A stretch of DNA of 64,000 nt from an uncultured Verrucomicrobiae bacterium (GTDB taxonomy: Bacteria; Verrucomicrobiota; Verrucomicrobiia; Chthoniobacterales; UBA10450), in contig CAWFGO010000003.1 of NCBI GenBank assembly GCA_963815455.1, positions 576,001 to 640,000 on the forward strand, read 5' to 3'. The position numbers were made by a program, and so were the translations under genes. The notes below the pieces were generated by a model. The model was not told the origin of the DNA, ran no database searches, and saw nothing but the letters and a program-made list of their open reading frames with translations. The first letter of the stretch is position 1; each line of letters begins with the position of its first letter. Positions 1-64,000 of the stretch are shown here, piece by piece.

Positions 1-2
1 TC

Positions 3-797
3 GGCTCCGCCCGGACGGCGCCGGACGCGCCCGTCTATCAGATGGCGGAAGAATTCGGTCGCGAGATTGTGAAGCACAAGTTCATGGTTATTACCGGCGG
101 CGGCGACGGCATCATGGGCGCTGCCCAGAAAGGCGCGGGCCGGGAAAACAGTTTCGGTCTCAATATTCGGCTGCCGTTCGAGCAAAGAGCGAACCCCGTT
201 ATCGAAGGCGACGGGAAACTCATCAACTTCAATTACTTTTTTACCCGGAAATTGAATTTTGTGAAAGAAACACATGCGTTGGCACTTTTTCCCGGCGGTT
301 TCGGGACCATGGACGAAGGCTTTGAAGTGCTCACACTAATGCAAACCGGCAAAGCCCGAATTATCCCGATGGTCCTCCTGGACATGCCCAACGGCAAGTA
401 TTGGGAGACGTGGATGAAATTTGTCCGCGACGACATGTTCAACCTTGGCTATGTGTCGCCCGAAGATTTTTCTCTCTTCAAACTCTGTCACAACGTGGCC
501 GAGGCCGTAAACGAGGTCGTGCGATTCTACTCGAATTATCACTCGGTCCGCTGGGTAGGCGACCAGCTCGTCCTGCGGATTCACCGCCGCCTGTCGGACA
601 AAGCGATTGTCGATCTAAACAAAAAATTCGCCGAGCTCGTGCGCGAAGGCGAAATTGTTCAAGGCAACGCGCTGCCGCCGGAAAAAAATGAGCCGGAAAT
701 CGCGGACCTGCCCCGGCTGGCCTTGACTCCGCACCGCCGGGATTTTGGCCGGTTTCGGCAACTGATCGACGCGATCAACGCCTCGTCAGTCGTGTGA
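3..797 (+). CDS. LOG-family nucleotide phosphoribohydrolase (Rossmann fold), 5'-partial
   Basis: Frame is open from the window edge (GSART...); motifs ITGGGDGIMGAA, FFTRKLNF and PGGFGTMDE are typical of the LOG family. Confidence 0.9.
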   Translation, partial: GSARTAPDAPVYQMAEEFGREIVKHKFMVITGGGDGIMGAAQKGAGRENSFGLNIRLPFEQRANPVIEGDGKLINFNYFFTRKLNFVKETHALALFPGGFGTMDEGFEVLTLMQTGKARIIPMVLLDMPNGKYWETWMKFVRDDMFNLGYVSPEDFSLFKLCHNVAEAVNEVVRFYSNYHSVRWVGDQLVLRIHRRLSDKAIVDLNKKFAELVREGEIVQGNALPPEKNEPEIADLPRLALTPHRRDFGRFRQLIDAINASSVV

Positions 798-1967
798 AAC
801 CAACTCCGCGGTAGCGACCGGCGCGAGCGACGACGGCATCCGCGCCGAAGCAACGGGCTCGATTTGGGGATGGCGGCAAAGAGATGCATCAACCCGCAGC
901 TTTTTTTCCATCATCCGATCGAACGAAAAATGTTCGCGAGCGTAATGAAGCGCGTTGGCTGCACAGTGCGCCATTAATTTTGGCTCGGAAACAAATTCCA
1001 GAATGGCCTCGGCCAGGGACTCGGCATCCCCCGGCTCGACGGCCAACCCGTTCTGTCGATCCTCGATGATCTCGGGGATGTCGCCCACCTTGGTGGCCAC
1101 GACCGTGCGGCCGCTGGCGAACGCTTCACGCAAGACAATCGGCGACGCTTCGGTATGCAGAGACGCGATCGCCACCAGGTCGCAAGCCGCGTAAATTTCG
1201 GGCGTATCCCAGCGATAGCCGACCATGAAAATTTTACCGGCCAATCGGTTACGATTGATGGCGTTTCTCACTTTTTCGCCCAGCTTGAACGAACCGGTGC
1301 CCTGCCCAACGATGACAAAGCGGACGTCCGGCCGCTCCTCCAACACCAGGCGGGCCGCTTCCACCAGCACGAGTTGACCCTTATCCGGGCGAATCATCCC
1401 GACGTTCCCGATGAGCGGCGTGTCGGCATCGATACCCATCTCACGCCGGAACTTCATCCTGTCGCGCGACGGATTGAACCGATGCAAATCGACAGCCGAC
1501 CCGATCACCTCGATCCGGCTCGAGTCGATTCCATGTTGCTCCACCAGCTGACGTTTGATGACCGATGCGTCGGCAACAATTTTCGTGCAGGCGTGTTTAA
1601 AAATGAATGCGCGGCCTCGGTTGCTGATCGGGTTCGTGATGCAACGGGCCCGCGTCACCGGTATTCCGCAAAAGTATAAGGGCAACGCGAGCCAGTGGTC
1701 CTTCGAGCTATAGGTCTTGATCAGATCTATTTTCCGTCGCCGGCAAAATCTCCAAAGCCGCCAGGAACAGACTGGATCCATCCGATGCTGCATCGGCATG
1801 GTCAGCACCCGGGTGTCGATGGCGCGAGCTTTGACGACGACCTCGCTTCTCGGATCGCAGATCAGCCAGGCCCGATGACCATGGGCATTAAGCCAATTGA
1901 TTTCGAGACAGGTTCGATATTCCTGCCCGCCCCAGCTTCGGCTGCTTTCCAAGTAAAGAATGTTCAC
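786..1967 (-). CDS. Glycosyltransferase family 4 (GT-B)
   Basis: N-terminal WGGQE, KGQ, EASPIVLREAFASG and TKVGDIPEII motifs. Confidence 0.9.
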   Translation of the reverse strand: MNILYLESSRSWGGQEYRTCLEINWLNAHGHRAWLICDPRSEVVVKARAIDTRVLTMPMQHRMDPVCSWRLWRFCRRRKIDLIKTYSSKDHWLALPLYFCGIPVTRARCITNPISNRGRAFIFKHACTKIVADASVIKRQLVEQHGIDSSRIEVIGSAVDLHRFNPSRDRMKFRREMGIDADTPLIGNVGMIRPDKGQLVLVEAARLVLEERPDVRFVIVGQGTGSFKLGEKVRNAINRNRLAGKIFMVGYRWDTPEIYAACDLVAIASLHTEASPIVLREAFASGRTVVATKVGDIPEIIEDRQNGLAVEPGDAESLAEAILEFVSEPKLMAHCAANALHYAREHFSFDRMMEKKLRVDASLCRHPQIEPVASARMPSSLAPVATAELVSHD

Positions 1968-1994
1968 GTGAGTTTAGATCGACAATCGCCAAGT

Positions 1995-2264
1995 TTAGCC
2001 GGTTGCCCCGCGTTTTTCGAGAATATAATCGTGGATCGTATTGACGCTCTTGAGCGCTTTCCCGGCGACTTCCGAGTTTGGCACACCCACTCCGAAGGTC
2101 TTTTCCATGCTGACGGCCAGTTCCAGTGCATCGATGGAATCCAGCCCAAGCCCATTCGGGCCAAACAAAGGCAGATCGTCGCCGATTTTATCGACAGTGG
2201 TTTGCAGCATCAGATTTTTCACCAGCATCTCCTTGATACGAGTGCGTAGATCGGGCTCGGACAT
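1995..2264 (-). CDS. Acyl carrier protein
   Basis: 89 aa from MSEPD; phosphopantetheine site GLGLDSIDALEL. Confidence 0.9.
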   Translation of the reverse strand: MSEPDLRTRIKEMLVKNLMLQTTVDKIGDDLPLFGPNGLGLDSIDALELAVSMEKTFGVGVPNSEVAGKALKSVNTIHDYILEKRGATG

Positions 2265-2455
2265 AACGGAAGGGGCGACTTTGTCGCAAACTGCGTGTCG
2301 GGTCAAACGTGTAGAGGCGGCCGCATGGCCAAGGTGGATCGGCCGCTCCGTCGGGCGATGCCAAAACAAATGCGGCTTCGCCGCCTTAATTATCATCGAG
2401 CTCGCCACAGGACGACTCCGTCCGACTGGCGGACAAGAGACTGCTCAATCCACCG

Positions 2456-2779
2456 CTACACCTGATCGACCTTGTCGCCGGGCGTGATCGCTTGATTGGG
2501 ATCGGGCTGCACCGCGCTGCTCGCAGGCGTGTCCGCAACTCGCGGAATAGTTGATTGGGCCGGTTTCACTTCCGGCTTGCCAGTCTCCCCTTCGGTTTTG
2601 CCGGCCTTATGCAGCTCGTCGTTAAACTCGTCCTTGGCTTTTTGAAACTCTTTCACGGCCTGCCCCATTCCCCGCGCAAGCTCGGGCAATTTTTTCGCGC
2701 CGAACAAAACAAGGACGATCAACAGAATGACGATCAAATCCGGCCCGGCCAAATTCATAAAGCTGGCGATAAGGCTCAT
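2456..2779 (-). CDS. tatA: Twin-arginine translocase TatA/TatE subunit
   Basis: TM helix followed by FGAKKLPELARGMGQAVKEF. Confidence 0.92.
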   Translation of the reverse strand: MSLIASFMNLAGPDLIVILLIVLVLFGAKKLPELARGMGQAVKEFQKAKDEFNDELHKAGKTEGETGKPEVKPAQSTIPRVADTPASSAVQPDPNQAITPGDKVDQV

Positions 2780-2840
2780 AAGGTGGCCCAAACATCAGAC
2801 CGTTTGCCCGACTTGCAAGGGGATTTCGGTGGGCCAGCTT

Positions 2841-2913
2841 AACCACGAATGAACACGAATAAACACGAATTCGAATCCCCTCTATTCGTATCCATTCGTG
2901 TTCATTCGTGGTT
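2841..2913. repeat. Hairpin made of three tandem 10-mers per arm
   Basis: AACCACGAAT GAACACGAAT AAACACGAAT, 13-nt loop, ATTCGTATCC ATTCGTGTTC ATTCGTGGTT. Confidence 0.9.
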
Positions 2914-2989
2914 GATTCCCTTCCAGCACGCAATCTGCTGGAATTTGACAGGTCCACCCGATTGTGGGAAAAAGGCAATCCCTAGCAAT

Positions 2990-3853
2990 ATGCGTCCGAT
3001 TTGGAAAGGCAGTATCAGCTTTGGGCTGGTTTACATCCCGGTGGCCGTTTACCCGGCTACGCGTGAGGAGAAAATTAGTTTCCGTCAACTTCGCTCCAGC
3101 GATCTGAGCCCGATCAAATACAAAAAGGTCGCGGAGGCCGATTCGAAAGAAGTCTCGGCCGATCAGATCGTCAAAGGTTTCGAGTACGAGCGGGGCCGCT
3201 ACGTAGTGATGAAGGACGAAGACTTCGAGAAAGTCCGGATCGAATCGACCCACTCCATCGACATCACCGACTTCGTCGAGGTCGAGCAGGTCGATCCGAA
3301 GTTCTTCTACAAACCGTATTTCCTCGAGCCGCAGAAAGGCGGCGAGAAAGCCTACACCGTCTTGCACAAGGCGCTCAGCGGCACGGGCAAGATCGGCGTG
3401 GCCAAGGTCGTGATCAGCAATCGCGAGCATCTGGCGGCGGTGAAGCCGGACGGACTGTTTCTGATCCTGGAGCTGATGCATTTCGCCAGCGAGATCATGA
3501 GCACGGAGATTTTGAAAAATGGCGCAGCCACGGCCGTGACCGACAAGGAATTGAAAATGGCGCAGGCGCTCATCGAGACCATGACCGTCCAGTGGACCCC
3601 GGAAAAATACCGCGACGAATATCGGACGGCGCTGATGGAAATCATCGAGCAGAAAGCGCAGAACAAACAGATCGCCGCCAAAGCCCCCGCCCCGCCCACG
3701 CCCACGAACGTTGTCGATCTTGTCAAAGTCCTGCAGGACAGCCTCAACCGGAGCCAATCGCTCAAGCAAAAGCGCAGCCCCGCTCGCTCGAATGGCCGCC
3801 GCTCCACCAGCGCGCTGATCAAGCAAAAGCGACGTGCCGGCGCCCTGGGCTGA
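2990..3853 (+). CDS. ku: Ku, NHEJ DNA end-binding protein
   Basis: MRPIWKGSISFGLV start, PEKYRDEY, VVDL and a basic C-terminal tail. Confidence 0.95.
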   Translation: MRPIWKGSISFGLVYIPVAVYPATREEKISFRQLRSSDLSPIKYKKVAEADSKEVSADQIVKGFEYERGRYVVMKDEDFEKVRIESTHSIDITDFVEVEQVDPKFFYKPYFLEPQKGGEKAYTVLHKALSGTGKIGVAKVVISNREHLAAVKPDGLFLILELMHFASEIMSTEILKNGAATAVTDKELKMAQALIETMTVQWTPEKYRDEYRTALMEIIEQKAQNKQIAAKAPAPPTPTNVVDLVKVLQDSLNRSQSLKQKRSPARSNGRRSTSALIKQKRRAGALG

Positions 3854-3919
3854 TCGGATTAGGCGAACAAATGTTCGCTTTTAATTACGAACGTTCGTCT
3901 ACTTCTCGTTAGGTCTTGA

Positions 3920-4342
3920 ATGCCCTCGTTTTTGCGCTTCCAGACAAAGTTGCCTGACCGGGATTCCGGCAAACCGACCGGTATCTTCGTAGTCGCCCAC
4001 GAGCTCCGCGACAGTGATCGGGTCTCGCGGGAAGAGGAAGAGTGGCTCAGGAGTTGCCTCGCTTGGTTCAAAATGCATTTGAAAGTGCCACGCTGTTTGC
4101 GAGATCCAGCAAACCGCCGCGCGATCTCCTGGTTCAAGGGAGACAACCGCAACGCGATTTCGCGCATCTGGGATCTCGTCGCCTTTCTAAAAGATTATGG
4201 CATCTTCATCGACATAGTGCGCACACGCGACCCTGGGATCATTATTTACGAAGATGGCTATCAGGTCGTGGCGAAGCCGCGCCGAAAGAGACCTAACCAA
4301 ACGATGCAGCCAACCACTGGACGGCGTACGGCCTCGCGTTAA
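3920..4342 (+). CDS. Cassette-encoded hypothetical protein
   Basis: 140-aa ORF starting just after GTTAGGT; reads into the attC. Confidence 0.75.
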   Translation: MPSFLRFQTKLPDRDSGKPTGIFVVAHELRDSDRVSREEEEWLRSCLAWFKMHLKVPRCLRDPANRRAISWFKGDNRNAISRIWDLVAFLKDYGIFIDIVRTRDPGIIIYEDGYQVVAKPRRKRPNQTMQPTTGRRTASR

Positions 4343-4414
4343 ATTTATGAAAGCACCTCCCTTGCAGGCCACACGCGCTCTCGCCAGCGGTGGCTGATCT
4401 TGTTCTCGTTAGAC
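4291..4414 (+). other. attC site
   Basis: ACCTAAC...GGCTGATCTTGTTCTC-GTTAGAC, 124 bp, imperfect palindrome. Confidence 0.9.
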
Positions 4415-4421
4415 CTAAAGC

Positions 4422-4763
4422 GTGTCATCAATCCCCTTTGCTCTTTGTGCAGCGATGTTCTGTCTTGCACTAACAAGCTGCGAGAGGAGATCAGCGACCC
4501 CCGAGGATTTCCGCCGCGGTGATGAGATCGTTGCGGCGCTTCAGAAGTATCGTGCTGACCATGGCCACTATCCTGACACACTAGGCCCATTGGCACCTGA
4601 CTATATTCGCGAGATCAAAGACCCGGATTATGGCGAACGGCGATGGGATTACATCCATTATTGCGAGAAAGATACCTACGCTCTTTTCATGTGGACCTCG
4701 ACGAAGGCGGGCTGCGGCTACAACGTACCCGATTCCAAATGGACGCGGATCGACAATTCTTGA
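4422..4763 (+). CDS. Cassette-encoded putative lipoprotein
   Basis: Signal peptide with lipobox LTSC; bounded by attC cores. Confidence 0.75.
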   Translation: MSSIPFALCAAMFCLALTSCERRSATPEDFRRGDEIVAALQKYRADHGHYPDTLGPLAPDYIREIKDPDYGERRWDYIHYCEKDTYALFMWTSTKAGCGYNVPDSKWTRIDNS

Positions 4764-4779
4764 TGAAGCGACGCAACAG

Positions 4780-4903
4780 GTCTAACCAGACGGTCGAGCG
4801 AACGGCGGCTGGCCTTGTGTTCGACACTTTGAGTAGCTAGTATCTTTCTCATGCAATCTACGCGCCCTCTCCGCCGCCGTCGCTCATCTTGTTCTCGTTA
4901 GGC
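4780..4903 (+). other. attC site
   Basis: GTCTAAC...CGCTCATCTTGTTCTC-GTTAGGC, 124 bp. Confidence 0.9.
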
Positions 4904-4919
4904 CGACAGCGAAAATGCA

Positions 4920-5303
4920 ATGAAACGCACATGGACAATCATCGGCGTGAGTGACGTTCCGGGGAGCTTCAAATGGTACCAGTCGCTCTTCGGCCAGCCC
5001 CAGACGCAGCCGGGCCACGACTACTTTGGTCAGATCCTGGATACGGATGGAACCGTTTTGCTCTGTCTCCACCAGTGGGGCGCGCACGAGCATCCCTCCT
5101 TGATGAGTCCGAGCCAGGCGCCACCTGGCAACGGGCTCCTCTTGTTCTTCCGCGTCGACGACTACGACAAGGCCCTGAACAGGGCACGCGCTTTCGTCGC
5201 CCGATTCGAGGAGGAGCCCCACGTGAACCCGAACACTCGAACAAGGGAGTTCTCACTCCGGGATCCGGACGGATACTACGTCACGATCAGCGCTGATCGT
5301 TAG
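4920..5303 (+). CDS. VOC/glyoxalase family protein (cassette)
   Basis: VSDVPGSFKWYQSLFG and REFSLRDPDGY motifs. Confidence 0.88.
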   Translation: MKRTWTIIGVSDVPGSFKWYQSLFGQPQTQPGHDYFGQILDTDGTVLLCLHQWGAHEHPSLMSPSQAPPGNGLLLFFRVDDYDKALNRARAFVARFEEEPHVNPNTRTREFSLRDPDGYYVTISADR

Positions 5304-5344
5304 GCTTATGCAGTGCAGCGTCAGAATCAACTCAACATAACCAA

Positions 5345-5782
5345 ATGCCCACAAAACCAATTCCTGACGGATTCCACGCCGTTACTCCCTATCTATTCGC
5401 CCAAGGTGCTTCGCGGTTGATTGAGTTCATCTCCGCGGCATTCCACGGCGAGGTGATCTTCCGACAAACCCGGCCAGATGGCGCAATCATGCACGCCACA
5501 ATGCGAATCGGAGACTCGATGCTCATGCTGGCCGACCCAACCCCACAGTTTGGACCGATGCCCGCCTCGATCTATCTGTACGTGCACGACTCCGACACCG
5601 TTTATCATTCCGCGCTCAAGGCAGGCGGAGTTTCTGTTTTTCCCATCATGACGTTGCCTTCGGGTGAACGGTATGGCGGCGTCAAAGATCCCTGCGGCAA
5701 CATTTGGTGGGTTGCCACCCACGTCGAGGATGTTCCTCTCGACGAGCAGGAACGACGCTGGAAAGAATTCAAAATGCCATGA
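5345..5782 (+). CDS. VOC family, PhnB-like protein (cassette)
   Basis: PIPDGFHAVTPYL, HATMRIGDS and GERYGGVKDPCGNIWW motifs. Confidence 0.9.
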   Translation: MPTKPIPDGFHAVTPYLFAQGASRLIEFISAAFHGEVIFRQTRPDGAIMHATMRIGDSMLMLADPTPQFGPMPASIYLYVHDSDTVYHSALKAGGVSVFPIMTLPSGERYGGVKDPCGNIWWVATHVEDVPLDEQERRWKEFKMP

Positions 5783-5802
5783 GTCAAGCGAATCTGAACC
5801 CG

Positions 5803-5892
5803 GCCTAACCATTCGATACAGCCAACCGCTGGCCGCTGTACTGAGAAGGTTGAGGGTTGAGAGATGATAGTTGAGAGTAAAGCAAAGCTCGC
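5803..5892 (+). other. Truncated attC (left arm only)
   Basis: GCCTAACCATTCGATACAGCCAAC resembles the left arm at 4291; no GTTRRRY at the expected distance. Confidence 0.7.
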
Positions 5893-6036
5893 CATACAAC
5901 TCCGGCGTGTCTGCCACGACACCCTGCCGCAGCTCATCTCTGAGCGCAGCAAGGAAGGTAGTGAGCTTCGCCATCTGCTTATAAAGGGCAGAGTCGACGA
6001 ACAGGTCGGGTTCGGCTAAGAAATAAGGCCGCTGAA

Positions 6037-6681
6037 ATGAAAACGCTTGGTCATTTATTCGAGAACAACAAAGCCTGGGTTGAACGCATCCGGAAGCAGG
6101 ACCGGGATTTTTTCGTTAAGCTTTCGCGTCAGCAATCGCCCAATTATCTGTGGATCGGTTGCGCCGACAGCCGGGTTCCGGCCAATGAGATCGTCGGGCT
6201 TCTCCCGGGCGAGTTGTTTGTTCATCGTAATGTCGCCAATCTGGTGGTTCACACCGATCTAAATTGTCTGTCGGTGATTCAGTTTGCAGTGGACGTGCTG
6301 AAGGTGAGCCACATCATCGTGTGCGGTCATTATGGATGCGGCGGGGTGAAAGCGGCGTTTCACGGCGACCGAGTTGGCTTGAGCGATAACTGGCTGCGTC
6401 ATGTGAAGGATGTGCGCGACAAACACCTTCGCCACCTGCCAGTTGCCAGAAAAGATGACGATGCCGTCGATCGCCTTTGCGAGTTCAACGTCATCGAGCA
6501 GGTCACGAATGTCTGCCAGACCACAATCGTGCAGGATGCCTGGGAGCGCGGCCAGAGCCTGGCGGTGCACGGCTGGATCTACGAACTGAAGGATGGACTT
6601 CTGCGCGATTTGAAAATGACCATTAGCGGCGTCGATGAGGTTCGCCCCGCCTACCAGGCTGCGATTTCAGCCGCGACCTAG
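6037..6681 (+). CDS. can: Beta-class carbonic anhydrase
   Basis: WIGCADSRVP and CGHYGCGG zinc motifs. Confidence 0.95.
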   Translation: MKTLGHLFENNKAWVERIRKQDRDFFVKLSRQQSPNYLWIGCADSRVPANEIVGLLPGELFVHRNVANLVVHTDLNCLSVIQFAVDVLKVSHIIVCGHYGCGGVKAAFHGDRVGLSDNWLRHVKDVRDKHLRHLPVARKDDDAVDRLCEFNVIEQVTNVCQTTIVQDAWERGQSLAVHGWIYELKDGLLRDLKMTISGVDEVRPAYQAAISAAT

Positions 6682-7910
6682 GAAGGTCGGCCCGCGGCGG
6701 CTGGAGCGTGCTGTGAAACCGCGCTGGCAGCATGTTGCGCTTGCAAGATAGTTTCCATCGGTTCGGGAATGTTTAGTTTTAGCCCGGAAGGTTTATCGGT
6801 GTAGTCCATCCCACGACGCTTCTTAAGAAGATCGACATCGCGACGAACCCGGCTCCGGTTCGTGCAGTAGATCATTACCGTTTCTTCGGAAATCAAGTCG
6901 GCCTCGAATGCCCGGAGCAGCGATTGATCGAAAGTGTGCCAACCAAGCGTGGATCCGGATTCCATCATTTCGGCAAAGGTTTTGTTTTCCGATTCGCCGT
7001 AAACAATTGCCTCGCGCGTGCGCAGGCTGCTGCCCATCACTTCCGTTACCAGCAGACGGCCCCCGCCCGTCTTGCTGACGAGACGCTGGCTGGCGATGTA
7101 ACGCACCGTTTCCGAGAGACGCTGGCGGACCTGCGATTCTTCTTCGCGTGGAAACATTCCGAGAATTCGACCGATGGTTTGCCCGGCATTGACAGTGTGA
7201 AGGGTGCTGAACACCAAATGGCCGGTTTCGCTCGCCGACATGGCGATCTCCATCGAGTCACGGTCGCGAATCTCGCCCACGAAAATTACCTTTGGCGCCT
7301 GGCGCAGGGAGGCGCGCAGTCCATCCGCATACGTGGGAAAATCTTTGCCCAGTTCTCGCTGATTAATGACTGCCTTCTTATGCCGATGTTGATATTCAAC
7401 CGGGTCCTCCAGCGTGACGATGTGAATTGCCTGCGTCTCGTTAAGCGCGTCGAGCAACGCGGCCAGAGTCGTGCTCTTGCCCGAGCCCGTGCTGCCGGTA
7501 ATCAAAACGATCCCATCTTTTTCTTTTGCAAATTCATGGAAAACCGGCGCCAACTGGAGGCCTTCCAACGTTGGGATTTGTGAATCGAGCTTGCGCATGA
7601 CGACGGCATGCCGGCCGTTTTGCCTAAAGATGTTGACTCGAAATCGCGCCACGCTGTCGATGGCATAGCTGCAGTCGCACGAGCCCAACCGATCAAAGTC
7701 CCGGAGCAACCGCTCGTTGCCGCCGATGATATGATCAGCCAGCGTCTGGATCTGATCGGAAGTGAGGACCCCCGTATCGACGGCGAATTCATTCAACCGG
7801 CCGTGGATTTCGACCAAGGGCGGCTTGCCGGCGACGAAAATAAGGTCGGAAACGCTGTCGCTTACCCTCAGCATTGCGGAAAGCAACGCATGAATCGTTT
7901 CCTTGTTCAT
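6678..7910 (-). CDS. pilT: PilT/PilU-family type IV pilus ATPase
   Basis: GSTGSGKST, TLEDPVE, LRQAPKVIFVGEIRD and TGHLVFSTLHT. Confidence 0.9.
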   Translation of the reverse strand: MNKETIHALLSAMLRVSDSVSDLIFVAGKPPLVEIHGRLNEFAVDTGVLTSDQIQTLADHIIGGNERLLRDFDRLGSCDCSYAIDSVARFRVNIFRQNGRHAVVMRKLDSQIPTLEGLQLAPVFHEFAKEKDGIVLITGSTGSGKSTTLAALLDALNETQAIHIVTLEDPVEYQHRHKKAVINQRELGKDFPTYADGLRASLRQAPKVIFVGEIRDRDSMEIAMSASETGHLVFSTLHTVNAGQTIGRILGMFPREEESQVRQRLSETVRYIASQRLVSKTGGGRLLVTEVMGSSLRTREAIVYGESENKTFAEMMESGSTLGWHTFDQSLLRAFEADLISEETVMIYCTNRSRVRRDVDLLKKRRGMDYTDKPSGLKLNIPEPMETILQAQHAASAVSQHAPAAAGRPS

Positions 7911-8101
7911 TTCCCGCGGGAGAACAAAGCTTGGATCGTGCCGAATCGGCGACGGCTTGGGGTAATTATCCGCTAAAACCGCGCCGGCCAGCGAGCAGGG
8001 CAAGATCTTGCCTACGATGCGCTTGGAAGACGTTCCAAAGGGTCAAATTCCAAAGCGTAACCGGAGCCTTCTGCCCTCCTTCCGGCTTCCTCGTTTCCAG
8101 C

Positions 8102-8497
8102 TCAGGTAATTTGCCGTACGAACAGCGGGATCGAGGCCTCATGTCGATCGTCCACGGCCAAGTCGATCGAATACTCGCCAAACTTCGGCAGTTTGAGTTG
8201 CTGGATCACAAGGACCAGGCACGAGGTGATGCTCGACTCGCCGGGCGGAAATTGCACCTGAGTCGCCGCATCCAGGGTGGGCATGATCGATTTTCCATCG
8301 GAATCGACAAACGAAATCCGGATCCGTTTCTGTCCCTCCTCCAGCCGCTCGTAGCGCAATTTGATGGCCAGGGCGCATTGCGGATGCATGACCGGCGCTT
8401 CTTTCGCGTTCAGCCGGTCGAACGAGCCCAGGATATTCAGTTTCCCGCCGGCATCGGTCGTTGCCGCATCGCACAACGTAAAAATTTCAACTTTCAT
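8102..8497 (-). CDS. Hypothetical beta-rich protein (DUF6941-like)
   Basis: LCDAA..GKLNILG.FD and FGEYSIDL pattern. Confidence 0.7.
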   Translation of the reverse strand: MKVEIFTLCDAATTDAGGKLNILGSFDRLNAKEAPVMHPQCALAIKLRYERLEEGQKRIRISFVDSDGKSIMPTLDAATQVQFPPGESSITSCLVLVIQQLKLPKFGEYSIDLAVDDRHEASIPLFVRQIT

Positions 8498-8673
8498 TTA
8501 TGGCCTAATTAACCACACAGATCACAAAGATCGCAGAGAAAAATCCATCTTTATCTGCGAGGTGGATCGACCGCTCCGCGGGCGAGGCCAAAATGGCGCC
8601 GAAGGCGCATCATTTTAGCATCGAGCAAGGGACTGCTCGATCCGCCCGCTGCGAATTCGCGCCGACAGGGGGT

Positions 8674-9160
8674 TCACTCTTCCCCCTCGAAGTAATCGGC
8701 CTCCTTGCCAATTACGATCACCTCATCGGTCCCTTCCCTGAGCACCGCAAACTTGCCGCTATCGGGATAAAAACAGGAATCGCCGCGCGGATTATCGGCA
8801 ATAACGTAGTAAACGAAATCGTCATCTTCCCGCGCAGCGAGCTGGTGCGCTGCGCCTGGGCCGAAAAAAGAATGAGTCGCCCGGTCCGACTTCAGTTGGT
8901 CCGTCCTTGTCCCGAATTTTGCCGCGGCCCGAAACCACCAGATAAAACTCGAACTCGGCCGAGTGCGAATGATACGGGCAATACGTCTTCCCTTTTGGAA
9001 TTCGCACCAGAGCCAGGTCGAACGGATGCCGTTTCATTAGGTCGAGCGACTCCGGCTCGCGCCCCAGCGCGACCGAAATGTTTTTTACAAATTTATGAAA
9101 GTTCCCCTTCGGCGATTTCCGCTCCTGTTCTTCAACATCTTTCAGGTTCACTTTGCGCAT
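8674..9160 (-). CDS. Cupin domain protein with one frameshift near 8865
   Basis: PYHSHSAEFEFYLVVSG; continues in another frame as GPGAAHQ...YPDSGK...YFEGEE*; shift lies in a homopolymer run. Confidence 0.8.
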
Positions 9161-9235
9161 ACGGCAACTCCTATCCGCGCCTGCGAAGACACGCGAGAAA
9201 AAATCAGCGGCATCCCGCCTCGTCCGAACGGAATT

Positions 9236-10195
9236 TCATTTCGGGGCGGGAAATATGATTAGGTTAATGTCGCCCAGACGGCGGCTGCAGAGGATCTTCA
9301 TTCCATCCGGCGACCATCTTGGATTTGTGAATTCGCCCAGCGCGGTGTCCGTCAACTGCCGCGCACCGCTGCCGTCGCGATTCATCACGAAAAGTTGAAA
9401 TCGATCAACCACACGTCGCGAAAAAATAATGCGCTTGCCATCCGACGACCATGCCGGCCATCCATCCAGTTTCGATTCGCCGGAAACGTTGCGATCATTC
9501 GAGCCGTCCGCGTTCATCAAAAAGATCTGCGAGAGTTCACCCTGGACCCGGCGGTGCAGGATCGACATCCCATCGAGCGAAAAGGATGCATAGGTGTAGC
9601 CGCCTCCTGTTGTAACTCTCTTTAGATCGCCGCCATCGGGTGGAATCATGGCCAGATCCATTTTCTCATCGATCTTTTCACCAACTACCTTGTTATCGCT
9701 TGGGACGTTTCTGCCGTCGGCCGCGGTCGCGCCGGCAAAATGGGTGGTATTAAAAAGAATCCGCGCGCTGTCCGGCGACCACATCGGATGAATATTTTCC
9801 GCGTTACCCTTCGTGAGCTGACGCACATCGCTGCCATCCGCGTTCATTACGCAAATCTGCGAAACACCCGCACGGATCGACACGAACGCGATTTTCTTCC
9901 CGTCGGGCGACCAAGCCGGCGAATCGTCCTCGTCCTCGCCGAACGTTAACTGGCGCATGTCGCTGCCGTGATTGCTGCTGCTCGCGTCCATCACGTGAAC
10001 CTTCATTCCCCCGTGCCGGCTCGAGATGAGCACAATCTGCCGGCCATCAGGCGACCAAAACGGCTCGTAATCAACAACGTAGGTAAATGACTTAACGCGC
10101 TTGAGTGGAAAATCCTCGGCACTCGACCCAGCCGCGCCGAGCAAAAGCGCAACCAAGGGAAAAACAACGCTGCGTCTCACGCTTAGAGCTTCCAT
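9236..10195 (-). CDS. Secreted TolB-like beta-propeller (PD40 repeats)
   Basis: Signal peptide and repeated P.WSPDG / MNADGS..RQLT units. Confidence 0.88.
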   Translation of the reverse strand: MEALSVRRSVVFPLVALLLGAAGSSAEDFPLKRVKSFTYVVDYEPFWSPDGRQIVLISSRHGGMKVHVMDASSSNHGSDMRQLTFGEDEDDSPAWSPDGKKIAFVSIRAGVSQICVMNADGSDVRQLTKGNAENIHPMWSPDSARILFNTTHFAGATAADGRNVPSDNKVVGEKIDEKMDLAMIPPDGGDLKRVTTGGGYTYASFSLDGMSILHRRVQGELSQIFLMNADGSNDRNVSGESKLDGWPAWSSDGKRIIFSRRVVDRFQLFVMNRDGSGARQLTDTALGEFTNPRWSPDGMKILCSRRLGDINLIIFPAPK

Positions 10196-11100
10196 TTCTT
10201 CGAGAGCTTTTGCTTCATCTTTTCAATGGACGCAAAAAAGTCGCCCATTTTTTCTACCCGGGCCAGGGTTTGGTCGGAGCGGAATTTCAGGAGATCGCCT
10301 TTTTTCTTTTTCAGGCAGTTGCCGACCTCATCCCATGTGACCGGGGTGGAAACAGTCGGCTCTTCCCGGGCGCGAAGTGAGTAAACGCAGATGGTCGTTT
10401 TATGTTCGTCGTTCTGGCTCCAATCGACGAACACTTTTCCTTTGCGCACTGCCTTCGACATGTTCGAGGTGACAAGCTCGCCCTGTTCGTTTTCCAGATA
10501 CTGCGCGAGCGCGCGCGCCAAGTCCTTGGTTTGATCGTAGGTGACCGGCGTATTCAGCGGCACGTAAACCTGGAGACCTTTTGAGCCGCTCGTTTTCGGG
10601 AAGCTCTTCAATTTCATTTTCGCCAACAGATCGCGCAGCCAAAGCCCGACCTGACAGCACTGAACAATGTCGGCCGGCGCGCCAGGATCGAGATCGAACA
10701 CCATCATGGTAGGGCGTTCGATGTTGCTCTTTCGCGAGAGCGACGTGTGCAATTCGAGATCGGCCAGATTCGCTGCCCAAACCAGCGTCGGCAAATCCTG
10801 GGCCAGGCAATAATTCATCATCCGATTATTACCCTCGCTCCAGACCTTCGCCGTTTTTACCCAGGCCGGCCGGTGCGACGGGCAGTTTTTCTCGTAAAAG
10901 AATTCGCCATCGACCCCGTCCGGATAACGCTTCATGGTCAGGGGCCGGTCTTTCAGATGCGGCAACAACGCGGGCGCGATGCGAATGTAATAATCGATCA
11001 CCTGCCCTTTGGTGAATCCGACTTTCGGGTACAAAACCTTGTCGAGGTTCGAGACCGAAAGTTTTTTGCCTTGGACGACGATCTCGGCTTTTTGAGGCAT
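10183..11100 (-). CDS. ligD: Stand-alone LigD primase-polymerase domain protein
   Basis: SNLDKVLYP, RYPDGV, FDLDPG, KTSGSKGLQVY and YSLRAR. Confidence 0.9.
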   Translation of the reverse strand: MPQKAEIVVQGKKLSVSNLDKVLYPKVGFTKGQVIDYYIRIAPALLPHLKDRPLTMKRYPDGVDGEFFYEKNCPSHRPAWVKTAKVWSEGNNRMMNYCLAQDLPTLVWAANLADLELHTSLSRKSNIERPTMMVFDLDPGAPADIVQCCQVGLWLRDLLAKMKLKSFPKTSGSKGLQVYVPLNTPVTYDQTKDLARALAQYLENEQGELVTSNMSKAVRKGKVFVDWSQNDEHKTTICVYSLRAREEPTVSTPVTWDEVGNCLKKKKGDLLKFRSDQTLARVEKMGDFFASIEKMKQKLSKKWKL

Positions 11101-11201
11101 TGACTCAGAACATCACATGAAGTCCACGACGATTCACAACGATTTATTCTCCTTTCCGTCTGGGCCCGCCGTGGGCCTTTGTGGCCTTTGTGTGAGATTT
11201 C

Positions 11202-12398
11202 TCAGGCAAAAAATCTCTCGGGCGAAAGCAGCGGCTGCGGCTTGCAGATGCGGGCCACGCAATGCTCCCAGCTCTCGTGTCCGCTCAGGATTTCGATTTC
11301 AACGCGCAGGAAAAAAATTGGCACCTTCACCTCCGTGTCCGGCAAATGGGGCATGCGCACCGCGTCCTTCTCGGTGGTTACGATCATTGCCAGATCGCGC
11401 CGGATGCAACGATTGACGAAGCTCTGCAGTTCCGCCTCGGTGTAATAGTGGTGATCGATGTAGCGCTTGGCCAGGTCGACTCGAGCGCCCAGCTGCTTGA
11501 GGGCTCGCTCGAAACTTTCGGGTGCGGCAATGCCGCAAATCGAACCGACAAACGCATCGCGCAGACGCTCGAGCGGTAAGCGTTCGCCGGTTTGGACATT
11601 TTGCAGATAAAGCGGCTTATGCGCGCACTCGATGATCTCGGCGGTCCGATTGTATCGCCGGATGCGCGCGATCAGCGCTTCGTTCGATTCGCCTGTGCTC
11701 TTGGTAATAAAAACGTAGCTGGCCCGACGCAAATTGCGCGGCGGCTCGCGCAGCGTCCCGCGGGGCAGCAGGAATTCGTTCCCGAAAGGCGCTTGTCGAT
11801 CCACCAACACAATATCGAGCCGATGTTTGAGATGCAGATATTGCAGCCCGTCATCGAGGAGAAGCGTATCCGCTTTCCATTTGTCGATGGCGAAGCGGCC
11901 GCTTTTTACCCGATCCTTGTCCACCAGGACAACTACATCCTTAAGATTGTGCGCCAGCATGTACGGTTCGTCGCCGGCGGTTAACGAATCGAGCAGAAGC
12001 GATTTGCCGTCGGACACAATTCTTGGAGGATCGACATCCCCGTTTCGCAGCCGATCGAGCCAGCCTCGTTTGCTCGGATGCGGCACGCTCTTGTAACCTC
12101 GGGTGAGGATGGCGACCCGTCGCCCGCCCGTTTGCAAGGCCCGCGCGAACTTTTCCACGATTGGCGTTTTGCCAGTGCCGCCTACGGTCAAGTTCCCGAT
12201 GCTAATGACCAAGCAGCCCAGCGTGCGCTCGCGAAAAATCCGTTTCCGGTAAAGGTAGAGGCGAAGTTGAACGATCCGTTCATAAATGAAAGAGAGAGCG
12301 TAGAGGAGCGCGCGCAGCATCGATGCGCGCGCGCCGCGGCGGCGCCCCAGGACAACGTCGATGCCGAACTCCTCTAGGTTTTCAAGACGCCGGCCCAT
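11202..12398 (-). CDS. lpxK: Tetraacyldisaccharide 4'-kinase
   Basis: [21 protein letters not shown] and [10 protein letters not shown]. Confidence 0.95.
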
Positions 12399-12405
12399 TC
12401 CGGTT

Positions 12406-12435
12406 AGTTGATAGTTGAGAGTTTATGGTTGAGAG
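12406..12435. repeat. Heptamer (GTTGAGA-like) array upstream of lpxK
   Basis: AGTTGATAGTTGAGAGTTTATGGTTGAGAG. Confidence 0.7.
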
Positions 12436-12524
12436 ACGGATCCTGGTTTATTGGGCGCATCGCCAAAAATAGGTGTCATCCCGAGCGAAGTCGAGAGATC
12501 ACGCGGTGCCTCTTTCTCCGAGAG

Positions 12525-13442
12525 ATGAAAAAGAAGTCCGAATGGATCGATTCAGTTCTGCTCCGCGAATTCGAGACGGAAGGAACCGATGTGCATCGAC
12601 TCTGTACCATCGACAACGGATGGGTGGAACGCTTTAGGCGGGATATTCTCATTTCCTACAAGAACGAACCGGCCCTGGATCGGCTGATTGCCGAACTCGA
12701 ATCGTGGGGCAAAAGCGCCGGTTTCACACCCAGCCGAATCTTCGTCCGCTTTCTCCCGCGGAAAAACGAAGAACGGGAACGGCCCCGCTTGCTGGTGGGC
12801 GACGCCAACGAAGATTTGCAAACAGTCGTGACCGAACGGCAGCTCCGGTTCGGGATCGATTTCAGCGCCGGCTATTCGGTTGGCTTGTTTATCGATCAAC
12901 GAGAAAATCGCAGTTACCCGCGCAAGATCGCGTCGAAGAGGTTATTAAACTGCTTCGCTTACACCTGCTCGTTTTCCGTGGCGGCGGCTTCAACCGGAAC
13001 AACGACGGTCAATGTCGATCTTTCGAACAAATCACTCGCACGTGGCCGGGAAAATTTCTCTCTCAATGATCTCCCGATGAATGATCACCGTTTCGTCGCG
13101 GACGATGTCATGTCCGTCCTGCCGCGGTTCGCGCGCAAAGGAGAAAAATTTGATGCGATCATTCTCGATCCGCCGACGTTCTCGCGCTCGCATCGCGGCA
13201 AAGTATTTCATGCTGAAAACGATTTTGAGACGTTGTTGCTGGCTGCATTGGATGTGGCCGAGCGCAACGCATCGATCCTGCTCTCGACAAACTGCTCGAC
13301 ATTAAAAGAAAGCGCGCTCGAAACGATGGGACGTTATTGCCTGAAAGTCTCGCGGCGGGGCGGCACATTTCACCGGACGCCTCCCCTGGCCGATTTTCCG
13401 CCCGGTGCAGGCGCGAGCACAACCTGGCTAACTTTACGTTGA
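12525..13442 (+). CDS. Class I SAM-dependent methyltransferase (RlmI/RlmK-like)
   Basis: GLFIDQRENR, LNCFAYTCSFSV and FDAIILDPPTF. Confidence 0.9.
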   Translation: MKKKSEWIDSVLLREFETEGTDVHRLCTIDNGWVERFRRDILISYKNEPALDRLIAELESWGKSAGFTPSRIFVRFLPRKNEERERPRLLVGDANEDLQTVVTERQLRFGIDFSAGYSVGLFIDQRENRSYPRKIASKRLLNCFAYTCSFSVAAASTGTTTVNVDLSNKSLARGRENFSLNDLPMNDHRFVADDVMSVLPRFARKGEKFDAIILDPPTFSRSHRGKVFHAENDFETLLLAALDVAERNASILLSTNCSTLKESALETMGRYCLKVSRRGGTFHRTPPLADFPPGAGASTTWLTLR

Positions 13443-13492
13443 CCGAGGTCACACCCGCGGACAATGATTGCGGAGGGATATTATATTGCCAT

Positions 13493-13759
13493 ATGGACGA
13501 ATCAGAAGATTTCTCGCAGCACAGTCTTCAATACGCCAAAGACCAATTCGACGCGGTCCTGAGCCAAACTGAAGATTACGTTCGCGAAAAGCCCGCGCAG
13601 TCGCTTCTCTACGCGTTTCTTGCCGGTTTTATTGTAAATCGATTGCCGGTCGGCCGAATCGTCGGCGGCGTGTTTCGACTTTCATTGCTTGCGCTCAAGC
13701 CGGCGATTCTCATCTACGGCGCGACCAAGCTGTATCAGGCGACGCAGGAAGAAGAATAG
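13493..13759 (+). CDS. Small membrane-anchored protein (ElaB/DUF883-like)
   Basis: EDYVREKPAQSLLYAFLAGF pattern. Confidence 0.65.
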   Translation: MDESEDFSQHSLQYAKDQFDAVLSQTEDYVREKPAQSLLYAFLAGFIVNRLPVGRIVGGVFRLSLLALKPAILIYGATKLYQATQEEE

Positions 13760-13824
13760 CCTGTAGCGGCGGTCTCTGACCGACGGACGAATCATGCGGC
13801 GCTGACCAAGAGGCCGCGACAAAT

Positions 13825-14034
13825 TCAATCGTCCAGCGTGAAGCCAATCTTGAGCGTGACCTGCCAGTGATCGATCTTGTCCTTGTCGATGTAACCGCGG
13901 GTCTCGACCACCTCGAACCAGCGCATGTTACGCACAGTCTTCGCCGCGCGGGTCAGCGCATTCTTCACCGCTTCGTCAAAACTCTTCGGCGACGAACCAA
14001 CCAGCTCGATTTTTTTGTAAGTATGATCTGCCAT
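13825..14034 (-). CDS. Dodecin
   Basis: YKKIELVGSS, WFEVVETRG and WQVTLKIGF. Confidence 0.95.
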   Translation of the reverse strand: MADHTYKKIELVGSSPKSFDEAVKNALTRAAKTVRNMRWFEVVETRGYIDKDKIDHWQVTLKIGFTLDD

Positions 14035-14153
14035 GTCTGCATTCTTCCGGTTCGCTCCCGAGAAAACAAGAATAACTCACGAGGCGCACGGCCCAGATTC
14101 GCCATTTGGACGGGTTGACCGTTCTCACCGACAACGATATTAAAAAACTACGC

Positions 14154-16101
<1,948 letters not shown>

Positions 16102-16146
16102 CGCCTGGCCATTGTCGATCCTGTTGCGTTCGACTAACCTTCCCAT

Positions 16147-18018
16147 GTGAGCTTTATACGCACAGGCCTGCGCGAAATCGGATTAAAGGTCCGGCGGCAG
16201 CGCACCCGCATGGCGCTTCGGCACGAGAAGCGGCTTTTGCAGAAGAGCGAGATCGCCCTTGGCCGGGAGGGAACGTCGCAGGCGGGAAACTTTCCAGAGC
16301 TGCGCACCGAGATCGTGGCGTTGAAGAAATTGGAGCAGGAACAGAAAGAGGTGGCCCTGCGAATTGCCCAGATCGAAGAGGGCATTAAGAAGATCGAGAC
16401 GGAACGCGAACAAAACAAGCGCGAGCAAAGCGAAACGATCGAAAAACTGGAGACGGAGAAAAAACCGGTTCTACAGAAGCGGAATCAGGCAAAAAGCGCG
16501 GCTGAAATTTGCGAGCGCGAATTGGCCGCGGTGGAAAAGCGCGTCGCAGAAAACGACGCAGCCGATCGCGATCTGGTAAGAAAACTCGAAGAGTTGCAGG
16601 CGATCACACCACGGCCAGCCGATCTGGAGGCGCAGTCAACCAGCATCGCGGCGCGACGCGCCCGGTTGCCGGAAGAAAAAGCCGAACTTGTCCGGGCCCG
16701 GCTCGGCAGCACCGAAGCCGCCCGGTTGGCGAAGGAAAAGCTCGCCGCCGCAGAAGCTGAACTCGCCGTCGTTGAAAAAAATATCGAAAAGGTCCGCGCA
16801 GAATTCGAGGCGCGCGACAAGGCGTTGACTGAGAATATCCGCACCCAACAGGAAGCCGTAGACGAAGCCAAGGCACATCATGAAACCGTGGAGGAGCGGA
16901 AAAATCCGGCCTATTTGAACATCGGGCGGCATCTCGCTTCGCAAGGGATCGCGCCACCGAACGCGCCGCAATTGCTCGCCGAAGCGCAACGGCGCCGCAC
17001 CGCGGTGGATCGACATCTCGAGCACACGGCCGAGCTGGCGCTGCTTTCCAGCCAGATCGACAAACAGGAACTGCGAAAGTTTTATTTCAGCGTGGTTTCC
17101 GTGCTCGCGCTGCTGGCGATCATTCTGCCGCTGGTTTTCCAATCTCCGCCGAAACGCGAATGGTTGCCGCTCGAAACGGACGCTATTTTGTCAATCAACT
17201 CGGATCAATTCGACCGCGATGATCTGCCCAAACGCTGGCGAAAGGATTTGCCAGATGATTGGCCGAAGATCTGGTCCGGTTTGATTGGCCCGGCGGCCCG
17301 AACACCCGGGCTGACTCTGCCGCGCGATGCCCTTCGGATCACCCGAGCCCTAACGACAAATGAGACTGGCCAGACACGCGAATTCATTCTGGTCGAAACG
17401 CGGGGGGAGGCTTCGCGCGTTATGGACGCAATTAACCGCGACAAGAACTTCGACAAGCGCGTCATCAGCGGTCTGCCGGTTTGGGAGCGGCCCGATCTCG
17501 CAGTGTCGCGAGTAGGTCCCACTACATTGGCGGTGGGTGCATCGAGTGAAGTGAACGAGTTGGTTCGGGTTCGGCTCGGGATCGATTCGGACCTGAAAAT
17601 CACCGGCCAACTCCTGGACAGTTTCCAGTCGCTCGATCGCGAGAGCACGCTGCGGTTGATCTCGCGCAACCCGCCGGACCTGTCGCGGGTCTTTCAACCA
17701 GTCTTTACCCGCGAACTGCTCGATGCGGCGCAATTGCTCGGCCTTGCGCTCAACCTGCAGAATCCAGTAAAAGCCAGGTTGCTCTTGAAATTGAGTTCGC
17801 CCGAAGCCGCCTCCGAGTTTGCGCGCACTTTGAAAGACGAACCACAACGCTGGCTGCGTCTGGAGGATTCGGATTTGTTGCTCTACCTGCAGCCACCGGA
17901 GATTCAAAGACAAGGCGCGACCATGGAATTGCGTTTCACCATTCCCGACGCCAGTGCGCGCCTTTTGCTCCAACGCATCGCAAAAGCAGGTGAGTCGACT
18001 GTGGCGGTAACACGGTAG
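16147..18018 (+). CDS. Hypothetical coiled-coil / TM / extracytoplasmic protein
   Basis: 623-aa ORF with an E/K/A-rich helical N-terminal half and one TM segment. Confidence 0.75.
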   Translation: MSFIRTGLREIGLKVRRQRTRMALRHEKRLLQKSEIALGREGTSQAGNFPELRTEIVALKKLEQEQKEVALRIAQIEEGIKKIETEREQNKREQSETIEKLETEKKPVLQKRNQAKSAAEICERELAAVEKRVAENDAADRDLVRKLEELQAITPRPADLEAQSTSIAARRARLPEEKAELVRARLGSTEAARLAKEKLAAAEAELAVVEKNIEKVRAEFEARDKALTENIRTQQEAVDEAKAHHETVEERKNPAYLNIGRHLASQGIAPPNAPQLLAEAQRRRTAVDRHLEHTAELALLSSQIDKQELRKFYFSVVSVLALLAIILPLVFQSPPKREWLPLETDAILSINSDQFDRDDLPKRWRKDLPDDWPKIWSGLIGPAARTPGLTLPRDALRITRALTTNETGQTREFILVETRGEASRVMDAINRDKNFDKRVISGLPVWERPDLAVSRVGPTTLAVGASSEVNELVRVRLGIDSDLKITGQLLDSFQSLDRESTLRLISRNPPDLSRVFQPVFTRELLDAAQLLGLALNLQNPVKARLLLKLSSPEAASEFARTLKDEPQRWLRLEDSDLLLYLQPPEIQRQGATMELRFTIPDASARLLLQRIAKAGESTVAVTR

Positions 18019-18020
18019 AC

Positions 18021-18704
18021 ATGAAACAGGAACGCTTCATTCCCAGGGGCCGCCTTTGGCGTCTCATTGCCATATCAACGGCGGCGACGGCGTTTCATGC
18101 GGCGCAGGCGCAGGATAATATTCCGTTGGTAAACATAAAGTCGGTGGATCCTTCGATCGTTGTCGAGTTGCGCTACGCCAGCTCGAAAAATCTTGCCGGT
18201 CGTCCGTTGTATCCGCCGAAAACAGCGGCTCTTGTTCGTCCCGAGGTTGCCCAACGGCTGGCCGTGGCCCAGGCCATTCTCAAGCGCTATCAATATTCAT
18301 TGAAAATCTGGGACGCCTACCGGCCGCAGTCGGTGCAAGTGGAGCTGTGGAAGGCGGCGGGCAAGAACGACTACGTGGCAAATCCGGATGCCGGCGCGGG
18401 TTCGTTGCACAAGTGGGGCGTGGCTGTCGATGCGACTCTCACCGATTTCTACAACCGGCCGGTCAGTATGCCTACCGATTACGACAATTTCACCCCGGCC
18501 GCGATGTGGAAATATCAGGGGGCCGATCCCGCCATTCGCTCGCACCTTTATCTACTGCAAGCCTCGATGCGCGACGCCGGATTCCTCGGACTCCGCACTG
18601 AGTGGTGGCATTTCACCGTCGAAGGCTGGGAAAAATTCCTGCCACCGGAAGAAGCGAAGCGGGCCCTGGAAGTTTTCGGCACAAAGTGGGAAGGGAAATT
18701 ATGA
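18021..18704 (+). CDS. ddpX: D-Ala-D-Ala dipeptidase (M15, VanX/DdpX-like) with signal peptide
   Basis: WDAYRP, SLHKWGVAVD and EWWHF. Confidence 0.88.
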   Translation: MKQERFIPRGRLWRLIAISTAATAFHAAQAQDNIPLVNIKSVDPSIVVELRYASSKNLAGRPLYPPKTAALVRPEVAQRLAVAQAILKRYQYSLKIWDAYRPQSVQVELWKAAGKNDYVANPDAGAGSLHKWGVAVDATLTDFYNRPVSMPTDYDNFTPAAMWKYQGADPAIRSHLYLLQASMRDAGFLGLRTEWWHFTVEGWEKFLPPEEAKRALEVFGTKWEGKL

Positions 18705-19210
18705 TCGACACCCTGCTCCGGGATTTGCGCCAGCCTGAATACATCCACGTGCTGCTCAATCCGTTGCCGGTCTATGGGCTGCTGGTGGGCTGGATCGGAT
18801 TACTTATCGCAATTTTTCTGCGAAGCCGGCCTGCGACAATCGCCACGCTCGCCCTCGTCATGATCAGCGCGGCCTCGGCCTGGCCTGTATATGAATACGG
18901 CGAAGATGCCTACGATCGGGTCCTGTCAATGACGGACGACCCCGGCCACGCCTGGCTGGACGAACACAAGGATCGCGCCGAGGACCTCATCTATTTCTTT
19001 TACGCGCTCGCAGTTTTGAGCGCTGCCGCTATCGCACTCCCGATTAAGTGGCCGAAGTTGTCGTTGCCGTTTGCGATCGCTGTGCTTCTGCTTGGTGCGG
19101 TCACCCTGGGAACAGGCACCTACATCGCTTACGCCGGCGGCAAGATTCGGCACAAAGAGTTCCGCAACGAGCCTCCGCCACCGCCAAGACCTGAGCACGA
19201 GCACGACTAG
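18701..19210 (+). CDS. Membrane protein (DUF2231-like)
   Basis: 4 TM segments; HVLLNPLP and GGKIRH. Confidence 0.7.
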   Translation: MIDTLLRDLRQPEYIHVLLNPLPVYGLLVGWIGLLIAIFLRSRPATIATLALVMISAASAWPVYEYGEDAYDRVLSMTDDPGHAWLDEHKDRAEDLIYFFYALAVLSAAAIALPIKWPKLSLPFAIAVLLLGAVTLGTGTYIAYAGGKIRHKEFRNEPPPPPRPEHEHD

Positions 19211-19365
19211 GATCGAAGGTGGATCGCGACCTCCGGGCGCGATGCTAAATCAATCGCGGCGCAGCCGCGCAAGCAAATCAATAGTCGCCTCGACGGAGTC
19301 TCGCCCTACCGGTAATGGGCCAGATTTCGATTCGGCAACGCGGGCGATTGCCCTAGAATCCCGCC

Positions 19366-20784
19366 GTGACAACGGAATTCAACCAGACGGAACGCGATGT
19401 CGAACAGCACAGCATCGCGCTCAAGAAGCCGCTCGGGTTGCGCGATCTCGTTCTCATGCAGATTGTCTTTGTCGTCGGTTCGAGCTGGGTTGGCGCCGCC
19501 GCGAAACTCGGCTCGGCTCACCTGTTTTTCTGGCTGCTCGCGATCTGCCTTTTCTACATTCCGCAGGCTGCGGTCGTTATTTATTTAAACAGGCGCATGC
19601 CCCTGGAGGGCGGGATCTACCAGTGGGCCAAGCTTGGGTTTAACGAATTTGTCGGATTCATCGTGGCTTGGAATCTCTGGCTGCTCTCCATCACCGTGAT
19701 CGCGCTGGGCGGCATGTTTGTGACCACCAATCTTTCCTACGCAATTGGCGAAAGCGCCACCTGGATGCCGCACAGCAAATGGTGCGTATCGCTAATCAGC
19801 TGCGCGCTGGTGGCCGGCCTTGCCTGGACGGCCGTTCGCGGCCTTGCCCTCGGCAAATGGGTCAACAATATCGGCGCACTGGCAATGTTTCTTGCCTATG
19901 GCGCGCTTATCGTCCTGCCTTTCATCGCCCTCGCCCGTGGGGATCTGAAAGAATATCACCCGGTCCAGTTCGCCCTCCCAACCGTGTCGATCTTCTTTTG
20001 CCTGAACATCTTCACCAAACTTTCGGTCGGTGCGCTGAGCGGCTTCGAGTATGTCGCGATTCTCGCGGGCGAAGCGCGCTCGCCCGCGCGAAACATCGGC
20101 CGCTCCGTCATGATCGCGTCTCCAATCATCGCGCTGATGTTCATTCTCGGCACCAGCTCAGTCCTTGCTTTTGTCGGCAACAATCAAATCGATCTCATCG
20201 GCCCGGTGCCGCAAACGCTGCGGCTGGGCCTCCGTTTTTTCCCAATCGCCGGCGCCATCGCTTCCGTGGGAATCATTATGATGACGGTTCGATCAATCTC
20301 GGCGACGAGCATTCATCTGATCGGCAGCTCGCGACTACCGATGGTCGCGGGATGGGACCGGCTTTTGCCGGCATGGTTCTCGGGGTTACATCCTCGATAC
20401 AAAACACCGATCAATTCGATTCTGTTTGTCGGCGCCGTCACGGCAATCCTCGCCATCACCAGCCAGATCGGAACCGGAATCCAGGAAGCGTTTCAACTCG
20501 TCGATAACGCCGCGAACGTTTTTTATGGAATCGTTTATTTCGTTCTCTTCGCCATTCCCATCGTCGGCGCAAAAGCGATTCGATCCGGCGCGCGGCTCTG
20601 GCTCCGAGTCGCGGCCGTGTGCGGACTCACCGTTTGCCTGCTAACCATCTTTTTTACCGTCTACCCGATCATCGACGTACCCAATCCGATGATCTTCGGC
20701 GCAAAGATCATCGTTGTGACCGCGATCGCGAACCTGATCGGCGTGATCATCTTTGCGATCGGCCAAAAACGCCGCCGCGCCTAG
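19366..20784 (+). CDS. APC-family amino acid permease
   Basis: About 12 TM segments; EGGIYQW and SGFE...AGE. Confidence 0.9.
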   Translation: MTTEFNQTERDVEQHSIALKKPLGLRDLVLMQIVFVVGSSWVGAAAKLGSAHLFFWLLAICLFYIPQAAVVIYLNRRMPLEGGIYQWAKLGFNEFVGFIVAWNLWLLSITVIALGGMFVTTNLSYAIGESATWMPHSKWCVSLISCALVAGLAWTAVRGLALGKWVNNIGALAMFLAYGALIVLPFIALARGDLKEYHPVQFALPTVSIFFCLNIFTKLSVGALSGFEYVAILAGEARSPARNIGRSVMIASPIIALMFILGTSSVLAFVGNNQIDLIGPVPQTLRLGLRFFPIAGAIASVGIIMMTVRSISATSIHLIGSSRLPMVAGWDRLLPAWFSGLHPRYKTPINSILFVGAVTAILAITSQIGTGIQEAFQLVDNAANVFYGIVYFVLFAIPIVGAKAIRSGARLWLRVAAVCGLTVCLLTIFFTVYPIIDVPNPMIFGAKIIVVTAIANLIGVIIFAIGQKRRRA

Positions 20785-20792
20785 GAAAGAAC

Positions 20793-21059
20793 TCATTTGA
20801 CTTGTGCGATGGAGAGCAGCGATACCGTTTCTTCATCGAACATGTAATATAGCGAAACTTGTTCGCCATTGATTGGAGTCATTGGCAGGAACCAGATATC
20901 TGATCCTGGCTCAAGCTGAAACCCAACCTCTGGGTCACGCACCAACAGAAACTCAGCCCCTTCCACAAACCGGTCGGCATCGATTGCATCAGCAATCAAT
21001 GCCCGTAGCTCGCGTTCGAAACGATGTTCCCGGATGACGCGACGAAGACGATCGGCCAC
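20793..21059 (-). CDS. Small hypothetical protein, possibly RelE/HigB-like fold
   Basis: 88 aa with L..DPEVG...YYMFDEETVSLLSI pattern. Confidence 0.55.
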   Translation of the reverse strand: MADRLRRVIREHRFERELRALIADAIDADRFVEGAEFLLVRDPEVGFQLEPGSDIWFLPMTPINGEQVSLYYMFDEETVSLLSIAQVK

Positions 21060-21070
21060 GCAGGGAAAAC

Positions 21071-21304
21071 TTAATTTGCGCGGGCAAGCTTGCGGGTTTT
21101 CTGGCCGTTTCGCGCGGCTCTGCGCAAATCCCGTGCACGGGGCTCGAGCGATTTTCCATATGCCCGCTCGGCGGCGGTCGGTTTGCGAAAATCGATAAGA
21201 TCGACTCCGGCAGGAATATTTTCCTTTTTCTCGCGGGCGATAATAGCCAGCGCGCGCCGCTTGCGCGATTGCGCATCATGGGAAGCCGGCGACCTTACTT
21301 TCAT
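21071..21304 (-). CDS. Small basic hypothetical protein
   Basis: 77 aa, co-oriented upstream of the 20793 ORF; TAGCGT lies 7 nt before the ATG. Confidence 0.55.
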   Translation of the reverse strand: MKVRSPASHDAQSRKRRALAIIAREKKENIPAGVDLIDFRKPTAAERAYGKSLEPRARDLRRAARNGQKTRKLARAN

Positions 21305-21352
21305 ACCACATACGCTAGCATTTCGCGGGCCGGTTCGTCAAAGGGTGATCCT

Positions 21353-21664
21353 CTATTGTCGGCAATTCTCCGCCACCCAACGCAGATAGTCGGGCAAGCC
21401 GTTATCGATCTTCACAAAGACGATTTCGGGAACTTCATAGGAATGAAGCGAACGGAGTTTGTCTTGAAATGCAGATTGTCTGTCTTCGCTCAACTTGAAA
21501 AGGACGAGGGTTTCGTTTCCGGTCTCGATCTTTTCTTTCCAGCGATAAATCGATTCCACGCCCGATAGAATGTTCGCGCAGGCGGCGAACTTTTCCGTGA
21601 CGAGTCGCGTTGAAATTTTTCTCGCTGTTTCAACGTCAGGAAACGTGCTGATCGCAACTGTCAT
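21353..21664 (-). CDS. cutA: Divalent-cation tolerance protein CutA
   Basis: AACANI..VESIYRW and LHSYEVPEI. Confidence 0.92.
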   Translation of the reverse strand: MTVAISTFPDVETARKISTRLVTEKFAACANILSGVESIYRWKEKIETGNETLVLFKLSEDRQSAFQDKLRSLHSYEVPEIVFVKIDNGLPDYLRWVAENCRQ

Positions 21665-21754
21665 TCCGAGCGAAGTCGAGGAATCCCGTTGCATTATCTT
21701 AAGCTACCGCCACGGGATCCTTCGACCCCGAAAGCCTTCGGGGCTCGGGATGAC
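21660..21754. repeat. GTCAT...ATGAC palindromic element
   Basis: GTCATTCCGAGCGAAGTCGAGGAATCCC...GGGATCCTTCGAC...GCTCGGGATGAC; relatives at 12475-12500, 48512-48592 and 49277-49304. Confidence 0.88.
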
Positions 21755-22973
21755 GGTCGGCTCGTGATTCGGTCTGCTTGGCCGGCTCAAAACGGTCAAG
21801 CGCCTCGCTTCGGCAGATCCAGCCGCCACCGAGGACAATGTCGCCGTTGTAGATCACCGCGGCCTGTCCCGGAGTCACGGCGCGTTGTGGCTCGTGCAAA
21901 CGAATCCGGGCTCGATCATTCTCCAATGGCGTGACCGTTGCGTGCGTTCCGGGATGATTGTAGCGGATTTTAGCCGTGGCTTTGATCTCTTTGTTGTAGC
22001 CGGGGTCGTTGACCCCGGCGCCGCGGTCAGCGGTGCGAGCCGCACTGGCATTTCCGGCTACAGGATGCCAGTTCACATTATCGATCTCGAATTCATCCAC
22101 GACCAGGTCGTCGGCGTCGCCGACAATGACGCGATTTGTTTCCGGATCGAGATCGATAACGTAACGCGGCGTGGGCGAACCGCCGGGTAATCCCTTGCGC
22201 TGGCCGATGGTGAACAACTCAATCCCTTCGTGCTCGCCCACAAAATTACCATCGACATCGTAAATCTCGCCGCGATGAAATTCCTTTTCACCGAGATGCG
22301 AGCGCAGGAACGCCTTGTAATCGTTCCCGGGAACGAAACAGATTTCCTGACTGTCGATCTTATCGGCTACTTTTAGGCCTAACGAATGCGCAATCTCGCG
22401 GATTTCCGGCTTTTGCATCGTGCCCAGCGGGGTCAGCGCGCGGCGCAACTGCGGCTGGCGCAGACTAAACAGAAAATACGATTGATCTTTTCGCGGGTCC
22501 ATTCCTTTGCGAAGCACAGCAGTGCGAGCCGCACTGGCATCTCCGGGGTCAGCGCCCCCGGCTACAGTGTGCTCGATGATCGCGTAATGGCCCGTCGCGA
22601 TGTAATCGCATCCTAACGCTTTGGCTTTGCTCCAGAGGTTGCCGAACTTGAGTTTCTCGTTGCACATCACGCACGGATTCGGCGTCCGGCCGGCCTGGTA
22701 TTCGCTCGCGAAATAGTCGATCACCACGCGCTCGAACAAATCGGCCTCATCGACCACGTAATGCGGAAAACCGAGCGAGTGCGCCACGCTACGCGCATCG
22801 GCCACGGCCTGCGGTCCGCAGCATTTGTCTTCCGCGCGCGAGATGCAGTCCTGCGGCCAGACCTTCATCGTCACGCCGATAACTTCGTAGCCCTGTTCGC
22901 GCAGTAAATATCCGGCGACGCTGGAGTCGACTCCACCGCTCATACCGAGCAAAACGCGCTGTTTCCTGTTCAT
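21699..22973 (-). CDS. mnmA: tRNA 2-thiouridylase MnmA with two in-frame repeat-derived insertions
   Basis: MSGGVDSS, TPNPCVMCN, KDQSYFL, DSQEICF and PGQAAV. Confidence 0.96.
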   Translation of the reverse strand: MNRKQRVLLGMSGGVDSSVAGYLLREQGYEVIGVTMKVWPQDCISRAEDKCCGPQAVADARSVAHSLGFPHYVVDEADLFERVVIDYFASEYQAGRTPNPCVMCNEKLKFGNLWSKAKALGCDYIATGHYAIIEHTVAGGADPGDASAARTAVLRKGMDPRKDQSYFLFSLRQPQLRRALTPLGTMQKPEIREIAHSLGLKVADKIDSQEICFVPGNDYKAFLRSHLGEKEFHRGEIYDVDGNFVGEHEGIELFTIGQRKGLPGGSPTPRYVIDLDPETNRVIVGDADDLVVDEFEIDNVNWHPVAGNASAARTADRGAGVNDPGYNKEIKATAKIRYNHPGTHATVTPLENDRARIRLHEPQRAVTPGQAAVIYNGDIVLGGGWICRSEALDRFEPAKQTESRADRHPEPRRLSGSKDPVAVA

Positions 22974-23021
22974 TTCGCGAATGACTCTCGGTCAAGACGT
23001 GCGGGCGTCAACGCTCAGCAT

Positions 23022-23127
23022 TCTGGGGAGAGCAGGCAGTTTGCCTGCAGTCGTCGGCAGCTTGCCGACGACAATTCTTTTCGGCAAGCTGCCGAAAAGC
23101 ACAGGCTGGCAGCCTGTGCTCCCCGGA
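23022..23127. repeat. REP-like inverted doublet (CTGGGGAG...CTCCCC family)
   Basis: Terminal inverted repeats with internal CGGCAGCTTGCCG hairpins; relatives at 42103-42253 and 47518-47671. Confidence 0.85.
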
Positions 23128-23138
23128 TTCATAACGCG

Positions 23139-23705
23139 CTACATCTTCACTGGCCGGCTTACGAACTTGCTCCCGCGCAACGTGAATCGCCAGGGATGGT
23201 GCGCGGACCGGCTAATGCCAATGCGCGCGTCGGCAACAACATCGACATTGGTTTCCGCGCGTTTCACAAAGCAATGCCGCGGATCGGTGCATAAATCCGT
23301 TTCGTGATGCCGACCGGTAATGGCCAGGGCTTGCGCGAGTTTGCCCGGGCCGGAGCAAAGTTGTCGAAGCTCGTTAACGCCACGGCGCTTGCTCATTAGC
23401 CTTATGCCGCGTCGCGGCTCGATCGCACGAAACAAAACAAAGCCGTTTTCTTTGCCCTTGACCAGCACGTTCAACATCCAGTGCATTCCGTAATTGAAAT
23501 AAACGTAGGCAGTGCCGGCACGGTTCCGTTCGATAAACGCGCGCGCGCTCGGCCGGGTAAAAGTATGAGCGGCTTCATCGCCGATGGCGGCATAGGCTTC
23601 GACCTCGACCACGACTCCCGAGCAATGACCCCAGATCAATTCCGCGCCAATTAGTTCGCGCGCGCAGGTCAACGGATCGCGCTGAAAAAACGAAGCGCGG
23701 ATCAT
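23139..23705 (-). CDS. mpg: DNA-3-methyladenine glycosylase
   Basis: EVEAY, YVYFNYGMH, SGPGKL and RIGIS. Confidence 0.93.
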   Translation of the reverse strand: MIRASFFQRDPLTCARELIGAELIWGHCSGVVVEVEAYAAIGDEAAHTFTRPSARAFIERNRAGTAYVYFNYGMHWMLNVLVKGKENGFVLFRAIEPRRGIRLMSKRRGVNELRQLCSGPGKLAQALAITGRHHETDLCTDPRHCFVKRAETNVDVVADARIGISRSAHHPWRFTLRGSKFVSRPVKM

Positions 23706-23735
23706 CCGCTCTGCCGCCCTGCGCCTTGCGATCAC

Positions 23736-24497
23736 CTAGCCGCTAATATTCCAGGGCTTCGGTATGTAGTGAATCGGGAGCGTGATCTTGCTCTCCACCG
23801 GCCGGCCGTCACGAAATGCAGGAACGAATTTCGCGCCTTTGAAATCCTTCAGGGCAGCATCCCCAAAACCTAAAAACGGCGGCTCTTCCGATTTTACTGC
23901 GATCTCTTTCAGAATCCCATTGGCGTCCACACTTAGGGAGAGTTCGACGATGCCGTCCACCTGCACCGCCACATCTGGCGGATAATGGAGCCCGAGGTAT
24001 TTGGATTGGTTGCCGAAGATGGGCTGAGGACTGATGAAATCGCTTTCCTTCTTCAACTCCTCCGGCTCCTGGTTCGAAAAAATACGAAGCCGCGGCTTCC
24101 CATCGACAACCGCGAAAACCACCGTGCCGTAATACACGGCATCGACCGGCTTGGAGTCATAAATTCCGGGAATAAACTTGGCCGTGTCGAGGCGTTTTCC
24201 GAGTTCTTCATTGAGCACCTTCGACCCGGCCGTGCCACGGTAAGTTTCGCTCCAGATCATCCTGCCGTTCTTGTCGACAATGCAAAAAAACATGACTGCC
24301 GCATCTTTTTGGCCCTTCGCCATCAAACTGCTCGTGTCGATCTGATCGATCAGAGAAGTTGGCCCGGTGCCGAGCAAGATCGGCCGGTACTTTGGAACGG
24401 GGGCCACTGGCGGTGAGGGAGTTGTCGAAACGGACTGTGATGACGCAACATCGACAGCAAACAACAAGGCCATAGCTGGAAATGCCAAAAAACGCAT
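23736..24497 (-). CDS. Secreted protein with TonB C-terminal-like domains
   Basis: Signal peptide; VDANG...GFGDAAL..KFVPAFRDGRPV. Confidence 0.7.
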   Translation of the reverse strand: MRFLAFPAMALLFAVDVASSQSVSTTPSPPVAPVPKYRPILLGTGPTSLIDQIDTSSLMAKGQKDAAVMFFCIVDKNGRMIWSETYRGTAGSKVLNEELGKRLDTAKFIPGIYDSKPVDAVYYGTVVFAVVDGKPRLRIFSNQEPEELKKESDFISPQPIFGNQSKYLGLHYPPDVAVQVDGIVELSLSVDANGILKEIAVKSEEPPFLGFGDAALKDFKGAKFVPAFRDGRPVESKITLPIHYIPKPWNISG

Positions 24498-24542
24498 GGA
24501 CAGATACGCAAGCGGAACGTTTCTGCTTTGCAAGGGCAAATT

Positions 24543-24648
24543 CTGTAGCCGCCTCGTCCGCCAATGGACAGACTCGCTGTGGCGAGCTGGGTCGAGGCGC
24601 GGCCCGATCCCTTGCCGCTAAACACGGCGGCGGAGCGCCGTGGCTACA
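24543..24648. repeat. GTAG-type REP doublet
   Basis: TGTAGCCGCCTCG...CGTGGCTACA with internal hairpins. Confidence 0.7.
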
Positions 24649-24675
24649 ACTATTATACGATGGCTTCTGACAAAC

Positions 24676-26301
24676 TCAGGCTGCAACCGGCCATGCCCCG
24701 GCAGCCGCAATCTTGTGCACGATTTTGTGGCGTCGGAAATACTCGATCAGCGCATCGCGGGTTTGGACGGGATGAAACGTGCAGTTTGAAGCCGGCAACT
24801 CAAGCAATCGGCGCAAGGTCATGAAACGATGGCCGGCGCTGCGGGAATCGAAGCTGTTGAACGCGATCACGTATTTCCGGCCATTCTCCAGCGGTGCTCC
24901 GTCTTCGAGCGAGATGCCGGTGATCCGCCGCTCGCTCCCTAAGCCTTCGCTGCGAACCGACAGGCCTATCAAATTTCGATCCTCCCGGCTCCGAAACACT
25001 TCTTCCATCACCGCGACGATTTCATCCCGCGTCAGCTCGCCGGTTACGGTATAATTTTCGTAAGGAAGAACGTTCCAGATATCCCTCACCGTTTTCGGGC
25101 CGGCGACAAAATCGTGTTCGTCATCGAAAATGCCATGCATCGCTCCATCGACATGCGCGCCGCGCTGACGCAGCGATTCCAGAATAGCTGCACCAATCAA
25201 TGCTTCCACATCGCTCGGCTGACCAGGGTGACTGCGCACGCGCAGGGTGTCGGCCAACTCGCCTATCGGTTCAGACAATGCCACCTCGGATTCGGCCAGC
25301 AGCGATTTGGTCCGCGACAGGACGACATGATCGCGGCGAACACGACGATCCATTAATTCGCAAGATGCCTGTCGCTCCAGCAGCTTTTTCGAACGCCTAT
25401 CGAAGACTAAATCGACGCGCCCTGCATGAATGCCGAAGTGGTCGGCCTGCGTAAGAAGCACACCGTTCACGATGCGACTCGGGATTGTCTGATGGGTGTG
25501 CCCGGCAATGAACACTGCGGTCTCGGGAAACTCCGAAGTTAACGCCGTCACATTATTCGCAAAATCATCGCCGCCCGTGCGGGCCTTCAAACCCATGTGA
25601 CCGCTCAGAACAATGGCATCGGCGCCGTCTGCCTTGGCCCGCGCGATCGCGCGACGGACCGGCGCGACCGGATTCTCGAAGTCGATCCCACGGGTAAATT
25701 CGGGCCGAAACCAAAATGGCATCCCGGGCGTCGTCACCCCGATGATTGCAATCCTAATTCCCGCGATCTCTTTTATTATGAACGGCTGAATTTTCGCGAA
25801 GGGATGTTTCGCATCGGAAAACGCGCCGGCTGGTTTTCCCTCCAGCAAAGTGTTCGCAGCCAGGATTGGCATCGCCGATCTGGCCAGCGTTTGCTGGAAC
25901 GGCTCGATCCCCCAATCGAACTCGTGGTTCCCGAGAATCCAGGCGTCGTATTCGAGATGATTGAAAAGATCGATCATTAACTCACCCTTGCTGCGCAGGC
26001 CGATCTCAGTGCCCTGATAGACATCGCCTACATCGATCAAAATCGAGTTCCGGTTTTGCCGGCGCCAATGCCGAATTTGCGTAACGCACCGGGCGAATCC
26101 GCCGCGATCCGGGTTTCCCTCGTAATCGGAGGTCGGCAGAATGTGCCCGTGTAAATCCGTCGTGTGCAAGATCGAGATGCGCACCGTATCGGAGTGGAGC
26201 CGCACGGCACTCGGCAGAGTTGGGACTGCGCTCATCAAACCCGCTTGCCCAACGAGTTTCAAAAATTCGCGTCGAGTCCAGAATTTGTCCGGATCAAACA
26301 T
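24676..26301 (-). CDS. Tat-exported 5'-nucleotidase / metallophosphoesterase
   Basis: TRREFLK signal; TTDLHG, DVGD, GNHEFD and AGHTH. Confidence 0.92.
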   Translation of the reverse strand: MFDPDKFWTRREFLKLVGQAGLMSAVPTLPSAVRLHSDTVRISILHTTDLHGHILPTSDYEGNPDRGGFARCVTQIRHWRRQNRNSILIDVGDVYQGTEIGLRSKGELMIDLFNHLEYDAWILGNHEFDWGIEPFQQTLARSAMPILAANTLLEGKPAGAFSDAKHPFAKIQPFIIKEIAGIRIAIIGVTTPGMPFWFRPEFTRGIDFENPVAPVRRAIARAKADGADAIVLSGHMGLKARTGGDDFANNVTALTSEFPETAVFIAGHTHQTIPSRIVNGVLLTQADHFGIHAGRVDLVFDRRSKKLLERQASCELMDRRVRRDHVVLSRTKSLLAESEVALSEPIGELADTLRVRSHPGQPSDVEALIGAAILESLRQRGAHVDGAMHGIFDDEHDFVAGPKTVRDIWNVLPYENYTVTGELTRDEIVAVMEEVFRSREDRNLIGLSVRSEGLGSERRITGISLEDGAPLENGRKYVIAFNSFDSRSAGHRFMTLRRLLELPASNCTFHPVQTRDALIEYFRRHKIVHKIAAAGAWPVAA

Positions 26302-26406
26302 CGCTTTCTCCCTTCGCATCCTACCGATTGGCTCCCTGTTATCTCAAGGAAAATGCCGGGCTCGCTTTTCTTGACCGCATCACATTTCCAGACATGGTGG
26401 TTCATT

Positions 26407-27800
26407 ATGCTCCAGAAAAATTCCATCGAAGAATTTCGAGCCAAGCCTGCGCGGAACCCTCACGCAACCAGGCGATAAGGATTACGATGAGGCTCGCAAG
26501 GTTTACAACGCGATGATCGACAAAAAGCCGCGCCTGATCGCGCGGTGCGCGGACGTGGCGGACATCATTCACTGCATAAACTTTGCCCGAGAAAACAACG
26601 TCCTGGTTTCTGTCCGCGGAGGCGGACATAACGCGGGAGGTCTGGGAATTTGCGACGACGGCCTCGTTATCGATCTCGCGCCGATCAAGTACCTCCCGTG
26701 TCGATCCGGCGGCGCGCACAGTCACCGTGGGAGGCGGATGCACGTGGGGAGATGTCGATCATGCCACGCATGCATTCGGTCTCGCGACTCCGAGCGGCGT
26801 TATTTCGACCACGGGCGTTGGAGGTTTGACCCTCGGTGGCGGAGTCGGGCATCTCACCCGCAAATGCGGGCTCACGATCGACAATCTACTTTCAGCCGAC
26901 GTTGTTTTGGCGAACGGGAGCTTTGTAAAAGCCAATGCCGAAGAGAACAGCGATCTGTTCTGGGCCATCCGGGGCGGCGGCGGAAACTTCGGCATCGTAA
27001 CCGCTTTCACGTTCAAGCTGCATCCCATCGACACGATTTACGGCGGCCCGATGCTGTACGAATTGAGCGAAGCGGCGGATGTGATGAAATGGTATCGCAA
27101 ATTGATACCAGCCGCTTCCGACGATTTGAGCGGTTTTTTCGCCTTCTTGACCGTGCCGCCGGGGCCGCCTTTCCCCGAACACCTTCACCTGAAGAAAATG
27201 TGCGGCGTGGTTTGGGCCTACACCGGTCCGCAGGCGAACGCGGAGGAAACATTCAAACCGATCCGCTCGTTCAAGAAGCCGGCCCTGGACTTTGTCGGCC
27301 CGCTGCCACATCCGGCGCTGCAAAGCATGTTCGATCCAATATATCCCCCGGGACTGCAATGGTACTGGCGCGCGGATTTCGTGAACGAACTGAGCGATGA
27401 AGCGATCGCGCAATATGTTCGTTTTGGTGAAAAGCTGCCCTCAATGCACTCCACCATGCATCTTTATCCCATTAATGGCGCCGCGGCGCGCGTCGACAAG
27501 AAGGCAACGGCCTGGAATTATCGCGGCGCGAACTGGGCGCAGGTGATCGTGGGTGTCGATCCCGACCCGGCCAATAAACAGAAAATCATTTCCTGGACGA
27601 AGGACTACTACGATGCCGTGCATCCGTTTTCGGCAGGCGGCGCGTATGTAAACTTTCTAATGGGCGACGAAGGCGAAGAGCGGGTTAAGAAAACCTACGG
27701 CGACAATTACGACCGGCTGGTGGCAGTGAAACAGAAATACGATCCGCAAAATTTCTTTCGAGTGAACCAGAACATCAAGCCCAACGGCAAAGCCGGATGA
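26407..27800 (+). CDS. FAD-binding oxidoreductase (BBE-like) with two frameshifts near 26446 and 26693
   Basis: VRGGGHN, GLTLGGG, LFWAIRGGGGNFG, YVNF and KYDPQNFF. Confidence 0.9.
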
Positions 27801-28309
27801 CCGCGGATCAATTGAAGGCGTTGCAGGCGCCGATCAAAGATCGCTATCGACAAAATCCGGAAGCCGCGTTGGTCACACTCCGAGCCGAGGGACGAATCGG
27901 CGAAAATGTCACCTGCAAAATCGAGACGGGAAAAGCGCGCGTGGAGGCCGGGCTCCATCCGGCAACGGGAGGCGACGGGAGCAGTGCGTGCTCGGCCGAT
28001 ATGCTGTTGGAAGCGCTGGTGAGTTGCGCGGGCGTGACGCTCGGCGCCGTCGCGACGGCCCTGGGAATCCAATTGCGGGACGCGACGATTCGGGCCGAGG
28101 GCGATCTCGATTTTCGCGGAACCCTCGGCGTATCCAAAGAGGCGCCCGTTGGATACGGCCAGATTCGATTACAATTCGATTTGGATACGGATGCCAGTGA
28201 AGAACAGATCGCCACATTGATTCGCCTGACCGAAAGGTACTGCGTCGTTTACCAAACGTTAAATATGCCGCCAAAAATCGTCGTGAACCACCGGGCAAAA
28301 CCGTCATGA
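27797..28309 (+). CDS. OsmC family protein
   Basis: LLEALVSCAG, DFRGTLGV and ERYCVVYQTL. Confidence 0.9.
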   Translation: MTADQLKALQAPIKDRYRQNPEAALVTLRAEGRIGENVTCKIETGKARVEAGLHPATGGDGSSACSADMLLEALVSCAGVTLGAVATALGIQLRDATIRAEGDLDFRGTLGVSKEAPVGYGQIRLQFDLDTDASEEQIATLIRLTERYCVVYQTLNMPPKIVVNHRAKPS

Positions 28310-28368
28310 AATCCCGTGCTACCGCGCATCTTGTCCGGGCCGAGATCGTACCGTAGCTTCGCCTCGCC

Positions 28369-29205
28369 ATGCCGCTCTACATGGACATCCACGAACTCGG
28401 GCCGGGCGTCACCCCCGAAGATGTGGCCAAGGCCCATGCCCACGATCTCGAAGTGCAGGGCAAATACGGCGTCAATTACAGCAAGTACTGGGTCAACCAG
28501 AAAGCCGGAAAAGTTTTCTGCCTCTGCCATGCCCCAAACGCTGATGCCGCGGTCCAGGTCCACCGCGAAGCTCACGGTTTGATCGCCGAAAAACTCATTC
28601 AAGTCGAGCCCGACGTGGCCGATTTGTTTCTCGGCAGCAGTGAAGTGAACTCGGCCGGGGCGGTGGTGCTGTCGGATGCGGCGGCCGATGAGCGCGACCC
28701 CGGGATTCGCACGATTCTTTTCACCGACATTGTCGATTCGACAGGCTTGACCCAAAGACTGGGCGACGACGATGCCATGGCTCTACTCGATATCCATAAT
28801 GACGTTGTTCGAAAAGCGCTGTCCAATTCCGGCGGCCGCGAGGTGAAGCACACGGGCGACGGTATCATGGCCTCTTTCGTATCAGCGGCAGCCGCCGTAA
28901 GATGCGCCGCTCAAATCCAGCGCGATTTAGCCAGGCTGATGGAAGATCAAGGAGAACGTACGTTTAAAGTCCGGATCGGCGCCGCCGCCGGGGAACCGGT
29001 CGAACAACATGACGATCTTTTTGGTTGCACCGTGCAACTCGCAGCCCGGCTCTGCTCCTCTGCTTCAGCCGAGCAAATCGTGGTCTCGAACGCGATCGCC
29101 GAACTTTGCCTGGGCAAAGGAATTTCATTTCAAGACATGGGTGAGCTTCCCTTGAAAGGGTTCGATCGCCCGGTCCGGGCTCACTCGGTGATATGGGCCG
29201 GCTAG
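28369..29205 (+). CDS. DUF4242 domain fused to a class III nucleotide cyclase
   Basis: MPLYMDIH..AHAHDL..VHREAHG followed by FTDIVDST, VKHTGDG and VQLAARL. Confidence 0.88.
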   Translation: MPLYMDIHELGPGVTPEDVAKAHAHDLEVQGKYGVNYSKYWVNQKAGKVFCLCHAPNADAAVQVHREAHGLIAEKLIQVEPDVADLFLGSSEVNSAGAVVLSDAAADERDPGIRTILFTDIVDSTGLTQRLGDDDAMALLDIHNDVVRKALSNSGGREVKHTGDGIMASFVSAAAAVRCAAQIQRDLARLMEDQGERTFKVRIGAAAGEPVEQHDDLFGCTVQLAARLCSSASAEQIVVSNAIAELCLGKGISFQDMGELPLKGFDRPVRAHSVIWAG

Positions 29206-29229
29206 TCTTGTTAGGCTGCGTTTTCGTCC

Positions 29230-29640
29230 ATGCAGCTTGAAGGCATCGACCATGTGGCCTTAAGCGTTCGTGATGTCGAACGTTCCGCCCAATGGTACAT
29301 CGATGTGCTGGGATTTGAGAGAAAACACCAGGATGTCTGGGGTGGAATTCCCACTTTCATCGCCAAAGGCAGCACCGCGATTGCTTTGTTCCCGATAAAC
29401 GCAACCGCAGAATCGACAACCCTGGGGGCCGTAGCCTCGGCGAAGGTGGCGTCGGCTCCAGCCCCGATCCGAATGCTTCATCTGGCCTTTCGCGCCGGCC
29501 GGGAAAACTTCCGTGCGGCCCAGGAGGAACTCAAGCACCGTGGAATCAAATTCGAGTTCAAGGATCACGAAATTTCGCACTCAATCTATTTCAGCGATCC
29601 CGACGGCCACAAATTAGAGATCACGACTTACGAAATCTGA
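29230..29640 (+). CDS. VOC family protein
   Basis: IDHVALSVRD, HLAF and YFSDPDGHKLEI. Confidence 0.92.
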   Translation: MQLEGIDHVALSVRDVERSAQWYIDVLGFERKHQDVWGGIPTFIAKGSTAIALFPINATAESTTLGAVASAKVASAPAPIRMLHLAFRAGRENFRAAQEELKHRGIKFEFKDHEISHSIYFSDPDGHKLEITTYEI

Positions 29641-29752
29641 TTGCGGCTCGCTGCGAATTGTGCGGAAATACGCCCAGGGGCAACCGATGGATCTTTCAGT
29701 GCGCGGGGTTCAATAAATCAGGGACGTTTAACCAACCACAAAACTCTTACTC

Positions 29753-30973
29753 ATGCCGGACGATAAACCAGAGGAACGACGGCACCCGCGACAAAAAGCG
29801 ATCAGCCCGCAACTGCGCCGTTTTCTAGGGCCGGCCCGCTCCGTTCACGATCAGCCGCCAACAAAGCCCAAGCCCGAACCGGCTCCGCCCCCGGAACGCG
29901 AGACAGACGAACCCAGCCCGGCTCCGCCCGAGTTCGAAGAAAAGATCCAATCGCCGAGCCCGGAGTTCGCCGACGAAAACGTAGCCGAATCCGAACCCGA
30001 GTCCGAGCCCCAGCGGCGGCCCACCGGGACTGGAGTTGCCCTGGCTCCGGCCCGGGAACTGTCGCGCAAGATCGAGATGCAAACCGTTTTCCTCATCATC
30101 GGAGGTCTGTTCCTCCTGGCCGGCATGTTCTACGTCGGCAAGAAATTCGAATACTGGAAGTACCTCATCACCTCCCGGAACAAACCGCAGTTGTCCAGCA
30201 TCGTGCCCGACAAATTCCAGGGCCTGACCGCCGATGAACTGGTCGAGCAAGCGCTCGCCGCTCAGCGCCTCGGCAACTGGCAGGAAGCAGCCGAACGATT
30301 CTTCGCCGCCAAACGCAAGAACACTGCCTACCGCGGTCTCCTGTTTCGCGTCGGCAAACTTCATTACGACCACGGCGAGTTCGACACCGCGGACAAGTTG
30401 TTTGAAAAATCCGTCGCCTTTGGCGAGAACGTCGATACCGCAAGTTTTCTGCGCGGGCTGATCGCCGTGGGCCGCAGCAACTTCGCCGCCGCCGAACGTT
30501 TCTTCGAGGCCGCGGCCAACGCCGAGCCATTAATGCCGGCTTATCCTTACTATTGGGCGGAAGCGATCCGGCGCGATCACCAGCCGCTGGAAGCAATCCC
30601 GGTCTACGAGCGGGCGTTACGCCGCTTCGATACCGACCAGGAACGGACCATATGCAATTTCAAGATTCGCATGGCCATGATCGAAGCCGGCCAGACCGCG
30701 CCGCTCAGTGTTGAGATCGACGCCAAACAACAAGCCGGCCCGTTACCGGTGGACTGGCTCATGACCGCCGCCGCGATTCATATCCGCGAGGGAAACATTG
30801 CCGAAGCGTTACCCCTCATCGAAAAAGCGCGTAACACCGACCGGGCCAATTTGTACAGCCTGTTCGCCTCATGCACCGGCGACATGTTCTTCGCCGCCGC
30901 CAGCGTAAGAAATCCCGAAATCGCCCAAGCCTGCCAAATCCAGACGCCCCCCACCGGATCGCCCCCGCGCTAA
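29753..30973 (+). CDS. Membrane-anchored TPR-like protein
   Basis: Pro/Glu-rich N-terminus, one TM segment, helical repeats. Confidence 0.75.
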   Translation: MPDDKPEERRHPRQKAISPQLRRFLGPARSVHDQPPTKPKPEPAPPPERETDEPSPAPPEFEEKIQSPSPEFADENVAESEPESEPQRRPTGTGVALAPARELSRKIEMQTVFLIIGGLFLLAGMFYVGKKFEYWKYLITSRNKPQLSSIVPDKFQGLTADELVEQALAAQRLGNWQEAAERFFAAKRKNTAYRGLLFRVGKLHYDHGEFDTADKLFEKSVAFGENVDTASFLRGLIAVGRSNFAAAERFFEAAANAEPLMPAYPYYWAEAIRRDHQPLEAIPVYERALRRFDTDQERTICNFKIRMAMIEAGQTAPLSVEIDAKQQAGPLPVDWLMTAAAIHIREGNIAEALPLIEKARNTDRANLYSLFASCTGDMFFAAASVRNPEIAQACQIQTPPTGSPPR

Positions 30974-31158
30974 GCGCAAAGGCAATCACGAGCTGAATCT
31001 AACAGTTTTGAATTGCACAGGAACGGACCCGGCTGGCAAACTGCCGGACATGTTCGACAATCCCACCGTCCCCCGCCAAGAGGCCACTGGATTAGGCCGA
31101 ATCATTCCCCTTTTCCCACGAAATTGCCGAATAATTCGGCCCACTCCTCGTTAGACCT

Positions 31159-31848
31159 ATGCGCCACGCGTGCATCATTTGCTTCACGGCCTTGGCAACA
31201 TTGGTGCATGCCGAAGACATCAAGCTGCTTAACGGCACGCTTCTCAAGGACGCCAAGATCACGAGCTATGACGCGATCGGCGTCACGATCACTCACTCGG
31301 CGGGCATTGCTCGTGTTCCATTCGATGAGCTTCCCGCCGAACTGCGTCAGAAATTCACCTACGACCCAGAGAAGGCACACGCGCAAGCAGACGCAGAAGC
31401 GCGCGCTATTGCGCAGCGCGCGCAGGAACAACAGTCACTGCAAAACAACGCGGCGCACGAAGCAGCAGAGGCGCAATTAGCGCAGGAGTTGGATAAGGTC
31501 GCTGTGACCATCACAGGCAAAGTTCTGTCAGTTGCACCCGACGGCCTTCTACTTAGTCATGTTTCGGTCAAGGTTCCAGCGCTGAAAGATGTTGTAGTTT
31601 GGCGCAACCCACTGGATGGCTCCCCACGCTACGCGCGGGTTCCCGGCTTCGACACAATTCGCCCGGATGAGCCGATCTTTATTTATGGCGCTCACGGTTT
31701 GGTCGATGGAGACATTTATTCCGCAGTCGTTTACCCAGCGCCGCACTACTCATACGCTGCAGCGTCAGGCGCAGCGAAGACGGTTCGGGCGTTTGCGGCG
31801 TCAAAACAACTTTGCAGGGAACTGCTTCAGAATGAAGATGCCAAATAG
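31159..31848 (+). CDS. Cassette-encoded secreted hypothetical protein
   Basis: Signal peptide; stop codon abuts GTCTAAC. Confidence 0.8.
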   Translation: MRHACIICFTALATLVHAEDIKLLNGTLLKDAKITSYDAIGVTITHSAGIARVPFDELPAELRQKFTYDPEKAHAQADAEARAIAQRAQEQQSLQNNAAHEAAEAQLAQELDKVAVTITGKVLSVAPDGLLLSHVSVKVPALKDVVVWRNPLDGSPRYARVPGFDTIRPDEPIFIYGAHGLVDGDIYSAVVYPAPHYSYAAASGAAKTVRAFAASKQLCRELLQNEDAK

Positions 31849-31944
31849 GTCTAACCAGACGATGAAGCCAATTTGCCCCCTGCAAGAAAACCTCAGTGAT
31901 TTTGCCACGGCGCCCTCGCCTGGCTTATCTTTTTCTCGTTAGAT
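31849..31944 (+). other. attC site
   Basis: GTCTAAC...GGCTTATCTTTTTCTC-GTTAGAT, 96 bp. Confidence 0.88.
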
Positions 31945-32281
31945 GTTTAGGCGCAGCCTCAGACTTTTGTTCGCTATTGGGCTCCTCGTCGTCGGCCCAT
32001 CAGCGACAATCGCGAAGCCGAAGGAGTGGACCCAGGGCGAGGCCATCGCCGAGGCTCAGCACGATATTCGCATGCACCACATCAAGTTCTATTGGCACGG
32101 CACTATTGCGTCAGCGCCTGTTGGCGTACCCGATCAGTACGTCCGCATGGTAGATCGCTATCCGCATGCTGACGGCGGCATCGGCTGCATCGTTTATGAT
32201 CGCGCGCTCCGCGGCCGACAGCGAAAGTATTCAGAGAGATACAACAAACTCATGTTGTCTTATCTCCTACAAAAAAAGTGA
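31943..32281 (+). CDS. Cassette-encoded secreted hypothetical protein
   Basis: ATG overlaps the core site; signal peptide. Confidence 0.75.
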   Translation: MFRRSLRLLFAIGLLVVGPSATIAKPKEWTQGEAIAEAQHDIRMHHIKFYWHGTIASAPVGVPDQYVRMVDRYPHADGGIGCIVYDRALRGRQRKYSERYNKLMLSYLLQKK

Positions 32282-32297
32282 GTTTGGGCACGTCCAC

Positions 32298-32424
32298 ATC
32301 TAACAAATCGCTCGAGCCACCCGCTCTTTGGCGTTGCGCGTCGATGTCCATCTTGATTAATATGCCATCAACTGTAGCGCAGCCTCGCTGCCAGAGCAGT
32401 AGCTGAGCTCCGTTCTCGTTAGGC
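32298..32424 (+). other. attC site
   Basis: ATCTAAC...AGCTGAGCTCCGTTCTC-GTTAGGC, 127 bp. Confidence 0.88.
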
Positions 32425-32426
32425 CT

Positions 32427-32840
32427 ATGAAGCGTTACTCCACACTTGCCGTGCTCGTTGCTGCGACACTACTCGCAGGTTGCGCAGACGTATCCTCGAC
32501 ATCGGGCACATCGCAGCTTTCGCGGGAGCTCGTCGAGCGCAGCCTCATCAAGGGCAAGACCACGAAAGAGCAGGTTCGCGCACTTCTCGGAGAGCCGCAG
32601 TCAACGGTTTCCGGTGATTCCACCATTCCGGGCATGCCATCCGAGACGTGGACATACACTAAGACGTTTCGCCGCGACGCGATGAAGAAGGAAGGCGTCG
32701 CAGGCAGCTTCGCTCGGTATGCGGTCACTGGTAGTCTTTACGATCGCGTTGAGGTATCGGTGCTCATCGTCATGTTCGATTCGCGAGGTCGAGTTTCGGG
32801 CCACACGTTTTCTACTTCTCATGCGGGAGCGTCACAGTGA
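32427..32840 (+). CDS. Cassette-encoded lipoprotein (SmpA/OmlA/BamE-like)
   Basis: Lipobox LAGC; GKTTKEQVRALLGEP..WTY..FDSRGRV. Confidence 0.85.
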   Translation: MKRYSTLAVLVAATLLAGCADVSSTSGTSQLSRELVERSLIKGKTTKEQVRALLGEPQSTVSGDSTIPGMPSETWTYTKTFRRDAMKKEGVAGSFARYAVTGSLYDRVEVSVLIVMFDSRGRVSGHTFSTSHAGASQ

Positions 32841-32852
32841 TGCCACGAATAG

Positions 32853-32976
32853 GTCTAATCATCCAATGGAGCGAACGGCGGACCGGTGTACGCCCCACTT
32901 TGGAGATGACTTCCACCTCTTCACTACGAGCGACGCGTGGGCTCGCCCGCCGTCGCTCATCTTGTTCTCGTTAGAC
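32853..32976 (+). other. attC site with a degenerate inverse core
   Basis: GTCTAAT...CGCTCATCTTGTTCTC-GTTAGAC, 124 bp; arms closely resemble the attC at 4780. Confidence 0.85.
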
Positions 32977-32984
32977 ATCTCCTT

Positions 32985-33488
32985 ATGAATCCCGTAACTG
33001 AGCATAACCGTTGGGACAGACTTCTCGCTAAACTCGACCTCCCTGAGACCCGTTATAAAGCTGACCTAGAACTTTATGACAGATCGCAAGCCTTTTCGAG
33101 CGAGCTTCTGAAACTTGCCTTGGCTGGCATCGCAGTGATCGGTTTTCTCTTAGCCAACTTTCCGAAGGAGCGCTTGGAACACGTTTTAGACGATGCTTCC
33201 ATCAGGATTTTATTTTGTGCTTCCGTCGTAGCGTTCGCCCTATCTGTCGGCTTAGCCTTGCTTCAGCGTTTCCAAGCCGGTGGCGCGATGTTTCATCATC
33301 TCCATGTTATCAAGCTTTCTTCCTTGGAAGACGCCGCAGCGGAAGCAGAGATTTCTCACCACATGCGAATCCGAGAAAAGAGGTTTATGCGAGCTCATGC
33401 GCTACTGAAGAGCACGTCTTGCTTCTTGATTCTCGCCGCGGTCGTTGTTAGCGTCGCATTTATCCGAATGATGTTTCTTCACGTATAA
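32985..33488 (+). CDS. Cassette-encoded 3-TM membrane protein
   Basis: 167 aa after GTTAGAC; followed by a possible decayed inverse core GTCTCAT. Confidence 0.75.
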   Translation: MNPVTEHNRWDRLLAKLDLPETRYKADLELYDRSQAFSSELLKLALAGIAVIGFLLANFPKERLEHVLDDASIRILFCASVVAFALSVGLALLQRFQAGGAMFHHLHVIKLSSLEDAAAEAEISHHMRIREKRFMRAHALLKSTSCFLILAAVVVSVAFIRMMFLHV

Positions 33489-33543
33489 GGTCTCATCAGA
33501 CATCCCAGGCACGTCCAAAACGGGGAAGCGCGGAGTTGTGCCT

Positions 33544-34101
33544 TTAAATTAACTGCGCGCTGTACTGCGGATCACGCCTGATGATTTTCAGCTGATAAAG
33601 GCAGGCCGAGACTGTGTTCCAGCACTTCTCTCGCTCTGTATTAGCCCGCCACTTTCCAAGCTCAACACTCGTTCGATTTCCAATCGGGAAGGGGCTTTCT
33701 CTTCTTGCCGTAGGATCAGTGGAAATTCCTTTGAAAACGTGAACACAGTCGGGCGAATGATCGCGCAGTTCATCGAGCGTCTGCTTTATCAACCGGTGAA
33801 GTTTTTTTGGCGTGGTTCTTTTGTCGCTACCGTACCACTTCTCCAGTTTTTCAAACTCAGACACTAGATCGTTCAGTGCCTCCATGCGCGTCTTTCCGGT
33901 CAAGGCTTGATAACGCTTGTCGGCTTTCGACCATACCCGATAGGACCCCGCGACAAAGCAAGCTGCAGAGGCAATTAACAAAGCAGTTTTAGCTTGTCCC
34001 TGAGAAGGGGGGTGCAGAGTCACCCAAAAGAGAAATCCGACAGAAACAATACCGCTCATCGTCGTGATCCAATCTTCAAACCATGCGGCGAAAAAGCGCA
34101 T
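33544..34101 (-). CDS. Hypothetical 2-TM protein
   Basis: Long ORF with two N-terminal hydrophobic helices. Confidence 0.6.
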   Translation of the reverse strand: MRFFAAWFEDWITTMSGIVSVGFLFWVTLHPPSQGQAKTALLIASAACFVAGSYRVWSKADKRYQALTGKTRMEALNDLVSEFEKLEKWYGSDKRTTPKKLHRLIKQTLDELRDHSPDCVHVFKGISTDPTARRESPFPIGNRTSVELGKWRANTEREKCWNTVSACLYQLKIIRRDPQYSAQLI

Positions 34102-34213
34102 GCGGGAGCGTAGCGGAAGCTGCTTCGAAATACTAGATCGCTTCGTTCTCGGCTTGCCAGTTTTGTCCCCGTTGGTTTTGATTGTTGCCTGAAACGACAG
34201 ACCGGAGGGACCT

Positions 34214-34663
34214 ATGAGCCGCCGCACTAAAACCAAACGAATCGAGCTCGAACGTGCCCGTAACGCGGTGGCAAAAATTTGGTTCTGGGGCGCGGGCCTT
34301 CTCGGGCTCCTGGTGATATTGCAATCGATTATCGGTCGGTTCGAGGGGTTTACTCAGGATTTTCTGGCCTGGTTTACGCCCACCCTGGCTCCGGCACTGG
34401 GCCTGATCATCGGGATAATCATCAGCACCGCGCAGGACGACGATACCGGCCGGACCGTGAAACAATTCTTTTATCGCGCCGCCCTCGGATTGTCGGTTGT
34501 CTATCTGGGCACTTTGCTACTGACACTGCTGTTGGAACCCGTTGCCTGGATTCACGACATGAAGTTTTACAATCTGTCGAACTACTGGCTCGGACCGATC
34601 CAGGGATTCGTGGTCGCGGCGCTCGGCGCGCTGTTTAATTCGCGCAAGAAGACCGATGTTTGA
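34214..34663 (+). CDS. Hypothetical 4-TM membrane protein
   Basis: 149 aa with four hydrophobic segments; GGAGG upstream. Confidence 0.75.
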   Translation: MSRRTKTKRIELERARNAVAKIWFWGAGLLGLLVILQSIIGRFEGFTQDFLAWFTPTLAPALGLIIGIIISTAQDDDTGRTVKQFFYRAALGLSVVYLGTLLLTLLLEPVAWIHDMKFYNLSNYWLGPIQGFVVAALGALFNSRKKTDV

Positions 34664-34698
34664 TTCGGTTTAACGACTGAAGGTGGCGGCAGCGGCGA

Positions 34699-35913
34699 TT
34701 AATGCCTGCCCAAAGCGGCGAGGAACCCCGCTTTTTCCAAATGCGTTTTGGCGCCAATCGAGGTCGGCTTTACAAACTCCGGCTTGCCGTTTCCGACCCA
34801 GCGAAACTGATAGACCAACGCCGTGCATTCGTAGGCGTCGGTATATTTAAGGTTGCCGATCTCTTCGGGCAGCGTGTTCATGCCACCCGAAACCCAGGCG
34901 CCGGCTTCGTCGCGTGTCACTTCCACGTCTGTCTGCGAAAACGGATGCGGAGTAACCACGAACACAATCACGCGATATTGACCGGGTCGGGCGTGGAACA
35001 ACGCGTTCAGATATGCGCTCAGCGAAAAATCTTCCATCGGCTCCACGTCCAGCGACCAGCGATCGGCCGCCGGCTGCCACGGAGCTCCATCCGGACGCAT
35101 CCGCTCGATATGGGTGGCCATGGCAAAGCCGTCGGGCACCGCGTGGTAACTTATTTCCGGATACTCGCAATCGTCGAACGCCTCTTTCAGCGCGCTCTGC
35201 ACGTCCTTCAACAATGGCTGCGAACGGTCGCCCACTAACAAATTTCTCGGGATCACATAAAACGTCGATGCCCTTGGGGGCGGAAACGGAAATTTGGAAA
35301 CTTGCGGCTCGGCAGGTTCCCCGGCGCCGGGAGTCATATCGCTCACTGCCGCGATCGTGGCCGACGGCCGCGCGATTGCCTTGTGCCGCCTTCCGCCGGG
35401 GTGCGGAGAAGGACTGGGGTGATATGCGAGACCTCGTCCCCCGCCCGTTGGCCCGGCTCCGCCCGCCGGTTCTCCCGGGGTAACCGCAGGGGTTGGCGCA
35501 GCTCTTATGGAGGCAATCGCTCGCGAGGGCGCATTCGCGGTTGCAGTTGGATTATAGGAAAGGCGCTGGCCCCGGGGGCCTTCACAAACAAGGCCGTTGA
35601 TCGTGAGCCGCACGTTTCTTGGCCCATCGACTTCGGGCACCAGTTCAAAGAAACGCAGTTTGCGCGCGCGTGGCCCGATCTTGATGTCGAACCCAATCGC
35701 TTCTCCGGTCGCAGCATCGACAAGTTCGATCAGGCGGCGGTTCCTCAACGCGGGCGAGTTCGGATTGATCGCCGCATTTTCACCTAAGGGCTCGATCCGC
35801 AATAACCATTCGTCGTGCGACCTCACCCAGCTCGCCCTCAAGTTTACATCAGCGGCCCAAGCAGTCGTCGCCGACAGGATAATCATCGCAATCAGCCCGG
35901 CACGGGAGTTCAT
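34699..35913 (-). CDS. Secreted two-domain hypothetical protein with a Pro/Ala linker
   Basis: Signal peptide, low-complexity linker, globular C-terminal domain. Confidence 0.7.
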   Translation of the reverse strand: MNSRAGLIAMIILSATTAWAADVNLRASWVRSHDEWLLRIEPLGENAAINPNSPALRNRRLIELVDAATGEAIGFDIKIGPRARKLRFFELVPEVDGPRNVRLTINGLVCEGPRGQRLSYNPTATANAPSRAIASIRAAPTPAVTPGEPAGGAGPTGGGRGLAYHPSPSPHPGGRRHKAIARPSATIAAVSDMTPGAGEPAEPQVSKFPFPPPRASTFYVIPRNLLVGDRSQPLLKDVQSALKEAFDDCEYPEISYHAVPDGFAMATHIERMRPDGAPWQPAADRWSLDVEPMEDFSLSAYLNALFHARPGQYRVIVFVVTPHPFSQTDVEVTRDEAGAWVSGGMNTLPEEIGNLKYTDAYECTALVYQFRWVGNGKPEFVKPTSIGAKTHLEKAGFLAALGRH

Positions 35914-36016
35914 GGACAAACCATCTAACCAATCCGGCAAAAGATGTCGATCCTTTTGCGCACAAAATCGGATCTTACGCGACGCGACCGAAGGAGTTCG
36001 GGTATTTCCTTCCGCT

Positions 36017-36253
36017 TCATCGGCCGGCCTGGGCGTTCTTGCCGGAATCGAATTGAAAGACTTCTTCCAACGGCTTGCCGAAGGCGGCGGCGATTCGAAA
36101 GGCCAATTCAAGCGACGGCGAATATTTGGCCGCTTCGATGGCAACAATGGTTTGCCGAGTCACGCCGGATTGTTCGGCCAGGTTTTGCTGGGTCATTTCC
36201 CCGGCCTCAAACCGCAACCGCCGGATGTTATTGCGGATCGTGGGATGTTTCAT
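36017..36253 (-). CDS. XRE-family HTH regulator
   Basis: MTQQNLAEQSGVTRQTIVAIE..YSPSLELAFRIA. Confidence 0.93.
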   Translation of the reverse strand: MKHPTIRNNIRRLRFEAGEMTQQNLAEQSGVTRQTIVAIEAAKYSPSLELAFRIAAAFGKPLEEVFQFDSGKNAQAGR

Positions 36254-36256
36254 GAA

Positions 36257-36742
36257 TCAACGTCCGCGTCGATAGGACACGACTTGCGTGCCGAATCGCA
36301 CCGTTTCACCCAGGATAAAACAAAACAACACCAGTTGGCTGATCAACAATGGCGTGATCGCCAGACCGGCTGCCTCTTCCCCGACAGCAGCCACAGACCA
36401 AACAATCCAGCCGGCCATGAAAACGAGCGAGCAGAGAACAAAATAGGCATTCTTTGCCGCTCGCGCTTCGATCGCCAGATCGCGCTCGTCTTTTGGTTCC
36501 TCTTTGGAATGGATGGCAATCGCGACGGCGGCCACGATCTGAATGGCTACTTGAACGACCACCGCGCCGATAAACATCCCCAGGACGCGGCCGGCGGTCA
36601 GTTCGTTATGCCGAAACAATTGGAGCACATGAGCAAAATAAGGGACCCAGACCAAAAGGGTGATCAGGAAGCAAGCCCAGGCAGTTTTCTCGCGGAATGA
36701 AGTAATCTCCCGATCCGACTCGGTTGTAACAGTAGTTGTCAT
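36257..36742 (-). CDS. Membrane protein (DUF2178-like)
   Basis: 4 TM segments with DERDLAIE..A; paired with the XRE gene. Confidence 0.8.
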   Translation of the reverse strand: MTTTVTTESDREITSFREKTAWACFLITLLVWVPYFAHVLQLFRHNELTAGRVLGMFIGAVVVQVAIQIVAAVAIAIHSKEEPKDERDLAIEARAAKNAYFVLCSLVFMAGWIVWSVAAVGEEAAGLAITPLLISQLVLFCFILGETVRFGTQVVSYRRGR

Positions 36743-36748
36743 GGAATC

Positions 36749-36789
36749 AGTGTATACGATACCCGACACAATGTCAAATATACTTTACA
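36749..36789 (-). promoter_or_regulatory. Sigma70-like promoter overlapped by two TGT-N12-ACA operators
   Basis: TTGACA-N17-TACACT ending 6 nt before the ATG; 18-bp boxes at 36751-36768 and 36772-36789. Confidence 0.75.
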
Positions 36790-36870
36790 TGTTTTCTTTC
36801 ACCTATTCTGCACGTGATCCAAAAGAACACCGCTTCGCGCGACCACATCGCGCATGCCATCATCGGCTCC

Positions 36871-37250
36871 GATCAGAAGAATTTCGCCCACTAAACACAC
36901 GAAAAAAACGAAATTGGAAATCCTTCTGCCTCTCCTCTTTTAGTGCCTTTCGTGTGTTTCGTGGGCCAACCTCTTCCTCGATTTAACCCGAGAGCCGTTC
37001 GCGCTTCGACTCTTTGTCCGGTTCATAGGATTTGCGCAGGCAAACGATTTCGCCAGCGCCGATCAGAAGAATTTCGCCCACTAAACACATGAAAAAAACG
37101 AAATTGGAAATCCTTCTGCCTCTCCTCTTTTAGTGCCTTTCGTGTGTTTCGTGGGCCAACCTCTTCCTCGATTTAACCCGAGAGCCGTTCGCGCTTCGAC
37201 TCTTTGTCTGGTTCATAGGATTTGCGCAGGCAAAAGATTTCGCCAGCGCC
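36871..37250. repeat. Tandem duplication, 2 x 190 bp
   Basis: 36871-37060 and 37061-37250 differ at 3 positions by my reading. Confidence 0.95.
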
Positions 37251-37284
37251 AGAACTTCTGGGATCCACCGTCACGCTAACTTGT

Positions 37285-40446
<3,162 letters not shown>

Positions 40447-40488
40447 GGGAGCGCCTAATATCGCCGAGATTCTCTCACTATCAATCAG

Positions 40489-40582
40489 GTAGGGACGGAT
40501 CTCCGAGCCGTCCGACTTGTTTCTTGAAAGCGACGGACGCCCTCCATTCGACTGCGCTCAGGACAGTCCGGCGCGTCCCTAC
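40489..40582. repeat. GTAG-type REP doublet with a nested repeat
   Basis: GTAGGGACG...CGTCCCTAC containing CCATTCGACTGCGCTCAGGACA. Confidence 0.75.
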
Positions 40583-40603
40583 TTGTAGGAACGTTGTAGA
40601 GCC

Positions 40604-40920
40604 TCACTCAGGAACGCCAGCGCGAGAGAACGGGTAGTATATTCGCGCTACCTGTCCGCAGATATTTGCCGCAGGAACGCAACCCCAGTAGCGGCTATCC
40701 GCGCTATTGTAAGAATTGTCGCCAAGGACAAAGTAGCTGCCTTCAGGCACTCGAAATTCCTGGTCCGGTCTCGTGAGATACTCGCGACCGAGAGCGTATC
40801 CCTTATAGGCCCGACTGCAGGCGGAGAAGATTGTGTTACCTCGTTCATTCGACCGCGCAACGTAGTTAGACGGATGGTTCCGTGTAAAGGATAACCAAAT
40901 ATATCTTCCCGCGAACCGCT
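40604..40920 (-). pseudogene. C-terminal fragment of signal peptidase I (S26)
   Basis: YFVLGDNSYNSADSRYWG is present; no catalytic Ser/Lys boxes are visible. Confidence 0.7.
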
Positions 40921-40938
40921 CGAGGTAACGCCGCAGCG

Positions 40939-41310
40939 TTAACGAAACTTTTCGAGGAAGCCGAAATCCTCGTCTTCGTAATCGATCCCGGCGCCGTGAA
41001 CGAAGGCGCAGGCGGCGATGACACAGTCCGACGACGGAACTGGATTTCCGGCCTTGCGACACGCTGAGGCCAGCAGTCTGGCCCGGCTCCAAACGGCCTG
41101 ATCGATGGGAAGCGAAACTAGCAGCGCAGCGAGATCGGTTACGTCCTCTTGGTCCCGTTTGGAAGCTACACCCATCCAGAGCTCGACTTCCACCATGTCG
41201 CAGATTGCCGCGTCCCCACGAAGCAGGATGGAATTCACCCGATCCTTGACCGTTTGCTCACCCTTGCGCCGGAGCAGGTGGACAAGGCTGGAGGTATCAA
41301 GGAGCGTCAT
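40939..41310 (-). CDS. vapC: PIN-domain toxin
   Basis: LLDTS, E, DCVIAACA and DEDF. Confidence 0.9.
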   Translation of the reverse strand: MTLLDTSSLVHLLRRKGEQTVKDRVNSILLRGDAAICDMVEVELWMGVASKRDQEDVTDLAALLVSLPIDQAVWSRARLLASACRKAGNPVPSSDCVIAACAFVHGAGIDYEDEDFGFLEKFR

Positions 41311-41567
41311 CGCACCGAGGTGGTGTTTGTTTTGCCAAGAGCCCGTCTGCGCAGCGCGCGCAGTTCTTGAGGCGACATGAACGTCTCCGAGCGACCTAGG
41401 CGCTGGGTGAGCTTGCGCAAGCGCTCGCGCCGGTTGAACTCTTCCAAGGCTCGCATCACTGCGCCGCGCTTGGTCGTTTCTCCAGCGGCCTTCATGGCTT
41501 CCGCCAAAAGCCTTTCGGGAATATCTAGTGTGGTCTTAATGCTGTATAGTTTACACAAGTCTTCCAT
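41307..41567 (-). CDS. vapB: VapB-type antitoxin (start uncertain)
   Basis: KTTLDIPERLLAEAM...TKRGAV..ALEE; 4-nt overlap with vapC. Confidence 0.85.
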   Translation of the reverse strand: MEDLCKLYSIKTTLDIPERLLAEAMKAAGETTKRGAVMRALEEFNRRERLRKLTQRLGRSETFMSPQELRALRRRALGKTNTTSVR

Positions 41568-41658
41568 ACTATGCAAGCTCTGAGTGCATATCCGGGGCAA
41601 TCGCTCGTCCTGGTTTGAGTCTGTTGTAAGCGCCGGTTTTACCGCTACAATCGGCCCC

Positions 41659-42072
41659 ATGAAGAAAATCATTTCCACCAGCGAAGCTCCGGCTGCCATC
41701 GGTCCCTATTCCCAGGCCGTGCGGGTCGGTTCGACGATCTTTTGCGCCGGTCAGATCCCACTCGATCCAAAGACCGGCCAGATTGTCGATGGCGGGATCA
41801 CCGAGCAAACCCAGCGCGTCATGAAAAATATCAGCGCAGTTTTGAAAGCCGATGGCCTGACTTTCGAAAACGTGGTTAAAACGACGATTTTTCTGATCGA
41901 TTTTGCAGATTTCCAGACGGTGAATGAAATCTATGGCTCCAACTTCAAGAGCGATCCTCCGGCCCGCTCGACGGTTCAGGTGGCCGCGTTGCCAAAGGGC
42001 GCTCGTGTTGAAATCGAAGTCATCGCTGTGGCCGGCAATGGCGAGAAAACCGCCAGCGACACATCCGGCTAG
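41659..42072 (+). CDS. ridA: RidA/YjgF family deaminase
   Basis: APAAIGPYSQA, PPARSTVQV and VEIE. Confidence 0.93.
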   Translation: MKKIISTSEAPAAIGPYSQAVRVGSTIFCAGQIPLDPKTGQIVDGGITEQTQRVMKNISAVLKADGLTFENVVKTTIFLIDFADFQTVNEIYGSNFKSDPPARSTVQVAALPKGARVEIEVIAVAGNGEKTASDTSG

Positions 42073-42102
42073 GATCGACATGGTGGACACGCGATTTCTG
42101 CT

Positions 42103-42253
42103 TCTGGGGAGCGCACGCGCCTCGCGTGCTGGCGAAGGCGCCCTCGCCTTCGCGAACTTTTTCTCATCCAGCGCGTTGGAAGTAATAATTGCATCTGAAT
42201 CGTTTCGGCGAACGCGCCGAAACCCGCACGCGAGGACGCGTGCGCTCCCCAGA
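42103..42253. repeat. REP-like inverted doublet
   Basis: TCTGGGGAGCGCACGCG...CGCGTGCGCTCCCCAGA. Confidence 0.88.
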
Positions 42254-42255
42254 TC

Positions 42256-42822
42256 ATGAGCGAAGATTTGCTCGCGCTTTTTCGCAAGACCGGCGCGTTG
42301 CTCGACGGGCATTTCGTTTTGCGCTCCGGATTACATAGTAGGCAATATTTTCAGTGCGCAATCCTGCTGCAGCACACCGAGATCGCCGCGCGCGTTTGCA
42401 CCGAGCTCGCCAATCGATTGCGCGCATTCGATTGTGACACAGTGATCTCCCCTGCTCTGGGCGGAATCATTGTCGGGCAGGAAGTCGGCCGTGCCTTGGG
42501 TAAACGCCATATTTTCGTCGAGAAAGAAGCCGGCGGGCTCGTATTGCGTCGCGGGTTTAAGATCGACAAGGGCGAAAAATTCATTGTTGCCGAAGACGTG
42601 GTCACGCGAGGCGGACGCGTCCAGCAGACGACCGACATCGTCCGCGCGCACGGCGGCATCGTTTCGGCAGTCGCCGTGATCGTCGACCGAAGCGGGGCGC
42701 ACAAGCCAGGTTTCGGCTGCCCATTCGTCAGTTTGATCGAGATTGAAATGGAAACATTTGAGCCGGACAAATTACCCGCGGATCTGGCCCGCATTCCTGC
42801 GATCAAACCGGGTAGCAAATAA
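42256..42822 (+). CDS. pyrE: Orotate phosphoribosyltransferase
   Basis: GHFVLRSGLHS and the PRPP motif VAEDVVTRGG. Confidence 0.93.
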   Translation: MSEDLLALFRKTGALLDGHFVLRSGLHSRQYFQCAILLQHTEIAARVCTELANRLRAFDCDTVISPALGGIIVGQEVGRALGKRHIFVEKEAGGLVLRRGFKIDKGEKFIVAEDVVTRGGRVQQTTDIVRAHGGIVSAVAVIVDRSGAHKPGFGCPFVSLIEIEMETFEPDKLPADLARIPAIKPGSK

Positions 42823-42880
42823 CTCCCACGTCCTCGAGGCTTACTGCACTGAACTTCGGGCTCCGAAAAACGGTTGAGAA

Positions 42881-43060
42881 TCAGGCCTGTTCCAGCTTCG
42901 CGAGCAAACGTTCGCTGTAACCATCCTTGCGAAGCTTGTCGTAATCGATGCGACCTTCTTTCTTTAGCATCTCCTCTTTGAGGGCGCGCAAAAGATTTTT
43001 GGAGGCGTGATCCAATAACTCGGGCTCGGATTTTGCGCGTCGCTTCGCTGCCGCTTTCAT
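42881..43060 (-). CDS. 59-aa small hypothetical protein (absent from the ORF track)
   Basis: MKAAAKRRAKSEPELLDHASKNLLRALKEEMLKKEGRIDYDKLRKDGYSERLLAKLEQA. Confidence 0.6.
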   Translation of the reverse strand: MKAAAKRRAKSEPELLDHASKNLLRALKEEMLKKEGRIDYDKLRKDGYSERLLAKLEQA

Positions 43061-43167
43061 GAGCCCAAACTTGGCCTAATTGGACTGGATATTCAATGCC
43101 GATGTCTTGACGGTAGAGGCGGCACTTATAATCTCAAGCAACCACGAAATTACGCAGCGCTCAATTT

Positions 43168-43863
43168 GTGAACAGTATCTCAGCTTTTTACCATTCCTCG
43201 ATCGGGAAAAAGATGATCGTTGCGATCACCGGGATCATTTTGATTCTGTTCGTGATCGGCCATCTGCTGGGCAACCTGCAAATCTTTCTCGGACCTGATT
43301 GGATCAACGGCTACTCGCAACACCTGCGCGATCTGGGTCCCTTGCTCTGGGCGGTTCGCGCGTTTCTTTTGGCCACCGTCCTGATCCATATCTACGTGAC
43401 GATCCGGCTGGCGATCGACAATCGCCGGGCCCGTCCGGAGTCGTACAAGGACAAGCACCACGTGAAAGCCACCTTCGCGTCGCGGCATATGGTGATGAGC
43501 GGACTGATCGTGCTCGCTTTCATCATTTATCACCTGGCCCACTTCACCGTCCGCGTAACCGATTCGCGGTTTGCTTTGCTCAAGGCCGACCCACTCGGTC
43601 ATTACGACGTTTATTCAATGATGGTTTACGGCTTCCAAAATTATTACGTCTCGGCGTTCTATGTTCTGGGACTCTTCTTGCTCGCCCTGCATCTGAGCCA
43701 CGGTTCGTCCAGCTTTTTTCAATCGCTCGGGCTTAACGACCAAAAACTCGCGCCGCGTTTTGCTTTGATCGGTCGCATCTTTGCCTGGCTGCTTTTTATC
43801 GGCTACACCTCGATCCCGGTCGCGATCCTGCTCGGATTCATCAAGCCGGCGCAACAGTTATAG
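43168..43863 (+). CDS. sdhC: Succinate dehydrogenase/fumarate reductase cytochrome b subunit
   Basis: SSIGKK..AITG, HLLGNL, 5 TM segments with His ligands. Confidence 0.93.
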   Translation: MNSISAFYHSSIGKKMIVAITGIILILFVIGHLLGNLQIFLGPDWINGYSQHLRDLGPLLWAVRAFLLATVLIHIYVTIRLAIDNRRARPESYKDKHHVKATFASRHMVMSGLIVLAFIIYHLAHFTVRVTDSRFALLKADPLGHYDVYSMMVYGFQNYYVSAFYVLGLFLLALHLSHGSSSFFQSLGLNDQKLAPRFALIGRIFAWLLFIGYTSIPVAILLGFIKPAQQL

Positions 43864-43870
43864 GCAGGAC

Positions 43871-44364
43871 AATTCGAAATCCGAATATCGAATCTCTAAA
43901 CAAATTTAAATACCAAATCCAAAAACAATGGAAAACAATGTCGAATAGCGACAATTCAAAGCCCTACGACCTCGAGGAGCGCACTTTCCAATTTGCAAGG
44001 ACCAGTCGGGCGTTTGTGAAACAATTGCCGCGAACAATCTCAAATATTGAAGACGTTAAGCAGTTCATTCGCGCGTCCGGCTCTGTCGGCGCGAACTACA
44101 TCGAGGCGAACGAAGCTATTGGGAAAAAAGATTTCGTGATGAAATCAAGATCTGCCGGCGAGAAGCGAAAGAAAGCCGCTATTGGCTTGGCTTGATCGAG
44201 ATAAATGAAAAACTCGGAACGGAACATGTGCGGCTCATGAACGAAGCCAATGAGCTAATGAAAATCTTTGGCGCAATCGTACGTAAATCGGAATAATGAG
44301 ATTTCCTTCTCCTTTTGAATTTTCTGACGTTTGTTTCGGATTTCGGGATTCGGATTTCGTATTT
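43871..44364 (+). other. Inverted-repeat-enclosed four-helix-bundle unit 1
   Basis: Left arm AATTCGAAATCCGAATATCGAATCTCTAAACAAA pairs with right arm TTTGTTTCGGATTTCGGGATTCGGATTTCGTATTT. Confidence 0.8.
43938..44296 (+). CDS. Four-helix-bundle protein (TIGR02436 / 23S rRNA IVP-like), one frameshift near 44142
   Basis: YDLEERTFQF, Q.IRASGSVGANYIEA, then ICRREAKESRYWL in the next frame. Confidence 0.88.
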
Positions 44365-44375
44365 TCTTACTCCGT

Positions 44376-46306
44376 ATGATTGGAACCCTGGACGCCAAAA
44401 TTCCTTCCGGGCCGCTCGACCGGAAATGGCAGAGTCATCGGGATCATTCCCGGCTCATTAGTCCAAATAATCGGCGCAAATTTGAGATCATCATCGTGGG
44501 ATCGGGGCTGGCCGGCGGCTCGGCGGCGGCAACTCTGGGCGAGCTCGGTTATCGGGTAAAATGTTTTTGTTACCAGGACTCGCCGCGTCGGGCCCATTCG
44601 ATCGCGGCGCAAGGCGGGATCAATGCCGCGAAAAATTATCAGAACGATGGCGACAGCGTTTACCGATTGTTTTACGACACGATCAAGGGCGGCGATTTCC
44701 GTTCCCGGGAAGCGAATGTTTACCGGCTGGCGGAAGTCAGTGCGAACATCATCGACCAATGCGTGGCGCAAGGCGTGCCTTTCGCGCGTGAATACAGCGG
44801 CTATTTGGCAAACCGATCGTTCGGCGGCGCCCAGGTTTCGCGAACATTTTACGCGCGCGGCCAAACCGGCCAACAACTCTTGCTTGGCTGTTATCAGGCG
44901 CTGTGCCGCCAGATCGCTGCCGGCACAGTGCAAATGTTTCCGCAAACTGAGATGCTCGACGTGGTCGTTGTCGATGGTCACGCCAAAGGAATCATCACCC
45001 GCGATCTGCGCACTGGTAAGATCGACATGTGCGCCGCTGACGCTGTCGTGCTGGCCACCGGCGGTTACGGAAATGTTTTCTTTCTTTCAACCAACGCCCG
45101 CGGGTGCAACGTCACCGCCACCTATCGCGCCTACAAAAAAGGCGCGCTGTTTGCCAACCCCTGCTTCACCCAGATCCATCCGACCTGCATCCCTCAAGCC
45201 GGCGATTATCAATCGAAGCTCACCTTGATGTCCGAATCGCTCCGCAACGACGGGCGGGTCTGGGTACCGAAACGAAAGGAAGATTGCGCGAAATCGCCAA
45301 ATCAAATTCCCGAGGCGGACCGCGATTATTATCTGGAACGGAAATATCCGAGCTACGGGAATCTCTCGCCCCGCGATATTTCATCGCGCGCGGCCAAGGA
45401 AGTTTGCGATGAAGGCCGCGGCGTCGGGCCCGGCGGTCGCGGCGTTTATCTGGATTTTGCCGATGCCATCAAAAGGCTTGGCGAAGAAACCATCAGAGAG
45501 CGCTACGGAAATCTGTTCGAGATTTACGAAAAGATCACCGGCGAGAATGCCTACAAAGTGCCGATGCGAATTTATCCCGCGGTGCATTACACCATGGGCG
45601 GGCTCTGGGTGGATTACAATTTGATGAGCAATTTGCCCGGGCTGTTCGTGATCGGCGAAGCGAACTTTTCCGATCACGGCGCGAACCGGCTCGGGGCCAG
45701 TGCGTTGATGCAAGGCTTGGCCGACGGCTATTTCGTTCTGCCATACACCTTGCCGAATTACCTGGCCGGCCAGGTGGGCAAGCGACCTTCCCGGAAAATC
45801 CCGAATTCAAAAAGGCGGAGGCCGATGTTCTCGCGAAGATCGACAATCTTCTCAAAATAAATGGCAAGCGATCGCTCGATTCGTTTCACCGCGAGCTGGG
45901 CATCCTGCTGTGGGATAAATGCGGGATGGCGCGAAATGCAAAAGGATTACGGGAAGCGCTAAAAACAATTCCCGAATTGCGGGAAGCGTTTTGGCGCGAC
46001 GTGCGCGTGCCCGGCCAGAACGAAGATTTCAATCAATCGCTGGAGCGCGCCGGACGCGTCGCCGATTTTCTCGAGTTCGCCGAGCTGATGTGCACCGACG
46101 CGCTGGCCCGGGACGAATCATGCGGCGCGCATTTTCGCGAAGAACATCAAACGCCCGAGGGCGAAGCGCTGCGCGACGACGAAAATTTCGCCGACGTGTT
46201 CGCCTGGGAATTTCAAGGGGCCAACGGCGCAATCGTGCCGCCAAAACTGCATCGCGAGCCGTTGCATTTTGAAACGGTGCATTTAACGCAGAGGAGCTAT
46301 AAGTGA
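44376..46306 (+). CDS. sdhA: Succinate dehydrogenase/fumarate reductase flavoprotein, frameshift near 45790
   Basis: [37 protein letters not shown] and ESCGAHFR. Confidence 0.95.
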
Positions 46307-46760
46307 AGTTGAGAGTCCTTAGTTGAGAGTTGAGAGACAAAACAAACCCAGGAGCGAATATGTTTAACTTCGAAAAACTCGATGTTTGGCAAAAAGCGAT
46401 CGAATTCGCTGACCTTGTTTACAATCATACTAAGACGTTCCCGCCAGAGGAGCGATTTGGCTTAACCAATCAGCTTCGACGGGCTGCGATCTCCATCTCA
46501 TCAAATATCGCGGAAGGTTCATCACGAAGTTCTAAAGCGGATTTCTCACGCTTCATTGAAATCGCGACAGGCTCCGTATTCGAAGTCACGTCGCAAGCCT
46601 TCATAGCACAACGGCAGGAGTTTCTAAACGACACTAGCTTTCAACAGATTTACAACGGTGCGGAAGAACTCAGTCGAATGCGGAGCGGCCTACGCAAATC
46701 GCTCTTGACCGGTTAACTCGCGATGTGGCGCTTCCGACTCTCAACTCTCAACTCTCAACT
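46307..46760 (+). other. Inverted-repeat-enclosed four-helix-bundle unit 2
   Basis: AGTTGAG heptamers start right after the sdhA stop; CTCAACT heptamers end right before the sdhB ATG. Confidence 0.85.
46360..46716 (+). CDS. Four-helix-bundle protein (23S rRNA IVP-like)
   Basis: FEKLDVWQKA, FPPEERFGLTNQLRRAAISISSNIAEG and IATGSVFE. Confidence 0.93.
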   Translation: MFNFEKLDVWQKAIEFADLVYNHTKTFPPEERFGLTNQLRRAAISISSNIAEGSSRSSKADFSRFIEIATGSVFEVTSQAFIAQRQEFLNDTSFQQIYNGAEELSRMRSGLRKSLLTG

Positions 46761-47516
46761 ATGAACTTTCGGCTGAAGATTTGGCGGCAGAAAAGTCGGC
46801 AGACGAAAGGCAAGCTCGTCGCCTACGACGCTCCCGACATTTCACCAAACGCTTCGGTTCTCGAAATGCTCGATATCGTTAACGAGCGGCTATTGCTCCG
46901 AGGCGAGGAGCCGATTGCGTTCGATTCGGATTGCCGCGAGGGAATTTGCGGCACGTGCAGTCTTTCCATCAACGGCGAGGCCCACGGCCCGGATCATCCC
47001 GGCGCGGCTTGCGAGCTTTACATGAGGCAATTTCGCGACGGCGCAAAGATCATCATTGAGCCGTTTCGAGTAAAGTCTTTCCCGGTTGTGAAGGATTTGG
47101 TTGTCGATCGAAGTGCGCTCGATCGGATTGTGCAGGCCGGCGGTTTCATTTCCGCGCGGGCCGGTTCCGCGCCGGAAGCGAATTCAATTCTCGTTCCCAA
47201 GCACGACTCCGATCTGGCCATGGAAGCAGCAGCCTGCATCGGTTGCGGCGCGTGCGCGGCGGCCTGCCCGAACGCTTCGGCCATGCTTTTCACCGCAGCG
47301 AAAGTTTCCCATCTTGCCCTTCTGCCGCAGGGAGGGCCGGAACGGGAAAGCCGGGCTGCGAAAATGGTGCGGGCGATGGACGCCGAAGGTTTCGGCAATT
47401 GCACGAATACCTATGAATGCGAAGCCGTTTGCCCGGCCGAGATCAGCGTCAGTTTCATCGCCAGGCTCAATCGGGAATACGCGCGGTCAAATTTTCGCAG
47501 AAGCGTGGGCGAGTAG
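46761..47516 (+). CDS. sdhB: Succinate dehydrogenase/fumarate reductase Fe-S subunit
   Basis: CREGICGTC, CIGCGACAAACP and CEAVCP. Confidence 0.95.
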   Translation: MNFRLKIWRQKSRQTKGKLVAYDAPDISPNASVLEMLDIVNERLLLRGEEPIAFDSDCREGICGTCSLSINGEAHGPDHPGAACELYMRQFRDGAKIIIEPFRVKSFPVVKDLVVDRSALDRIVQAGGFISARAGSAPEANSILVPKHDSDLAMEAAACIGCGACAAACPNASAMLFTAAKVSHLALLPQGGPERESRAAKMVRAMDAEGFGNCTNTYECEAVCPAEISVSFIARLNREYARSNFRRSVGE

Positions 47517-47517
47517 G

Positions 47518-47671
47518 CTGGGGAGCGCAGGCTGCTAGCCTGCAGTTGCCGGCAGCTTGCCGGCAACATTTGGAGACAGAGATAGCAAAAACACGCAGGG
47601 CGAGATCCGTACCCAGTGATGCATCTCGGCAAGCTGCCGAGATGGACAGGCTGGCAGCCTGTGCTCCCCAG
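47518..47671. repeat. REP-like inverted doublet
   Basis: CTGGGGAGCGCAGGCTG...CAGCCTGTGCTCCCCAG. Confidence 0.88.
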
Positions 47672-47673
47672 AA

Positions 47674-48508
47674 TCAGATCGTTTCACACCCGCAGGTCCA
47701 CAATTCCGGGTCGAGCTCGGCCTTTGCGCGCCTGGCTACACCATCGACATCTGCTTTTGACCGCATCACGGCAAACATGGTCGATCCCGAGCCGGACATC
47801 AATGCCGCGCCAACTTCCGGTTGCTTGAGCAACCACATCTTCATTTGGGCGAGAAAAACAAATTTCTCGAAGACTGGACGTTCCAGATCGTTCACGAAAA
47901 TGTGATTCGAGAATTCTTGCGGTCCGTAATTCATTTCCGGAATCTCCTGCGAATTCTGCCAGCGTTCATAGGCCCATGCGGTCGGGACGCCAAATTCGGG
48001 CTTCAACAACAGGATCGACAATCGCTCGGGCAGTTTTATCGGCGTGACCAGTTCTCCGCGTCCTTTGCAGATCGCCGCCGATTGAAAAATGAAAAATGAA
48101 ACGTCTGAGCCGATCGATTCGGCCATTTTAGCAAGCGCTTCGCGCGGCAGTTTCGTTTCGAACAATTCGTCGAGCGCGATTAACGTCGAAGCTGCATCAC
48201 TGCTTCCCCCGCCCAGACCCGCGCCATGCGGAATTTTCTTTTTGAGTTTGATTGAAATGCCGCCTTTACGCTTTCGTTGATTCAAAGAAAGTCTTTGCCG
48301 CGCGCACCACCAAATTGTCGTCGCCATGTCGGGACACCGAGGATCATCGCATTGGAAATCGATCCATCCTCGATCTGTTTCTCGATCTCGATCTCATCGG
48401 AGAGCGAAATCGGCGTGATAAGTGTTTCAATCTCATGAAAGCCATCGCTGCGACTGCCCAGGACGCTCAGGGAAAGATTGATTTTCGCGGGAGCGAAGAC
48501 GCTTGCAT
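47674..48508 (-). CDS. ispE: CDP-ME kinase, N-terminal part frameshifted
   Basis: FAPAKINLSL, IPHGAGLGGGSSDAA and MSGSGS. Confidence 0.9.
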
Positions 48509-48511
48509 ATT

Positions 48512-48592
48512 GTCATGTCGAGCGAAGTCGAGAAATCCCGTGTTGCCAGTTAAAGTGACGCAGCGGGATTTCTCGACTTTGCTCGGAATGAC
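48512..48592. repeat. GTCAT...ATGAC palindromic element between divergent ispE and pyrF
   Basis: GTCATGTCGAGCGAAGTCGAGAAATCCC...GGGATTTCTCGACTTTGCTCGGAATGAC. Confidence 0.88.
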
Positions 48593-49276
48593 AACTGACA
48601 AAATCATCGTCGCGCTGGACGTCGCGACAAAAAAGGAAGCGCTCGGCCTGGTAGAGCAATTGGGCGCCAAATTTCCTTTTTCAAGATCGGTCTCCAACTT
48701 TACACAGCGGAAGGTCCCGGGAATCGTGCACGCGCCGTTCGAGATGCAGGCGCGAGAGTTTTCCTCGATCTTAAGCTGCACGACATCCCAAATACAGTTG
48801 CGGGCGCCGATCGAATCTGCGGCACCCTGGATGTGCAGATGCTGACCATTCATTTGATCGGTGGAAGCGAAATGATTCGGGCCGCAGCGGGTGCACGATC
48901 AAGGCGACTGTCTTTGCTTGGCGTCACCGTTTTAACGAGCATGGATGGCGACGACACTCGCGAAGCTGGCGTTCCCGACAAGATCGACAATCAGGTATTG
49001 CGTTTGGCAAAACTCGGGATGGAAAACGGAATCGACGGTATTGTGACAAGCCCGACACGAAATCAAGATGCTCCGCGCAGAATTTGGCGGACAAGATCAA
49101 GATTGTAGTGCCCGGGAATTCGGCCGAGCTGGTCGAAACCAGGCGATCAAAAGCGCGCCATGACTCCGCGCGAAGCACTCGAGGCCGGAGCGGATTATCT
49201 TGTGATCGGCCGGCCAATCACGGCGCATGCGAATCCGCCCGAAGCAGTGGCGAAGATCATCAAAGAGATGGAGTAA
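48588..49276 (+). CDS. pyrF: OMP decarboxylase, multiple frameshifts
   Basis: [27 protein letters not shown] and VIGRPIT across frames. Confidence 0.9.
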
Positions 49277-49299
49277 GAGATTTCTTCGCTTCGCTCGGA

Positions 49300-50018
49300 A
49301 TGACGAACGCTTTTCGCGACGCTTGCGGTTTATCACGACTACGGATTGCGCTCGGCGGCGATGAACATGGCCATCGACGAGGCATTGCTCGAAACTGCGC
49401 AAATTCCCTCGATTCGATTTTATCGCTGGGATCATCCTGCTCTGTCATTTGGATATTTCGGCGAAATTCGCGGAAGTCGCGCCTTACGCTTCTCCAGCGC
49501 GAATCTCGTCCGGCGTTGGACCGGTGGCGGGATTGTTTTTCATGGAGAAGATTTGACTTATTCGATCGTAATTCCAGCCAATGATCCGACGTTTTGCGAG
49601 TCATCGATGTCGATCTACGAAAGTGTTCATCGCGCTTTGTGCAGATGTGCTGAATGATAACGGCGACCGCGCAGGTTGTGGCCGGGGGCGTTCGGAGGGA
49701 CGGCCCGGCGCCAGGACACGAGCCGCTGTCAGCGCCAAGCGGCTATCGGTAATTGTTTTACAAATCCGGTGCGCGCGGACGTGATGTTGAATGGACGCAA
49801 AATCGCCGGGGCGGCGCAACGCCGGACAAAACGCGGGTTGCTTCAACAAGGCAGCATCCAGTATCGTCGATCCTGAAACGGGTTGGCTGAGCGATTTGCT
49901 CAAGCGCTTTCGCCCGGATCGCCGCGAGCGAAGGATCGACAATTGCACCGATGTCGAACGCGCACAAGAACTCGCCCGGCATAAATACGGTGCAGAATCG
50001 TGGCTCCGTAGGCGATAA
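49300..50018 (+). CDS. Lipoate-protein ligase A family, frameshifted
   Basis: NMAIDEALL, VRRWTGGG and GRKIAGAAQRR. Confidence 0.85.
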
Positions 50019-50066
50019 CGCCGGTCAATTTTTCTCGAATTTGTTTGCCTGTTGTTTTGACAACAT

Positions 50067-51125
50067 GTGAGCCGCCCCTCTATTCTCGGGTTGTGGAAGT
50101 ATTCGCATTCGTCTGGCGCGGTGGGAGCTGCTTTTTCTTCGGGCCACTGGCTCATGTGGCGGAATTGGTGCGCCCGCATCTCGAAGAGGTGGAAAAGCGA
50201 ATCGCCGAGCAAGCAGCGGACGTTCGATCCGGCGCTGGAGGGATATGTCGTTTATGCTGTCGGTAGCCGCGGGAAAAGGCTCCGGCCACTGCTCGCTTTG
50301 CTGGCGGGCGGCGCGAGCGGGGCGGTCAAATCGGGACATGTCGATCTTGCCGTGATCGTCGAGCTCATTCACATCGCCACGCTGGTGCATGACGATATCA
50401 TGGACGAAGCGGAACGCCGGCGCGCCCAGCCGACAGTCAACGCGCGCTGGGGAAATTCGCTCAGCGTTTTGCTGGGCGATTGCCTTTTCGCTCACGCCCT
50501 GACTTTATCGACGAATTTCGAAAACGCAGATATCAGCCGAGCGATCGCGCGCACCGCGGCGACAGTTTGCTCGGGCGAGATGATCCAAACCCAGCGCCGG
50601 TTCGATCTGAAGCTCGGGCGTGGAGGAATATTTCCGGATTGTCGCAAATGAAAACCGGCTCGCTCTTTGCCGCCGCAGCGGAATTGGCGGCGGTCATCAG
50701 CGAGGCCGATTCGACTGTGATCGAAACACTTCAGAAATTTCGGGAACGCGGATCGGGACCGCCTACCAAATTTACGATGATTGCCTCGATCTCGCCGGAA
50801 CAGAGAGCGCCACCGGCAAGACCCTCGGAACTGATCTGCGCAAAGGCAAGTTCACGCTGCCGGTCCTGATTTTCCTGCGCTCGGCATCGGAGTTTGAGCG
50901 GGAACGTTGTTGCCAGCTCGTGCTCGAAGAAAAAATCGAGGAGATGACCGAGCTATTGAAAAATGGCGCGACTAACGGCGCGCTCAACGAGTCAATCGAC
51001 GCCGGAAGCGATTTGATTCGGAGGCGCAAGGCGCGCTGGATCGAATCGCCGCAAATCCCTATGCAGACGCGCTTTTTGCCCTCGGTGACGCCTTGCGCGA
51101 AATGTTCGATCAACTTCGCGTCTAG
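50067..51125 (+). CDS. Polyprenyl diphosphate synthase, frameshifted
   Basis: GKRLRP, LVHDDIMD, KTGSLF and YQIYDDCLD. Confidence 0.9.
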
Positions 51126-51826
51126 ATGTCGCAGCTCAAGATCCGCGAGATGCCGCAGGGAGAGCGGCCGCGCGAAAAACTTGCGTCTCGCGGCGCATCG
51201 GCGTTAACGGATTCGGAGCTGATTGCGATTTTGTTACGCACCGGAATTCCCGGCGCCAACGCGATCGAAGATCGCGCGCAGATTGTTGGAACAATACGGC
51301 ACATGGAATCGGCTGAGCCGGTGCAGCGTTCACGACTTGGCAGCTATTCCCGGGATCGGTTTCGCAAAAGCGACTCAACTCGTTGCCGCGTTTGAAATCG
51401 GTCAGCGCCTGGCTCGCGAGAAGTTATCGAAGCAGAAAATCGATTCTCCGGAATTGGTTAACGACTTGCTCGGGCCCGAAATGCGCCGGCTAAGCAAGGA
51501 ATCGTTGCGCGTGATTCTGCTCGATACGCGTTATCATTTGATTCGAACCGAGGAAGTTTCCGTCGGCAGTGTGAACGAAAGCATCGCCCATCCACGCGAC
51601 GTTTTTCGGCCCGCGGTCGTTTCCTCGGCCTACGCCGTGATAGTCGTGCACAACCATCCATCGGGGGATGCTTCGCCCAGCCAAACCGATCACAGCCTGA
51701 CCCGTCGCCTGGCCGAAGCTGCCGAACTTATTGCAAATCAAGCTGCTCGATCACGTCATCATCGGCGCACCCGGCAGAAGGCAGTCCCGGTTATTTCAGT
51801 TTCAAGGAAGCAGGCGTTTCTAGTAA
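51126..51826 (+). CDS. radC: RadC/JAB domain protein, frameshifted
   Basis: ERPREKL, ELIAILLRTG and HNHPSGD. Confidence 0.9.
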
Positions 51827-51863
51827 ATTCGAAATCCGAATATCGAAATTCGAAAACAGATGA

Positions 51864-52664
51864 GTGACCACAAAAATTCATCCCACGGCGATTATCGATC
51901 CTGGCGCGCAAATCGGAACTGATGTTGAGATCGGTCCGTTTTCGGTGATCGGACCGGAAGTGGTGATCGGAGACAAGACGATTATACAATCGCACGTCGT
52001 GATTGAGAAAGTGTGACAATCGGCTCCGGAAATTTTATCGGGCATGGCGCAATCATCGGCGCGGCGCCGCAGGACCTTTCGTTTTCACCGGAGCGAAGAA
52101 CGAGGGTCGAGATCGGAAACGACAATATCATTCGCGAATACTGCACGATACATCGTGGCAGCGCCGAGAGCAGCGCGACGAAGATCGGCGACAAGAATTT
52201 CCTGATGGCGGGCGCGCATGTCGGTCACAATTGCGAGATCGGAAGCAACGTCATCATCGCGAACAATTGTTTGCTCGGCGGGCACGTGCGCGTGGATGAA
52301 GGAGCGTTCCTCGGCGGTGGCTCGTCATTTCATCAGCTCATGCACGTCGGACGGCTGGTGATCGCGCAGGGCGGATCGGCTTTCAGCAAAGACATTCCCG
52401 CCGTTTGTGATAGCGGCAGAACGCAATGATGTTTTCGGAATAAATGTGATTGGTCTGCGTCGCGCCGGTTTTAGCGCCCAGGATCGAGATGAAATCAAAG
52501 CGGCATTCAAATTGATTTACTCGAGCGGACTGAACGTCGCCCAGGCCCTGGAGAAAGCGGGAGCGATGAAACTCGGCGCGGCTGCGCGCGAGTTTTTCGA
52601 ATTCGTTGCGCATGCAAAGAAACGCGGCATTTGCCCGATCAAGCGCGGCCCGGCCGAGGCCTAA
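51864..52664 (+). CDS. lpxA: UDP-GlcNAc O-acyltransferase, frameshifted
   Basis: [25 protein letters not shown] and [12 protein letters not shown]. Confidence 0.9.
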
Positions 52665-52752
52665 AGTAGCCATCATCATCGGCGCTTGAAAGGCGCGGGC
52701 GGCTATGCATTCTTGGTTGAAGCTTGCCCCGGGAGGCGAGCCAGGCCGCCCA

Positions 52753-53691
52753 ATGAACAGCAGCCCCATCATCGTGGATCGGGTAACAACCGATTCGAAA
52801 GTTTTCGCCTACAGCCGCTGGGATGCCATTCCGGTCGCGGCTGGTCTGCTCCATTTCGCCTATTTTTTGGGAATGTTTTATCTTTTTCCGCGAGCGCCGC
52901 TGTGGGTCATGCTCGTTTTGGGCTTTATCTATTCGGTGAGCATTTCCTGGAACATCAATGGGATTTCTCACAACTTCATTCACAATCCCTATTTCCGATC
53001 CCCGTTGTTGAATCGTCTCTTTAGCATTCTCGAATCCGTGACGGTCGGTTTTAGCCAGGTTTTTTATGAGTGCATCCATATGCAACATCACAAAGGCAAT
53101 GCCGACCGGCCTGATGAAAACGGTGAGACCATCGATTGGATCTCGATCTACAAACATGGCGACGATGGAGAAGCCGAGCACCCGTTGAAATACACGTTCC
53201 TCAGTTTCTTCCGGGAAGATCCAAAGACGGTGTTCAAAGAATTGAAGCGCAAAAATCCGTGGGAAGCGTTCTGGGGCGTGCTCGAGCTCACCCTTTTTGT
53301 TGGCACCTTCGTCCTTCTGGGGTTTCTCAACTGGCGCTACATCGCTTTCTTAATTCCCTTCTATTATCTGGGGCACAGCCTTTCTTACCTCAACGGCTAC
53401 TATCGTCATTACGGCGGGAATCCGGATCAACCTCTGGCTTGGGGAGTGAGCAGTTACGACAAACTTTACAATTGGATCTGGTTTTATAACGGCTACCACG
53501 CCGAACATCATTTCCGCCCGAAGGTTCATTGGACCCGGATGGAGGCTTTTCGCGATCAGATCGCCGAGCAACAACGCGCCGCCGGAGTCCGCGTGATCAA
53601 GCCACCGCACGCACTCGGTTTTCTCGATCCCGACCTGCCTCCGCATGCGCGAGCCAGATCGAGCGGCGACGCCGAACCAAGCCTGGGCTAA
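52753..53691 (+). CDS. Membrane fatty-acid desaturase family protein
   Basis: His boxes HNFIH, HMQHH and HAEHH. Confidence 0.88.
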   Translation: MNSSPIIVDRVTTDSKVFAYSRWDAIPVAAGLLHFAYFLGMFYLFPRAPLWVMLVLGFIYSVSISWNINGISHNFIHNPYFRSPLLNRLFSILESVTVGFSQVFYECIHMQHHKGNADRPDENGETIDWISIYKHGDDGEAEHPLKYTFLSFFREDPKTVFKELKRKNPWEAFWGVLELTLFVGTFVLLGFLNWRYIAFLIPFYYLGHSLSYLNGYYRHYGGNPDQPLAWGVSSYDKLYNWIWFYNGYHAEHHFRPKVHWTRMEAFRDQIAEQQRAAGVRVIKPPHALGFLDPDLPPHARARSSGDAEPSLG

Positions 53692-53718
53692 GCTTCGACC
53701 CGCGGCCGGCGACGCGAT

Positions 53719-54390
53719 TCACTCCAATCCAAGAATCGCCAGCATCCGGCCGGTTTTCCCCTTCTCGATGCGGTAGGAATAGTAGCGCTCCAAATCACAG
53801 GCGGTGCAGGCCCCGCTGTCGTGAACTTCCTTCACACCGGCAGATCGACATTGCCGGACAATTTCCGCCGCGAAATCGATCTCGTAATGCGGCGGACGAA
53901 TGCAAGGACTGAGCTGGACGATCATGTCGGCGGGACTCGACCCAAATTTCTCTTTCATTTGCTCGATCGCCTTGGCCGCAATCGCCTGGGCCGTTCCTTT
54001 CTTGCCGGAATGAACGAGGCCGATCGCGGGCGTTTTAGGATCGACAATGTAAACCGCGCAACAATCGGCGACATGAATGCCGAGGAGGATGCCGGGCCGA
54101 TTTGTAATCATTCCGTCGCAGCCGATTCCAAATTCGTGTGGCATATGCAACATGGAATTGGAATCCACGACTGCCAACCGATTCCCGTGAATTTGCTCGA
54201 CTGTGAGCAACGGCCAGTCGGCGAGGCCGAGTTGACGTCGGATGCCTTGATGCGCGGCTTCGAGCCGTCTTAACACTTTCGCTTTTTCGTGCGAAGCATC
54301 AATGCCGGCGATACGTGTAATGAACGCGCTGCGGCAAACGCCGGTCGCTTCCAGCGCGGGAAAATATTCAATCGGTTCTTGCTTTGTCAC
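53719..54390 (-). CDS. pgeF: YfiH/PgeF laccase-domain protein
   Basis: QIHG, ADC, HSGKKG, CTAC and YSYR..TGRM. Confidence 0.85.
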   Translation of the reverse strand: MTKQEPIEYFPALEATGVCRSAFITRIAGIDASHEKAKVLRRLEAAHQGIRRQLGLADWPLLTVEQIHGNRLAVVDSNSMLHMPHEFGIGCDGMITNRPGILLGIHVADCCAVYIVDPKTPAIGLVHSGKKGTAQAIAAKAIEQMKEKFGSSPADMIVQLSPCIRPPHYEIDFAAEIVRQCRSAGVKEVHDSGACTACDLERYYSYRIEKGKTGRMLAILGLE

Positions 54391-54469
54391 CTGGAACTCA
54401 CCGTTGCCGCAAAAAATCTCAAAGGCCGCAAACGCGGCATCTGAAGGCTTCGCGCCCAGAGTTGAACTC

Positions 54470-56278
54470 CTACTTCGGGGCCGGCTCGTTGGACATCGGA
54501 GTCACCGGCGCCGGCTGCAATGGATTCCGTTTTGGTTTCCCAAGCGCATCGACATCGCTGCCCGTGTAGTATCTTCGTGAGTGGGTCGCGCGCGGCGCGG
54601 TTCCTTCGAACGATTCGGTGAAGCTGCTCTGAGCTCCGGTTACGCGATCAAATTCCGCCAGCGAAGAAAGCCATCCAAAGAGGGCTTGCAGCCGCGTCGA
54701 TTGCGCAGTGGTCAATTGCACCTGCGCATTCAGCACGTCCAATTGCGTACCCGCGCCGGCATCGAGCCGGGCTTTGGCCAGACGAACCGCTTCGTCCGCT
54801 TGCTCGACATTCTTCTCCGTAGCCTGAATCAGTTCGCGGTTCTGTAATAAGTTCGACGCAGCCTGCTGGATTTCGAGCTCGACCTGGCGAACGTCGTCAT
54901 CATAAGTGATCTTTGCCTGCGAAAGAAGAGCGCGCTGCTGCTTGACCAAACCGTAGGTTTCGCCGCTGTCCCAGATGTCCCAGTTACCCTGTGCGCCCGC
55001 GACCCAGCCCTTGGATGCGTTATGCAATGCGGTACTGAACGGCGAACTGAAAACCTCGTAGCCGCCGCTTCCTGTAAAATTTGGAAGAAAGTTACCGATC
55101 GCCACATGGACCTGCTCGAGCTGATTATAAACATTGGCCCGGGCCTGCTTCAGGAACGGGCGGTTTTGTTTGCCCTGCTCGATCGCAGAGAGGAGCTCGA
55201 TCGACCGTGGAATAAAAGTCAGCTCGCCCACGACGCGAAGCGGCGAAGCAATACCGCGGGCGGGGTTAAAATCGAGGCCTAACGTTTTCGCAAGCTGGAG
55301 AATTGAGATGCGATAATCGTTGCGGGCAGCGATCAATTGCGGAATCTGATTGGAAAGCTGGACTTGCGCCTGGAGAACATTGAACCGCGGCACTGTTCCG
55401 GCATCGAAACGATTCTGCTGGTCTTTCAACTGGCTTTCCAATAACCGGACCGATTCCTCCTGAACGCCAATCAGAGCGCGATTCAGAATTACCTGATAAA
55501 ATTGCGTTTTTACCGTCGCGATGACCTGATCGATCGTGCTTCGGAATCCGAAATAAGCGCTGTCGCGCTGGAAAAACGTTCCTCGAATCGACCGAAACGT
55601 TCCGTAGTTGAAAAGCAGCTGCGTGCCGAGGATGCGAATAGCGTAGGCATGATCCGTCTGCATGAGATCCTGAGGTTGAATGTCTGAAGGCGTGTTGGTG
55701 CCGGCCGAGGTACCGGTTCCAGAGTTCGTGCCCGAAAATCCGCCGGCGGAGCCGAGGCGAGGATCGGTCCATTGATACGCCACGTTGGGCATGACATGCG
55801 GCAACGCCTGCGCGCCGATCTGGAGAATGACGCCCCGGGTTCGTTCAATTTCCTCCTTGGCCCGCAAAATATCGGGATTCTGCTGGAGAGCGGCGAGGAT
55901 GGCCTTATCGAGATCGAACACGGGTGCGCCTTTTTCCGACCATTGGAAACTGCTCGATGTCACGACCGCGCTCGACTGCGTCGAGTTCGACATCGCGGCG
56001 CCATTTCCTGTCGGAACGGGACTCAGTCCCGGAATGATTGGAGTGGGCTCGGGCGCTACGGGAGTGGATTCCGGAACGACAGCCGGCGCCGGAGTAGTGG
56101 TGGCGGTCGAATCCGGTTCGGGGAAGACGGTTGCCGTTGGAGTGGCGGTGGGACTGGCTTCGACAAGAATTGCCGGGTCCGTGACGGCCGCGGGAACTGC
56201 CTCTTCCTGTCCCGCGACAGACGAGATGATAAAAGCGGCTCCTAACACGGTGCCGCATACAACAGAAATTTTTCGCAT
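54470..56278 (-). CDS. TolC-family outer membrane protein
   Basis: Signal peptide, Pro/Thr linker, two OEP repeats (RFDAG..FNVLQAQ and RLDAG..LDVLNAQ). Confidence 0.9.
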   Translation of the reverse strand: MRKISVVCGTVLGAAFIISSVAGQEEAVPAAVTDPAILVEASPTATPTATVFPEPDSTATTTPAPAVVPESTPVAPEPTPIIPGLSPVPTGNGAAMSNSTQSSAVVTSSSFQWSEKGAPVFDLDKAILAALQQNPDILRAKEEIERTRGVILQIGAQALPHVMPNVAYQWTDPRLGSAGGFSGTNSGTGTSAGTNTPSDIQPQDLMQTDHAYAIRILGTQLLFNYGTFRSIRGTFFQRDSAYFGFRSTIDQVIATVKTQFYQVILNRALIGVQEESVRLLESQLKDQQNRFDAGTVPRFNVLQAQVQLSNQIPQLIAARNDYRISILQLAKTLGLDFNPARGIASPLRVVGELTFIPRSIELLSAIEQGKQNRPFLKQARANVYNQLEQVHVAIGNFLPNFTGSGGYEVFSSPFSTALHNASKGWVAGAQGNWDIWDSGETYGLVKQQRALLSQAKITYDDDVRQVELEIQQAASNLLQNRELIQATEKNVEQADEAVRLAKARLDAGAGTQLDVLNAQVQLTTAQSTRLQALFGWLSSLAEFDRVTGAQSSFTESFEGTAPRATHSRRYYTGSDVDALGKPKRNPLQPAPVTPMSNEPAPK

Positions 56279-56383
56279 TACAAAGTGACTGAAATTTAGA
56301 CCCAGGAAGCCCTGCCTGTGGATTCAGACCGGCACATCGTCATCCTGAGGTCATAGCACAGACGACGATTTGCTGACAAGGGA

Positions 56384-56834
56384 TCATTTCGATTGGCAAT
56401 AGTTGTAAATTTTATTGTAGATATGCAGCCAGGCCTTTTGCTCAGCCGGTGAAAGGTGTTCGAGGATTTTCATGAGGTTTCCCACCATCTCTTCGCGGAT
56501 GCGCCGGACGAGAGCCGAGCCCTTCGGGGTAATGCAAACCATCACTTTGCGGCGATCCTCCCGCACACTCGAGCGCGCCACGTAATCGAGATTCTCCAGC
56601 CGCGCGACCAGTCCGCTCGCCGCCGCCGTGGTGTGTCCCATTTTCTGCGCGATAGCCGACATGGTGAGCGCCTCTTTCTGATCGAGATAAGTCAGCAGAA
56701 AAAATTGGGGGAAGGACACGTTGCCCGGCGCGAGTTCCTTGCACAGATGCAGCATGAAACAACGCTGCATTTCCAGCACGATATGGGAAAGACGTTCGGC
56801 GTCGGCACGGATTCGATCGGACGGATTTCGTCAC
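56384..56834 (-). CDS. MarR-family regulator (probable GTG at 56834, one N-terminal frameshift)
   Basis: SFPQF.LL, LVARLE, DRRKV.V.ITPKG. Confidence 0.88.
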
Positions 56835-57046
56835 AAACGCTGTGGCGGTCCCGGTATTCAACCCGCTAAAGCTAAGAGTCCACCGTGGACTGTCAAACGT
56901 CCGGACGACAAAGAAATCAGGCTCCGGACTAAAATCTCTCATGAAATAATTCGCTATTGCTTCGCTGCTCGCATTCCCCGCAGCATCGGTTTGAAAACGC
57001 TCTCGTGTCAGTGAGATGCGACACCGAGCTCGAATGGATTCAAGTT

Positions 57047-58252
57047 TCAATCGAAAAGCAGAGCCGTAACCATCGCGCCCCGCTCCATTTTTTCTCCCGG
57101 ACCGAGACGCACAAGCGAGTTCGACTGGCTCAGGCCGAAAAGCGCGTGCGATTCCTGCCGGCCAACGGGTGAAAATTCTCCATCTTGCAGCCTGCCGCGG
57201 ATGTAATGGGCCCGGTCGCCGTCATTATTAAGATCGACAGTTATCCGGGCCGGGACCATCAATGGATCGAGATTTGTCGCGCCCATCATTTTCAAAATCG
57301 CCGGGCGCACGAACACCAGAAAGGTCACAAAAGCGGAGACGGGATTTCCGGGCAAGCCGAACACCGCGCACTCGCCGATGCGACCGAATAGAAACGGTTT
57401 GCCCGGTTTGATGGCGACACGCCAGATGTCGATTCTGGCGCCGAGTGATTGCAACGCCGTTTTGACGAAATCATGTTGGCCGACGGAAACGCCGCCGGTG
57501 ATAATGAGCAGCGAACTCTTGCTGCCTTCCTTGATTGCAGCGGCCAGCGCGTCGCGGTCGTCACGACAATGCACGGATGAGCTTACACTCGTCCGGCAGC
57601 GTTCGAGTAATCCTTGCAGCAAGATCGAATTGCTCTCGTAAATTTGGCCTGGCTGAAGCGGCTCGCCCAATTTCGCCAGCTCGTCGCCGGTTGAAATAAT
57701 TGCAGCACTCGCTTCACCACCAACAACCACGTCGGCGATTCCCTGCGAAGCGAGCAAGGCAACGGTGGTTGCGCGAATCGGCTCGCCTTTGCTCAGAATT
57801 TTTTGGCCTTCGCTTAGATCACAGCCTCTTTTCCGAATGAACTCGCCAGGATCGACATCGGCATTCACGAGAATCTCATCGCCCTGACGATCGACATCCT
57901 CCTGCATGACCACCGCATCAGCGCCTTCGGGGATCAACGCACCGGTGAAAACTCGGATGGCCTGACCTTTCCGGAGACGCAGTTGTCGATCCAATCCGGC
58001 GGGCTGTTCCCCGACCACTCGCAACCGCGCGCCGGATCGGCCCGCCTTCGCTGCGCTACGGCGCGGCAGGCAATCGCTCGCGATCACCGCGTAACCGTCC
58101 ATGGCCGAGTTGTCGAAAACCGGGAGCGCCAACCGAGCGAGATAATCCTGGGCTGAAAAACAATCGAGCGCGTCCGCCAGCGGGACCTTGCGCGCCGGCA
58201 ATGGTCATAGCTTACTTAGAATGGTTTGTCGGGCTTCGTCCTCTGAAATCAT
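57047..58252 (-). CDS. moeA: Molybdopterin molybdotransferase, in-frame TGA at codon 16
   Basis: FDNSAMDGYA, STGDEL, TGGVSVG, KPGKP and GLPGNP. Confidence 0.92.
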
Positions 58253-58256
58253 TTGC

Positions 58257-58317
58257 TGTAGGGGACGCTGTTAGCGTCCCGGCTTTTTGGAAAGGGAAGC
58301 TAGCAGCTTCCCCTACA
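58257..58317. repeat. GTAG-type REP doublet
   Basis: TGTAGGGGACGCTGTTAGCGTCCC...GGGAAGCTAGCAGCTTCCCCTACA. Confidence 0.85.
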
Positions 58318-58443
58318 ACTTAATCAATTCGGAACCGGGATTTGGCAACTCCGATAGAATCGCGAGCACGCGACGGATGTCGGTGTCACCATTTCCAATT
58401 GGAAATCCGAAATCCTTCGCCATATTGTCGCCGACCGACCAGA

Positions 58444-58535
58444 GGTGAGGTGGCTGAGTGGTCGAAAGCAGCGCTTTGCTAAAGCGCCGTACCTGTCAAA
58501 GGGTACCGAGGGTTCGAATCCCTCCCTCACCGCCA
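58444..58535 (+). tRNA. tRNA-Ser(GCT)
   Basis: GGTGAGG/CCTCACC acceptor stem, GCGCT-TTGCTAA-AGCGC anticodon arm, long variable arm, GGTTCGAATCC, encoded CCA. Confidence 0.97.
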
Positions 58536-58631
58536 TTCCATTTTCGATTTTAGAATTTCGATTTTCGATTGCTTGCGTACTCCGCGTTTCGTCATTCGGC
58601 ATTCGTCATTCGTCATTCCGCCGCAGGCAGC

Positions 58632-58647
58632 AATCCCTCCCTCACCG
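58632..58647 (+). repeat. Direct repeat of the tRNA 3' end (att-like)
   Basis: AATCCCTCCCTCACCG is identical to 58517-58532. Confidence 0.85.
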
Positions 58648-58762
58648 AGTCCAAGGCCAAAAACGCTCGCCCCGTCGGACAGCCCCGAAAGCCTTCGGCG
58701 GTTGCGTTTTTGCCAGGTGCCGCTGGCAATTGTGCAGCAGGCTGGTGCACAATTGGTAGTCA

Positions 58763-59085
58763 TCAGCTTGGGACGAATGTCACCGTTCCCGCTTTGACCT
58801 GCGGCAGCAAAGCGATCAACGCCGCCATCAACGGGCGAGTGTCAGCCAATCGATTTGAGCGCGCTTGAAGCGCGACGACAGCAATGTTGTATTCCCCAAT
58901 GTTCTGCTGGTGCACCATGTTGCTGTCCATCGTCACCAGGACATCGAATCCAGCTTCGGCTGCCTTGGCGAGCAATTCGCCATTCTGAATTCCGGTCCAT
59001 CCTAACGAAGAGACGGAGTCCGTTTGATGTCCGGTCAAATCGCGACTCAACCGCAGTCGAGATTCTCATCCAAGAGCAGCCGCAT
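58763..59085 (-). CDS. DUF5615 PIN-like toxin, frameshift near 59055
   Basis: MRLLLDENL, then GWTGIQNGELL..A...FDVLVTMD. Confidence 0.85.
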
Positions 59086-59292
59086 TCAGGAGGCAGCCAG
59101 CGCGTGCTCTCGCGCTTCTTCCAGCAACGCAATGACTTGGTCGCGCTTCACACTGGGAAAGCCTTCCAAGAACTCTTCGATCGAATCGCCAGCCTCCAAA
59201 TGATCGAAAAGACTTTTGACCGGTACGCGCGTTCCGACAAAGACCGGCTCGCCGCCCAGGACGTCCGGATTTTGCGATATGACCTTGCTCAT
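59086..59292 (-). CDS. DUF433 antitoxin
   Basis: PDVLGGEPVFVGTRVPV..L..GDSIEEFLEGFP. Confidence 0.92.
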   Translation of the reverse strand: MSKVISQNPDVLGGEPVFVGTRVPVKSLFDHLEAGDSIEEFLEGFPSVKRDQVIALLEEAREHALAAS

Positions 59293-59610
59293 TGGGGTGA
59301 TTCTAACTCCAAACACCCAAATCTTCCAGCGTTAGAAGCTGCCCGGATTACGCTGTTTGCGTTACGCATGTTGCGTCATGCGACCCGGATCATTTCGGCA
59401 TTCGGTTTTTGCGGGAGCGTAAGCCGGCGACTTGTGTAGACTTTGCGGTTCAGCCCGAATCCGCGCGTTCGCCATCGGACAACCCCGAACTCCGAAAGTC
59501 TTCGCGAGCAGGTGCTTTCGGGATTCGCACGTCCATAGCGCCTTAATCGGAGCGTTGTGCGAGCGCTCACTATTTGTTGGCCAGATTCTTAACGATCCCA
59601 TTTCTCAAAT

Positions 59611-60051
59611 TTACTCTTCAAGTAGGAAAGCATCGCTCTTGCTCCACACATGTTCCTGGCCGCAGTAAGGACAGCGCACGGAATTGCCCTCCAGCGTAGA
59701 GCTTTCAAAGCTTTGCTCGGACATCGCAATCCCTGTAAAAATTGCTTTATTAGTGATCGGGCATTTGATCATCACGCGACTAGATTTTTGCGGATTGGGG
59801 GACTCGAGTTGCGCAAATATCCAATACGTACCTGTTGAATCGGAATTCAGTGAGGCCAGAATCCGTACCTCCTTAAGTGTTATTCTATGTAGATCTTGCT
59901 CAAGTCTCTCCGTCCGAATATTTGGGTGAGTTTGGATTTCACTTAGTTCGTGCCGTTCGATGTAACCGGCTATGACTTTGACGATGTTTTGAACTCGCTT
60001 GGACGAATTTTCGATCTGCCGAGCGAACTCCGGCGCAAAATATATTTTCAT
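59611..60051 (-). CDS. Hypothetical protein: RelE-like N-terminus plus Cys/His Zn-ribbon-like C-terminus
   Basis: MKIYFAPEFARQ start; IKCP...RCPYCGQEHVW. Confidence 0.65.
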   Translation of the reverse strand: MKIYFAPEFARQIENSSKRVQNIVKVIAGYIERHELSEIQTHPNIRTERLEQDLHRITLKEVRILASLNSDSTGTYWIFAQLESPNPQKSSRVMIKCPITNKAIFTGIAMSEQSFESSTLEGNSVRCPYCGQEHVWSKSDAFLLEE

Positions 60052-60428
60052 TGGTCTCGTTGGAAAATTTGGCGCAGTTTTTGGTCTGCCTCTTGCAGCT
60101 CGTCGATTTGACCTTGATCGATCTTAGCAGCGTAGAATTGGGTGATGCTTCCGGCCAACTCCTGTTTCGACTCGTCGAGCACCGAGAGAGCTCGGTTGTC
60201 GTAATCATAAACTTTCTTTTGGTACAGTATGCCAGTTGCGAGCAGCACGACGGCAACCCAAACGGTCGGAATCTGCGGCAGCACGGACCATTGAATTTCG
60301 CCGCTCTTAAACACGCACGCAGCTATCAGATTTGTTAATAGGCCTAGCAACGCTCCGATTATCGCAGGTATTCCCGACCTCGGCAGCGGCTTCGTCAGCA
60401 GCCAAAGCTTTATCGTGTTCCAATTCAT
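60048..60428 (-). CDS. Hypothetical 2-TM protein
   Basis: Two hydrophobic helices and a helical tail; ATGA overlap with the next ORF. Confidence 0.7.
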   Translation of the reverse strand: MNWNTIKLWLLTKPLPRSGIPAIIGALLGLLTNLIAACVFKSGEIQWSVLPQIPTVWVAVVLLATGILYQKKVYDYDNRALSVLDESKQELAGSITQFYAAKIDQGQIDELQEADQKLRQIFQRDQ

Positions 60429-60544
60429 TTTTCCCCGACGCGGCATAACGGTAAAGCGTCGGCGGCGGCTGTGACAAGAAGGGACATAAAGTAGGGGGTA
60501 GTAAATGGGGTTGCGTCTGCAGACCGTTTTTTTTGAAAACGCTG

Positions 60545-60596
60545 TTGACAGGCATTGTGAACAACGTTAACATGCCCTAGAAAGCATCGTTCACAA
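60545..60596 (+). promoter_or_regulatory. Sigma70-like promoter with an inverted-repeat operator
   Basis: TTGACA(60545)-N17-TAACAT; TTGTGAAC(60555)...GTTCACAA(60589). Confidence 0.75.
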
Positions 60597-60613
60597 CTAC
60601 TGGGGGAATTATT

Positions 60614-63004
60614 ATGACAGAAACACTTATTGGCGTTTATGAAGTCGCGGAGCTGGCTAACGTCAGTCCGTCAGCGGTAGCGAACTGGCGAAAGCGTTTC
60701 AGTGATTTTCCCGCGCCGCTGGCCGAACTGAAATCGGGTCCGGTGTTCGCGGAGAACCAGATTAAGCTGTGGCTCGCTCGGCGCCAAGGCAGCGATTCCG
60801 TAGAGACGGAACTGTTTTACGATGAACTGGCGACGAAGCGTGGCGACCCGCCCGATCTGCGGGAGAAAGTTGAAGAAGTTGTCGATCAGCTCGAGAAGCA
60901 AGCGACATCGACGAAACGGCCCGGGATTTTGCTGGGGCGCGTGCAGAGTGGAAAGACGCGCGCATTCCTGGGAGTAATCGCGCGGGCTTTTGATAAGGGC
61001 TACGACGTGGCCATAATCCTGACGAAAGGGACCAAGTCGCTTGCTGAACAAACTCTCAGCCGCGTGAAAGAGGATTTCCGCGAGTTCATCGCGGCCGACC
61101 AGGTTGATGTGTTCGACATTTTGTCGGTACCCGACCTGACGCGTCATGAGCTGAGCCGAAAACTGATCTTCGTCGTGAAAAAAGAGGACGATAATCTGCG
61201 GCGATTGCTGAGCGTGTTTCGCGTGCAATATCCCGATCTGCGCAAGAAGTCGGTGCTTATTATTGACGACGAAGCCGACCTTGCATCGGTCAGTTTCCGC
61301 AAGACAGGCGGCGTGAGCTCGGCCGGGGTAATATCCCAACAAATTGATCAATTGCGCGAATCAGTCACAAATTCCGCATTCCTGCAGGTGACGGCCACTC
61401 CCTACGCGCTGTATCTGCAGCCCGACAATGAAATGGTCGTGAATGGCAGTTCGCTTTTTAAACCGAAGCGCCCCGCGTTTACGGTGATGTTGCCGACGCA
61501 CAGCAAATACGCCGGCGGTGACGAGTACTTCGAGAAAAGCAGCGAGCCGGATTCGGCGGCATTCTATTTCTATCAGGAGGTGGCCCTCGCCGAACGTGAT
61601 GCCCTAAAAAAGGAAGATCGTCGACGGCTACAGATCGAGAGAGTGCTAACGGAAAACAACGCGACAGTCCTGAGGACGGCCATTATCAATTTTCTGGTTG
61701 GCGGTGCAATTCGTCGGCTGCAACAGCGGGCGGTTGGTCAGCGGCCGCAAAAATATAGTTTCCTCTTTCATACGGAACAGTCCCGCAGCTCGCACGAGTG
61801 GCAGGAAAAGGTCGCCGGCGCCATTAAAGATGCGCTTGTCGACCAAGCGCGAGCTGACAGTCCGTTGTTCAATGAATTGATCCGCTCGGCGTATATGGAT
61901 CTTCGTCGATCGATCGAGCTGGAAGGTATGTCGCTGCCGAGCATCGAGGACGTGACCAAGGCCGTGGTTGAAGCACTGGAAACAGAACAGCTCATGATCA
62001 CGAAAGTGAATTCGGACACCGACGTTAAGAAGCTGTTGGCGGAGAATGGACAGCTCAAATTACGCACGCCTTTCAACATGTTCATCGGTGGTCAGATTCT
62101 CGATCGGGGTATTACGATCGCGAATTTGATCGGCTTTTACTACGGACGAAACCCGAACCGTTTTCAGCAGGACACCGTGCTGCAGCACTCGCGGATGTAC
62201 GGCGCTCGCCCGACCGCCGACCTGGCGGTGACAAGGTTCTATGCGCCGCAGCATGTTTATCAGATCATGAAAAGGATTCACGAATTCGACGGAGCATTGC
62301 GCGAGGCGTTCGAGTCCGGCGCTCACGATCAGGGCGTTTATTTCATCCGAAAGGATCCGTCTAACCGATTGGTCGCCTGCTCTCCAAACAAGTTGCTGTT
62401 TTCGGACGTTGTGAGCATCCGACCAGGGCGCCGGCTGGTGCTTTCCGGCTTCCAAACCGTGTATAAATCATATGGCGGGAAAAATCTGGAAGCGCTGGAT
62501 GGTGCGATCGCCAAAATCGTCGGAAAGAAAGAAGAGCCGGTTTTGATTGATGTGTCGAAAGCGATCGAACTGCTGAAATTGGCTTATGCCAATTTGGAAT
62601 TTGACGACGAGACTGACGATGATCGCGAAGCGCACATTGCAGCGTTGGAGCACCTGTCCCGCACATGTAGAAACGCGAAGTTCAAAGGTAAGGTGTGGCT
62701 GTTGGTCGCCCGCGACCGCGACGTTGCGCGCTATCGTGAGGAAGGCCGTTTCTCGAACGCTCCCGACACGAAACAACAGAAGGACTTGGCGCGCACCAAA
62801 GCGGATGACGTTCCGGTTTTAGAATTGCTGCGGCAGAATGGCACTAAAGCGAAAGGTTGGAACGATCTGCCTTTCTGGTGGCCGGTCATTGTGACGCCCA
62901 GATCGGCGGTAACGTCGATCTTTGCTACGGATGAGGCTGTTGCGCCGACGGCAGCAACCAGCACCGGTCCGACGCGCGCATTGGTAACTGAGCAGTTCGC
63001 ATAG
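60614..63004 (+). CDS. HTH + SF2 helicase-like ATPase + Z1 domain protein
   Basis: VAELANVSPSAVANWRKR, GRVQSGKT, IIDDEAD, TATP and GGQILDRGITI...DTVLQHSRMYG. Confidence 0.88.
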   Translation: MTETLIGVYEVAELANVSPSAVANWRKRFSDFPAPLAELKSGPVFAENQIKLWLARRQGSDSVETELFYDELATKRGDPPDLREKVEEVVDQLEKQATSTKRPGILLGRVQSGKTRAFLGVIARAFDKGYDVAIILTKGTKSLAEQTLSRVKEDFREFIAADQVDVFDILSVPDLTRHELSRKLIFVVKKEDDNLRRLLSVFRVQYPDLRKKSVLIIDDEADLASVSFRKTGGVSSAGVISQQIDQLRESVTNSAFLQVTATPYALYLQPDNEMVVNGSSLFKPKRPAFTVMLPTHSKYAGGDEYFEKSSEPDSAAFYFYQEVALAERDALKKEDRRRLQIERVLTENNATVLRTAIINFLVGGAIRRLQQRAVGQRPQKYSFLFHTEQSRSSHEWQEKVAGAIKDALVDQARADSPLFNELIRSAYMDLRRSIELEGMSLPSIEDVTKAVVEALETEQLMITKVNSDTDVKKLLAENGQLKLRTPFNMFIGGQILDRGITIANLIGFYYGRNPNRFQQDTVLQHSRMYGARPTADLAVTRFYAPQHVYQIMKRIHEFDGALREAFESGAHDQGVYFIRKDPSNRLVACSPNKLLFSDVVSIRPGRRLVLSGFQTVYKSYGGKNLEALDGAIAKIVGKKEEPVLIDVSKAIELLKLAYANLEFDDETDDDREAHIAALEHLSRTCRNAKFKGKVWLLVARDRDVARYREEGRFSNAPDTKQQKDLARTKADDVPVLELLRQNGTKAKGWNDLPFWWPVIVTPRSAVTSIFATDEAVAPTAATSTGPTRALVTEQFA

Positions 63005-63037
63005 TTGGCGTCGCGACTGAGAAGTGGCGATCAGGTC

Positions 63038-64000
63038 CTAATCGCTTCCGGCTAGCTTACCGAACTCCATGCCGAGTCGCTGCGGATCGCGACAGACGAG
63101 GAAGTCCCACTTTCCGAGTCTTCCCCAATGGTTCACCGCCGAGACCCAACGTCGTGCGCCTTGGTGTTTGGCGTCGGTGTCTTCGTAGGACTTGCCTTTG
63201 ATTTCGAGAACGACGTTAACGCCATTTCGAAGTCGAACGATGAAATCGGGTTCGTAAACCTGTGGGTTGCCGTAAAGTTCGTAAGGAATATTGAATTCCA
63301 GGCGATCATTTCGAGCGTAACAAAAGACCACGCCCTCTTTCGCTAGCTTTTCGAGTTGAAACGTCGCTGCTTGCTCCCAGGAATTCGTGTCGCACGCGAC
63401 AAAGTTCAGGTGGCTCGCGCCCGTTATCTGCACCGGCTTGACGGTCTTGAAATGAACGCTCTCGGTGCTGCTTATCGGCTTGTAGCGATTCAATCTGGGT
63501 AACAAGGGAGCTTCGCCTTTGCCATCGTCCGGGGTGATAGCGGCGATCAACAGTCCGATGATACGCTGCGCGTAGGTCTGTAAACCGACCTCGCTTGGAT
63601 TCAGCCCATCGAAATCGACCCTCTCGCTAACGTAGCGCCGCACGATGTCCAGGATCTGTGGAAACAAGATGCTCCGGCTTTCCCGACGTAGTTGCTCCTT
63701 TCCCGGATGGGACGCTTCGGTCAGCGCTCGGACGATCTCCCTTGTAATCTCGAACTCGATGGTTTGTGGATGAACGGAATCGTAATAAGTCTGCCGGTTC
63801 ACAAGTTCGAAACCGAAACCGCCGTGCGCACTCGGATGTCCGATTTGATATCCGACCTGCGGCCGGACGAAAGCGTCAGTGGGCGTGCTCCATGGATCGA
63901 GCCTAGTCCGCTCAACTTTTTGAACATCGCAACTGACCAAGTTTCGCTTTAGCGAAACCACATAGCCTTCAACCACCGGGAAACGAATCTCCAAAGCTTT
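63038..64000 (-). CDS. Type III restriction-like endonuclease subunit, C-terminal part (5'-partial)
   Basis: DTNSWEQ, YARNDRL.F.IPY and YEPDFIVRL...VLEIKG (PD-(D/E)XK). Confidence 0.85.
   Translation of the reverse strand, partial: KALEIRFPVVEGYVVSLKRNLVSCDVQKVERTRLDPWSTPTDAFVRPQVGYQIGHPSAHGGFGFELVNRQTYYDSVHPQTIEFEITREIVRALTEASHPGKEQLRRESRSILFPQILDIVRRYVSERVDFDGLNPSEVGLQTYAQRIIGLLIAAITPDDGKGEAPLLPRLNRYKPISSTESVHFKTVKPVQITGASHLNFVACDTNSWEQAATFQLEKLAKEGVVFCYARNDRLEFNIPYELYGNPQVYEPDFIVRLRNGVNVVLEIKGKSYEDTDAKHQGARRWVSAVNHWGRLGKWDFLVCRDPQRLGMEFGKLAGSD

What the first reader, a model, noticed from the sequence alone, without database searches (positions are those of the whole stretch)
43864..46760. 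Stem-enclosed four-helix-bundle genes occupying both junctions of sdhCAB: candidate mRNA intervening-sequence or mini-mobile system
Seen: two divergent IVP/Avd-like genes each sit in an operon junction, and each is wrapped in its own inverted arms of 7-nt periodicity (AATCCGA/TCGGATT type at 43871-43904 and 44330-44364; AGTTGAG/CTCAACT type at 46307-46336 and 46736-46760). Unit 2 begins on the base after the sdhA stop and ends on the base before the sdhB ATG. Established: this protein family occurs in 23S rRNA intervening sequences, which are excised from RNA stems, and is related to the nucleic-acid-binding DGR protein Avd. Inference: a transposase-less unit whose stem loops the gene out of the polycistronic mRNA, rejoining or processing the flanking cistrons, with cognate protein/repeat pairs. 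Orphan arms elsewhere in the window suggest turnover. This is my best candidate for an undescribed system.
Basis: partly seen in the sequence, partly recalled or inferred. Interest (0 to 1): 0.85.

Follow-up and report, generated by a model that had tools for sequence, protein, structure and literature searches.

The report
Repeat-armed gene cassettes in operon junctions
Two small four-helix-bundle genes, each bracketed by its own mirror-image runs of a 7-base repeat, are insertions in the succinate dehydrogenase operon and belong to a widespread mobile cassette family known so far from 23S rRNA, which makes a protein family of unknown function and unexplained bacterial 7-base repeats testable together.

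Summary
Observation confirmed. Both sdhCAB junctions hold a 450-510-bp cassette: a TIGR02436/PF05635 gene between inverted arms of 4-5 short units. The frameshifts in unit 1 and sdhA look like assembly errors.

The architecture is general. Matched arms flank 90/116 family genes in this order, 51/75 across phyla and 44/68 in the unit-1 clade, against 0/600 random windows. Arm unit, period (6/7/8) and orientation track protein clade, also at unrelated junctions.

Relatives show filled, cleanly empty, gene-less and REP-occupied states. In Nostoc plasmids a 99.7%-identical cassette gene sits in alleles that differ 10 and 17 nt from its ends, which suggests precise, homing-like transfer. No general target duplication was found.

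Best reading: a transposase-less selfish cassette whose Avd-like protein recognises its own arms; the catalytic partner is unknown. The ORF-bearing 23S rRNA IVS is the known member; ten literature searches found no description at mRNA junctions. This scan reported the same system before on other DNA (11+ findings).

The parts
43168..43863 (+). sdhC (host gene, cytochrome b558 subunit)
   Evidence: TIGR02046
43868..43904 (+). Unit 1 left arm: four AAATCCG-type units plus an inner AAACAAA cap
43938..44296 (+). Unit 1 four-helix-bundle gene (TIGR02436); one base short in the A run at 44142-44144, probably an assembly error
44330..44366 (+). Unit 1 right arm (reverse complement of the left arm)
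44376..46306 (+). sdhA (host gene); apparent frameshift near 45789, probably an assembly error
46307..46336 (+). Unit 2 left arm, AGTTGAG units; begins on the base after the sdhA stop
46360..46716 (+). Unit 2 four-helix-bundle gene, 118 aa (TIGR02436, PF05635); model pLDDT 95.5, closest folds Xcc0516, BT_0352, Avd
46737..46760 (+). Unit 2 right arm, CTCTCAA units; ends on the base before the sdhB ATG, and complementarity runs on to 46768
46761..47516 (+). sdhB (host gene)
5845..5878 (.). Orphan arm of the unit-2 type
12405..12430 (.). Orphan arm of the unit-2 type
51825..51855 (+). Orphan arm of the unit-1 type at a stop/start junction
58536..58618 (+). Two orphan period-7 arrays of different types right after a tRNA-Ser gene

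Best explanation
Each unit is a selfish, apparently promoterless cassette of about 420-510 bp: a four-helix-bundle (S23p/IVP, Avd-like) gene between ~30-36-bp terminal inverted repeats built of 4-5 tandem 6-8-nt units. SHOWN: the cassette is a discrete unit; it sits at stop/start junctions, co-oriented with the host operon; one protein clade keeps one arm type at many unrelated junctions; the protein is under purifying selection; the cassette is gained, lost, swapped and reduced to gene-less hairpins or single arms; in one plasmid set it moved between divergent alleles with almost no flanking DNA. INFERRED: the basic pentameric protein binds the repeat units of its own arms, most likely as DNA, holds the two ends together and promotes precise copying or insertion into an empty junction (mostly the same junction, occasionally a new one). 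The strand-transfer activity would come from the host or act in trans. The ORF-bearing 23S rRNA IVS is the same cassette landed in rRNA, where RNase III removes it. Many of the genome's orphan heptamer arrays are debris or non-autonomous copies.
For: Two-arm match in 90/116, 51/75, 44/68 and 17/26 viral loci, against 0/600. In the own genome the upstream unit equals the reverse complement of the downstream unit (mean distance 1.25 vs 3.27; 0 of 20000 permutations), with nine different units on nine genes. Across non-homologous junctions, pairs at 70-80% protein identity share the unit in 55% of 188 cases, against <=2% below 50% identity. The unit-2 clade keeps GTTGA-type arms at sdhA-B, pilT, livG-F, livK-H, MacB-ABC, cusB-A and microcompartment junctions. 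sdhA-B in 21 same-family relatives: 5 full cassettes, 1 partial, 6 clean stop/start overlaps, 9 other inserts. sdhC-A: 16 of 18 empty, 2 with unit-1-type arms but no gene, and filled in 8 metagenome contigs. pN 0.20 vs pS 0.81. Nostoc plasmids: cassette gene 99.7% identical in L383/L384, flanking genes 92.5% and 91.7%, first differences 10 and 17 nt from the ends; blastn hits at unrelated junctions end at the cassette ends. Arms have a defined length and the two arms of one element resemble each other more than those of clade-mates. Median pI 9.2. Both solved relatives are deposited as five chains. No G·U bias.
Against: No binding or mobility was measured. Protein-arm covariation also follows from simple physical linkage. 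The protein has no recognisable catalytic centre (only Q38 is invariant in 24 sequences), and no partner enzyme was identified. At sdhA-B the cassette gene's divergence tracks sdhB (rho 0.75), which fits long vertical residence with repeated loss; the sdhB tree is too unresolved to count gains. The Nostoc flanking genes are themselves mosaic, so short-tract host recombination could mimic homing, and this is one locus family. The closest characterised relative, Avd, binds RNA (10.1101/2023.10.23.563531). 26 of 116, 24 of 75 and 24 of 68 loci fail the two-arm test. In Coxiella the protein is probably not expressed and decays (PMC4990558).
Confidence: 0.5

Rival explanations
1. Retrohoming: the Avd-like pentamer binds the cassette RNA and recruits a reverse transcriptase in trans; the cDNA is patched into the empty junction through short homology, as in DGRs.
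For: Fold closest to Avd after the family's own members (Z 15.4 and 14.7, rmsd 1.6, 106-112 residues aligned). All five Avd protomers contact an RNA stem-loop in the DGR complex. Strict co-orientation with host transcription (76 of 90). Near-zero co-conversion and no target duplication.
Against: No G·U bias on the transcribed strand. No PF00078 match in this genome, which holds about 20 cassettes but is 90% complete.
Confidence: 0.17
2. One reading: an mRNA intervening sequence. The arms pair in the transcript, loop the gene out, keep the upstream stop next to the downstream start, or serve as an RNase III site that separates the cistrons.
For: Both stems form in the MFE structure and include the flanking stop/start. 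Arms begin within 15 nt of the upstream stop in 59 of 90 loci. Only 8 of 89 downstream genes have an SD-like motif. Pairing outside the arms is slightly above null (z -2.8). The same cassette is cut by RNase III in rRNA.
Against: G·U 81 vs A·C 103 against a control of 27 vs 7; sense and antisense duplexes are equal. Known IVS pieces are not rejoined. It does not explain clade-specific tandem units or movement to new junctions. Most strong arrays in the genome have no inverted partner (112 of 173).
Confidence: 0.13
3. The arms are ends of a non-autonomous MITE/REP-like element moved by an unrelated enzyme in trans (for example an HUH/RAYT nuclease); the gene is cargo and the covariation is linkage only.
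For: 30 gene-less inverted elements in the genome (two or three of the listed rows are not true elements). 16 Y1/RAYT-like matches. The same sdhA-B junction hosts REP-like hairpins in relatives. GxxExxY genes also carry repeat arms.
Against: 14 of 16 long-range arm pairs in the genome (13 distinct genes) enclose this one gene family. One enzyme would have to read dozens of different units. The gene is under strong purifying selection. Triplet arrays occur in 1 of 6 relatives without the gene versus 21 of 31 with it (confounded by family).
Confidence: 0.12
4. A host-beneficial regulatory module: the protein binds the repeats and tunes expression of tightly coupled operon genes and of orphan-repeat loci; it spreads by ordinary homologous recombination.
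For: Long residence and purifying selection at sdhA-B. Solo arrays sit before start codons and tRNA genes (MacGregor 2015, PMC4679880).
Against: Patchy presence with clean empty sites. Unrelated host functions. Interchange with REP hairpins at the same junction. Transfer without flanks.
Confidence: 0.08

Closest known systems
ORF-bearing intervening sequence (IVS) of 23S rRNA with S23p/IVP (Coxiella burnetii, Leptospira; Azospirillum lipoferum seen here)
   Same: Same size (428 nt in Coxiella), same protein family, ~28-36-bp terminal stem, tandem heptamers before the ORF, sense orientation (PMC4990558). L380 shows a heptamer-armed cassette inside 23S rRNA.
   Different: Here it lies in protein-coding operon junctions, with about 20 copies per genome, dozens of clade-specific arm types and periods 6-8. 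Excision is untested and no RNA-wobble signature was found.
Avd of diversity-generating retroelements
   Same: Four-helix-bundle fold; Avd is a pentameric, positively charged barrel similar to S23 proteins.
   Different: 4-5% sequence identity; no RT in the cassette or found in this genome; TR/VR pairs were not searched for.
Heptamer repeats of Xanthomonas/Nostoc (GGGAATC, GGGGAYT) and Beggiatoaceae (TAACTGA)
   Same: Intergenic tandem heptamers, often as inverted pairs (70-75 in Xanthomonas, PMC4692102) or directly before start codons (PMC4679880).
   Different: Term searches in those papers found no 'helix' or 'intervening' and no 'four helix', 'S23' or 'IVP'. Whether those exact repeats are arms of this cassette was not tested here.
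REP/RAYT (REPIN) systems and MITEs
   Same: A gene-bearing master with cognate short repeats, many gene-less copies, intergenic location (from general knowledge).
   Different: The cassette encodes no HUH or DDE enzyme, the arms are tandem arrays, and there is no general target duplication.
Homing introns/inteins
   Same: Patchy, site-associated, long-lived gene under purifying selection with gain and loss (from general knowledge).
   Different: No endonuclease, no splicing, intergenic position, almost no co-conversion.

Membership tests
ORF-bearing 23S rRNA IVS | Encodes an S23p/IVP four-helix-bundle protein | tested here: met
   TIGR02436 for both units; PF05635 for unit 2
ORF-bearing 23S rRNA IVS | Terminal complementary arms of about 30 bp with tandem heptamers | tested here: met
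ORF-bearing 23S rRNA IVS | Located within a 23S rRNA gene | tested here: not met
   Between sdhC/sdhA and sdhA/sdhB; Rfam finds only a tRNA in 42000-60000
ORF-bearing 23S rRNA IVS | Excised from the transcript by RNase III without rejoining | not testable with these tools
   needs RNA data or an assay
Diversity-generating retroelement | Avd-like accessory protein fold | tested here: met
   Z 15.4 and 14.7, rmsd 1.6
Diversity-generating retroelement | Linked reverse transcriptase | tested here: not met
   No RT among the flanking genes; no PF00078 match in the 90%-complete genome
Diversity-generating retroelement | Template/variable repeat pair with adenine-specific differences | not tested
   no dedicated search; no long direct repeat in 42500-48000
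IS element / MITE | Terminal inverted repeats | tested here: met
IS element / MITE | Target-site duplication | tested here: inconclusive
   Direct matches of 7 nt or more in 8 of 181 loci vs 9.3 expected; 2-5-nt duplications cannot be told from selection to keep stop and start
IS element / MITE | Encodes a DDE, HUH or serine/tyrosine recombinase | tested here: not met
   The only ORF is TIGR02436, all-helical model
REP/RAYT | Cassette gene is a Y1 HUH nuclease | tested here: not met
   16 PF01797 matches in the genome, none in either unit

The most novel reading that the evidence does not exclude
The PF05635 four-helix-bundle family is the mobility factor of a class of minimal, transposase-free homing elements: each Avd-like pentamer reads its own 6-8-nt repeat arms and drives precise insertion at stop/start junctions. 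The ORF-bearing 23S IVSs, much of the unexplained heptamer excess in prokaryotic genomes and possibly DGR Avd itself derive from this element.
Probability: 0.3. Interest if true: 0.9.

Novelty: new variant of a known kind. Interest (0 to 1): 0.7.

Why it matters
It ties three open items into one testable system: the function of a very widespread protein family with solved structures but no known role (PF05635/TIGR02436), the origin and spread of ORF-bearing rRNA intervening sequences, and the excess of 7-nt repeats in bacterial genomes, so far put down to polymerase slippage (Mrazek 2007 as cited in PMC4679880). If cognate recognition holds, the family supplies many orthogonal protein/repeat pairs. 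If it drives transfer, it is a 0.45-kb mobile element with no known recombinase.

Tried and rejected
Target-site duplication as a general rule: 8 of 181 vs 9.3 expected. Diverged duplication of flanking host-gene ends as a general rule: seen once (a GxxExxY cassette at nuoK-nuoL) but only 2 of 140 loci scored high and neither was a host-gene end. One unit per subunit (five units whatever the period): arm length is roughly constant at 30-36 nt rather than unit number (modes 6, 5, 4 for periods 6, 7, 8), so this is not supported. tRNAs as cargo between paired arms: 1 of 49, at null level. Target resembles the unit: a small excess (5.6 vs 5.3 of 12), confounded by repeated sites and by arm calling; TA beside the right end 65 vs 44 of 181, a weak hint only. 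Counting gains and losses on the sdhB tree: 16 of 28 inner branches unresolved. RNA evidence: no RNA holder listed. The laid DNA contigs come from related organisms at small share, so their gene-less joints are not tied to this locus. Recent intragenomic duplicates to define ends: none informative among 328 cassettes. No match in the annotated phage collection. Literature searches without a description of this architecture at mRNA junctions; the library lacks most subscription papers and no supplements were read.
Full report
Observation. The region is sdhC (43168-43863), sdhA (44376-46306) and sdhB (46761-47516), with a TIGR02436 gene in each junction. Inverted arms lie at 43868-43904/44330-44366 and 46306-46336/46738-46768. 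Unit 2 fills the space from the base after the sdhA stop to the base before the sdhB start. Unit 1's ORF lacks one A in a homopolymer relative to three close, intact relatives. sdhA lacks a C near 45789 that related contigs in 4 of 4 runs have. Both are probably assembly errors. The two proteins belong to distant clades (using relative L241 for unit 1).

The same design across the genome. The genome has 22 TIGR02436 matches, of which 20 loci were scored. The upstream unit is the reverse complement of the downstream unit far more often than under permutation (1.25 vs 3.27, 0 of 20000). Period-7 arrays number 91, against 2 for period 8 and 4 for period 9. Of 173 strong arrays, 61 have an inverted partner within 700 nt (null 7), with two groups of spacings, 5-224 and 357-574 nt. 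14 of 16 long-range pairs enclose this gene (13 distinct genes); the short ones are gene-less hairpins. The two GxxExxY loci also carry longer-period arms.

Across organisms. The family was found in 32 of 38 genomes of this order, own genome included and three unpublished ones left out. From the 150 listed matches I fetched about 110 loci and added 17 own-genome loci; 116 were scorable, and 90 have matched arms, against 0 of 600 random windows. For relatives of unit 2 in GTDB, the best 80 of 593 were kept and 51 of 75 scorable loci pass, in Verrucomicrobiota, Planctomycetota, Bacteroidota, Pseudomonadota, Acidobacteriota, Bacillota and others. For the unit-1 clade, 44 of 68 pass (best 80 of 576). 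In viral contigs 17 of 26 pass. The nearest records place the window in the Verrucomicrobiota, probably Chthoniobacterales (inference).

Cognate pairs. On a protein tree, unit and period follow clades: one well-supported clade is period 6 in 9 of 9 rows, several are period 8, most are period 7 with their own unit. Many clades are tied to one junction (gap-pgk, cysD-cysN, macA-ABC, two sdhA-B types), so orthology confounds this. I therefore repeated the test on pairs at non-homologous junctions only. Unit sharing rises from <=2% below 50% protein identity to 55% at 70-80%; the nearest-neighbour unit distance is 1.93 vs 3.35 (minimum 3.01 in 2000 permutations). Orientation is clade-specific too: the G-rich arm is upstream in 48 of 51 unit-2-like loci and the C-rich arm is upstream in 41 of 44 unit-1-like loci. 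This shows that gene and arms travel together. It does not show binding.

Empty and occupied junctions. At sdhC-A, 16 of 18 same-family relatives have the plain ATGA overlap, one has a gene-less hairpin of the unit-1 type and one an orphan unit-1 right arm plus another gene-less element; 8 metagenome contigs carry the full unit-1 cassette there. At sdhA-B, 21 same-family relatives split into 5 full cassettes, 1 partial at a contig end, 6 clean overlaps and 9 other inserts, mostly REP-like hairpins and one gene-less heptamer hairpin of another type. The cassette gene at this site is under purifying selection (pN 0.20, pS 0.81 over 36 pairs of 9 genes) and its divergence tracks sdhB (rho 0.75; pairs are not independent). 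Two loci show amplified cassette ends: five left and three right ends of two allelic types in G012, and four right ends in G021; that is 2 of 140 and assembly artefact is not excluded.

Movement with precise ends. In eight Nostoc plasmid copies of one operon, the gene2-gene3 junction is a 3-nt spacer in four and a 420-448-nt cassette in four; one empty copy has a different cassette at the next junction. L383 and L384 share a 99.7%-identical cassette gene while the flanking genes are 92.5% and 91.7% identical, with first differences 10 nt left and 17 nt right of the cassette; L383's right flank is 99.7% identical to the empty allele L381. L378 carries a 78%-identical cassette gene on a right flank identical to L385's over 200 nt. 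Related cassettes (82-84%) align over exactly their own length at unrelated junctions in Aulosira and Trichormus. This points to precise, homing-like transfer. The caveats are that the flanks are mosaic and that this is one locus family. No general target duplication was found.

RNA stem or DNA ends? Both units fold into the long stem. If that stem were selected in mRNA, G·U should exceed A·C on the transcribed strand. Over 181 cassettes isolated mismatches are 81 G·U to 103 A·C (p 0.12), while terminator-like hairpins of this genome give 27 to 7 (p 0.0008). All mismatches give 213 to 267, and sense and antisense duplex energies do not differ. Arms have a set length, mostly 4-5 units and about 30-36 nt, with position-specific variants mirrored in both arms, and the two arms of one element are more alike than arms of clade-mates. 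This reads more like terminal inverted repeats made of repeated binding sites than like a wobble-tolerant RNA helix. Points left for the RNA reading are co-orientation (76 of 90), arms starting at the stop codon (59 of 90 within 15 nt) and the scarcity of SD motifs downstream (8 of 89); survival of only harmless insertions also explains the first two.

Protein. The model is a confident four-helix bundle (pLDDT 95.5). It matches Xcc0516 (Z 19.3), BT_0352 (17.6) and Avd (15.4, 14.7), with unrelated bundles at 13.5 and below. Both sequence relatives in the PDB have five chains. The family is basic (median pI 9.2) with no evident catalytic constellation. No reverse transcriptase was found in the 90%-complete genome; 16 Y1-type matches lie elsewhere.

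What is known. PMC4990558 (passages and Discussion read): the Coxiella IVS is 428 nt with a 28-bp stem, tandem heptamers before the S23p ORF, RNase III excision without rejoining, and unknown origin; mobility encoded by the ORF is mentioned as a hypothesis. L380 shows a heptamer-armed cassette inside Azospirillum 23S rRNA. PMC4679880 (abstract, Introduction, passages) and PMC4692102 (passages) describe intergenic heptamer arrays with no hit for the protein family's names; Mrazek 2007 was seen only as cited there. PMC10053308 (passages) notes the PF05635-Avd homology. bioRxiv 10.1101/2023.10.23.563531 (passages) shows the Avd pentamer binding an RNA stem-loop. Ten searches found no paper describing the cassette at mRNA junctions; subscription papers and supplements were not seen. 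Statements on REP/RAYT, MITEs and homing elements are recalled. Earlier notes of this scan report the same system in at least 11 other genomes, including a Nostoc plasmid operon; they are unchecked and not counted as support.

Verdict. The feature is real and general, and it is the operon-junction form of the ORF-bearing IVS. It is not filed as an IVS proper, because it is outside rRNA and excision is untested. The most likely working is a selfish cassette whose protein recognises its own arms and promotes precise transfer with outside enzymatic help (0.5), followed by retrohoming (0.17), a selected mRNA stem (0.13), cargo on ends moved in trans (0.12) and a host regulatory module (0.08). Novelty: new variant of a known kind, with a 0.3 chance of a new class of mobile element. 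Interest 0.7.

Noticed in passing
L201:500-2250 (KSB1 MAG JAJDAF010000062.1): A gene-less and a gene-bearing cassette (period 8) sit at the end of a CRISPR-like array, each flanked by the same 24-nt core of the 37-nt repeat, as if insertion duplicated it; further period-7 elements follow at degenerate repeats.
   Followed up: partly
G000:C1:134300-134950: GxxExxY gene with longer-period inverted arms between nuoK and nuoL, followed by a second copy of the last 15 nuoK codons that differs mainly at silent sites, suggesting transfer from another allele.
   Followed up: partly
G000, tRNA genes genome-wide: 14 of 49 tRNA genes have a period-7 array within 80 nt; several solo arrays fill the stretch between a TTG-starting -35-like box and the tRNA.
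   Followed up: partly
window 58444-58650: tRNA-Ser followed by two different orphan arrays and then a 16-nt copy of the tRNA 3' end.
   Followed up: no
window 47518-47671: REP-like hairpin (45-nt arms, 82% complementary) right after sdhB; similar hairpins occupy the sdhA-B junction in relatives.
   Followed up: no
L041:5040-6240 (G012) and L120 (G021): Nested or tandem amplification of cassette ends: five left and three right ends of two allelic types; four right ends.
   Followed up: partly
L360, L361, L366 (G022): One heptamer type is expanded into arrays of 300-500 nt in this genome, while two other types tested are not.
   Followed up: partly
G000:C5:1700-11800: Four family genes with different arm types lie within 10 kb.
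   Followed up: no
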